Source of the DNA: Tubulanus polymorphus | Lineage: Eukaryota; Animalia; Nemertea | DNA length: 64,000 nucleotides | Direction: 5' to 3' | Assembly: GCF_964204645.1 (NCBI RefSeq) | Contig: NC_134034.1 | Location: 13,343,062 to 13,407,061 of the forward strand | Shown here: piece by piece, positions 1 through 64,000 of the stretch | Layout of the letters: every line of letters starts with the position of its first letter | Position numbering within the stretch: the stretch's first letter is position 1 | Position numbers and translations under genes: made by a program | Notes under the pieces: generated by a model | Databases searched by the model: none | Told to the model about the DNA's origin: nothing | Seen by the model: the letters and a program-made list of their open reading frames with translations, nothing else

Positions 1-3000
1 GGAGAATGTATTCACGTAACTGATGTTTGTGACGGTATCGATAATTGTAGAGACGCCTCGGATGAGAAGATCGGTTGCGGTAAATAGAAAACGTGATTCA
101 TAAAAATCTGTTTTAGTGAGAATATAATTGATAGGCCTATTATCGTGAAAATACATTTGATATGTCTATTTTCTCTAAAATATAACTGATAAGTCTATCT
201 AATGGATTACTGAATATTGAACTTGCATCGAACTTTTTATCAACCATATTTTCAGCGCGATCGTGTTCAGATGAACAGTTTCACTGCACAAGCGGGCGAT
301 GTTTATCGTTATCGTATTTATGCGATTTTAGAGATGATTGCGGGGACGGCTCCGACGAATCGTTTTGTTGTAAGTTTTCTAACGGTGTCGAAACTGAATG
401 TACGTAATTATACTGAGCCGAGATTCTAAATATACCCGCGTCGCGTATTTACTTCAGTAAACCCGGTTTGCGATGCTACAGAATTCACGTGTAAGAGCGG
501 TCAGTGTATTCCTGAGATAAAGAGGAATGATGGAATTGATGATTGTGTCGATGGCTCCGATGAGCTTCACAGTGGAGGTATAGTATTTAGCGTAGAACTA
601 TTGAGAGGTCTATGTCTTATACGTTACAGCGTTAAGGATCCTTTATACGAAATCCCCTCAAAGATTTTGATCAAAATTATAATGTATTATATTGAAACAA
701 GGAGACATCATGTCAAAATGTTACATGCGCAATTATGTCTGAAAACTCAATTTTCTCGACAGAATGTAACGGGTTCCAATGTTACGACGGTTCGTGTTAC
801 CCGGCCAGTTGGAGATGTGACGTCACTCTAGATTGTTCCGGTGGATTTCGGGAAGATGAAGTCGGTTGTCCAAAACGTACGTAATGATCATAACCATTCC
901 CTATTATCATCAGCGTTATCTATTGATCATTTTCATCTATTTCGAGACTTTCGCGAATCTGTCTTATTTCAGCGACGATGCAAGTTGGATATAAACACTG
1001 TTCGAATGGTTTCGTTTACAACTCGTCGCTGAGATGTTTGTACAATACGGATCAGTACGGTTCTGTGACTCCGTGTCGAGACTATTCACATCTCTTAAAC
1101 TGCGGTAATCATAATATATGACATTGTCGGGGTAGGTCTATAGGTAAATCGGAACTCGGGGTGCAAAGGGAAAAGAATGCCATTTTCTGGGATGAAACAG
1201 CCGCGAATGAGGTTAGAGAATTCTTAAAGAAATACATTAGAATAGATGCATTTTCCCAGAGGATCAGAATTAGCAGGTTATCGCGTTAAAATAGGGAATT
1301 TTTTCACTGGTTCATATTTGATTTGAGTTGTATATCCCTTACTCACCACGCCGTGCAGGTTTTAACCATCATCTGTCCCGACAATCGAAATGAGAATGGC
1401 CCAAATACCTCCATAGAATGATTCCCTCGGTATTGTGTTAACGAATGAGTTCAGTTTAATACTTTAACGATTTCAGACAGTTTTGTTTGTCCTAGCGGAT
1501 ATTTCAAGTGTCCCGACAGCTACTGCCTCGCAGCCGAATTCGTCTGTGACGGGCAACCGAATTGTCCCGATAAAGAAGACGAACAAAAATGTGGTACGAA
1601 ACTAAATCCAGATTCAATCGTGTTTTACAGTGATTTTTCTATCGCTTCCTAAACGGAAGATGTTTATATTGATTTACAGATGAGTTCGTCTGCCCGGGTA
1701 TGTACCGGTGTTCTTCGACTGAACAGTGCGTGCGACTGGATGAAATGTGCGACGGTAAAACTCACTGTCCGAATAACGACGACGAACGATTCTGCGACTT
1801 TATCATTCCTCGTGCTTGTACCGGTTACGGGTATTCGGTATTTTGTGAATCAGCTGATTTGACGCGAATCCCTCCCGATGGCCGGTACGCGGCGTCTCGT
1901 TCCTTAGATCTATTCAATAATACTCGACTCGTTTTGGACAACTCGACGTTCAGACCGTTCGTTTATTTGACCCATTTAGATCTGAGGTTGTGCGGCATCA
2001 CTCAGTTATCCGAAGGCGTCGTCTCGTATCTGGTGAATCTAATTTTTCTCGATTTACGTCGGAATCCGCTGGCGATTCTTAAATCAGGCAGTTTGAGCGA
2101 TCTCGGTAACCTTCGTATTCTACACTTGTACGACAACAGAGATCTGACAGTGATAGAATCGCACGCGTTTAGAAACACGTCCACTCTGACGTCACTCGAT
2201 CTACACGCAGTTAATTTAAACACACTTACAGCCGGTATGTTTTTCGGGCTTCGCTCGTTACGACGCCTGAATCTCTCAGGGAGCAACATCTTCGAAATAC
2301 AGGACGGCACTTTTATGGGTCTCGGAGAAGTCACCAATTTAGACCTAACTAACAATAAACTGGAGACATTCACAACGAAAGTTTTCAGTGAACTGACGAA
2401 CCTGACCCATTTACGTAGCAACTTTTATAAATTCTGTTGTATGGCTCCTCCAGGAGTTTCGGAAGAAAATTGTTTTCCGCCGAAGAATCAGTTTTCATCC
2501 TGCACCGACTTGATGCGTATTGACGTATTACGGGTCAGTATGTGGCTGGTCGGTAGTGTCGCCGTGGTCGGGAATCTACTTGCAATATTGATTCGCCTTA
2601 TCTTCTCTGGTTCGCCATCGGCTAACAGTCGGTTGACGGTCAGTTTGGCGGTTTCTGACTTTTTCATGGGTTTTTACATGTACATAATCGCCAGTGCTGA
2701 TTCGTATTATCGGGGTACGTACATTCTTTACGATGAGAGTTGGAGGAACGGATGGTTGTGTCATCTGGCCGGGTTTCTCGCTAGTCTATCCAGCGAAGTA
2801 TCCATGTTCATGTTACTGATCATGTCCCTCGACAGATTCGTTGCAGTTGTTTTCCCGCTTTCGCGAATGAAACTGACGCCTTCGCGAGCGCTGTTCGGAA
2901 TTGCTATCTCGTGGCTAGCCGGAGTTGTCCTTGCCGCTATTCCTCTTTTGCCTATTGATTATTTCGGAGGAGGGTTTTACTCGCGTTCCGGAGTTTGTTT

Positions 3001-4601
3001 GTCTCTACATCTGACCTCAGAGAAACGGCCCGGTTGGGAGTATTCGGTAGCTGTTTTTATCGGGATGAATTTTGTAGGTTTTATGATTATAGCGTGTTGT
3101 TACGCGTGGATGTACAGAGCCATGTCTCGGAGTCTACAAACAGCACGTCGTCAAACTAAGTGTCAAAAAAAGGAGGTGGCCGTTGCGAGAAAGATGATGC
3201 TGATTGTTCTAACTGATTTCTGCGCTTGGATGCCGATAATCGTTCTCGGTAGGTCATCTAGAAATACATCATCTCACTATCTATATTTTCTAAATTCTCC
3301 AGATTATACCCATGAATTTCGTTTGTACCGGTATTTTAGATTTTGAAGTGTTTATTAGGATTTATCATGTTTTCCTAGCGCTATCGTTTTCCTACTTCGC
3401 AAAAAGTGTAATTTTACCGGTGGCATTTGTTGCAATATTGCAACATTCAGAGGCATCTCTTCCGGTGGCTTCATTCCCGATATACAGTTTACGGTTCACA
3501 GAGAGGTGTTGTTTCATTGAAAAGAGACCTGTGCCAGATGATTCTTGTTCCAAGGAAAAGGCATTCGTCATGGAAGGTTTAACATTATTTTAATTTTTCT
3601 CATCACATATTTAGGCATGCTGGCTGTTAGCGGACAGGTAACCATACCGAGTGACGTGTACGCGTGGATAGCCGTTTTTGTACTGCCGATAAACAGCGCT
3701 ATAAATCCGATACTGTACACGATAGCCGGGCTGCGATCCATCAGGTATAATATGTCGATATCTAAATCACTTTTCGTCTTTTCCTTTGTCAGGACGTTCG
3801 ATTAAGACCTAATACACATTTGAACATCCTTTTTAGAAAAAGAAATATTGCCAGGGGGAGCAGGAACACGCCAGGTAAGAAATAATAGTCGACATTGAGT
3901 CGACATAGTTCGGCTATGTGGCCATAAGTTCCCTAATTGCACGTTTTCTTATTTTATCAAGTTACTGAGGACAGATGCAGTGACAATACAGAAGAAATGA
4001 CTCTGTTAGTACCGAACATTTTATCAGTCGTTCCTGAAGGTCAGCGTGATATGCATCACGACCTGGATCCCCTAGTATCGTATTTCCGATGCTACGCGAG
4101 CCCGCGTAGAATTCACGTCGTGGTTCAACGACTGGCTGAAGTGTTACAAGAGCTTCATTCCAGAGATCTATCCGTTAAACAACTGGATGTGAACGCAGTA
4201 CTTGTTGGAAATGCTAAGGTAGAATATGTATTGTTCATCGGTCTACTACACAGCCCAAGAATTCTTGGGTTGCGGTAATAGACCAATATGAAAGGTCTGC
4301 GGCCAGGTTTTCTGTTAGCGTGAGATTAAACCCTGGAAAGCGAGGATGGGTTAATATACTATCCTTTTTGGCACTATGAAATCCCACTCGCCATATCCCA
4401 ACATTTAACGTCAATATACAGATACTACATCGTACGATTTCTCTGTATCTTCAGAACTCGTGTACAAACATATTGGAGGTGTTTATCGCTACCGATAAGT
4501 TCTACGGTAAAACCGACTCGACGCTCGATATTCTGCAGTTCGGGAAAATTGTAAAGTATCTTCTGCGACAAATCAACAATTTGAAGAAAACAGCTGCATA
4601 G
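1..4601 (+). CDS. GRL101-like LDLa + LRR G-protein-coupled receptor (LGR type C-like); 5' end lies outside the window
   Basis: LDL-receptor class A exons at approx 1-79, 256-369, 458-577, 763-876, 973-1104 and 1477-1593 (e.g. [26 protein letters not shown]). Large exon 1680-3248 encodes LDLa, LRRs, the hinge ([20 protein letters not shown]) and TM1-6 (LAVSD, SLDRF, DFCAWMP). Further exons 3615-3744 (TM7, [11 protein letters not shown]), 3837-3874, 3962-4218 and 4455-4601 (TAG). Phases checked for the terminal exons are consistent. Confidence 0.92.
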
Positions 4602-5760
4602 TGATGACATCCATCATCGGTCTTTGAGGAAAAGTCCGTCCACTTTTTGACGTCGTAAATGGGAGCGTCCCAATGTCGTCACAAATTTCCCGTTGTATTT
4701 TCGCGTTGTTTATGGGAAGTGCCTGAATCGATGTGAACTAACTACGTCATTTATTGGCCTTCCAGAAAAAGTAACAAAATGCGAATTTTGGCGTCTATTC
4801 CGATAATCGAACACATTTATCTCTCGTTGTATTCTATCTAAAGAATTTTTATGTCTTGCACAATAAATATTAATGGCATTTAGTATATTACGTATGAGTC
4901 GTTGTGCACCACGTCATCAATATTGGTGTTGCAAAATTACAATTACAATTGTGAATTTTGGCTATTTCGTAATTGAATACATTTTATTCTCGCGGTTTTA
5001 TGTTTGATTATAACGATGATTATTTTTGAGATGATGTGTACTACGTCATCATTATATCGGGATGAGACTGGTTGCCGGTCATAATTTAATTATTCAAATT
5101 AGACTTTATTGATTCTTATTATTTATATTATATAGTATAGTATTTCTATTGTTCATAATCCATACAAACAATGTAATATTTAGAGAGATTTTATATGTTT
5201 ATATTATCTATTGTCGACGATATTAAGCAATATATGTGTTATTGTTCATGGTGTTCAAGTGAGTTTTGTTGTTTCTTTGAAATTAGTCAGAAAGTTAAAT
5301 TTACGAGTTGCCGCTTCTCAATTCTACTGAATGCATTATATACTGAGGTGAAATAACAGAGGGATAGCCCGGGAAGAAAGCAAAGCTTGTTTCACCCTTA
5401 GAAATAAAGACAGGGACATACGAAAATGCACACACTCATTCTCGTATGCAAAGGTGATATCGATGATAAGCGTTGTACATCATTTCAATTTTGCAACACA
5501 TTTAACGAGTAATCCATATTTCCGCAACTACGAATGTCAGGATGAGAATTATATTTAAAAATCAATCAATCTTGAAAAGTCTGAATCTGAATCTGAAAAG
5601 TGTATTGTGATGACCACGTCAACTCGTGTCAGTATCGCAGCAGGTATCCGTATAACAATGTCGGACTTATAAATGATATCTGATTTCCTCACGAAAACGG
5701 CGCCGACAGTTTATTATAATTTGTGGTAGCGCGTTGTAAAGATAGTTTCCATTATTTGCT

Positions 5761-6714
5761 ATGGTTAGGCCTAATATGACTCGAATGCCCAGCCCTCTCG
5801 AATACAGATTACTAACAACTTTAGATGTCAGTCATCGCTCCGATTTGGAACTAACGCTTGATTGCTGTTTCACCGTTCTCTTCGTTATCTTCGGATTTAC
5901 GGGAAACAATTTCATAGTTATCATAATGTTGAAGCGAAGCTTCTGGAAACTATCTTACAGTCGATTCCTGTTCAGTCTGGCCATTTCCGACAACGTGCGC
6001 GTAGGCGAAGCCGCTTGTATTCTCGTGAACATTATCGGGATGAGATTCCTCGGCGAAAACGTCATCTCTTTCTACAGCGTTTGGGCAGTTATCATTCACG
6101 AACAACTAGTCGTTCTGACGACGTCGATGAGTCCAGTTTTATTAGTTCTCGTAACGATTGAGAGACTCTGCGCTATCCACTTTCCTTTCACTGCCAAACG
6201 TTTCTGGACACCGAAAACATCTTCTATAATGTGCGCCACTCTGACTGCGCTGATGTTTGCTATATTTTCCTTCACGTGGACGATCACTTGTGACGACCGA
6301 TCCCCGATAGAAAAATGCACATTTCCGAGTTTTGTTTACGTTTCGACCCAATACGCCTTATATTCATTGTTCATATATTTTCCAGCAGTGATTATTACAG
6401 TAGCGACTATCGTGATGGTCGTCACGATGCGGTCGAGCGATGCGGCGTCGTCCGCCTCGGGAAACGGTTCGATAAAAACCAATCAAGCCAGTCGCATGGT
6501 GCTGGCCGTCATGACGTTCTTCGTGGTGACTATGATTCCGGTTTGTCTACTGTCGTCTCTACGCGCGGTCGAGGGCTTGGATGTCGAGCTGAGACCTGCT
6601 TCTTACATCGCTTCGAAGATATTCGCCTTGAATTATGCGATGAATTTCTATCTGCATATTCTAGCAAGTAAACAATTTCGTACCGTGGCCATCCGTGTGA
6701 TGAAATGCCAGTGA
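5761..6714 (+). CDS. Intronless rhodopsin-class GPCR (FMRFamide/peptide-receptor-like or chemoreceptor-like orphan)
   Basis: 317-aa ORF with seven hydrophobic segments and the motifs GFTGN, LAISD, TIERLCAIHFP and NYAMNFYLH. Confidence 0.85.
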   Translation: MVRPNMTRMPSPLEYRLLTTLDVSHRSDLELTLDCCFTVLFVIFGFTGNNFIVIIMLKRSFWKLSYSRFLFSLAISDNVRVGEAACILVNIIGMRFLGENVISFYSVWAVIIHEQLVVLTTSMSPVLLVLVTIERLCAIHFPFTAKRFWTPKTSSIMCATLTALMFAIFSFTWTITCDDRSPIEKCTFPSFVYVSTQYALYSLFIYFPAVIITVATIVMVVTMRSSDAASSASGNGSIKTNQASRMVLAVMTFFVVTMIPVCLLSSLRAVEGLDVELRPASYIASKIFALNYAMNFYLHILASKQFRTVAIRVMKCQ

Positions 6715-7864
6715 GAAAACATAATTCTTGAATTCATTTTAAAATTAAACGACTTCCTCCTTCTCTTCTTGAATATTTCACTATCATTTACTTTCAAATT
6801 TTACGTACAACGAACTTTATCAATTTTATTTACATTTCTCGCTCAACGAACTATTACGAAATTTTGAATCAAAGCCATTTTTATACTTTCTATTGCAATT
6901 TATATACCCTTATTTCGCTGGTTATTTTTGGGATGTCTGTTTACAAATCGTCGCCAAATGCATCTCCGTATAAAATAGAAATATAGAGATTGAATGCTAT
7001 TTATTTTCTTTAGCGATTTTAGCAAATTTTCAAAGTATATCGCTCCATACAAGTTAAGTATAATGAACACAGCTATTCAATACACTTACAAGGATGGCTT
7101 TGAACGCAAAGTTCAGACACTGTGAAATGCGTTAAGACCTAACTATGATGCGCACGACAGCTAATGACAAAACTGTAAACCCTAAATGTTCCAATCGCGG
7201 AAAATATGCCGAGGACACGATGTATGAATTAAAAAAAAAATATTGACTACACTAATCGGTCCATTAAACAAAAAAGAATTTCTGCATACGGCAATGATTA
7301 ATGATGTATGAAGCCATTATCAAAATTGATTACTTTTTTCGTTACATGAAAAAGAAATGTAGGCTATGTATGCATACTCAGCTGATCGAAACCGTTGGCG
7401 GAAGGTGGGATGGTCACACTGTAGGCAGCAACACCTTGTTTCTCATTTCTACTGAGCGTAGAGTTAACCCGGCCAGCCAGCCACCATCTTCCAAGTACAT
7501 TACTTTTTTTAAATCATGATCAAGCTACAATAACAGACCAGGTTGCTTTAGAAACGAACTGCTTACAAATTTGCGGTTTACAAAAGTGAACCGGTCGATT
7601 AGGAGAAACTAGGTATGATTTTTGTTTAGGCTTATACGGATTACAATATGCAATCGAAGTCATTCGAGCCAAACGATGCCGGAATTAATTATGGTTAACT
7701 GATTTCAGTGAAATCTTTTGCAACCTTCCTATACTACGACATTTAACCCAGCATGGCAGAAACCCGTTCACGATAGGTAAAACACAATATCCGTGTTGAC
7801 GCGATGAGGAGAGAATCCCACAATGATAATAAAAAGTCCGAAAATGAAACTTCGAGATAGTAGT

Positions 7865-7910
7865 TTATTCAACGTTTCGACTATATCCTAATAGTCATCT
7901 TCAGGAATAA
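7865..7910 (-). ncRNA. Minimal hammerhead ribozyme motif (mirror copy in the left palindrome arm)
   Basis: Exact reverse complement of 8297-8342. Confidence 0.65.
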
Positions 7911-8296
7911 TGAGATACTACAGAAATTATGAGATATATATACAATCCAGGGACAAAGAGACTAATTCAAGTAATCAGAGATGATACAAACTAAAGGAAA
8001 ATTAACGTAGAAACAGTTACACGCTAAAATAGATTAAAGGGAAGCAAACTAAGGGGTAATTATAAACAACAATAGTGAGTATAAATATAAATGACTTTAC
8101 TGACTTTAAGTTTCATTTATATTTATACTCACTATTGTTGTTTATAATCACCCCTTAGTTTGCTTCCCTTTAATCTATTTTAGCGTGTAACTGTTTCTAC
8201 GTTAATTTTCCTTTAGTTTGTATCATCTCTGATTACTTGAATTAGTCTCTTTGTCCCTGGATTGTATATATATCTCATAATTTCTGTAGTATCTCA

Positions 8297-8342
8297 TTAT
8301 TCCTGAAGATGACTATTAGGATATAGTCGAAACGTTGAATAA
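8297..8342 (+). ncRNA. Minimal type I hammerhead ribozyme motif
   Basis: ttattc-CTGAAGA-t-gactat(taggat)atagtc-GAAA-c-GTT-gaataa: stem I (ttattc/gaataa), core, stem II and a vestigial palindromic stem III. Confidence 0.65.
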
Positions 8343-9481
8343 ACTACTATCTCGAAGTTTCATTTTCGGACTTTTTATTATCATTGTGGGATTCTCTCCT
8401 CAGAAACCCGTTATCGCTGCTTTGCAGCTATATTTCTAGTTCGTCATTTTGTTGTTTACCCCAATCGCGTGGGTTTGTAGATTTAACTAACACGTGCGTG
8501 TATTTCGTCTGTTGTTACCGCCATAAGATGTAGGGCAGAGAGTTCGCCTTAATTAATGCGAAATTAATCTTATTTCTTTCATATCGAATATACCGACGAA
8601 ACATAATAAAGATTTAAGTGTCTAAATAAAATCTACCGGCTTTAAATAATTGTTTAAAACGTTCGCCTTCTGTCATTACTTGTTCGGATACCTAAATCAA
8701 CACCCACCAGCTGACTCCATTGCTATTGAAAAAAGGCTTTAGTACGAAATCGCTTTGTAAATTCCTTATAGAAAATATATCTAAACAAATAGCAATTTAA
8801 TCAACCTAGGTTTGCGTTGCTTTATGCACGAGTATGACATCATATGAACATATCACATATATATATATAGGCATCATAATGCGGGATTCCTCAAAAAACG
8901 ATTCCAATCAAGGAAGTCGCTGAAAACCGATACACTATTTCCTAAAGGTTAGTGCTATATTCGGTAAGAACCCTTTGCCTTTGCTTGGCCCACACAGGAA
9001 GCTACTTTTATCTGTATTTCTTTACAGTGCTCGTTGAAGATTAGATTGTAGGCCTATAGCAGTTTATTTGTTTTTTCTCTCATTAAATCTCTGTATTAAG
9101 CCTGAGACTGTCATATGCTTTCCGCGTGAAACAAATTTGAACTTGATCTCACTTGATACAGCGAGGCAACCATTGCTTTCTCTCGCCACAACCAGTGAGG
9201 AGTTCCTCGCGCCCAATCCAACAATGTGTTGTTTTGGTGGCTGTATTCCTGCTATGGTGGGGTTTGGGGTCACTACCAATTTTTGTTATTTACATTTTGA
9301 TGGAGGAGGGATCACTGAATATCATCACCCACCACGACCGTTAGACGTTGGAGCCAATTATGTCTATTCGATCTTACCGTGATAATTCTGGTCGTTCATC
9401 TTTTAGAGATTTCAATGTGTTTGTAACTAATTCTTATGTGTCTGTTTTAACGATTGTTAGGCAAATAATTGATAACCTACA

Positions 9482-9763
9482 ATGTGGAAGTTGAAATCAT
9501 TTATTCTGCTAATCGCCGTGATGAATCTGATAGTGATGTCGCTAGTGAAGGCAGAAACAGACGACAGCGAGTTGAATAACGAGGTCGAGGCCATCGCCAA
9601 GGCGATTTTCAGACGCACAGTCGCAGCTTACGCGGACAATGACGACGACGATGACGACCTGAAAGCTATAACTAAACGAGGATTCTTCGGTTGGATCAAA
9701 AAGAATTGTGGTGGATCCATTGGAGGGGGTGGTTTCCGTGCCAAGTGTTCATATAGATGGTAA
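9482..9763 (+). CDS. Secreted prepro-peptide: signal peptide, acidic propiece, KR site, cationic 27-aa mature peptide with two Cys (AMP/toxin-like)
   Basis: MWKLKSFILLIAVMNLIVMSLVKA / ETDDSE...DDDDDDLKAITKR / GFFGWIKKNCGGSIGGGGFRAKCSYRW*. Splice acceptor (ttgttag) about 21 nt upstream of the ATG; AATAAA at 9835-9840. Confidence 0.82.
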   Translation: MWKLKSFILLIAVMNLIVMSLVKAETDDSELNNEVEAIAKAIFRRTVAAYADNDDDDDDLKAITKRGFFGWIKKNCGGSIGGGGFRAKCSYRW

Positions 9764-9985
9764 AAAATCCGATTTCAATCATCTGACTACGTATTATATA
9801 TGATAATATATGATAATGAAATGATATAAATTACAATAAAGAAATCTATCATGATACAAAATCATTCTGAGTATTTAGTACATTCACAATCAGTATCTTG
9901 GCTCGTGTTCAAAAATGCACAAAACCCTGGGGCCGAAAATATACGTAAATAGACAAGGTTCTTCGCCTATCCCCTCCCCCAGCCC

Positions 9986-10578
9986 AGGGGCGGATCTAGG
10001 AGGGTGGCTGACAAAACGTAATGATGAAGAGACTGCGACTAGCGAGCCGCCCGGCGGCGAAGACCTAGCGACCGAAGGTCGCGAGACAGGGGTAGCCCCT
10101 CGACATTTAGAAAATCTTGAAAAATCCTCAAGAAATGGTGCAATTTGACAGCATTTGTGGGATGGTTTCAGTGAAAATTATAACATGCTGCTGAGCCGTG
10201 GCCAGGATGAGGTGTTGATAATTTTAATGAGATGATTGGGGGAAGCTAAGCAGGTCATTTTACAAACATTTGTCATCATAATTTACAATTTGTCATGGTA
10301 CTGGTTTTGGAAATTTCTTGACACAGTTTGGGAAAACGTCAAATATTTTTGATTGGGAAAATGACCGTTTACCGGATACATATGCGGCCTAGCGGAATGG
10401 CTGAGATACACTAGCATACATATATAATACAAAGTCACAACGCTACTGTTAGTTCTGATTCTGAGGCAGCTAACATTCTTATTAGAGATTTACACGAAAA
10501 AGCCCCTTATAAAAATATTTTGGAAGGTATTTGAGGGGGTGGCCACCCTATTCAAGCCCCCCCCCTAGATCAGCCCCT
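9986..10578. mobile_element. Non-autonomous DNA transposon / MITE
   Basis: Terminal inverted repeats AGGGGCGGATCTAG...CTAGATCAGCCCCT; a related element lies at about 47321-47576. Confidence 0.55.
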
Positions 10579-11949
10579 CAAAAGTTTACCATTCAGGACT
10601 TTGCTTCTGCATATGAAAATCAAACCGATAATCAGTGGCCATATCAAATTAGCAGGTGGTGTAATATATATATGCCGTCAAAAAATATTGCCGAGGTATT
10701 TCGAAGGGTGCTTTAAACTTAAGACCGTATTGGGCAATATGGCTACGGTCTGGATCCATACTTGATGGCTATAGTGACGATCAAAGAAGATTGTTAATTT
10801 CGCAATTACTCTTCGGCAGCTCAACACTCGCTTCTAATCGGTCAACAAGTGTCAGTGTGTCCGGTATAAAGTGGTGCTGTGCATATTGCCAATGATATAA
10901 TCGTTTATCATGTTTTGCGGACATACTCGTCTCCGCACCATGTTGGTGGGAATAAAGGGTTGAAAAAAGAGGTGGATTGTAAGATAATGAAACCACTGAC
11001 TGGTGAACTAACAAAGTTCAGAGAAGCTAATTAAGTAAACAAATAAAGACTTTCAAAGAATTATATTTACTCTCATACAACAATTATACAAAATGTCAGG
11101 TGTGCTCGAGGAATTATAATGCAAGATCCTCAAACACGTGGACTTTCAAAAAACAATCCAATCATGGACATATAAACAATAAACTTGAGTTTATACGTCC
11201 ATGGTCCAACCATAGACTCTCAAACAGAAACGTCTATTTTATTCTCATGACAAAAACTATACCTCGCTAAATGACAGGTATGTACTCGAGTTATGTAATC
11301 GTGTAAGTTCCTTGTTAACAAGTGAACAGTATTTTAAAAACAGCTCAAAATAAAAGCATTCAAACTGGAGACAAATCCTACAAAGTCATCATGGAAAGCT
11401 TAGTATTAACTCAACGTTCTTTATTTCATTTCCGTTAACATCATTTTTTTACTAGAAAACTAGAATTTCGCTGCACCTTGTCTTAACTATAAAGATTTTC
11501 AAACATTATCAGTTCGCTCATTTAATACATTTAATACAACGTTATTTCAGGGAAAACATGACAATAATTTTACTATCGATAACTAATCATGTTTATAGCT
11601 GTTTAACATTCTTTCTAGAAAAGATTACAATGTATCTCCCAGATATTATCCCTAAAACAATTAACAGTTACAGCAGTGATAGGGTGTGATATATAGGTAA
11701 ATGGACGCGTGATCTTTCATCAGTTATTTGAAGCATTCTATCGAATCACATATTTGTGTTTGATTTAGTTAAGGTTTATGGTTATTTGTTTTGTTTATTA
11801 CTGAGCCGATAGAATGCTTAAAACAACAACAGAAAAGATCTCAAGAGGTTGGGAAACACGGAGAAGGTTGTTCTATGAAAGAAGAACCTTTAATAATTAG
11901 ATTAAATTGATTAGACAAAATTCCCGATGATGAAGAATATTAATTAATT

Positions 11950-12095
11950 GTTTGTTGGTTTTGTTTATTTTTTCTATTACTTATAATTCAATTTGTTTTT
12001 GTTTTTTTTTATTTATTTTTTTTTATTTATATTTTTTTTTAATTTATTTTGTTATTTTGTTTTGTTTTGTTTTTTTTATATTATTTTCTATGTAT
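11950..12095. repeat. T-rich low-complexity tract
   Basis: Runs of ttttg and tttta. Confidence 0.8.
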
Positions 12096-12999
12096 TTTGT
12101 ACTATTTACATCATCAGGAATTTTCTACCGGTGAAATTATGGCCTCACTTTAAAAAAGTGCTACAAATTCACTGCTGCACCTAAATAATCGTTTTATCAT
12201 TAAAGGTGAAATATTCTGGGGTTTAACAGTTAGTCGCGAAAAAAGCTCGAGGGATTGTCCGTATACGCGCATCGGTGCAGAGAAAATCAATAGGTTGATA
12301 GTGGACATTAGTGTTCTATTGTCGGTTTTTTCGCCAGACCGTAGATGCATTAAAGATGAACTGGGGAACGACGTCAGGACGACGTTTATACTTTCTGTAA
12401 GAAACGGGAATAATATTCTCTTTTGAATGGAGAAAAATGTTCGATTTCATTGATTTTCTGATCTGTACATTTACCGGACGCGTTTAAACAGCGGTAACGC
12501 CGATAATATCAAATGTCTAATGAAAATAATGATATAAAAAATACTTAACTCCTAATATCGAATCTACGCTTTCGTTTCTAACTATGCTATCGCATTTGAT
12601 ACGCGGGCAATTTTCAATTCGACCATCATAGAGACTCGGGTTCAGTAGGAATGGTCTGCTTCATTTCTATCGACTCAAGGTCGGCTTCAAACCGAGTTTG
12701 CCGGTGCAGAGGACGCGGATTTGAGCAGAGAATCCAACGAGAAAGGCGGTTTACATTTAGTAAAAGTATCAGAAAATTTGTAATGGAATTTCACTGACGC
12801 AGAGTTTACCGAGTCAACTATTTATCGGAGTCTGTTTATCAGAGGCAGTCACCAGCTATCATTAATCAGTCATTGAATTTCTTATATAACTTTCATGTAT
12901 TTTTGCAACAATTGATGAAAAAATAAGTATATAAATCAAATCAAATCATATTATTATTATTATCTTTATCACTATCATTTCCAATATATGAATATATGA

Positions 13000-14118
13000 T
13001 TAGAAGCTGGTGTGATCTATATGATATGAAACCGCGATTGTTGAAACTGCGACGATGTCCCGGTCACACCTGAACCCGTCCGTAGCCGGGCATTGACCAG
13101 CTAGGTAAGTCGAAGTGGCGGCAGGTGACAGACTTCCGCGGTTGTGGCAGCACCGGCAGCGGCTGGCCAGATACCTTTTCAGTTCCAGCCGAAACCGCGC
13201 CCCGGTGATGCAGTATAGAAAGAAGTTAATGGCGTTGTTTGAATAAGTCAGCAACTCGAAGACTGAGTACAGCAAAGTCACGTGACCTTTGTAACGCACG
13301 TCGGCCGAGTACTTCCAACCGGAAGCGACGATATTGAGCACAACAATCGGTGACGTCAGCACTAGGAACACGATGCTGGTGGCGACGAGCATTACGCCCA
13401 CGGAGCGATTCACAGACGTTTTGACGTTGTTGATTACGTGAATAGATTTCGCATGTGCGGCATAAAGGGATTTCTGTCTATAATTCTCCGACCGGACCAG
13501 TTTAAACGCTATAAGAACGTTGCAAATAGATAGTAACGCGACAGGAACGCCCGAACAGGCGGCCATGTCGATCACATTGAAATATACCCAGAACTGTGTC
13601 CACGATGCTTTCGGTCGACAACCAGTGGCCGTTAACGTCAACGAAATCGGCACTACACTGTTCAGCCCAATCGACGCTAAAACGATGAAAAATACCAATA
13701 ACTTCCCGTTCCTTAACGTGCAAATCGATTTGGCTTTCAACGGTCGCCAAATGGATACGACCCGTTCTGTAGCGACGGTCGTTAAAATCCAAGCAGACGC
13801 GGGTACCGACGCGTAGGTGAGAAAATTAGCCGTTTTACACGTGACGTCACTGATCTCGTGAATATCCGTATCTAGCGAATAGCAGACGAACCGCGGAAGC
13901 ACTGACGCGTACAACACGAACAAATCGGCGAACGCCAACATTCTCAACTGATAACAAGACGTCGAAAGTCGCATGGACTTTTGTCGAAATACGACAATCG
14001 ATAAGATATTTCCGACGCTGCCCAGGCATATGATTATCGGTAGTCCTATTTTACGGATCGCGTAGGCCGTTCTGAAATCCGTGGTCAATGTCGCGTTAAC
14101 ACCGTCAACTATTTTCAT
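13000..14118 (-). CDS. Intronless rhodopsin-class GPCR (FMRFamide/sex-peptide/TRH-receptor-like orphan)
   Basis: 372-aa ORF with GSVGNILS, LAFADL, SAWIL..VATERVVSIWRP, FLVLTSP and YSNNAINFFLYCITGARFR. Confidence 0.9.
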   Translation of the reverse strand: MKIVDGVNATLTTDFRTAYAIRKIGLPIIICLGSVGNILSIVVFRQKSMRLSTSCYQLRMLAFADLFVLYASVLPRFVCYSLDTDIHEISDVTCKTANFLTYASVPASAWILTTVATERVVSIWRPLKAKSICTLRNGKLLVFFIVLASIGLNSVVPISLTLTATGCRPKASWTQFWVYFNVIDMAACSGVPVALLSICNVLIAFKLVRSENYRQKSLYAAHAKSIHVINNVKTSVNRSVGVMLVATSIVFLVLTSPIVVLNIVASGWKYSADVRYKGHVTLLYSVFELLTYSNNAINFFLYCITGARFRLELKRYLASRCRCCHNRGSLSPAATSTYLAGQCPATDGFRCDRDIVAVSTIAVSYHIDHTSF

Positions 14119-14384
14119 TTCGAAATCAACAACAGCAACAAAACAGAAAAATCGGATGAAAATTGCAGATGAAAATTCCGCTGGTCAACGTCAAACTGAT
14201 TTGAGATGTAAATGCGGCGATTACATAGAGGTTTTTTTGTTCCAACTCTGTGCCGATCAACCAGTCTCTCGTTTAGGTTATAGTGAATAGATTAAATAAG
14301 CGCCGCGCTCGAGGAAAAAAATCGCTTGCGATCAAACGGATATCGAGGATAGCTCCATATTTCATAATTTCTGTGGTAACTTAA

Positions 14385-14486
14385 GTTTTTCCTGAAGATG
14401 CGACTGTTAGTATTAGGTCGAAACGTCGAATAAAACTACCAACTCGAGGAAACATTTCAGACTCTCATCTCTGTATTGTCGGATTT
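14385..14486 (+). mobile_element. Solo Penelope-like terminus with a hammerhead motif
   Basis: ttttc-CTGAAGA-tgcgact...aggtc-GAAA-c-GTC-gaataaaa, followed by sequence resembling 8341-8395. Confidence 0.55.
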
Positions 14487-14901
14487 TAGGCTTAGAAATT
14501 GATACCTTGTTTCTCATTTCTGCTCCCGGTCACCTATCTACCCTGTACCTAGTCCCGGTAAGCGGCTGTATCCACAGTGATCACGATCCTGGTGGTGTAC
14601 ATCAGGCATTAAAGTTCTTGGTGAACCCTGTACATTACTTGTTTTAAATCATGATCAAGCTAACAATAACAGACCAGGCAGTTATAGAAATGAACTGATT
14701 ACAAATTTTATTGCATTATTTAACAAATGACCCGGCCGACCTCCTCGTTACCCTGTACATCACTTTTGAAAAATCATGATCAAGCTAACAATAACAGACC
14801 CGGCAGCTATACGTTGAAGAGAACTGATTGCAAATTTTATTGCAGTTTACAAAATTGCCCGGCCGATAAGTAGAAACAAGGTATCATTCTATTTTAGCCT
14901 T
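14487..14901. mobile_element. MITE family A (TIR AGGCT..TGATACCTTGTTTCTC), copy with an internal duplication
   Basis: Other copies at about 7422-7633, 23528-23747, 33909-34109 and 45672-45869, with fragments at 57900 and 59332. Confidence 0.7.
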
Positions 14902-17403
14902 ACCGTTTTAAACCGCTTGTCCTTCGCGCAAGTTTTCTGAATATAGTAAACTGTCCCCCAAGGCGGTAATGATCGCTTTCCCCGTCAGTTGCAGTTCTCA
15001 ACGATTTCCGCCGATATCAATTTCTGTTCGGAAGCTTCGTTCGAATATCAATCATATACATATTAAATAATTAAACTCCGTTTGAACTCCGTATACCAAC
15101 GTTTCTAAATTATTCATTACCAAATTGCTTCTAAACGCTCGAATATTTTCCGCAATATCTGTATATCGACGCTGAAATATACCGAGTAATTTTCCGCTTC
15201 GTCTGATCACTAGTAACTACGGTGAATATGAATTCAAGTTGACATTATCATCAAATTTCTTCAAACGTTTCTTGGACGTAAGAATTTCTTTGCGCAACTA
15301 TATAACGTGTACGTCATACGTCTATAAGATTTGTTTCTAACTTAGAAATCGATTTCTAATGAATATCTCAATCTAACGACATGTTTACCGAATGCATACG
15401 AAATCCTCGACGCGCCAGATTCCGGCAAATATCTCCAAAAACTGCTTCGATGATTATTGCAACGAAGCAAACTATCCCCCCGAAGTTACTATTACGAATT
15501 TCGATTTAGAATGGATAGATGAATAAACGTTACCACCAGGTTCCACTGAGCGTCAACGAAATCACGGAATCCAGTCCAGATTTACAAAGACGATCCACAT
15601 AATTATTAAACCGCGACTCCCCTGCGCAGATTAAACCAAAAAAAAATCCCACAGCGCCGCGAGTAACTTTCTGCGCAACATTTCAAAACGGGAATTCCCG
15701 GGGCGAGGAACGCTCTAACTATCACGACCTGACGCGTCCTTTTCGCAAATGACTCAACAAAAAATAATGAACAGTTTGTGTTATCTAGTACCGTTTATTT
15801 GGATTTGACCAACAGTTTAACAAATATATTTACATAAATAAATAAATAAATAAATAATCATAATACGGGGTGTAAACAAATAAACAAACAAATTACATCA
15901 ATATTTTGGATTATAGCTTCACGTTCGAATTGAAGGCGGAGATTTAATTAAACATGCAGTAAAAAGTGGTTTTTATAAAAGATATGACAATTATTCGGGT
16001 TCACACACATTCAATTCTTGCGCGCTCAGATTACGAACGTCTGGCAATATATTATACAGATTTTCTTACTCGGATTTATTGTGATAACTACTCCAACTGC
16101 ACCGGAATTTATTGGTACCCCGAGACAAGCGCAGTGTCTAATTAATGTACAGGGATTTAGTTAAGACTCTTACTGCGGTAAAGTTGAGACTGGTAAAATT
16201 CTACCCCGAGTTGGTGTCAAATACTGAGTAAGAGTTTGTGAAATACAGTAGACTCTGTCTCTTACTGCGGTAAAGTTGAGATTCTACCCAGATAGTTTGT
16301 GAAATACAGTAGGTTGTCAGACGGTTTTACTGGGCTCACTGTTTACCGAGTTGGGAGCAGTCTAAACCGTTTACGGTACCGGACCCGATTGGAGCAGTGA
16401 GACAGGTAAACAATGGAATTGGGGGCACGTCTTGTATGTCTAAGTGAGAGATAGATACAAACAATGTTAAATACGGTTGAAAAAAATCACCCGATATTCC
16501 GAAACTGCAGATAAATAGGGTCGATTACTGTAAGGCGTCGCAAACAAACAAATGATGGCACAAGCGAGAGGTGAAAAATACAGCAGGAAATTTAAACATT
16601 CCAGGCAAAAACATGTAACAATCTGTACAAAATATTTAGAAAAAGAAAACTGCATAGAACTGGCATCGTCATCAACACGGGCCGGTGGGGCCTATAATAT
16701 TGCATGTTTTATAGGACTTTCTTGTTCCCTACAATGATAAAACATGGAAGAAGCCTAATAAGAACTGTCAACCAAGAAACTATACTCCAGCACAGACGTG
16801 ACTTAAAAGTGGTCTTAAAACCATAAGTTGTTCCAAAGAAAGAACCGAAATAAGCTTAGACTGGTCTTAAGTTGTTAGATTGGTTATCATAGAACCAGAA
16901 TCAGCTTAGACTGGTTTTACGTTGCTAAATTGGCTCAAGAACCAAAATGAGCTTAAATTGGTTGTAAAACTATGAATATTGAGAGTACAGTTCCGACTGA
17001 TGAAATAGTTTATACTCTATCATCAAGCATATTCACCTACAGCATGTATATAAGAATTAATTTCATTTCTGCTGAAATGTTGCCTACAGGGAAATCTTTA
17101 AAATCTACCCGTTCATTTCGTCCGACTAGATTCTCACTACGTAAACATAAAAAATTTAAACAAATTATCAATACTTTTCGATATCCCTCTTGATCCTATA
17201 AGGAACAGGTTTCGTCCCGGAGCTAAGCAACGAACGATACACCCCGAAACGGCTGATTACGAAATCGGATAGGTGGTTAGCACCGACCCCCTACCCACTG
17301 CGGTCCCTTAATCTCAACGGAGATACTCTCTCATGATATATTAATCAAATTAACATTCAACATAATGATATAAAATAAAAACAATAACAAAATCAATAGC
17401 GTA

Positions 17404-17622
17404 ATAAGATTAAAACCCGCTACAGCAAATGTTGTTTATGACGCCGCAGTTTTTACCAATGAAGATGAAGATGGCGTTATAAAGAACCATAAGAGCGTTA
17501 TAAAATCATTTTTCTGACTTCCTAACGTATTTTCGCGCACTTTGCTTTACCTCGGACCGATTACGCCGGACCCAGTTCGTCCGAGTTTGACAAGGTTTAC
17601 TACTTAGCGGGTTTTAATCTTT
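17404..17622. mobile_element. Small MITE
   Basis: Inverted termini aagattaaaacccgcta...tagcgggttttaatctt. Confidence 0.5.
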
Positions 17623-18834
17623 ATCTTTTCTACTAAAATCAATAATTTACTACAGGCCTATTTAACGGCGATATGTCGGCAGACGGACATTTTACAAATG
17701 ATGAGATTCGACTTTTACAAAATTCATCTCGAATTTCGAATTATTCATCAAATATTACGAAACTAAAACAAGAGACAGAAAACGAGATTCGTACAATTAG
17801 ACAAATACATAGAGCTCTAACGAAGCAAGCACCGCGAGTGTTAATCATCATACAACATAATATATACACGACAATATCTCAATTCAATTTTTGCATAATA
17901 TCTATGAAAAGTGGTTTTGCTAAAAGCATCAGGACCGAGTTGCGTAATAAAGAGTTAACTGGGCTAAAATATAATGTAGACAACTCTGCTTGAGCAGCAG
18001 TTGAGAGTCAGCACCGAGTTGAGAGTCAGGAGAGTCAGATATTTCACCTAATAATTTGATAATCACAGACTGAGTGTAGATATTTCATCTTTCAAGTTGA
18101 GAATCTGGGAACTCGGTAGCGTTAGACTCAAATATTTATTACTGATGAAATTGACCGAGTGGTTTACCGAATCGACCATTGTAACGTATTTTTGATATCT
18201 AAGTCCCCCACCGTAGCAAGTCGGTCCTGTATATAACATATGTGAAATAAGACCCAGACCCTATTGATCATCTATGATCTCTCTCGACACAATTCTAATT
18301 CTATTCATGATATTACCAGCATTTTTGTCCGTTTTTTTCTTTTTTGGTGAATTATATAAGTGATGCTGTACATAAGGCATAAACGTTTCGGTCCCATGCA
18401 TTCACTATACATAGCTACATAGTAAAAATATGTACGAGTTAGGCGGTTCTAGAGGTCACAACTTCCTGAAACGTCGTCGTCATACAAGTATCAAACTGCT
18501 GCTCGGATGTTACTCTTCAGACATACGATACTTTATAACCATTCTTCAAATTTGTAATCGTCCACACTTCACTTGTGATTACGACTATATGTGGGACATT
18601 CAACATCGAAAATCAACTACAAACACCGGACATTAGACATTTTATAAGCACACTTTCAAAAACTGATCGTCCACACCTCAAGACTGAAAGGGTGAATCTG
18701 ATCTGAAAGGAATTGTTTCAGGCAGCAGATTATTGATACCTGTATCAAATGGCAAGTGAATTAAGTAGATAATACGGTGTATCTGAGAACTATTGATAGG
18801 GAGCTAATCTCACAGATTTTAGATCAATTAACAA

Positions 18835-18948
18835 CAGGATCCAGTTCCACAGTTGTGAGTTAGAGTTAACTCTGAGTTCAGATTAGTTCATTTTCAAAGA
18901 GTTAACTCAGAGTCAAATCTTAACACAGAACTGTGGAACTGGGTCCTG
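18835..18948. mobile_element. MITE family B (about 110 bp, TIR CAGGAYCCAGTTCCACAGTT)
   Basis: Further copies at about 21158-21271 and 21684-21791; more distant relatives at about 46977-47111 and 61720-61831. Confidence 0.7.
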
Positions 18949-19243
18949 AACATGACCGTAACATTGTTATTACATAGTTCGACATTATTTCTAAGAAAAT
19001 CAATAATCATCTCATTACAAGACACAAGCGCTTACCGACAAATATCATGCTTTAATCGTCAATAAGAACTATTATGATAGCTCGTTCGACGTGCAGCCGG
19101 TTTCCGTACAAAAATTATGCTAGTTACAAAGATTTACGCGCGTTTTGATTTTACACATTTATGAGATTTGATTATTGTTAACTACAGCCGTATTGAAGTG
19201 CGTATCATGAAACATAAGTGGACCTAGTATTCTAATATGCGTA

Positions 19244-19278
<35 letters not shown>

Positions 19279-19314
19279 GTGGACATTTTTGTTAAATTTT
19301 CTTCAAGACACGTT

Positions 19315-19570
19315 TGAATTTGTCTAGCAGATGTATTGGTAAATTTGTCTAGCAGATGTATTGTTAAATCGTGTCTAGCAGATGTATTGGTAAATTTGTC
19401 TAGCAGATATGTATTGGTAAATTTGTCTGGCAGATAAATTTGTCTAGCAGATATGTATTGTTAAATTTGTCTAGCAGATGTATTGGTTAATCTGTCTAGC
19501 AGATGTATTGATTAATTTGTCTAGCAGATGTATTGGTTAATTTGTTTAGCAGATGTATTGATAAATTTGG
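19315..19570. repeat. Minisatellite, about 25-bp unit (aaatttgtctagcagatgtattggt)
   Basis: About 10 tandem degenerate copies; a (TA)n tract lies just upstream at about 19246-19273. Confidence 0.85.
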
Positions 19571-20096
19571 TGTTAGCAAATGAGTTGTAAAATTAGTTGT
19601 ATATAGCACATAATGGTAAATTTGTTGTATACTAACAGTTGTCAACGACACAAAACATGCTACGATCAATCAGTTTCGGAAACATGTTGTTTAACTGGTT
19701 GTTATGGTACGATGGGCACAAGCTAAATAATGTTAAATCTATATTCACGAAGCAGATGAAGTTTATCGAATTATTTCATCGCACAAACAGTCGGCGTTTA
19801 AAATCAGCTCAGCAGACGTATCGTCGAATTTATAAGCAGACGACCGATGTTGTAGAAGTTGAAGAACGACTCCTGGATGACGTAAAACGTAAAATTTCCG
19901 TTGATATCACGCGTTGTGTGTACATGCAAGCACCAATACGATCAGTATGTTTCTATATTCAACGCTCGTTCGTAGGTTTCGTCATGAAATTCAGCAGAAA
20001 TTCCGGAGAGGCAAATTCGAGGTGATATGAAATACTGCTGCTGTAGGTTATCAGTCGTTTGGCGACCGTAGCGCGCGGCGTCTCAGCTCAATTCTG

Positions 20097-20580
20097 TCAC
20101 ACGCCCGTTTGAAATCCACTGAAAAACAAACAAACCGAAGTATTATTCATCAATGCTCCCTCACTCACCTCACCCACCTCACTCACCCACCTCACTCATT
20201 TCATGGTCACCGTGCCTTTGTTTCAGCAGCTCCAATATCATAGAACGATTTACCTTTCAGTATTAGATCCTGTACTCAAGATCTAATTACATTTAAAACC
20301 GAGTTAAAAGATAATTCTCTTCAGCAGGCGATATTTCAATTGACTTTTTAACTCGTAAATTTGAAAGCATTGTCTTGTTACCTTGACTGGTGGTGGAGGA
20401 TTTAGTTTTTTGTTTTTTTGTTTTCATTTCTAGGGCATTCCCCCTTTCTTTGTTACAGCCTTTAGGCTTGGGATGTCCTTTCAATTATGTAGTACAAGTG
20501 TACATTAAAGCATTATAAAAATCCTTTACATATATTGATCAATAAATATATTATCATAAACCGTGTATATTTGTAAATGA

Positions 20581-20614
<34 letters not shown>

Positions 20615-23600
20615 ACTCGCGAATACGAACCTAATTTCGAGTTTATTTTCCGATGCGATCGACAAAACGTACGATTTCTCCATCGTCGGTTCGTTAAGGA
20701 AGCAGACGACCGCGTAACGACCGGCCGGCAACACGAAACAATCGCTCGCCTCGTACGCAACAATGAACACCATCGGTTTACCGCGCGTCGTCGCGGCGAT
20801 ACGGTCCTGCATCCGATGTATCTGCGACGTCGTTAAAGGCACTGCGTCTTCGTCGGATAGCTGAACGAAATAAAAATACGCGGTGAACAAAAAATGGTCG
20901 GAATATTTTTTTTGGAGGTAAAAATTGATCATACGCGGAAATTATCCGATCCCGTACCTTATAAACTTTAAATCCAACCGGATGTTTTTCTCCGACGTTT
21001 TGCTGCATTAATGAAATGGATAAAGCTGTCGGCTCCGACGCTGAAAATATCAACAAAAATATCAATCATGAAAAGTATACCCTGCAAGGCTTGGTATTAC
21101 CTAATGAATAAATTTAGCCCCCGGGTTAAAGGTAATACCAGTCTATAAAACTGGGCCCAGGACCCAGTTCCACAGTTGTGAGTTAGAGTTAACTCTGAGT
21201 GAAAGTTAGTTCATTTTCAATGTTCTCACCCAGAGTCAAATCTTAACTTAGAACTGCGGAACTGGACCCTGGTCTTTATCTCAGATGACGACGAATTGAG
21301 TTAGCCCCCGGGTTAAAGTTGATACCAGTCTATAAAACCAAGGCCTGTAGTAAAGTATAATACATCTTTAACGATTCATTTTCCCTATTTCTACAATCTT
21401 TTACCGCAGGATCTAACTTTCAATGAACAAGGAAAGCCCATTTTTTAAAGTAAACCTGATGTGCATAAGAGAAAATGTTTTTCCCTATCGTTGACCCTGG
21501 TTTCAACTTACCCCAGGCTTCGGGCACGGTTACTAAGTATTGAGGATTGGTACCGTGACTGCGAAAAGACGTCTGCCCGCCGGAGTTGACGCCCGGTTTC
21601 CAACGTCCGAAAAAATGCTGCGTATTTTCTGCAATTAATGAAACGAAGAAGACCATAAATTAGACTCCGCCGCAGTAACGCTCAGGACCCAGTTCCACAG
21701 TTCCGAGGTAAGATTTGACTCTTGAGTTAACACATTGAAAATGAATTAACTTAAACTCAGAGTTAACTCACAACTGTGGAACTGGGTCCAGGGTTTTAAT
21801 ACAGATAATCAAAAATTCCCTGATCTAAGATATCCTCGTAGGTTCCTCGTACCACTCATCAAGAATAACAAGACACCGGAAATTCGAAATTTCCTGACTT
21901 TCCCTGATTACCGAGAAGAGAGTCAGAATTCACAGATTTTCCCAAAATCTGGAACTCCCTGTGATTTCCCTCATCAGTTTGTGATTAGGAATGCAACAAC
22001 TTACCGAGTTTTATAAGTTTCAACTCTTTTTTGAACGAAGTCAAACTCTTATTGACAAACATCTGTACATTGTCAAACGGCAGAGGACTGAAATTAGAGA
22101 CATATACACGAATATAGACAATGATGATTTTTCGAAATCAGAGTTGTTGTCTTTTTAACGAGTACTGAACAGTCCAGTCTGGTTATTGGACCCGTAGTGG
22201 TTATTGGCGGGTTGAGGGTAACAAGAACCATTTAACCCGCTTAAATAATGAGTGCACTCAACAGGTAAAGGGATGAACAAAAATTCTTCAGAAGATTTTA
22301 CGGGTACTCACAGGACCGGTATGATGGATGATTTAACGGGTACTCACAGGACCGGTATGATGGATGATTTTACGGGTACTCACAGGACCGGTATGATGGA
22401 TGATTTTACGGGTACTCACAGGACCGGTATGAAGGATGATTTTACGGGTACTCACAGGACTGGTATGATGGATGATTTTACGGATACTCACAGGACCGGT
22501 ATGATGAATGATTTAACGGGTACTCACAGGACCGGTATGATGGATGATTTTACGGGTACTCACAGGACCGGTATGACGGATGATTTTACGGGTACTCACA
22601 GGACTGGTATGATGGATGATTTTACGGATACTCACAGGACCGGTATGATGAATGATTTAACGGGTACTCACAGGACTGGTATGATGGATGATTTAACGGG
22701 TACTCACAGGACTGGTATGATGGATGATTTAACGGGTACTCACAGGACCGGTATGATGGATGATTTAACGGGTACTCACAGGACCGGTATGATGGATGAT
22801 TTTACGGGTACTCACAGGACCGGTATGAAGGATGATTTTACGGGTACTCACAGGACTGGTATGATGGATGATTTTACGGATACTCACAGGACCGGTATGA
22901 TGAATGATTTAACGGGTACTCACAGGACCGGTATGATGGATGATTTTACGGGTACTCACAGGACCGGTATGACGGATGATTTTACGGGTACTCACAGGAC
23001 TGGTATGATGGATGATTTTACGGATACTCACAGGACCGGTATGATGAATGATTTAACGGGTACTCACAGGACCGGTATGATGGATGATTTAACGGGTACT
23101 CACAGGACCGGTATGATGGAAGATGAGAATATACGAATGAGGAACTGTTTTTCTTGTTTCTCTTCCATCGTGGTCGGCATCACTAAATACGACCCGGGAT
23201 CCAACAAATACCTGAATTCAACACAAAAAAAATATCAGTTTACCTTTTCTATACTTTACAAAGAAATAGATTTTAGACCAGGTTAAAAAATTGTTTCGTT
23301 TTCTAATAACGACTCGAGAGTTTCAAATTTTGACCCAAGTCCATAACTTGAACTTGGTAGACCCTAACGTCCCGGAAAAAAAACATTTTGCAAGAAAAGA
23401 TTATCAATTTCAAACTTTAAAAAGAAAAACAGACTTTTATAAATCAACTCTAAAATGTTCAAATTCATTTCCCGGATTAAGGGCTATGTTAGAAATTATT
23501 CATTTACGGTATTTCATACGTACCCATAAGGCTAAAAATAATTGATACCTTGTTTCTCCGCTCTGCTGAGCTTAAATGTTGACCCGGCCGCCTCTCTACC

Positions 23601-26600
23601 CTATACATTACTTTTTTTTAAATCGTGATCAATTTTACCATAACAGACCCGGCCGCTATAGAAATGAACTGTTTACAAATTTTATCATATTTTACAAAAA
23701 TGACCCGGCCGCTGCGGAGAAACAAGGTATCATATTTATTTAGCCTAAAATTGGAATTTTTAATCACCTATAATACTATAGGCATTATAGTACGCTATCA
23801 CACTGAACCCCGCACTCTCTGTTCGACCCTTTATGCTAGTTTTTCAATTTCATTTTCACTATAAACGCAGAGATGACCGATTTACGAACCTGTAAGTTTT
23901 TTCGTAGCCTCCGTAGTAGTTTTTATAGTTAGTTAAATCTCGCAGACAGATGCTGTTTCCCGACTGAGATTCGACGCCGAACAGATCGGCGCGTATGTAG
24001 AACAAGTTGTCGTCACGGCGATGCTCTCTGTGTTGGAAGAACTGAACGACGATCGGCACTTTGCCGTTTATTTTCACGTCTGCAAAAACGAAAATATCTT
24101 TAAAAATCGCCTGTCCAGTCTTCATGGCTTGCTGGTTAGGTTGTTTCAATTTTCCAAAATGGAGACTGCATGAAAATCAATACATCCAATCATACTACTG
24201 CGACATCAAAATCTTAGTGGTGACCGGTTGGTGAACGTGATTTTCAAGAAAAATTGCAGGAAAAAGTTGCCTGAGGGCAAGTAATTGATAGTCTGAGAAC
24301 TATGCAAAGTGAAGCGTAAATTCAATTTCCAAAATATTTCCCAGATAACAGATAATTCGAAATCGGAAAACTTTATTTTGAAATTCCTGACTATTTCTGC
24401 TGTATTGTGGGAATGATGATTAACTCACCCGTGTTTGGGATAGAAACGAGGAATTTCGGATTATTCATTCGGTTGGCCTTACATCCGCCTGCTGTTTTAC
24501 CTTTCCACTGGCCGAAAATATTACTGGAATATTCTATAAACAGAAAGAAACAACTTATCAAAATATATCCTAATGTGCTCACGGTATGTTAGTTAGTATC
24601 CTACTGTGCACACTACTGTGCATTACAGGCTTGTACTATATGACAGTCAATGAGGGCCAGGTAGATGAGGGCCGGGTAGATGAGGACCAGGAGATTGAGG
24701 ACCGGGTGGATGAGGGACGGGTGGATGAGGACCGGGTGGATGAAGGCCGCTGGGTGGATTGAATACTCACTGAGGCCGTCGTCGATTCCGTCCTGATCTA
24801 AATCCGGCAACAAGTTGCATATGTGTATTTTATTGAAGTGAGTAAAGAAGTCTTTAACGCTCATCCAGAATTCTCCGTCTGCTAATTTAACGACCTGCAG
24901 ACGATCTCGAATCCATTGCGGAACCGATAACCATTCGTCCGTCCTGAAACAGTTATTCATCTATACGAATAAATACCGCTCTAGAATATGGGGAATCCTA
25001 CAATCGTCATTCTCGGTGACATCATCAAATTGTTCTTTACAGAAAAGATGCCTTCCCTTATAAACTCACCCTATGACATCATCAAATTTTTGTATACACC
25101 GCCATAGATAAGATGGCAATCTCAATTACCCCCTATGACATCATCAAATATATCTATATACGGCTACAGATAAGATGGCAGCCTCAATAACTACCCTATG
25201 ACATAATCAAATTAATCTATAGAACCTGAGTAGATAATTCATAAAATCCCCCTAATCAAATACAAATGGCGATTCAATCAATTAACAAATAGGAAGGACA
25301 GCAAACACTTTCTTCTAAATATGATCCCTGAAAATGAAAAACCTCAACAATAACTTACCCATCACCCCACGGCCCGGTCCATTCTCCTTTGTCTTTACCC
25401 CACGGGTTTCTGATTCTGAACAGCGGTAGTTTTTTGCCTTTATACGGAACTTTAGCGGCTGCTGTCAGCGAGTACGCGTGTTTACCAACGAGACCACTAG
25501 TACCCCAGTGTTCCTCCTACACAGAAAGCAGACATTGAACACATTTTGAACAAATTTCGAGAAGTTAAAGTAATAGAAAATGAACTGATTTTGACTGTAG
25601 AGTTTAAGTAAAATTGAGAATGAACTGATTTTGAAGTTAAAGTAATTGAAAATGAACTAATTTTGACTTCAGAATTTCAGAAAATGAAAAATGAACTGAT
25701 TTTGAATGTTGAGTTGAAGTAAAATTGAGAATGAACTAATCTGAGATGAAGAATTAATCCTGTGGATCAGAGTTAATCCTGTGGATCAGAGTTAATCCTG
25801 TGGATCAGAGATAATTCTGTGGATGAGAGTCCAGTACGATTTATGATAGTGTAATACTGACCGGTACAGTACAAGCGATCACCGACCCAGAGCTCAGAGC
25901 GTTCTGAACGCGATTAAACAACGCGTGGCGTTTAGGAATCTCGGTAAGTTCGAGCGATTCAGCGATTCCACCGGTTAGATTTATATAACCGAGACTCGCG
26001 TCGCCCCCGCTAGCTTTCTTATACGAGCCGTGGAACCTGAAAAACAAACATCATCTTATCAGACATCACTTCACAATGACATCATCTTATCAGACATCAC
26101 TACACAATGACATCATCTTATCAGACATCACTACACAATGACATCATATATCAGACATCACTACACAATGACATCATCTTATCAGACATCACTACACAAT
26201 GACATCATAATATCAGACATCACTACACAATGACATCATATATCAGACATCACTTCACAATGACATCATATATCAAATTACCAAATGTCTATTTCAACTT
26301 GACATGAATTCAGGTGGCCTAGCTCAGTCAGTTTTCATGGTGTATACCTGACAAAAGTCTTATTAGGACCAGAATGCACTGGCAGTTGACCTAAAACATT
26401 GATTTTTAATCCATCTTAAACTGCGTGGAAGGATATCCAAAAATTCTTCATTGAAAGGGGTTCCTGAGACTTCCCGTCATGTGACGCTGAAACTTTCTAA
26501 TCATGGAGTCTCTTTTCTCCTTACAACTCTTAATTCAATGAAAACTTTTTAGCAGTCCTTCAGCACAGAGTGATGTGGATTAAAAATCAACGTTCTAGGT

Positions 26601-29553
26601 CAACTGCCAGTCCTTTCCGGTCCTTACGAGACTTTATTTAGGTATGTATAATCGATGAAACTGACACTGAGCTAGGCCTCTCAAGTCAAGTTGAAATAGA
26701 CATTAACTAATAATTGATCTACAGCTGATTCTAGAAAAGATAACTACCCCCCACAAATCCCCATTTACGCAGAAAGAGTGTGCCTAAATATTTTCTGCAA
26801 GTGTAAATAAAATGGCACTATTTCATACGTACTTGGCGAACGCTTTTTCCATCAAAGACGGCCAGAATTCATCGTCGTCCGTCGCTGATTTTGCTCCCCA
26901 GAGTGCGCCGTCGTCGGGTTGAACAGGCAGCTGGTCGTCGACGTAAACGTCGACCCATTCGCCGAAACGCCAGAATTTACAATGAAACACGCCTTTACTC
27001 GAATCATACGCGTTATCGGGAATTATCTGAAAATAACGATTACGATTAACAACATTTTCTTTAGATTAAAAATTTTTTCCGGCCTTATCACTTTCCGAAA
27101 GACGCATTATCACACGTACACTAGGCTAATGGACATTACTGCTAGAATTATTCCCATTTTAATCTGCTCGGACAATCCAATCAATTAGGCCTAACCCAGT
27201 CACATATGTAAGACATATGTAAGACAGAATCTGTGGTGTATTATTCAACTGTGAAAAATCCTACCTGGCTGATAAGATCAGGCATGTCAGCGATAGCGGC
27301 TAGAACAGACAAGTACCAACACGTACCAGCGGCTCCCTGTCCGATATCAAACCTGGTCGTACCCTCGCTAAACAATACCGGATTCTCAACGATCTCCTGC
27401 GAAATAAATAGAAACATCAGTTCAGCCACCAGATGGCGCGGCTAACAGTCTTAATTAAGATGTAAGATGCACTTTTCTACTCGTGTTTGGCTTTGAGAAA
27501 TGTTCATTTGAATTCAGTGGATAAAATAAAGCGTGTTGGACTATCCACAAGTGGAATCATCAATATTGCAACAGTAGTTGATGTCCTACAACTCACAAGC
27601 GACACCTGGTGGGTCCTCACTGTGGAATCCCCTATTGCCTTAGTAGTTCGTGTCCCACAACACACTAGCGACACCTAGTGAATTCTCACCACAAGTGGAA
27701 TCCTCTATTGCATTGCATGTTCATCATTCTAAACATCATACAGAAACCAATCTATCTGCAACTTGATAACTTACCTGAGGGCGTTTCCAGTCCAAGGTTA
27801 CGTCGAGACCTTCCAGCGCGACACTTTTCGTGAAATCGGGATCGTCCCAGAGCGCGTCGTCGGGCACACGCGGAGCCGTCAGTTTCACCGGTTTTTTCGG
27901 TCGCGTGTCCAACACGACCGTTTTCAAACCCGTGTAGCTTTCGATGAACGTGCGATTGTCGTTTTCTTTAATGAGAATCTCGTTCGGAATCTGCAGATTG
28001 ATAAAACGTTTACACGAGTGGTTTTAGTTTCAATAGCTACCTCCTGCGCGGAAGATGATCCCTAACACTTAACCCTTTCAGTCTATCTACACAACCATGC
28101 GGTGTATAAATACGTGATGACTTCTAATACACCGCTTCGCGCGGCGTATTGATGTAATTGGTGATAAGTTTGTATATCTAATGTATGGCAACACAGTTAA
28201 ATATTAGTTAACCCTTTCAGTGCGTCTAGACTGCAGTGTGGTGTATAAATCGGTGATGGATTTTGCTAGTACTAATGTAATTAGTAATCAGATTTTATCT
28301 CTATTGAAAGATGGCAGCACCTGTCAATGATAGTGAAGTACTAGTAACTAACGATACATCGCGCTGCGGTGTAGACGCACTATAGTGGTATTCCCTTTAT
28401 TCAACACACTGGGTTGGGATTTTTCGAAATTTTCAAATTATCTCCAGGGTATTGATTAGTCAGCACTGAAAGGGTTAAGTAACTAACAATACACCGCACT
28501 GTGGTGTAGGTGCACTATAGCGGAATGCCCATTTAGGCCTATATTCCTCATAGAATTCAATAAATTAGAATTCTATTCTATAAATTAGAATTCTATTCTA
28601 TAAAAATATTGAAAGCGACCATAACGCGGTACACAATAGGCTGTAGCCGTACAAGTTCACAGTAAATACCTCTTCTTCGGCGTCTGAGTCATCGGAGGGC
28701 GTGGCTAACTCGTCTTGATTGACAGCGTTCGAGCTGCTGTGATGCGATACCGGTAGATCTAGCGACACGTTCGAAACGTTGTCCGTGTCGATTTCCGGCT
28801 CGATTTTCTCGACGTCCGCCTCCGATTTCAACGACTTGATCTCGTCGCTCAACATCGACTGACGATTCTTCAGTTTAACGCCACCTGGCGGCAGACACGG
28901 CATTACCAATATACCTAGGAAAACGAAGATAACGATAATGCAGACCCTATATGTCTATAGATGAACACCGATTATCTTTATCGTTGATGGACACCACTAT
29001 TTCAATTCGTCATTTAGCCGTATGGCAATCAAAGATTCTACCAGTGGCAAGTGAGCTACACACTAGCACACCTGGTGGATCCTCACCCGCCACAAGTGGA
29101 ATCCTCTATTGCCGCAGTAGTTGATGTCCTACTGTACACTAGTGACACCTGGTGGTTCCTCACCCGCCACAAGTGGAATCCCCTAATGCCGCAGTAGTTG
29201 ATGTCCTACTGTACACTAGTGACACCTGGTGGTTCCTCACCCGCCACAAGTGGAATTCCCTAATGCCGCAGTCGCCTGCTGATTCTGAAACCCCCCAATC
29301 TTCAATAAACTTTACCTCCTTTCGGCGGTCGATATTTATCATCGTCAGCATCATTTTCATCAACATTCCGATCATTTTTTTCCTTATCGTCTTTTCCCTG
29401 GCCGTCCTCCGTAGAACTGATGAGTTTTTCCGCATGTTTGAACGAGTCTTTCTGTTTGAGGGGTGAATCAGCTCGACGCGAGGATGGCGAGGTTTTTTCC
29501 GGTTGTACCTCGCCATTCTGTTGAGACACCTCGGTAGACGTGCCACATCCCAT
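20097..29553 (-). CDS. Atypical calpain: CysPc protease domain plus two CBSW (domain III) repeats, no penta-EF-hand
   Basis: Approximate exons 29553-29316, 28914-28670, 27990-27775, 27397-27265 (QGAAGTCW, catalytic Cys), 27026-26833 (VDDQLP, EFWPSLMEKAFAK), 26036-25860, 25517-25359 (GKHAYS, RIRNPWG), 24943-24770 (DGEFWMS), 24533-24429 (GQW..TAGGC..NPKF), 24079-23890, 23211-23104 (PGSYLVMPTT), 22087-22005, 21628-21512 (GRW..SGG..NPQY), 21041-20958, 20860-20631 (LPAGRYAVV) and 20118-20097 (TGA). Confidence 0.9.
22293..23121. repeat. 36-bp minisatellite, 23 copies, spanning a calpain exon/intron junction
   Basis: Unit acgggtactcacaggaccggtatgatggatgatttt; variant units recur with an 11-unit period. 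Confidence 0.95.
26048..26275. repeat. 31-bp minisatellite (acatcatcttatcagacatcactacacaatg), about 7 copies
   Basis: Direct tandem copies in a calpain intron next to an acceptor site. Confidence 0.9.
26283..26704. mobile_element. Foldback element / MITE with long imperfect inverted arms (about 130 bp)
   Basis: aatgtctatttcaacttgac...gtcaagttgaaatagacatt, with internal mirrored blocks (ggcctagctcagt/actgagctaggcc; actggcagttgaccta/taggtcaactgccagt). A similar terminus occurs at about 55695. Confidence 0.7.
28208..28478. mobile_element. piggyBac-type MITE
   Basis: TTAA-CCCTTTCAGTGC...GCACTGAAAGGG-TTAA; partial copies at about 28069, 56870-56990 and 61833. Confidence 0.75.
29060..29272. repeat. 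About 77-bp tandem repeat (3 copies) with a CTCF-like motif
   Basis: gacacctggtgg repeated at about 77-bp spacing; same family as 27570-27710, 33665-33720 and 41210-41793. Confidence 0.8.
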
Positions 29554-31269
29554 CTTTACGGTCAAATCCAACTAACCCCTGAAAAATAAAAAGAAGTAGG
29601 TCAAATATTTTTGCACTGTCAATCAGGGCGCCTTCACCGGACTTGTATCGAAGGGCTTGCGGCCAGGGTTTGTATCGGCCAGGAAACAACACAAATCCTG
29701 GCAAGCGAGGATGGGAATGGCAGTTTTATGCGTTCGGGGCGTAGGCGCTCTTTTTAAGCCAAAAAAAGCAGGCAATAAAGTTGATTGATAATAAATAGAT
29801 GATTGATGAAATATTTACAGTATTTTTCTATAATTTTCTCCGATTAAAATATCATCCTCGTCCTTCCCGCGCTGCTGCTTCTAATTTCAGTAATCAGTGA
29901 ATCGACGCAGGCGACTAGATAATCCTCAAAATACACATACATCCATATAAATTTGACGGGATTGGATTTTTGACAGCTGCACTTGCCAGTGTATACTTCT
30001 AGACCGGGTAGATGGCGCCAGCGGCCGGTCAGAGGAGATGCATGTAAATGGGTAGCTCCGAGAATATCCATAACTTGAACTTATATTTCTTGCGCCGTAT
30101 ATAACATTTATACATAGGATAAGCCATGCAATAAATTGACAGAACAAAACATTGAAGAATGACATGCAATATCAATGCATTCATCGCGGCAGTGCTCTAC
30201 TTAGACTGGTTGCCTGCCCCATTCAATATTCAATATCTAATTGAAGATAATTGAGATTTTTTGGGGGAGGTTAGGTTTTAGAGTACCATAGTTTAGAAGA
30301 TTAGGGTTCAGAGGTTTATAATCTCTAATTCTTTAGAATCGCATGCTATCCTTTTGCGGATTAATTCATGATATTCAAATCATAGAAACGCGCATGTAGA
30401 ATCGCATGCTATCTTTTTGCGATCGTATGCGATCGTTGCGATCGTATGAATCGCATTTTACGTCAGTGATATTCAATTCATATAATCGTAGAATCGTAGA
30501 ATAGCGTTTCGAAATCATAGAATCGCACATTATTTCCTTAAACTATGAATAGAATCGAAAAGATCGCAAATACTGTGTGATTGTGCTATTCAGAAATACC
30601 GCACCGTTCTCCAATATCCACATCAGGGCATCCGTATCAGCGGATTGATTATTGAATTAAATCGCATTCATTTCTGTTTTTGTAGTAAATAGTAGGTCTG
30701 GTAATATACTGCTTTTTACACCCAAATATACCGAACCACATGGGGAGTCGTATTTGAAATTTTGGGAGTAAACTGTGGGGAAGCTTTGATCATCCAGTTT
30801 CCCTGGTACCGGTACAGTAAAAGCTGCTACACTGCTATTCGAAATGAAGGGAATCATAGAGAGTTGAAATTACATTGTCTGGATTCGAAACTGATATGTT
30901 GACTGGCACCATGAAGTACGTGATCCTCAAAATAACCTGTGACGTTGCCAGAGATGACAGAGCGGGCCGGGTGCTCCTCTTGGTTCTATTCGTTTTTTTG
31001 TTGGTAAGTTTGGGGGGCTTCGCCATTCGGTGGTTCAAATCCGTACTGAAATCGTACAGCACGCCGTGGCCGTTTTCAAAAGAGTTTATGGATGGTGACT
31101 CGTCTAATGGGAGAGAGTTTCAGTTGTTGCCTATTCTGTGAATTGACTTTCGACGTTTCTGTTACTTCACCGGACTTGTATCGATGTCATCTTGTCCTAC
31201 CTCTGTTGTCACATTTAATAGTAACTGGCATCGAAGAATTCCCTCCCGTCATTTGTCTTTCTTCTTCCA

Positions 31270-31520
31270 TGACATCACCAACGCCGCTGCGTCACGATGT
31301 GATGTACTAAGGGACCTCCAATCATCGCGGTCTACAGTTAGTTCCTCTAGGAAAGTTAATGTTTCGCTTGGCGTTAATTTAAAGTCAAGTTCTATATCAA
31401 CAAGGGCTAGGTCTTCACGGATTATCGTGGACTGTGGTCGGCCTTGAGGTTTCTCTGTGACATTTGACATCGACATTTGACTAGTGGTGAAAAAAATAGA
31501 ACCGGATGCGGCCACTAGAC
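31270..31520 (-). mobile_element. Degenerate 3' end of a non-LTR retrotransposon (RTE-like)
   Basis: Translation KPQGRPQSTIIREDL...ELTVDRDDWRSL resembles the GRP...DL...DR..WR C-terminal pattern of RTE-type ORFs. Confidence 0.45.
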
Positions 31521-31570
31521 GGCGTATGTCCCTTGATGAATCAATGAAACAGATTCAAGTAACGTGTATT

Positions 31571-33206
31571 TTATTGCAATTCTTCGGCGAGATCGGAGTA
31601 CCAACTCTCGTTTTTACACGCAGTACAGAAAACATAAAAACACTTAAGCAAACATGTTGTAATTAGATTGCTATACAAATTCGAACTTAAAAGTGGGCGA
31701 CAGAAAGCATCACAGACGTCTAGACAGGGGTCACATGATGTCTTAAAATCATCGGTGTTCGAATAAGCGCCACCAGTGACAATCATCAGAACCAAAACTA
31801 CCAGATACTGAAAATTCAAAGTGTAAAGTTATAAGCGCAGTGTATATTCTGACTAACACACATTACTTCTACAAAAACTCTTTTCACAGAAATTTTGGAA
31901 ATGATGTATAGTTGCAAATATTTGAATGTAGAAATGGATGTTTACGAACCAGGTTGAACTTTAGGCGTCCATTTGGGGGGAGAAGGGTAAGGCCCCCGAA
32001 CACGAGCCGAAAACTGCGTACGCAAATGGCGCAGCGCAGTTTTCAGCTCGTGTGCGGGGGCCTTTAGATAAAAACTACAATTATCAGCTTGATGACGATT
32101 TAGTGACCAGTTCACTTCAATTCATGATCGGGTAATAGATTATCAAACCTTCATTTACTCAGAACCGATAAATTATGTGCCCCGCCGCCTGCAACGTTCT
32201 AGGCGATGAACTACATTTTATTTTATTGTTACTTACACAATTTCGTGAAAACTTCTTGAATTTAAATGCCTTTAGGGACTTCGACGTATTAGAAAATCCA
32301 AGCGGCAAAATATCAAAATAGGTCTAGACATATATATAGACCCCGTACCGAATAGTTCAAATAATATATTGTAAATAAGTTGTTGTTAATAACGTTTCTT
32401 TTGAGATGTTTTATTTTCTGGTTTTTTGTGTGTGTTTTTTCCATATACCATGGAAATGGTTGGAGTGTAATAAACATTCGTATTCGTATTCGTACAGAAA
32501 TTACGGCGACAATGGACAATTCCACAGTTTCCACTGAACGGAGCTTTGTGGACGAAATCTTGATTAGAGACCATCAAAAAAGGCGCCTAGAAACTGGCAT
32601 CTTCACCCGTCAAGGGATTCGAACCCACTACGCTAAAGCTGTGCGCCGAACCCCTTGACCTCACGAGTCGTTGGAGTCGTTACTAGCCGACCAGAATCCG
32701 GTCGTACCAATCACAGCGCTTGTAACAAACCGACAGTAGACTTCCGTTGGTTTTCCCGTTAAATGGACCAATAAGCGAACGTTTTACCGAACAAGGAAGT
32801 ATTTCGCAAATCGATATATGACGTCATGCGCAACAGCGCCAGTAATGAAATCACGCTTCGTGAGGCCAGGGGGCTGGTGGAAGCGAGTTCGGGAGTGATA
32901 CTGGACCCCTGGCAAGCGAGGATGAGAAACTGGAAACTTCTTCATAGAAGATTTCCACACCAGGTGTCGCTAGTGTGTTGTCAAATATTTAATGTATACA
33001 TATTTTGAAACGTTTTCATTCTCTATATTTTGATCACTTTAGTGTTGTTTTGTAAATATTTGAATGTGTAATAGTTTTCCTCCATATACCATGGAAATGG
33101 TTGGAGTCAGTCGTAATCGTAATCGTAAACATCGGGTGACAATAGAAGATTCCACAGTTTAACTAACAAAATAGAACTATTAACAAATTACCTTTGATGA
33201 CAACAT
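31571..33206 (-). CDS. Secreted 8-cysteine peptide precursor, paralog 1 (two coding exons)
   Basis: Exon 1 33206-33192 (MLSSK, donor gtaatt); exon 2 31807-31571 after ttttcag: YLVVLVLMIVTGGAYS-NTDDFKTSCDPCLDVCDAFCRPLLSSNLYSNLITTCLLKCFYVFCTACKNESWYSDLAEELQ*. AATAAA overlaps the stop codon. Confidence 0.82.
32070..32494 (+). mobile_element. LINE 3' fragment with an (ATTCGT)n tail
   Basis: Similar to 39170-39615; ends ggagtgtaataaacattcgtattcgtattcgta. Confidence 0.65.
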
Positions 33207-36200
33207 GTTTTTCCGATTCTGTAGATTTCGAATACCTCGCGTTTGTGAAGTCGATGAAACGTGTTATACTGCACGAATAGATAGTGGATTCAATGGTCAG
33301 GGAAGTCATATTTCATCATCAAACTGTTGAAAGTGGCGCAGGTGTTTGTTCCCTCTCTACCACTTAGACGACTGTCAAATAATATCGCGTTACACTGGTA
33401 TTTGCCAGCTGTAAAAAAATATTTAATGATTTTTCACTCCCTTTTTCTCTTAACATTAGAATGGAATTGAATCAAATATATATACGTATATCATTTTGCT
33501 CTGCGAAAATAGAGATGCTTTTAAACTTCGGATTGAATTTGAATAAACCAAACATCATCACAGGATCCACCAAATTCATTTTTCTACTCACAGATATCGG
33601 TAACGTAGAAAGAATTTATACAATTATTTTCATGGAAATGTAGAGGAAATCGAGCCGCGTAACTACTAGCGAACCTGGTGGATCCCCACCTGCCATGAGT
33701 GGAATCCTCGATTGCCACAGGAGTTCGCTGGTTCCCCATTAAGTGTACATTGCATTAACAATGCAATTCAATGAATACTTTATTGATCGTAGAAACAACA
33801 CAACATCAGACTTACGACATCAGACTTACAACGATTAAGTGAACAAATTACAAAATCACAAAAGAGAGCGAAAAGAAGAAAAAAAGAATTTAAGTCGGAA
33901 AAGATGAAGTTTCTCCGCAGCGGCCGGGTCATTTTTGAAAAATATGATAAAATTTGTAAACAGTTCATTTCTATAGCGGCCTGGTCTGTTATGGTAAAAT
34001 TGATCACGATTTTAAAAATAGTAATGTATAGGGCCTAGATAGGCGGCCGGCCGGGTCAACTTAAAAGCTCAGCAGAGCCGAGAAACAAGGTATCATTTTT
34101 TTGCCTTAGGAAACGTTTTTTGTGTGTCACCACCTATGTGAGACATAACGAATGTGATTTTCTCCTCGCCTGAAACGTTGAGGAAGTTCCTGAATTTTGA
34201 AATATTAAAAACAGTCTGCGCAATAATGTTTTTCGTGTGCCGCACATTCCAGGACAAAGTGGAATTCTGACTCTATTTTCTCGAATTGGCACATCTGATA
34301 TTTCCTTTTTCTGTGGAGGGGAAGGGGGAGGGGGGTGGTGGTATTCCGGTTGTAGATGTCGACCTGTCTCAATACGCAGCGAGTGGACACAAGTTACGCG
34401 TCATTCTGAGAAGACCCTACGGGTGGTAGAGTGGAGAAGCAATATATGCAGTTGTAAAAAGATCGACTCAAGATTGTCCGGAATACAAACTGTTCTCATC
34501 GATGCCAAGAAACAAGTAATATATATTTTGATTGTACAACAAGCATTTTTTATAATCTAGACTTATGATATTAACTTCACAATTGCAGGGCACAATACCG
34601 AACCGTAGCCCAGCACGCAAAGGATATTCAAATATATACAAATACAAATATATATACAAAATTTGTTGTCATAAAACAAGAGATGTTAAAATGATAATCA
34701 AAATAAAGCTAGGACAATTTACTAATTAACGCTGTTCATTGACATTATTTTTATTAGAAGACTATGATTTTAGCCACTTGCATTGTCTGAATTAAGATAT
34801 CAACAATGATATCAGGGACTTAAGTTTATAGCTGTTTTACATTCATGTAAATTGTACCAATCACATTTTATTCACCAAAGTACCCCTAAAACAATCAATA
34901 ATTATAACAGTGACTGGGTGCACTAGTTTTGACAAAGGACGGTTGATCTCTCATCATTTATTCAAAGCATTCTGTCCTATCAGTTATTTTTTCAGTGTGT
35001 TCGTTTTTGTTTAGGTTTATGATTATTTTTTTGTTTATTATTAACTGAGCTGATAGAATGCTTCAAAAATAACAAACAGAAAAGATCACAAGTTGTTGGC
35101 ACTCGGAGAAGGTTATTCTATGAATGAAGAACCTTAAGATAGAACTCTTAGGTGAAAATCAATATAATTCAACTCATTGGTCAAATCCATCATGTCATAC
35201 AAATTCCCTAATATGGGCCTCTGAAAATATCAAAGCCATGAGAATAGTTCATCTACAGTTCTGTAAATACTTGCAGAATACCACCTAACGTTATGGTCCC
35301 ATCTTGAACTCTGGTGGTAAACGTTATGAAATACTATCTGCTATCAAATTTTTGGTGCAACTTTTAAGGCGCACCAGACTGGTCAGTCGTCCATAAAAAT
35401 CTTAAGATACATTTAAATGATGTCCAATCGCAGATATTGGAATTTCAAAAAAGCGTAGCATGCACAGAACTGTAGGTGCGGCCCCATACTTTTTGGCCGA
35501 GTCATCCTTTTTAAAACATCATTAAAAAAGAATATTACGCATATCAACTTTTTATTGCGTCTAAAGTCTAAAGTTCATTAAAATCTAAAAATTTATGTCG
35601 ACATATTTTCACACACAACTTTTAAAAAATCTGGCTACTTAAGCGTTTAGGCTATAAAGCAAATTATTTTCACGCCAAAGAAGTATAAAATGAATCACTA
35701 TTTCTAAGATTGATTAATAGAAGACTAAAAGACCTCCGATCATGGCAGGCTGATATAGAGAACAGGTTTATATGTCAATATTATCATAAATCATTCAAAG
35801 CTATGCTTAACTAAGTATGAAAATTAACTGAACTTAAGTTCACAATATCATGTTGATATCATATCTCAGATAAGACGTAACTCAACTGACCTATGAGTTG
35901 AAACTAGGCAGTGGACGCGACCAGTTAAACAGCGTCACCAACCTAACTTAAACTAAACAAAATCATGCAGCGTAGATTTTATGAGACTCTAAGAAGGAAC
36001 TTTTAATCAGATTTCATAACAGAATGACTCCTCTATTTTCAAATTCAAAAGTCTCATTAAAAAAAAAGTTGACCCAATCAATTTAAAGTATAACGATACG
36101 ATTTTATCGATATATTCAAACGTGAATAGTTCCTTCTCAGGCCGCAGAACCTAATTATCCTAACTTCAATTTCATTAAATGATTCATACTCTGTTTTACC

Positions 36201-36939
36201 ACTACTAGTAGACTGTTATCTGGTAGATTTTGTGAACTAAATTTCTGACTAGACCAGTTTGTACAAGTGTAATGTGTAAAAATAAATCAACACTTTACTA
36301 TACTTGAAGGGTAGTATATGTCTCTGCTGCTCCTCAAGTGTTTAAAAGATGCACTAGCTGCTCCTGAGTCAGTGTTTATAAGATTAACTTATATCTTTGC
36401 TCCTCCGGAATCAGTGTTTATACGATATATCATTGTCTCCGCTGCTCCTGGATCTAGTGTTTTTAAGATGCGCTATTGTCCATGTTGCTCCTCAAGAGTT
36501 GTCGGATCCACTACTGCTGCTCCTGAATCAGTGTTGGTAGAAATCCACCATCATTTGTTGAAGAAATCCATCGTTAGGTGATAACTCACTGCTGCTGCTG
36601 CTGGCTCCACAACTTCTCATCTGGGCGTCTGCAGTTTTCATCGGCATCAGTGGTCATCTACTTCTGGTTGTCATTTACCAATCGAAGACCAAGCTGGAGT
36701 CTTCCGTGGTCACTTCTAGTCGGTAGGATCTAGATGGCTAATGTATCTGATGCTGGGCCTGTTCAGATTAAGTTTAGCTGAAACGAGTAAAAGAAACAAC
36801 ATTCTGTAGTCAAACAATTCTTTGACTAATTGTATTTTACATGTGTATCAACTTAGCTTTCTTAAGATTGCCGAGTTCAGTATTCTTGTTGTAGCATTCT
36901 TCCTTCGTCATCTTCTGTCCTGTCTTCTGGGGAGTCCTG

Positions 36940-37790
36940 AAATGAAAAAAAAGAACAGAGATGAAAACCTGGAACGGAACAAAACTAATGTCCGAAAGCG
37001 TCAGCTCTCCTTCGCTGGTCATGTGTGGAGGATGCCAGGAAAAGAGTCAGTCAGGATTTCGCTGCCCTCTACACGCCCTCACACAGAACGCAAAAACCTG
37101 GACGACAACTGCGTCGTTTACCATCAAACTACAGAATGTACTGAGCGACGTCAGTAACCGACAAACCTGTCCGACTGCTTGAGACAAAAACAGCGCAATA
37201 CAACCAGACTGCCCGAATTGAGATTCAGGATCTCAACTAGCACTCAAAAGCGTGACAAGAGACTTCATCCACTGACCGAGGTTGTCACAAGGACACAATG
37301 AAACTAGCACTCACAAGCCGACGAGAGACTTCATCCACTGACCGGGGTTGTCACAAGGACACAATGAAAACTAGCACTCAAACTAGAAATCAAAGAGCGT
37401 GACAGTAGAATCATCCCTCAGCCGACTCAGAATACCAGAAACAAAGAGCGTGACAGTAGAATCATCCCTCATCCGGGCGGTCACAAGGACACAATGAATG
37501 CTAGTAGCGTGACAATCCAGTATAACCGCTCCATTTTTAACGCAAGCAAACCGACAGATATGAAAGTCACTGACGTCGCCCAGCAAACTCTGCAGTGAGA
37601 TGATGAAATTGAAGCAGTCGTTGTCCTGGTTTTCGCGTTCTGTGTGAGGGCGTGTAGAGGGCAGCATTTCCTGACCGACTCTTTTCCTGGCATTCTCCGC
37701 ACATGACCAGCGGGGAGCTGACGCTTTCGGACATTTGTTTTGTTCCATAGAACATTGAAAATCGACAGAGAAATCGGCCCTGAAAAAAAG
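36940..37790. mobile_element. Inverted pair of degenerate RTE-like LINE 3' fragments flanking short tandem repeats
   Basis: 36970-37165 (+) and 37555-37750 (-) are homologous (aatgtccgaaagcgtcagctc...). Translation RKRQLSFAGHVWRM resembles the RRLRWAGHxxR motif. Confidence 0.55.
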
Positions 37791-38419
37791 AAGGAATTAG
37801 ACGCTGAAAAATAGAACGGATTAATAAACACAGAACAGTACAGGACAGTACGGAGACGAACAGTAACACATAAAACATAAAGACGTCGTTCCTCATGAAG
37901 GAACCAGTTTGTAGAGCGCAGCATAATCGCGAAGAAGAACGCCAGGAGGAGAATCCACGTCAGCATAGTGTCTGCACGGTGTGAAGAGCCTGAGGTGAAT
38001 GACTGGCTTAGCGATTCTACTAACTGTCGATCGGTGGCGTATTTCAATATCGACCAATAGGCAGCCGCGCTTTTGTCTCTTATCGTGAATGGGTTTACTA
38101 TTGAAGTTTGTTGAACGGTTCCGCTGTTACACACGCGGGGCAAACGCGACGTCACCTGTATACATCCAGCGTATAGACCGGGCTCGGGTACCATTCATAT
38201 TGATCTATAGAAATATCTCAACTGAACATTCCGATTGTCGAAGTTACCGCATGATAAAACACTGACGCGACGTCACCTCTGATGTACACCAGAGGCTATG
38301 CGATACCGGTAATTGTATGGAATTCCTGGAGGGACATGCTAGTTCCGTGTTAGACTGGTTGCCTGTAGACTGGTTTAAACTATTCAAATCCAATTTTTTT
38401 TTAGAACTACGTGGTAACT

Positions 38420-39616
38420 AATTGCTATAATCGTAGAAAAGAATTTTCAGAATTAAGAGTCAGTAATCACAAGTTACGAATTGAAACGGATGGTCATAAA
38501 AAAACCAAAATCCCGATAGTAAATGCATCCTCTGCAAAAATGGAGATAGTTGAGGATTGCGCATCTCGGAGTGAAATTCAACTTGAATGGTAGTTTCGCT
38601 AAAGCAATAAAATTTCTCTATGATAAAGCTATGAAAGCTATATATTCTTTTATCCAAAAGGGCAGACGTTTGAAACTTCCAGTATATGTAATTTTTAAAT
38701 TATTTGACATGTGTGTTGCTCTTATCGCGTTGTACGGTAACGGGATATGAAAACCTTGGTTTAATAGAAAACCTCCATTGCTTATTTTGAAAAATTATCA
38801 ATGAAAGTTACGAAATATTCTCATAACCTACAAGTATTAGCGGAGTTAGGACGTTATCCTATGTATATAAGCGTAAAGCGCAGAATGATTAATTTTTAGG
38901 TTAAAACGATTTCGTGCAAACAAACTAAACTTAGTTCAATTCTCTATAAGATATTATGTAATTTATATCTGAATGATAGGTTTAAGAGCCCCTGGCTGTT
39001 ATTTATTAAGTATATTTTTGATGACTGTGGCCTTTCGTATATCTGGTAAACTCTAAGACTTCTCCAAAACAATTACATCGTAATCTCCGTGACCAGCATG
39101 TGCAAGAGACGGAATTAAGACTAAATGATAACCCGTTATACATTAATTTTTGACAATATAAGAAGGATTTTAGATTTGAAAACTATATAAATCGGCTTGA
39201 TGACGACTTACTGACCAGCTTATTCCAGTTCAGGATTGGGTCTTATCTCTTACCTGTAAATGAATTGTCAAATCTCCATCTTCCCAGAATCGATAGATTA
39301 TGCCCCCACCTGTAACGTTTTAGGTGACGTACCACATTTCATTTTTGACTGTAAATTATTTACCGTATTCCGTAAAAACCACTCGAATTCAAATACCTTT
39401 CGGAACCTTGAACTTTGAACGGGCTAAATTTATCAAATTAGGTCTAGATGTATATAGAAACCCGGTAGTATGTAGATAGTATGTTGTAAATAACGTTTGT
39501 TATTTCTTAAAATACTTTTATTTCCTGTTTTTGTAAATAATTGTAAATACTGTTGTTTTCCTCCATATACCATGGGAATGGTTGGAGTGTAATAAATATT
39601 GGTATTCGTGTTCGTA
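38420..39616 (+). mobile_element. Decayed non-LTR retrotransposon (LINE), 3' region of the RT ORF
   Basis: Frameshifted remnants (LRVSNHKLRIET; HLGVKF..GSF..AI..LYDKAMKAIY; KLFDMCV..IALYG; ELGRYPMYI) and an AATAAA plus (ATTCGT)-like tail. Confidence 0.75.
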
Positions 39617-40091
39617 GGGGATGTGAATCATAGCGACAATAGAAGATCCACATCAGGGAACTATTACGAGTTACGTGAAGATTAACTCCGATTCGAATAT
39701 ATCACATCAGCTCAATATATCATAATATGTAGAGACACGGGGAGAGAATTTGTTAACACTTATCCGTCACAGCTGCCCAATTTCAATGCAATGTGATATA
39801 TTTTAACAGAGGGATAAAACCACTTGAATTGCCTGCATAATTTCAGCAGTTCGATCGAATATGAAAACCTCTTCTCGTTCTCGATGACTTCAACAATTCA
39901 GCATAATCATGATTAGTTAGTGATGATGATGACCTTACCATTTTCAATGACTCAACGATTCAATATATAATATGTATATTATAGTTACTAATGACGACCT
40001 TTTCATTCTCAGTCACGTTAACGATTCAGTAAAATTGTGATATGTTACTTATGGCGACTTCTTATTCTCGATGACTTCAGCGATTCGAGAA

Positions 40092-40575
40092 CTGCGTTCA
40101 CACTAGGATTTCAGTACAGTACTAAGCGTTCACACTAGGATTTCAGTACGGTACTAAGCGCTCACACTAGGAAATTATTCGTGGCCTATTCGCGGCTTAT
40201 TCAGTTCCGTACTGAAATACGTGGCTTATTAAGCGCGGAATGCGATTCCGCGCCGAAATCCCGATCTCAGTACGGTACTGAGCTGGACGCGTATTTTCTG
40301 TAGTGTGAACGCGGATTCGGCGCTTAGCTAGCCGCGTAGTACGCTACACTCAACACTGATTACACTCCCCTCTATCGGCACACCGGGTGACTACTGTACC
40401 GGGCTTACTAAGCGCCGAATTGTCAACTCGTAGTGTGAACGTAATTGGCTGCGTAAGCGCCGTATTTTGGTGAATTCGGCACCAGCGAAGTGCGGTACTT
40501 CGTAAGCGCCGTATTTTGGTGAATTCGGCACCAGCGAAGTACGGTACTTCGTAAGCGCCGAATCTAGTGTGAATC
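40092..40575. mobile_element. PIF/Harbinger-like MITE with internal tandem repeats
   Basis: Termini GCGTTCACACTAG...CTAGTGTGAA; repeated tcagtacggtact blocks and a duplicated unit of about 49 bp at 40452-40560. Confidence 0.55.
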
Positions 40576-40824
40576 TGGAATGATGAATGAAGTCAAAACC
40601 GTTCTATATTTTGGTATTTTCAGCTCAGAAACAAAGAAAATGAAAAATCAATGAAACGCTCTTTCACAGCTGCCTAATTTCAATGCAATTCGATATTATT
40701 ATTTGACAATCTCCTGAGTGGAACTGAGAACAAAGACCAATTGAATCACCTGCGTAATGATAACTGAATTTGAATTAAACTCAATGAATTCACTCTATTT
40801 AAACCGCCATCTATTCGTAAGACA

Positions 40825-40893
40825 CGTGCAGTATAACACGTTTCATCGACTTCACAAACGCGAGATATTCGAAATCTACAGAATCGGAGAAAC
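40825..40893 (+). promoter_or_regulatory. Conserved core promoter / 5' UTR of the 8-Cys peptide genes
   Basis: cgtgcagtataacacgtttcatcgacttcacaaacgcgagrtattcgaaatctacagaatcggaraaac-ATG is nearly identical to the reverse complement of 33207-33275. Confidence 0.65.
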
Positions 40894-42212
40894 ATGTTGT
40901 CATCAAAGGTAATGAGTTAATAGATGCTCTCTTAAAATCTTCTGTTGTCGCAGTGTTTTATTTTGTCCGAATACAAATATCTATTGCACTCCAACCATTT
41001 CTATGGTATATGGAGGAAAAATATAATTCTTACAATAATTTACAACAAAAAAACAGAAAGTGAAAACGATTTACCATATACATACTATTGGAGGGAGATT
41101 TAAGTAGTTTTCGCAGTCGTACGTGTCAAATGATTTAAACACTACATCTATCGCAGGTTTCAAACACCTGATTTTATGTATTACCACGTACTTATGATAG
41201 CGAAATTTCCGCTGTGGTCGATGTCCTACTTCAAACAGGCGACACCTGGTGGATCTTCACTCGTCATGTGTGGAATAATCTGTTACAGCGTCAGTTAATA
41301 TCCTACTTCACAAATGCGACATTTTGGTCGATCCTCATTTTGTCGCGAATGGAATTCTCCACTGGTTGCAGTAGTTAATGTCCTATTGCACACTGATGAC
41401 ACCTGGTGGATCTTCACTTGCCACGAGTGCCGTGGAATCCTCTGTTGCTGCAGTAGTTGATGTCCTACTGCACACTAGTGACACCTGGTTGATCCTCACT
41501 TGCCACGAGTGCCGTGGAATCCTCTATTGTTGCGGTAGTTGATGTCCTACTGCACACTAGTGACACCTGGTGGATCATCACTTGCCACGAGTGCCGTGGA
41601 ATCCTCTGTTGCCGCAGTAGTTGATGTCCTACTGCACACTAGTGACACCTGGTTGATCCTCACTTGCCACGAGTGCCGTGGAATCCTCTGTTGCTGCAGT
41701 AGTTGATGTCCTACTGCACACTAGCGACACCTGGTGGACCCTCAATTGCCACAAGTGGAATCCTCTATTACTGCAGTAGTTGATGTCCTACTGCGCAATC
41801 TTTGAGTACCCGGTCGACCGTGGACGTCCGGATACTAATACATTTCTACATTCAAATATTTGTACACAATTTCCAGAATTTCTATGAAACGAGTTTTTGT
41901 AGAATAATGCGTGTTACATCTTTTATGATTATATGACTTTCTTTTCAGTATCTGTTGGTTCTAGTTCTGGTGATGATCGCTGGTGGCGCTTATTCAAACG
42001 TCGATGAAAGTGGTGACGGTTATGAGCGCGGTTACTTAGATGAAAGTGGGTTTGGTAAATCGGCGTCGTGTTACGAATGTATGGGTAAATGTGAAACTCC
42101 TTGTCTCCCGTATCTGGAATCAATTTCACCTACGTTTCCATCATGTGTCGGTGCCTGTTTACGTAGTAACTGCACTTCATTATGTCAAGACGAATGGTGG
42201 TGGTCAGGGTAG
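40894..42212 (+). CDS. Secreted 8-cysteine peptide precursor, paralog 2 (two coding exons)
   Basis: Exon 1 40894-40908 (MLSSK, donor gtaatg); exon 2 41949-42212 after ttttcag: YLLVLVLVMIAGGAYS-NVDESGDGYERGYLDESGFGKSASCYECMGKCETPCLPYLESISPTFPSCVGACLRSNCTSLCQDEWWWSG*. AATAAA at about 42275. Confidence 0.85.
41210..41793. repeat. 82-bp tandem repeat (5 good and about 2 degenerate copies) with a CTCF-like motif
   Basis: gacacctgg recurs at 41398, 41480, 41562, 41644 and 41726. Confidence 0.9.
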
Positions 42213-44157
42213 CGCTTTCAAATTGCTTGAAACCGATAATCATGATTTTTCTGGTATCACCGATATGACTCGAAAATAAAATACAGGCAACTTACAATCA
42301 ATTCGTTTTATTAATTCGTCGGTAAAGGGAAATATATCGATACGCCCCCTAGTGGTAAATAGATAGTTGGGAGACGATCTTGGCGCCCCCTAATAATATT
42401 CATCATAAGTGATTTTAAGTACTAAACTCTACTCAATATCACGTCTAATTGGACTGAAAAGGAAAGGAAATAATGGGTGGATTTGATAGATGAGCCAATA
42501 GTACCTGAAATATCAAATGTCAAAAATCGACCGCAAAGTTCAAGGTCATTTAGAGGTCGTAAAGGTAACCCTAGCGTGTCAGTAGACAAGCTGATTATGT
42601 AAATCCACTAACGACCATCTGTTTTATTTCTGATAGCCTATCATTCATCCCTTCCCTTGCGGGAATAAACGAAATTTGAATTAGTCAAACTATCGTGGTT
42701 TACTAGCCCAAACAGGAGTCCGACTCCTGGTGCTATTATTAGTGCAGTTACCTAGTAACGCGTTGAATCATTTATTGTTAAATTATTTGATATCCATTTC
42801 TAACAATGATATACATAATAATGACGTGAAGTGTTTGTCCAGTGTTACATTCGTTTCTTTATTACATTCGTCGAATTGTTTGTGCAAAACAAATCGTCTC
42901 ATAATACAAACATAGTAACTACAGGCCCGCAGTCCGGGGGGTTTCTAACAATGCTCAAAATGCTCAAATTTGGGCATCTGGGCGTCGGTGAGCCAGTTAC
43001 CGGGCTTGAGAAAATTTGAGCATCGATTTCAAAATATTGACTAAATTGTTTGGACTTTTGCATTTGTTTTCATTAAAAATATGCACATGCTTCCAAACTC
43101 ACTTCGATTAAGGCTGAAAAAAGAAGTAAAAATTTCACCGCAAATAAGTTAGAAATTGTGAAAAGTTTCTGCGCTAGTATTCTCTGTACTCCCATTTGCG
43201 TGGGGAAAGTTCCAGTTTCAAGAAGAAAGTTCCACTTCCATTTAAAAAAGTTCCCCTTTCATGAAAATAGGGATAACAGCCCGAGTATTGTTTATGGTCA
43301 ATGGTTTAAGGTAGAATGAACCGTTTTGTATTATAAGCTGTTAGGTCTGTTTGTCAGCATTCTGAAGGTATGAAGCAAACCAATGGTTGTCACCGTGACG
43401 TGGCTTCGTAGAAATGTCTCCGAATGTCACTCCTAGGATCGAGAGATCGAATACCGTTTGTTCGAAGTATTTCTGAATGCTACAAGTCGCGCGCATGTTC
43501 ATTGGAATTTCAAACCAAATGATTTTGGTCGTCGGTACCGAAATCTTTTCCGAGTGTAGAATCATCTTTAAATTCTTTTTTGAGTTGTCCGACATAAATT
43601 TGCTTTTTTGCAGGAAATCTTGCCCTTCTGAGGAAGAAATTAAGAGCCACCTTTGTGAACATGCCTGGGATTGCCAACCAATCGGGGAATTCCCGCCATG
43701 TGAAGTGTAGGTGCGGACTTATGGGTGGTCGTCGGTCCGGATCCCTATCTTTCCATTGAAGTTGTTCTTCAATTCAAAAGTTAAAACCTGCAAATTTGGC
43801 ACAAATCCTTTCAGAAATTGCGTATTTTCGAATTAATTTCAATCTTCAAAAATATCTACGTAACACCCAAGGTAGGACTGACTCCGCTACAAGGGAATCA
43901 CATGGCTGCTATATCTGGAAAATGGCTTTTATTTTCTTCTAGTCACCGATCGGCCTTCCAATTTTCCTAGGTCCGCCCCTGAAGCGACCATGACCTCTGG
44001 GTTAACCAGTCGGACTTTCGCCAAAGAAAAAACAACATAAGATACGATAAAACCTTTTTTCAAATGATGGATGACTATTATTTATTTTTTTTCTAATGGT
44101 AAACAATGGATTTTTCTAATATTATTACAAAAATAAGCTATAACAACTTAAATCGAT

Positions 44158-44372
44158 TTTTCCAACACAGTCAGACGATTTTAAAACAAATATACCACAC
44201 CAGGGGGCAGCAGCGTACATACACGCATATTTTCCGACACAATCAGGCGGGATTTTAAAACAAATATACCACACCAGGGGGCACCAGCGTACATACACGC
44301 AGATTTCCAACACAATCAGACGGGATTTTAAAATAAATCTCCCACACCAGGGGGCAGCAGCGAACATACAAG
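44158..44372. repeat. About 72-bp tandem repeat, 3 copies
   Basis: Each copy contains ccacaccagggggca(g/c)cagc. Confidence 0.8.
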
Positions 44373-46574
44373 CAAAACGAATCTTTCTCGATCTTTTTCT
44401 CAAACGAATTTTTTTTTTTTTTTAATCATTCACGGTTCCATACCGAACTTCAAACATTTTCCCTCGCGCCCGCATTCAGCCCAAAACATGTGGAATAAAA
44501 CCTTGGGCATTAATAAAACAACACTCACACTTAGAAAGACACATAATCATTATCAATCTTTACACAAGGACATTTACGTATGAATATAATTTGCAAAAGT
44601 GCTAGAATATTTTTCTTCACGAGTATTTTTTTCATCCTTTTTTCTATAATTTTTTCCTATAAAACGACATTTGTGAGCAGTGATTGCAATGAATGAACAT
44701 ATATATATATATATAATAATGATACATAATCTGAATATAAGTGATGCCATGGTTTTGCCAAACCGGTCGCATCCAGTACGCGACCTTTCCATTCAAAACG
44801 AATAAAAATTACGATCTAGAAAAAAATACCTCGACCTAAATTCTCGTATTTGGACCCATACTAAAAAACGACGACAATGATTGGAGTGTGCGACTAGGTA
44901 AGAATTATTTCGCTAAATAAATGGAATGAGACATAAATGGAGACGAGGAATACTGAAAATGCGGGCCCGGATTTTATAGACCGGGGCGAGGGACGGGCGG
45001 TAAACGAACTCAAACCCCGCCACCTAGTGTTAATTCCCGCACTGAATGATTAGACCGGTTCTCGGAGCTCCGTTCGATTCTATAACGATTCCAACAAGAA
45101 TTCAGACCCGATCTTTTTAAGAAGCCCGTTCAGTCTAGACACAGTAAATCCGGCATATTACTCATATAATCTATCGAGGATTTTACTGGTGAATCTCACA
45201 CCTAACAAAACCATCATGAGAATGCACATAGTCGATAGATTGTCAAGAAATATAGATATTGTTGGTTATGTTACAAAACCCATTAGCCCAGGAATGAACT
45301 TAGCATTCAGCAAATCTTGCCTTAGTCGGTTAAAATGAGAGAACAATGTGGATGAAGTGAATGACAGATACATAACAATAAAAGGCGAGATTCACATATA
45401 TGAACACAATACAAGATGGCGGCTGATTTAGAAATATTATGACTGCAAACAATTATTAAATCAAATACTTTCGACACAAAACCGCAGCAGGCTTGGATTT
45501 AATCCAAATTTTATCCAGCGAACCGCGCTTAATCCGGATCCGTTTGGACCGGTTTACTTAATCCGGTTTATGAGAAGCACGAATTAAAAACATCATATTT
45601 TTACGCGCATTTTGTTTACATACAGTTAGATAGATAGTGATTGAGATACGGATTACACTGAGTTGGATTAAGACTGAAAAAAATGATACCTCGTTTCATC
45701 CCGGTCACTTTCTTAAACTGCGATAAAATTTGTTATCAGTTCATTTCTATAACTGCCCAGCCTGATCATGATTTCTTAAAAAGTAATGTACAGGGCACAA
45801 GCTATAGGCGGCCGGACAGATCCTTAAGTTAAGCAAAAATGAGAAACGAGGTATCAATTTTTTAGCCTATACATAAATAAATATAAAGGCCCTATATCGA
45901 ACTGGAATTTTGCCAAGTAAGTTCTAAAAGGGAGATCGTGCGCTTGTATTCATGTAACACATGTGATCCGGTGTGTTCTCAATCAGAAGAGTGACAGCAG
46001 TTCACAGCAGTGCGCGCTCACTGTTAAACATACCGTATCAGTAATAACTGACTGTTCAAACACAAATACATATTATTAACAAAATCTATTCGATTCACAT
46101 AATCCAATACCTGTCTCTCTAATATAATCACAGCATTGTCACTATCGAATATTAGTAATACACCGATCCTCTCGCTCTGACAACTGACAAGTCAATAAAT
46201 CATTTATTTTTCCATCCCCAATTGCAGGAATTTCGAAAAAAATTTACTTTCAATTTCACCAGTCTCGTACTGACCGACCCGACAGAGTATCTCTCTTCTC
46301 AATATGTGTTTCTTAAACTCTTAAGTATTTGACCCCAACTTGGGGTAGCTTCAATTTTACCGCAGTAAGAGACAGAGTCTACTGTATTTCACAAACTGTA
46401 TCTCGAGTAAGAGAGACTCTATTGCACATGTTTAGCTCAGTAGCTAATAAATAAGTATTCATCTCTAAACATTTTCAAAGCAAAAACAACTTTAACTTTT
46501 ATCACAAATTTCTAAAATGTTTTCATCCTCTCCTGTCCTGAATTCCCTTCGATCTTTTATCCGCGCGCAAAATC

Positions 46575-49500
46575 TCATAGATTCTTTTTCGTTTCTTCAG
46601 CCACAGCAGCGCCTCTGGTGGTGCCGTTTGACACTAAATGAATGTCCGTCTGCCCTGCCGCCGTCGACGAGGTCTTCGACGTCTGGTGTAGATTAGCGGC
46701 GAGCGCGTGCCACAATCGGCGCAGGTGTTCGTGAATTACGACGCCGAGACTGACGCCGACAAGCGGACCGATCCAGTAGACGAGCACGTATTCCAGTTTA
46801 GTGTTTCCGACACAGTTCCACGTTTGAGCCGTCGCGTTCGCCGGATTCAGGTACATCCCAGTCAAATTCAATCCTACAAATACACGACAATCGAGAGAAG
46901 ACTATAATAATACATTCATCATTCAATACAACTATGATATTTGTAAATTCAGATTAGGATTGAAACAAAATTAACTCTGGATCCAGTTTCTCGAACAAGT
47001 TTAACTCAAATTTTTGGTATAATTGCCAATGGTTACTTCATGTTTTCAATGAGGACAACAATTCAAACTTAACCGTTTTAGGCTTAAACTTTTTCATGAA
47101 ACCTGACCCAGGTCGCATAAGATCAGACTCGATTGTCGGATCGTAACAAAAAAGGGCAGCCCAAAAAAAATGATGGACTGGTACAAGTTTCAAAAGTCCC
47201 CTGGAACTAGAAAATATTCCATTGTTGGAAGCTCATATATACTTTGAATTTTTTGGAATAGTTGAGCTCTAAAAAAGGAGTAGAAACCACTCTCAATTAT
47301 TTGTCAGTTAGGTCTAGGTACAAGCGCGGATCTATGGGGTTTTATAGGTCTCCTGGAAGACCCTCAAAAAATTTTACAACTCAAAATGCAGGAAACGGCT
47401 TCAAATCAGTGCTGGAATCTCAAAATTTTCTGTGGGGGCCACAGGAAGGACTTCGCGCTGAAGCAGTGTAAGCCTCTTCGCGCGCTGTGCTCGGTGTGTT
47501 ATCAGTGCCCTTTTCTTTTAGGTATGTCCCTAGAATTCCGAGAAGACCCTCAGATTTACCCCTAGATCCGCAACTGAGGTACCCACCCCAGGAGAAATCA
47601 GCAACCTATACTTACCAGCTAAAGTCATCATGATTCCGAAAATGCCCTTCGCGAACGGTTCGTAACGCTCGAACATAAAGCGTTTAGTCGTCGTTTTCGC
47701 GATGATCGAATCGATCACCGTCGCCGAGAGTTCGATCGCCAATCCGAGCATGACCGGTACGTTCAGGTGCGACTCGCACGTCTGCTCGTTGAACCTCGCG
47801 GCGTGTTCGCTTGACAGCTCCAAACGCCACGTTTGACGCGCGTACGCGAACGCCACCTGTCCGGCGACCATCTGAATCGACATCAACACGACCGTGCGCA
47901 GCAGACGCTGTTTGCCTTCCATGTATTTGCGGAAATTACGGATCGGATTCGAACACGAGTCGCCGAACGTGTGCGACGCCCAGTAACCGAGGAAAAAACT
48001 CTGCACGCAATACGCGCCCATACCGTACGCGCGGCGCACGAATCCGTTCTCGAGTCCGCACGCGATCGACTGGAACGTCGATATCGCGTCGGCCGTGTAC
48101 GGCTGCACACGCCGCGACATGTATTTACAATTGCCGATGCGCAGTAGACGCGCGAGCAGCATCGTCGCGCTGATGTAGAACACGGTTACGATGATGTGGT
48201 ACTCGCGTATTTCCGGTTCCGGTTGACGACCGATCAACACGTCCCATAATCGCTGTACGATCGCCTGCAAATATACAGAATATTGAATCATGAATAACGC
48301 AGCTGTGGCAATTGAGGATCCACCAGGGGCGCTAGTAGTCAATCAGTTTTATGCACTCCATTTTGTTGATACTACTGTGGCAACTGAGGATCCACCAGGG
48401 GCGCTAGTAGTCAATCAGTTTTATGCACCCCAGTTTGTCCTTAATAAATGCTACTGTGGCAACTGAAGATCCACCAGGGGGCACTAGTAGTATGCGCGTA
48501 ATAATTTTCTAAATTTCATCTATATTCAATACATAACTATTGACGCTACTTCATGAAGTATATGGCACCTGCGGATCCACCAGGTCAGGTGTAACATAAT
48601 ATACACTATCAATGTTATGCTCACTCAATGCTACTGTTGCGTTGGAAGATTCCAGCTGTGGCAATTGAGGATCGACCGAGTGCCATCAGGCTGTAATCCC
48701 TACAGAGGGAGGATGAGTGAAGATTCACCACGAGTTCCAATAGTCAGTCGGTATAATTTTGTTGTATAAGTAATCGATATTTAATATAGCGCAACGATCT
48801 GCGCGGGGTGCTCAGTAACTCAAATACAGGATTTTTAATCTCGATTCATCTATTCTGTACAGGTCAAATTTCTACGCTTATTCTAAACCTGGTTTTAAAT
48901 GCACGGAATGAAATTTATTGCGGATCGCATGAAATGGATTTAATTTGCATAAATTCACGCGAAATCGATGCCAAACATGCCAACGCAGAAATTTAATCCA
49001 TTAAAATCGCGCGAACGCGATGAAAATCTAACTGAAATTTTGCAGGCATTAAATAAAGATCTTTCATAGAGTAACTCAATATCGAGTTTATGATGTACGC
49101 ACATGCTGTTATAGGCAGACGAATATTAAAAACTAATTATAATTGCATTAATCAGGAAGAAAAAACGTGTGGCTGAAACAGATTTACTACGTGTAAAAGC
49201 AGTATATAAACCTATAGATAAGAGGAGGCTGCGAGGATTTTATTTTGAATTCAAATATCATTAGTCAAATATCGTAGTCCTGAGGCCGGTTCAAAGCCCC
49301 TCCCCCCAAGGGGACTATAGCCGCGATCGCACGAGCATTTTTGGCCCGTACCAAACTTGGCCCGGAACAACTGTTCACACTGGTGCTGAATGGGCCCGAG
49401 CCTGTTTGGCCCGACCAAAAACGTCGGACCAGGCCCGAGCCAAATTTTAGCACCAGACAAATGATTGCGTTTGAATTGCAACTGGCACCGGAAATGATCC

Positions 49501-52500
49501 ACTTCGCTTTGTTTGAGCATTGTTTAGTATCGAGTGAATGGTTTACGTGTGAACGCGCTCTCTATTTAGGCACGGGCCAAATTAGGCCCGAGCCTGATCC
49601 GTGCATATTTGGCCCAGGCCAAATTGTCTCCGTGTGATCTTGGATTAAGACTACAGTCTAAGCTCTGACATTTTGGTTTTATAACCAGTCCCACAACTTC
49701 CGAGCAGGTATTAACATTTCCAGGCGCAAGTCCAGCAATAGTTTTTGCGCCTTTGATTCAAATGAAACCTAAGGCAGTTCTTTAGATCGGGTAAATGACA
49801 AACTAGAATTGAATCGACTACTCGATGATAAGATTGCAGTATTTAAATTCAGATCTATTCCGGAGAGATAAGGTAAACAGCCCGAAGACCGTGACGTGAA
49901 CGTTCCCAGATCTCGCACGCATACATTATCATCCAACTCAGAAACGATACATCATCAATAATCTTCATTCAAATTCGATCAACAGAAGATGGAAAGATTA
50001 GTGCCAGCACATGTGTTACCAACTTAAACCTGGAGCCAGGGATTTACTAAGACTGTTGTTTTTTTTAAATCTTAAAATAGGGATTGACCCTGTTATTTGT
50101 TTTGTTGGTGAATTTTGTTTGATTTTCTGATTGAGTGTCCCTTACTAACCCACCACACCTGCCGGGAAGGAAACAGGGGGTTTAATTTTGAAATCGGAAA
50201 TCAAAGTACAGATATAGTTGTGCGATCGGCGGTGACTGTTGTTTCATTGTCCATAGAACCGAGACCAAGAGGGTCTTAAGACTAGGAATCTATGAATAAG
50301 ATTTCTTCTTCTCAAATTGCATATTGAAGGGCAGGGGTCAGCACGGTACAGCACAACATAATGCAGTTTACAACAAATATTTTTCAAGGGGGCCTAGGAT
50401 TTTTTTAACAAAATGCAAAGCCACAAAATACAAGCTCACTGAAAAAGCATACATCACACTTCACTTACACTGAATGATTCTAAAAAACCCATTTTCACTT
50501 TAATTCCGCTGATTGAAGAAAAAAAACAATAAATTTTTACAAATTTCATAAATTTCTTGCTTGTTTTCCGCAGTTTATATCGGAGTCCTATAATTGTTCG
50601 AAAGTAGAAATACGAACCATCACCGAAAAAGGGAAAATTGAAAAACGGAAATATTGATAAAAACCTTGTAATAGGAAAATAAAACTTATAAAGGAAATTC
50701 GATATAACGACATGCTTGAAATTGGGAGCCAAAAATGGAATTGTAATCGAAAATTTCGAAAAAAAAAAGAAAAATACAAATCGACCGAAAAAATTCAAAT
50801 TAAGCGTAATTTTTCGAACCTCGAAGAATTCTTTGGAAAATCCCTGAAAACAATCGACATTATCAGAGATATAGAAAACTAAGACTGGAATATCACACGG
50901 GAATCCCGTGTTAGGAAGTGTTTGTAAGGAATCCAGGAGTCGTAGGAAACGTGACCCAAATCAAGATTCACTCATTACAGTTAGAAACAGTAAACTTTCT
51001 GAATTGTTTTTAATTCTAGAATTCTGGTTCCAGATTCAATTTCGAGATCGATTTCATCGCTTTAAACATTACCTCTTCGCGCCAACGATTTTCCACAATC
51101 GGATCGACCAAATCCATGTTCTTGTGACGTTAATTAGCCAGTTTTTAAATTTGTTTATTTACAACAATCCGCCTTAATGTTGCCATCTTCACACATCAAA
51201 ATAATTCCATTGATAAAACAATAAATATCTGTGTGAATAAATATCTATGATGAAGAGACTCCCACAATTATAATGAAAAGTCCGAAAATGTTTCTTCATT
51301 GATCTGCTGCTAGTAGTTTATCGCGGGGTTCTCTATAGAAATCCATATAGAAAACAATACGCTAACTAAAAAACGGTTCAAACTTCTCGAGAGAGATCGT
51401 AACTTCTCTGAGGACGGAGAAATGAAACTAAGTCACGAGGCGTCGTTGAACAGTAAAATAGTTATTTATATTATTGTGCCATATTGTACTAGTACAGTAA
51501 GCGTCGACTAAACCTCCTCTGATGACAGATAGCGAGAGAGACAGCTGTTTATATTCATTCATAAGCAGCACACAACGTATTTCAATTATTATCATATCAT
51601 CATTCGTAATATCGAAGTAATTATCGACAAAAATCTTATGTCAACGAAAAATTTTCTTTTTTTCTTTGATTTTACAGACGCTCGTGAATTTTCTGAAAAT
51701 GACCAAAACACGCTGCGTTTTTTTTCAACAGACGCGCGACAACCTCCTAAACACGTCCTGGAGTCGATTTTCGAATACGAGAATCCGCTCGGATCTAAAA
51801 ACGACGTCGATTGAGTCATTTACCGAATTGAAGACTCCGCGAGGATCTAAAACCTATGCAACCGGAGTCATTTACTGAATTCAAGACTCTGCAAAATCCT
51901 AACACCTATATCCCGGAGTCATTGCTAAGAATATTATGAATATTTTCCTTTAGTAAGTCGGTTCCGTCATATGCTTAATCATGAAAATATTCCACCTGCC
52001 AAACATCTAGGAAATATCCATTGATCTCGATAATTCCGTACTGGGAAAAAACAACCGATTCTGATATCGACGATAATTTCTCCATTTCATCTCGTAAGTA
52101 TTTCTATATATCTCGAAAGTTGGATTAAGATTTAGAAGATAATCCGTAATAGCGCTCAGATCCGACCGCTCAAACTGGAGATAGATTTTATCGTTGAAAT
52201 CAATCCGCAATAAGAGAATTTGTTTACGGTTAGTAGAATCGACAATACTGTAACAGTTGAAACAGTCTCAGTCGGGTCGGGTAATATCATAGGCCTACGG
52301 CATACGGCATACGACCTGATATAAACACATACATGACGTGCACACGAACCACGGCGACCGCAGAGATCAATGCAAGTTAAAACATATGTTGTCATCGTTG
52401 ATTTTATAACTAAACCTATATAGAAAATGTTCATCGATATTGTATAACTAACTAACAATACAGAGCGCCGCCAGTTTCCGTCCGTTTATAAATTACCCGA

Positions 52501-53419
52501 GTTTTACCTCGATTTCTACAGATTCAAAATGTTGGTACTAACGCCTCTAAAATATAAATCATGACTAATCCGACCCTCCTCATGTCTGAAGATAGAACGC
52601 CTAACCTAGACTTTAATAAACTTAAAGGACTCGTATTCCTCTGAAGAAATAATTTCGAAAGATATCAAAAATTTTACCCCCCCCCCTAAAAAAAACTGAA
52701 CCTACTGATTTCATGTTCATATCGTCGTCATTTTATCATCGAATTCCCGACGAAATATCATTTCCACGACAGAACGCGAGGATTGAACGCACTTCGCACC
52801 AATAACGCCTGATTTTCACTTTTCTAGCACAAAGGCCACACACAGGATACAGAGTCGGCCGCACATGTGTGGTCAATTTTATTGGGTTATTATATATTTG
52901 CTGGTCAATAATTTCAGCCTATTATTTGCTTCGATGGTTTAACAGTTAACATCGAAGTTGGTCACAACGAATTACTGTAATTTCGCAATAATTATGGTGG
53001 AAAATAATCTAGGCGAATATCGACCCCAGAAACTGAAGTTCAAGTCTCGATTACTGCTATTACATCGGTAGAGCTCGTTAGCCCTCCAACAATTTGCGAT
53101 CAGAAATGTTTTCTCCGATTAAAGAAAATCAGCGCGATTTCAAGCGTCGAAAAATGAGTAACGAAAAATTTGGAATTCGAAAAAAATGTACGTGATTTAT
53201 TTCCAAATTTCTAATTTTTTTCCCAAAATTCCTAAATTTTTGAGAAATCGAGAAATCCTTCGGAAGATTTGCCGCATTCGACTTTCTGAGTGATTAAAAC
53301 GTTTTTTTTTTGTAAAAAGAAAACATTCTTACCGGTTTTGCGGTCGCGTTTCGAATGGCTTCCATTTCATTGAGGCGTACGACCTCCCAAGACATGCCTT
53401 CGTTTAACATGAATACCAT
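46575..53419 (-). CDS. Unorthodox (super)aquaporin, AQP11/AQP12-like
   Basis: Exon 48264-47616 (divergent first motif CSNPI; IELSAT) and exon 46873-46575 (TGMYLNPANAT, VYWIGPLVG). Candidate first coding exons 53419-53333 and 51117-51073 are both phase 0, matching the acceptor at 48264. Confidence 0.88.
48300..48492. repeat. Three tandem copies of a repeat with near-consensus CTCF motifs
   Basis: ctgtggcaaytgargatCCACCAGGGG(G)CRCTAG three times. Confidence 0.75.
49319..49645. mobile_element. MITE with repeated ggcccg sub-motifs (Harbinger-like)
   Basis: Imperfect termini gccgcgatcgcacg...cgtgtgatcttgg and internal mirrored gttcacac/gtgtgaac. Confidence 0.45.
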
Positions 53420-53507
53420 GACGACCTGATTATCAAAACTGATCTATATTTCCTGAGAGAAGAGAGGCGGCTAAAGTAAGCTACTCGAACAGCTAGCTAC
53501 CCGATCA

Positions 53508-53547
53508 ACTAATGATAGCTATCAAACGGTCGGCTCTCGTTTTTATA
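53508..53547 (-). promoter_or_regulatory. Candidate TATA box plus initiator for the distal aquaporin first exon
   Basis: TATAAAA (53547-53541) about 30 nt upstream of TCATT (53515-53511) and about 125 nt upstream of the ATG at 53419. Confidence 0.45.
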
Positions 53548-56024
53548 AGTAAGCTATGATGTCATCAGACGACTGACGGCGGCCATCATTGCGTACAATT
53601 TGAAATTATAACGTCATGACTACTACGGAGAAATCGATCTCGATCGAACTGGATGATCGCGGCTCATTGCCAAAATATTTTATCTCTTCAGTTCATAAGT
53701 GAACATTTTGAAGATAAGGTGTTTCTAACTTACAAGTCGATACTGATATAGGCCTATAGCCTACAGCACGCGGTGTGTGCACTTTAAGCCACAATCATAT
53801 GCCTTAACGCGCAGCTGACAACCTTGAAATATTCTCTCCGGGACATTAAAAAATTTGATACAAGAATTTGATAGCGACATTCAGGTATTGCAGTTGCTTC
53901 GGGAACTTAACAAGAAGAGAAGCCTGAAGTCGAGTTCTTCCTATAGCAGTGATCACACAGAGATGATTTGGCTCAGGGCCTTCGAAACCTGCTTTTCCGA
54001 CCAAGTGCCCTTTTGAAAATCCGCTTCATATAGGCTTCCCTATGTGCTGATCTTGATCTTTAAGTTCTAGGCCCTATAACCAATCTAACCACTCAAAACA
54101 AGTCTAAGCTCATTTTGGTTCTATGGTCAATCTTACAACTATAGATGATTGGAATTCTAGCATGAGTTCCATAAGGCTGCGTGTTAGGGAGAGTCATCAG
54201 AAATATGTCTGGGTAGGTTTTACAAAAAGAATTCACATATCCCGAAGCTGAGTAATTTGCGATAACATAAAAAAGCAATCACAAAAATACCCAGTGCCTA
54301 TATACACCATATAAATGAAAACCTCTTAAATGATAAAAAATCTTTTGAAAGGAATGCTTAAAAATCTGCGAATAAAGTTCAGGTACAAAGTTCATATAAA
54401 AAATGATCTATGATGAAGGCTTATTTCAGTCCATTGGCACTGAACAACTGTTATTACAGGGATAAAGATTATGGCACGTGATGTTGATTTGCTCAAAGTC
54501 CTGTTGCTGATCAAGTTTAAGAGGTCCTGTTTTAAGGAATGTCTCATTAGCGCAGCGCAGCCCGTATGACTAATCTCTCTAACTAGGCACAGGAAATAGT
54601 TGTAGTCAAGGCTAAGATCTTATACCAGTCTAATTCGGTTCAATAACCAATCTAACAACTTAAGACCAGTCTAAGCTCCATTTGGTTCTATAACCAATCT
54701 TACAACTTACAACCAGTCCAAGCTCATCTTGGTTCCATAACCAATCTATCAACTTTTTGACAATAAGATATAACAAAACATAAGATATGGGACCATTTTT
54801 GAAGTTGCAACTTGATTTTTCATCAGCACAGGTTAATTCAAATTTCTGAAACTGGATGCACGTGTTGTTACAATGTTTACTGCTGATGACCAGAGTTCGA
54901 CCTGGGACAAATCAGAAATGTTTTTCGAGTTTTGATTTCAAATCTTCAACTGTCGATCAGTTCAGGGACTGAGCACGTCACAAGGAACTGGCACGTACAC
55001 ACAGCTAGAGGTGAATATCGATTTTCCAAAGAAACCACTCCAAATAAGTGTTTGTAATCAGAGATAGCGTCCTGGCAGGCAGGCACACGCGCCAGCGTTG
55101 AGAGTCTAAAGTCTGACAGTCCAACCAGAAACGCATGTACTAACTAACCATTACCAAAAACACATCTATGTCGACGCAGTAAGGCAATGGCAAACACTCA
55201 AAATTAGTTCATTATCAATGAACTTTGAACTGTATTTCTAGGGTTCCGGAGTTATCACAGGACCTAGGCCTACCAAATACAAATAGGCCTACAATATTCA
55301 TATTTTCTACTCAGTAACGGGGAGCTCCAACTACAGTTATCCCACCAGATGGCGTGACGAACACTCACTTTTACGTTGTCAGCTCATTTTCAATCAACTA
55401 TAAATTGTATGTTTATGCTCCTGAGTCCCTTCCACAAAACTCAAGGCCTTGAATTGACCGATTCTCATTTTAAAACTTTTAAGAACCTTCAAGGACTACT
55501 ATAGAGCCTGGGATTGTAAGTTGTACCTGATATTTCATCGGAAGCGTCTTCATTGCATTCGGCTCAAACTATGATCGATTTCGGCGGCATCATGAAAACA
55601 TCGTCAGAACTCCATCATTGAAGTTTAGGCCTACTGGCGGTACCCGAGCGTAGTGTTATCTGAAATCAAATAGGGACAACGACAAGCATGTCTAATGTGT
55701 ATTTCAACTTGACTTGAGAGCACATCATGTGTGCATCTAGAGAAAAAACACACAAAACCATATGGAGCAATAAAAACCTAGTTGAATTGATCAATAAAGC
55801 GAATTGAATTGCGCTTTGATTTAGGAATTCTTGTAATTTTAAGTCATTTTTCAGTCGAAAAAAAGCGCAAAACAAAGAGATTATGATACCATATCAGATA
55901 AAGACCTTGTAGCTATCCTAAAATAAGCATTCACCACGTAAAGAGCGCTTAAAATCGGAGGTTTTCTAGTGAAAATGCCGCTAGCCGACGCCGACCATCA
56001 GGTGCTGCCACCTACGATTCAGTA

Positions 56025-57490
56025 ATGGATAGTCCTAACTCTCGCGAAGGCGTCGTTAAAGACGAAGAATCGGGTATTTATCCTTATCGAAACTGGTTGA
56101 TTTTTGTCGGATATCGTGGGCAATTTTCATCTCTTCGATCGGGTCGAAAATTTTAGGCATTTCACTCGAAACGTTCGTCGTTAAAGCGCTTTATACCCGA
56201 GATTCAATATAGTCTGTGTAAACTTCATTCGCATTTATTTTCGTTTCTCGGCCCTACTGGCTACTAATAATAATTTAATCTTTTTGAGTGTAGTCTTTTG
56301 TCTGCGTTATTGCATGGTTAATATGGAAAAGTTTCCACAAAAGCGATAATTTTTAATAGCCCCCACCCATCCCATCCTCTCTGACAGGGATTCGCACCTG
56401 GCCTGATGGTAGGTAGGCATTGCCATTCATTGATTGAGTCATTCACTTGAGCCTCGCCATCATGATCATCATGGCACGCGGTCTTTTATGGCAGGGATTT
56501 GTACCGTACAAATCCCAATAGACCGCGTGCCCTCCACCAGGTCAAGCCGTCGGGTATCATCATCATCAATTGACGGATCCATTGGAGGCTTTACAGCCTA
56601 TTAATATGGTATGGATCCAGGGGTTTCACTAATTGATGGATAATATATTGTTATATATATCCAGGTTACACGTATATTCCGGCCACTAGACGTCCTGATG
56701 GAACGTGGAGAAAAGCTCGCCGGGTTAAAGATGGTTACATTCCGCAGGAAGAAATGCCTGTGTAAGTATAGGAGCCTTAGTAGCTTAGAACCTTGAAAAT
56801 TGGCAACTTTACTTTAGCTGAACTTAACAGGTTTAATACAGGCAGTGTATTATTGACGTAGTTTCTATCTCCATTGAAAGATGGCAGCACCAGTTGAACA
56901 TAGAAAAATATTAGAAATTTAATAGAATCAAAAAAATGTTCAAATTATCTCCAGCACTTTCGGGTATTAATAAGTCAGTACTGAAGCGGTTTTAATTTGA
57001 TTCACATTTTTTCAGGTACGAAAATAAAGGCGTCCAATGGTTGAAGAGTAAACCGAATTTACCGCCAGGCCTCGCGGTTGAGACGACGTCTGCAACAAGC
57101 GCGTCATCGTCGTCGACGACAGACGGACTTTCGAAAGCCGCGAAAAAAAACCTCAAACGCAAAGAGAAGAAAAAGCAGCAGTCGGCGGCGACGACCGAAT
57201 CGGTAACCGAGTCGATGTCGAAAGTGCAGATATTCCCACCAGAGGGCGCTAAAACCGGGCGTCGCGGCGATAAGGACGGCGGCGGCGCGGAATTATCGGC
57301 TGAACAGAAAGAGAAGTTAAAACGCGTGCGAGCGTTGCGCAAGAAACTGAAACAAATCGACGATTTACGCTCGCGTATTGACTCCGGTCAGCTCGCGAAT
57401 CCGGAGAAAGATCAGTTGGAGAAGATCGCGAAACGTGCGGAGATCGCGAAGGAAATTGATGATCTAGAATTGGATATGGAAGACGTGTAG
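56025..57490 (+). CDS. PYM1: Partner of Y14 and mago (exon junction complex disassembly factor)
   Basis: Exons 56025-56073, 56665-56761 ([27 protein letters not shown]) and 57016-57490 (YENKG...[11 protein letters not shown]...EKDQLEKI); phases consistent. Confidence 0.93.
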
Positions 57491-58882
57491 CAGACGTAGG
57501 TCGCCGGATGATCCTACCGATTTGCGTTTCATATGCATTTATAAATGTTGGTTCGAAGACTACTTTAAAACCATTTTTGAATGACTCTCTGAGAGTCGTG
57601 CGTCGGGTTTTGTACCGACTCAAACGAGGACTCTTCTTGTTTTTACTGGTCGAATGACTCCATTTTCAAATGAAACTAAGACTCCGATTTTCTACAAGGA
57701 ATCCGTTTTAGAATGTTTTTGAATTTAAGAATGGATTCTGAATGACTCTTGGAGTCACGTGGCAAAGGTTCCCGGTTCAAAGACTCCACTTTCAAATGAC
57801 GCATGCGTAGTTCTAATTCTTTACCAGTTGGAAGGTCAGTTTTTGGCTACAAGAATGGACGTCTTTTCTGAATGGCTCTTGGAGTCGTGGATAGTTCTAG
57901 AAATGAACTGATTAGAAATTTTATTGCCAAGTGACCGGGTTGATTAGGAGAGATATCATTTTATTTGACTATAGAACATCCAGTATCAAATACAGTATCA
58001 AATACAGTATCCAGAAGTCATATTTTCTTGTCTTGAAATGATTTTCTCATATATGATAAATTGTTCTAGCAAGGTTGCGCTGAATATGAACACAGCAGCT
58101 GCATGAATCTTTTGTACAGTATGTATGCGTGTTGAAACTGCTTGCCAGGGATGGCTTCGTGTGTGCTGTTGTATTAAAATGAAGGGCTATAGATTTTTAC
58201 TCGAATTTTATTAGAAAGTGACATTTTGTCAAAGTGTGTATAATAATCATGTGTGTGCTGGAGAATACGTTTTGAGAATGATGAAAAATAAATTATTGGA
58301 ATATTTATAAACTTTTAAATTGGTTTCAATTGAATTTTAGAGGAGGTTCGTTCATGTCAAATCCATCCTCGCCTGCCAGGGTTTACCTCCCGCCAACACA
58401 AACTCTGGCCGCTGCTGACCCTCCATTACTGGTCAATTACACCGTCTTAGGTGGACAGGTTGCCACTAAAGGAGAGCCTTGGAAAGAACCTTCGATCAAG
58501 ATTTGAACCATAGAACTCATGGATTGACGAGACCGACTGCCTTAAAAAGAAAAGATAATTCCGTGTTCTCCAGGTAGGTGGTCGAAGCGACGAAAATACA
58601 ACGAAAATCATTTCATCACAACATTCTTTCTCTTTTCAAACAAAAAACAAAGACATTTTCTTCTAGACAATGACCGCGTCAGTAACACGCGGTTCTCTAA
58701 ATCTCACATAGAGGGCGTGAGAGTGTTTTTCATACAATAATATATTTATTTCATTATTTACAAATAAGATTATCGTCAACTTTTTCTTCGAATGTCACTA
58801 AAACTATAAATAGCGTGAAACAGGACCTGGTTCCATGATTATCGGATAAGCTTAAACTAAGGAACCGGACTTGCGGCGCTAA

Positions 58883-61800
58883 TTAATATTTATTAGACTC
58901 CTCGGCGACGGTCGCCTGCACGCATTTCGCCATCGTCTGCGATGCTCTGGTGATCGCGTCTGTCATCCAGTAATCTTTCAAACTGATCTGCGGTGGTATC
59001 AACGGCGCCGCTGCCAGTTTACCAGTTGCCAACTGTAACATACGAACAAAAATTGGCATTTAAGATTGGAATCAAAATCTATATACAGTCAACCCCCCCT
59101 ATATACTGCCCACCCATTTACCGCCAGGTTTTCTCGATGAAAATCTCAACACAAAATTCATAGTAAAACACCCCTGATATACCGCCCTCCCATTTACCGC
59201 CCCCGCCAGATTTTTTCAATGTACATCTCTATACAAATACATAGTAAAACACCCCCGATATAACGCTGCACTCTCTATACCGCCAAAATCGTTCTGCACC
59301 TATGCGGGCGGTTTATCGTGGCTTGACTGTTTTAGGCTAAATAAAATTGATACCTTATTTCTCATTTCTGCTTAGCTTAAACTCAATAGATATTCTAATG
59401 ATTTTATCGGGGGATTTAGGGAGCATGCCATCTTCTACTTTCAACACAATAGTTGATTCGATGATCTCATTGGGGGATGACAGGGGGGCTGACGTTACCT
59501 GAGCTAGTTCTTGCGACTGTTTAAAGTAGTTAGCGTTCTCGACGTCACCGTAACGCACCAGGTTCGGCGACACTTCCATCATTCGTTGACGAACATCTTT
59601 CACCGTATCGAACGGCAATTTCAAACCGGCGATCTGAAATCCATATATCACAATATCTAATCCGTCTATAATAACACTTTCAATCCCTATCTTAAGATCA
59701 AGATCACAAAATATCCATGATGAAACAAATGTCAAATGTTGCATTTTTAGACTAATGATGGTGGTAGGAATGACCTGAAATATTTCTAGTATTCTAAATA
59801 AACTTTTTAGTTGTTCAGCAATGGTGGGATTTTACAATCGAGATAATGCCATAATCGATATTCTAAACCAATACCGAGGAGACGAGGAACCATGAACTAG
59901 AGAAGTTGATGACTCTGATTCTTGTTATCTTGGAGCCACCCCTATGTGATACACGCGCGAAACCAAAGAGCACAGAAACCCAGTCCATCTGTTGTCATTC
60001 GCTGGTGAAAGGAATCGCTCCAGACCGCTCAGTTACCAACGACTGATGATTTTAGATGATTTTGAAACGACGTACCTCAGATAGAGCTCTGATGATTTTC
60101 CAGTCGGTTCTGGCGAGTTCCGGTGGAACGACTGCCGTACGCGTCTGCTGAGCTCGACCCTCCATATTGACGTACGTGCCGTCTTTCTCCGTGTACGCAG
60201 CTCCCGGTAACACGACGTCTGCCATCGCGGCTCCAGCATCACCATGAGAACCTACGTACAACAATACCGATCAGGATTAATACGATTTGAATTCGAAACA
60301 CATGAAATCTTAGACTAGGGGTCCAGGGACACCATGCCCACTTGGGAAGTGGTTTGAAATAGTGGTTTGAAAATTTCAATTTTCAACTAAAGTCCCAAGT
60401 GGGCTTAAAGAATCTTTATTATCTTTATTATCTATTATTAATTCAAATAAACTTCAACTATAATCTATTTATTTTTGTCGGGGATCAATTTTTTGTCTAC
60501 CTACCTAGGTATATAACGAAACAATCCTTCGGTAAATCTTCTTTATTAACGGCGCCCTGGTCGGCTCCGAACAGGAACAGTACCTTCGGCGGATTGTCGC
60601 GGATATGTTGTACGCCGGCTTTATAACCGAGATCTAGTGCCGCCACCTGGCTGGCGACGCGTTGAACGACGTTCAACACCTTCCAGTCGTCGTCGCGGTT
60701 ACCGCGTAATTGTTGCGCGATGTTAACGACGGCGGAATGAACGGCCGATCCGTCGTCTCGTTGTAACGCGGCGCTGCCGACCAGAACTAACGGGTTTTTA
60801 GCTTTCTTTAGTTCCTAGAGCGAGAAACAAAGGTGATTATAATGAACTATTGGCTTCACGAGCTGCAGTTGCTCAAAGGTTGGTTACAGTTAAACTGCGG
60901 ATAGTTGACGCTATTGGCTTCACGAGCTGCAGTTGCTCAAAGGTTGGTTACAGTTAAACTGCGGATAGTTAACGCTATTGGCTTCACGAGCTGCAGTTGC
61001 TCAAAGGTTGGTTACAGTTAAACTGCGGATAGTTAACGCTATTGGCTTCACGAGCTGCAGTTGCTCAAAGGTTGGTTACAGTTAAACTGCGGATAGTTAA
61101 CGCTATTGGCTTCACGAGCTGCAGTTGCTCAAAGGTTGGTTACAGTTAAACTGCGGATAGTTAACGCTATTGGCTTCACGAGCTGCAGTTGCTCAAAGGT
61201 TGGTTACAGTTAAACTGCGGATAGTTGACATAGTGACAATTAGAAGTTCAAACTATGGTATTTATCCCCCAGTTATCTTTCCGTCAAGACAAGAGAAAGA
61301 TTCATAAATGATAAAACCTGCATATTTGACACTTATATCCTCTCAGAAATTACATATTTTCGGATACATTTCCTACTCAAAATTGCTATAACACCCGAGT
61401 ATGGGACCCCGCTAATAGCCTATGACACCCTGTTTAATATGAAAAATGGCCTGGTCACTTGTTCTGGACCCTGCCTTTCAGTTTCCTAGATCAGCCCCCC
61501 GTGGGTAAGGTGGTTTCACGTACCTGCATCACTGGATGTGTTCCATCTGCTAACTGTTGCAGGATCTGCGTACTATCACCAAGGTGATTATACGTATAAG
61601 CCAAATCGATATTCGCCCCTCCGATGACGGAGACATTCATTTCATTTCTCATCCAACTGTAATGAGAAAATTGACAACATGTGACCCACGTACGCGCTGC
61701 ATTTATGAAACTTAGGGGTTGGAGCCCGGTTTCATAAAAAAAGTTTTTAGTTCTATCGGTCACTTCATGTTTTCAATGAAGACAACAATTCAAACTTAAC

Positions 61801-63757
61801 CGTTTAAACATTTTCGTGAAACTGGACCCAGATTAACCCTTTCATCGGTCAACACTGCAGTACGGTGTATAAATCGGTGATGAACTTTGCTAGTACACCG
61901 CACCACAGTCCATTGATGTAAATTTGTAATTAGTTGTATAATGACATGTAATTAATGTGTCATTCGAACTAATGTGATGTAGAAATAATCTATTCTCAGA
62001 TAAACTGAAGTATGGTGTATAAATTGGTGAACTTCGCCAGTACATCGACTAACCTGTCATTCGAACTAACGCGATGCAAAAATTAAGTTTTTGTCGGATT
62101 GGTTTCTTCTTACCTTTTTCGGATGCGAGCGTTCAGTAACGGCGCCTCGTACCGAGGATTACTTCCGACGATTAACATGTGATCACATTCTTCGATTCCT
62201 GCTATCGTTGAATTCAACAAATAATTCGAACGCAAATCAGTTCTACAAATAAAACACGCCATCTATTAGCCGAAATGGCAGTACGTTATACAGACACCAG
62301 AGGGCTCTGTATACTTGAATCTTAGGGTTATAGTTCGGAGGAGTAGCCCCGGAGATACCTACCCAGCTCCGTCCATCGGGAATATCTCCTCGGTGCACAG
62401 ACCCTCACTGCCAAGTTTGTTCAGGAAATCCTTCAACACGACCAGCGCCTCCGCATCGCAGAAACCGCCCCCTATTGCCGAAATCTCCGAACCTTTCACG
62501 CTGCGCAACTGAAATATTCATACGAAAAAATACATCGTAAATCCCCCTATGACATCAGGGCTGCTAATCCCACTATGACATCATCAAAAAAGACTATGGG
62601 CACATAGAATATCAATTTTAACACTTTCAGAAACTTTAGACTGCCTTTATCAATCACCCTATGGCAACCACATTATGGGGCATCTATTTTTTTCTTTTTT
62701 CATTACAGAAGTTTAATTTTATGAAAAAATAATGTAATATATACAAAATTTGTTAAACAACACTGAAAAACTAATTGGACATTATGAGTATTGGAAGATT
62801 AATAGACTTGTAAGAATGATAGCTGTCTATGAACATTTGAAATGACTGCGTGAATTGATAAAAAACGACCTCTACCATACCCTCAATAAATTGCCCCGTA
62901 ACGCAATGTCACGTTTACCTTTCCAGCTGCGGAGAACAAGGCCTCTTCCCAGTCGCACGGTTCAAGGTTACCCTGGGCGTTTTTCATCATCGGTGTCGTC
63001 AGTCGCTGACGCTTCAAACCGTCGCAGGCGAAACGAGATTTATCTGCCAACCATTCCTCGTTTATATCCTGAAAATATAAATCAATCACTTTAACCCCTT
63101 CAAATAGCGGCTCCCACTCAGAGGTGGTTAATTCAACGGCCAACGATTCCTCATTTATATCCGTTAAATATAAATAAATCACTTTAACCCTTACAGTGCT
63201 GACTAATAAATACCCTATAGTGCTGGAGATAATTTGAAAATTTTGAAAAATTCCTGTCTGTTGAATAACGGGAATACAACTATAGTGCTTCTACACCGAG
63301 GCGCGGTGTATCGTTAGTTACTAATATTTCACTATGTTTGACAGGTGCTGCCATCTTTCAAGAGAGATAATTACTAATTATATCAATACACCGCAGTGCG
63401 GTGTAATAGCAAAATCGTTCTGATTATACACTGCACTGTGGTGTAGACGCACTGAAAGGGTTAACCGCTCCAAACTGGCTCCTACTCAGAGGTGGTCAAT
63501 TTATCCGCCAACCATTCCATTCGCTAGTGGGATAATATCGGAATTCAGATGTGGAATTTGAAAATCCTATTCAAAATCAGTTGAAAATTCGAACGAAAAA
63601 TCAACAGTTAGTCGTGGTATCTCGTGCGTACATCACCGGGATACACGGCGTACTAACCTCATTGAGTCGTGGTATAATTCTGAGCACTTCGTTCGTACGA
63701 GTTGATACGACTATGTTACTGCCAACAGCATCCATTACATCAATACTCTCTGTTTTC
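58883..63757 (-). CDS. NDUFS1: NADH-ubiquinone oxidoreductase 75 kDa subunit; 5' end lies beyond the window
   Basis: Approximate exons 63757-63658 ([15 protein letters not shown]), 63068-62919 ([17 protein letters not shown]), 62508-62362, 62242-62114, 61654-61524, 60814-60509, 60251-60077 ([22 protein letters not shown]), 59633-59499 and 59032-58883 ([13 protein letters not shown]). Confidence 0.96.
59084..59331. mobile_element. Tc1/mariner-type MITE
   Basis: ta-CAGTCAA...TTGACTG termini with repeated (t)accgcc sub-motifs. Confidence 0.5.
60847..61229. repeat. 64-bp minisatellite, 6 almost identical copies
   Basis: ctattggcttcacgagctgcagttgctcaaaggttggttacagttaaactgcggatagttaacg repeated in an NDUFS1 intron. 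Confidence 0.95.
63184..63464. mobile_element. piggyBac-type MITE (opposite orientation to 28208-28478)
   Basis: TTAA-CCCTTACAGTGC...GCACTGAAAGGG-TTAA. Confidence 0.75.
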
Positions 63758-64000
63758 CTGTAAACCAAATGTGAGACTTTCTTTCGATATCGCAATCAGA
63801 AAGTTTAGAACAAGACTTAAGAATTTGTAAATGAAACAAATTGCAGTAGAACCCGGGCTAACTGGGATTATTCGGGACCAACAAAATTCATTTGGTTCAT
63901 GAGAAATCCCGATGTTCTTACAGTTAATAAGATAAAAACCCACTATCTACAGATTAAAAGAACCTGACGATGATCTCTAGGGTGAGATGGAAACGTCGTG

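Follow-up and report, generated by a model that had tools for sequence, protein, structure and literature searches.

Natural β-hairpin antimicrobial peptides (AMPs) constitute a rare class, for which the available text of a 2026 review recorded only 25 families from five phyla, Nemertea not being among them (PMC13001179). In the same text, members are characterized by a net charge of +1 to +8, a Cys pair, and a single hairpin, and experimental evidence is required for inclusion. The annelid arenicin-1 and -2, the insect thanatin, and lactoferricin B are short, cationic peptides cut from a precursor, in which one Cys pair closes the hairpin; in thanatin, the N-terminus extends beyond the ring as a tail (PMC13001179, in the part available). 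A related precursor plan is found in the annelid BRICHOS-AMPs (arenicin, alvinellacin, capitellacin, and nicomicin), which are synthesized as precursors of about 200-240 aa composed of a signal peptide, an acidic proregion containing a BRICHOS domain of ~100 aa, and a C-terminal cationic disulfide peptide. Among sea-urchin peptides, centrocins are two-chain heterodimers and strongylocins are Cys-rich. In both groups, short anionic propieces neutralise the mature peptide, as described in the accessible portion of PMC10608444.

For Nemertea, the available portions of two reviews on marine invertebrate AMPs contained no mention of the phylum (PMC10608444, PMC11767717), and a hoplonemertean proteotranscriptome yielded no matches to known AMPs in the part of the report at hand (PMC7460313). 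Two Cys-rich peptides predicted to be antimicrobial were described from Cephalothrix mucus in a study that, in its accessible text, retained only peptides with at least four Cys (PMC12846013), and a weak antibacterial activity was described for nemertide α-1 in an excerpt of PMC12565628. No comparable peptide was found in the available part of PMC9132205, and no hairpin AMP described for Nemertea was found in the literature examined, which was partly available as excerpts.

In the window, that is, the whole stretch of 64,000 nucleotides of Tubulanus polymorphus DNA analysed here, a 93-aa ORF was found on the plus strand, running from the ATG at 9482 to the TAA at 9763 with no internal stops (Table 1). 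The choice of this start codon was supported by two in-frame stops at 9470-9475 and by an A at -3. The original prediction had read this ORF as a prepropeptide with a signal-like start, an acidic propiece bearing an RR and six consecutive Asp, and a KR site, and every count in that description proved right. Residues 1-24, called as a signal peptide by inspection and a heuristic, presented a GRAVY of 1.65 and no acidic residues, and the 42-aa propiece contained 13 D/E and 6 K/R. The tail was likewise recounted and found to be as claimed, with five basic residues (3 Lys, 2 Arg), no D/E, and two Cys enclosing a Gly-rich loop of 12 residues (6/12 being Gly); the computed monoisotopic mass of the oxidised mature peptide was 2936.41. 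Its last residue is a Trp followed by the stop, so that there is no Gly for amidation.

Table 1. Features of the peptide locus (positions in the window)
Feature	Position	Strand	Basis or remark
TA run, possible TATA box	8858..8869	+	Sole TATA-like matches in 8401-9480
κB-like site	8883..8892	+	Single exact copy of the 9-mer in the window
Two candidate splice donors (GT 8948 and GT 8964), non-coding first exon	8945..8969	+	
Branch-point-like CTAAT, T-rich tract, candidate acceptor AG ending 9460	9427..9460	+	Splice profile
Predicted signal peptide, residues 1-24	9482..9553	+	K3, K5, hydrophobic core, V-K-A at -3..-1
Acidic propiece, residues 25-66, net -7	9554..9679	+	Sequence
Internal RR, residues 44-45	9611-9616	+	Within propiece
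Six Asp, residues 54-59	9641-9658	+	Within propiece
KR convertase-type site, residues 65-66	9674-9679	+	Propiece end
Predicted mature peptide, residues 67-93, 27 aa, +5	9680..9760	+	Sequence
Cys10 of the mature peptide	9707-9709	+	
C-terminal nonamer, strict hydrophobic/polar alternation, ending Tyr-x-Trp	9734..9760	+	OMP β-signal likeness
Cys23 of the mature peptide	9746-9748	+	
AATAAA polyadenylation signal, 72 nt past the stop	9835..9840	+	Sole such hexamer in 9764-9950

The structure of precursor residues 64-93 was predicted with AlphaFold from the single sequence without an alignment and with no prior information on Cys pairing. The five models presented pLDDT values of 73.9, 67.4, 55.2, 51.9, and 51.3, two of the five being confident. 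The best one was a β-hairpin with strands at mature residues 7-15 and 18-26 and a turn at Gly16-Gly17, in which, judging from the strand ends, Cys10 would face Cys23 in the hairpin register. When the whole precursor was modelled (pLDDT 52), mature residues 1-10 formed a helix and the remainder was structureless, with no hairpin, although this model is unreliable and its hairpin region fell below a pLDDT of 50. The hairpin that had been proposed from the sequence was therefore recovered, with the Cys in register, in the best single-sequence model, whereas three of the five models were poor. A further claim, that the N-terminus is the amphipathic part, did not hold, since the helical hydrophobic moment of the N-terminal nonamer was just 0.37, and the idea that the peptide acts through an amphipathic helix at its N-terminus was judged weak. 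Instead, the C-terminal nonamer presented a β moment of 1.10, against 0.35 for the Gly-rich N-terminal strand, a value reached at the same place by 0.1% of 20,000 shuffles and anywhere by 1.5% of them. In this strand, F19, A21, C23, Y25, and W27 lie on one face and R20, K22, S24, and R26 on the other, which makes this strand, rather than the N-terminus, the amphipathic part.

We consider it somewhat better than an even chance that the locus encodes a new family of host-defence peptide, a disulfide-tied β-hairpin that a short acidic propiece, and not a BRICHOS domain, would hold inactive. In this mechanism, the precursor would be secreted, the signal being removed after Ala24, and the propiece, whose net charge between RR and KR is -6, would neutralise the mature peptide (+5) along the secretory pathway until a prohormone convertase cuts after KR, freeing the 27-residue cationic peptide. 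A Cys10-Cys23 disulfide would then close the β-hairpin, whose C-terminal strand would expose a hydrophobic face (F19, A21, C23, Y25, W27) and a cationic one (R20, K22, R26), while the aromatic N-terminal tail (F2, F3, W5, I6) may anchor the peptide in lipid. The hairpin would bind anionic bacterial membranes and permeabilise them, defending the animal, with release probably occurring into the mucus or from blood cells. This reading is favoured by the rarity of the architecture in simulated windows and the coherent gene signals around the ORF (both given below), by the best hairpin model, by the β moment of the C-terminal strand, by the charge and Cys spacing, and by the precedent of the centrocin and strongylocin propieces.

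Regarding the class to which such a peptide would belong, the +5 charge lies within the +1 to +8 range, and Cys10 and Cys23, whose bond is predicted, lie further apart than the minimum of three residues between paired Cys; in contrast, the class trends of 11-25 aa and of Arg exceeding Lys were not followed by a peptide of 27 aa with three Lys and two Arg. It resembles arenicin-1/-2, thanatin, and lactoferricin B as a short, cationic peptide with a single Cys pair closing a predicted hairpin, and thanatin also in the N-terminal tail, although no sequence similarity to arenicin, thanatin, or lactoferricin B was found. It differs from the single-disulfide hairpin AMPs in length, in the preference for Lys over Arg, and in the absence of BRICHOS. 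The arenicin ring has a size of 18, against the 12-residue Gly-rich ring of the present peptide, and nicomicin combines a helix with a six-residue loop, unlike the hairpin predicted here (both from the available part of PMC10608444). The precursor shares with those of the annelid BRICHOS-AMPs the order of signal, acidic proregion, and C-terminal cationic disulfide peptide, but it is much shorter at 93 aa. The absence of BRICHOS had been anticipated, and it was supported by a 42-aa propiece and by a Pfam search on the precursor that found no BRICHOS and gave only GRP, at an E of 0.1, below the cutoff. A short anionic propiece is also present in the centrocin and strongylocin precursors, to which no similarity was detected and whose products differ in being two-chain or Cys-rich. 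Against the defence-peptide reading stand the three poor hairpin models and the disagreeing whole-precursor model, the departure from the class in length and Arg content, the weak amphipathicity of the N-terminal strand, a charge of +5 that is modest across 27 aa, the lack of a homologue in which conservation could be assessed, and the fact that nemerteans are known more for the toxins of their mucus than for AMPs, as set out in the accessible text of PMC6410017. A hairpin AMP here would bring a new phylum to a rare class, but the precursor plan is common and the expression evidence thin. A BRICHOS-free, Gly-rich palaeonemertean hairpin would give access to the effector arm of immunity in ribbon worms and reveal a class that escapes mining guided by BRICHOS, and its length of 27 residues allows immediate synthesis and assay.

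The original prediction could not assign the peptide to a known family, and the sequence searches, the PDB, and the nemertean neuropeptide catalogue did not change this. A homologue search with the precursor returned one candidate and none at E ≤ 1, residues 54-93 compared with longer proteins returned three candidates and none at E ≤ 10 (weak evidence), phmmer found no matches at E ≤ 0.001 among 1.84 billion representatives, and a metagenome pattern search gave 592 matches, of which none was confirmed. The word-index protein search covered proteins of at least 51 aa, and since a 27-residue query needs very high similarity amid billions of sequences, these blanks indicate that the collections searched contain no close relative. 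Matches in the PDB sequence search (E 0.7-1.8) were compositional only, and a fold search with the 30-residue hairpin, a size too small to inform, gave no rows in Foldseek and one row at Z 2.3 in VIA. Within the 64-kb window, no paralogues were found by tblastn, blastn, or a scan for signal-like ORFs.

The absence of a paralogue cluster in the window also speaks against the idea that the product is a toxin of the mucus or proboscis, cytolytic or acting on prey or predator ion channels, instead of or besides being antimicrobial. This idea merits weight because the host is a nemertean and not an annelid, and precursors with an acidic propiece and a dibasic site are typical of toxins too. Moreover, nemertean mucus and proboscis secrete peptide toxins (PMC6410017, available part), and palaeonemertean mucus contains lineage-restricted secreted peptides with no database match (PMC12846013, available part). 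The α-nemertides, neurotoxin B, cytotoxin A, and parborlysins come from the same phylum and are likewise secreted and basic, but in the accessible text of PMC6410017 these known nemertean toxins carry 3-4 disulfides in knots or in helical folds of ~55-95 aa, whereas the present peptide has two Cys, that is, one pair. Altogether, a toxin is considered unlikely, though with an appreciable share of the probability.

That the product is a disulfide-ringed neuropeptide or peptide hormone acting on a GPCR is a good deal less probable than that it is a toxin. Proneuropeptides share the plan of signal, acidic spacer, and KR, and GPCR genes lie on both sides of the locus, though such genes are abundant; on the other hand, the peptide occurs as a single copy, lacks the amidation Gly, and combines a +5 charge with an amphipathic strand. 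Motifs of the mature peptide were searched as exact strings in the available supplement of PMC8557429, which covers nemertean, brachiopod, and phoronid neuropeptides and names T. polymorphus 328 times, and four of the five were absent. The fifth occurred seven times, and the two occurrences inspected belonged to a brachiopod FMRFamide precursor, which is unrelated. Within that part of the catalogue, therefore, identity with a known neuropeptide family, which the original prediction had named as a possible refutation, was not observed.

Whether the ORF is a gene at all was addressed by simulation, by local signals, and by sequencing runs. A filter for the full architecture, which required a signal, then an acidic propiece and a dibasic site ahead of a cationic tail, was passed by one of the 121 ORF ends of the window itself, by none of 300 windows (0/27,820 ORF ends) under an order-5 Markov null, and by two of 300 (2/28,203 ORF ends) under a block-wise order-2 null, a rarity that is somewhat overstated because the filter was designed post hoc with the ORF already seen. 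The GC3 of the ORF was 0.55, against 0.41 and 0.29 in the flanks, and the Gly run was encoded by mixed synonymous codons.

Upstream, the role of the TA run as a TATA box is putative, TA repeats being common, and the site that we take to match the κB consensus, with 18 looser matches on both strands of the window, may serve as a hint at most. The two candidate donors ranked as the top two of 132 GT sites in 6800-9440 and in the top 0.7-0.8% among all GT of the window, and the candidate acceptor, 21 nt upstream of the ATG, scored 4.7 (top 5.7% of 6606 AG sites), below an AG at 9305 but inside the range of -1.4 to 14.5 obtained by leave-one-out for 12 true acceptors; both profiles were built from just the 12 introns supported by RNA in one sequencing run (X3). 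From these signals, the gene would likely consist of a non-coding first exon and a single exon with the entire coding sequence. By eye, a second acceptor-like, T-rich tract was noticed at 9005-9027, with a CAG ending at 9027, 64-80 nt past the candidate donors, and the 5′ UTR may consequently contain more than one intron.

Three sequencing runs (X1, X2, and X3) cover the stretch, their contigs revealing neither strand nor level. In X1, possibly from the same sample as the source of the window, one contig of 1366 letters spans the ORF with two differences, both outside it; the ORF is matched throughout and is thus not a consensus error. In X3, from another sample, GT-AG joints were present in four genes besides this one, so that the run behaves as RNA; it contains a 152-letter contig at depth 3 identical to 9531-9682 inside the ORF. 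This contig gives a weak hint of transcription of the peptide gene, although X3 carries intronic pieces too and the contig may be background. No spliced reads across the candidate donor and acceptor were seen in the runs, and X2, with no splice joints among those listed and zero cover of the ORF, carries no weight. In X1, a depth of 39 was also recorded in the bin 9538-9754, against 33.2 on either side, which indicates that a further short contig with at least 85% likeness maps there, corresponding either to low-complexity Asp codons or to a fragment of a paralogue from another genomic location.

Exact look-up in a collection of 15 billion proteins found one of three sequences submitted, the GPCR at 13003-14118, while the peptide precursor and the GPCR at 5761-6711 were missing as exact sequences. 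The missing precursor beside a neighbouring GPCR that is present, the lack of homologues, and RNA support consisting of one contig at depth 3 would all suit an ORF that arose by chance, or a silent gene remnant, from which no peptide is made. This is nevertheless improbable, given an architecture seen in just 2/600 simulated windows, an intact frame with GC3 above the flanks and mixed synonymous codons in the Gly run, and donor, acceptor, and polyadenylation signals in the correct order. Annotation often misses short ORFs with low or tissue-restricted expression, and the locus is very probably a genuine orphan peptide gene absent from the annotation.

The amphipathic C-terminal strand of the putative hairpin also raises a more specific mode of action, in which it would mimic the β-signal of bacterial outer-membrane proteins (OMPs) and, by pairing with BamA strand 1, prevent OMP assembly as darobactin does, killing Gram-negatives. 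The consensus of this signal is polar-x-G-x-x-aromatic-x-aromatic, and a nine-residue internal signal has also been described (available parts of PMC10945584 and PMC13067283). The last eight residues of the peptide fit three of the four defined positions, with Arg as the polar residue at -8 and a Tyr-Arg-Trp end supplying the aromatics at -3 and -1, and all three positions of the internal signal fit as well (PMC10945584, in part). At -6 the consensus Gly is replaced by Lys, and this Gly was found in just 6 of the 18 OMP ends examined.

A 10-position profile was built from these 18 ends (17 E. coli K-12 OMPs and the OmpA barrel end, with BamA, LptD, PhoE, and others omitted), and the peptide end scored 4.8 bits, with 13 of the 18 true ends scoring higher and five lower by leave-one-out. 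Such a score was reached by none of 32 non-OMP ends, by 0.13% of 9,899 non-OMP internal 10-mers, by seven of the 3872 10-mers that precede a stop in the window (the peptide included), and by 0.27% of shuffles; when the two faces were preserved, however, 2.8% of shuffles reached it. The profile penalises Arg at -8, Lys at -6, and Cys at -5, and the idea itself arose after the sequence was seen. The likeness is most simply explained as a property of all amphipathic strands that terminate in an aromatic residue.

The C-terminus of the peptide is free, and known mimics also lack the Gly, which was present in 6 of 246 Llp peptides in the accessible part of bioRxiv 10.64898/2026.09.25.754295. The darobactin and Llp C-terminal peptides share with the mature peptide an aromatic-x-aromatic dyad on a pre-organised β-strand, the C-terminus of darobactin-B being K-R-F (PMC13067283, in part), but the Llp dyad, unlike the one observed here, is not terminal (same preprint, available part). 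The BamA β-signal mimics described in the sources at hand are all bacterial products, whereas this peptide is animal and its binding to BamA is hypothetical; no animal peptide acting as a β-signal mimic was found in the literature, including the available text of a 2026 BamA review (PMC13659652), subscription papers being mostly outside this scope. A precedent for an animal hairpin with a target in the envelope machinery is thanatin, which inhibits LPS transport (PMC13001179, available part).

An animal-evolved counterpart of darobactin, in which the free C-terminal strand of a disulfide-stapled hairpin encoded by a gene jams the lateral gate of BamA, is regarded as very unlikely, as is killing by β-signal mimicry in general. 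If true, no host-defence peptide of an animal would previously have been known to kill by such mimicry, and this one would found a nemertean family; a functional likeness would also offer a new natural scaffold for targeting BamA. Insect attacin- and diptericin-type peptides likewise end in an aromatic-x-aromatic strand, and attacin reportedly reduces outer-membrane protein levels. No link between attacin or diptericin and the β-signal was found in the literature search.

Other elements were observed in the window. A perfect inverted repeat at 7805-8402, with 290-nt arms and an 18-nt spacer, was extremely deep in all three runs; it lies ~450 nt upstream of the putative promoter and probably represents a MITE of very high abundance. 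An LDLa-LRR-7TM receptor, which we take to be GRL101-like, occupies 1700-3346, and two intronless rhodopsin-type GPCRs, at 5761-6714 and 13000-14118, flank the peptide gene. Between opposite-strand calpain-like pieces, a 337-aa ORF at 22273-23286 is formed by a 12-residue tandem repeat and probably corresponds to a 36-nt minisatellite in an intron. The region 46500-64000 contains spliced genes supported by run X3, among them presumably a PYM-like one (near 56-58 kb) and an NDUFS1-like one (58.7-63.7 kb). An aquaporin-11-like gene was also found there, which marks the window as palaeonemertean, its exon at 47617-48264 being 100% identical to the aquaporin-11-like protein of T. polymorphus, the next match being that of Lineus longissimus, at 58%.
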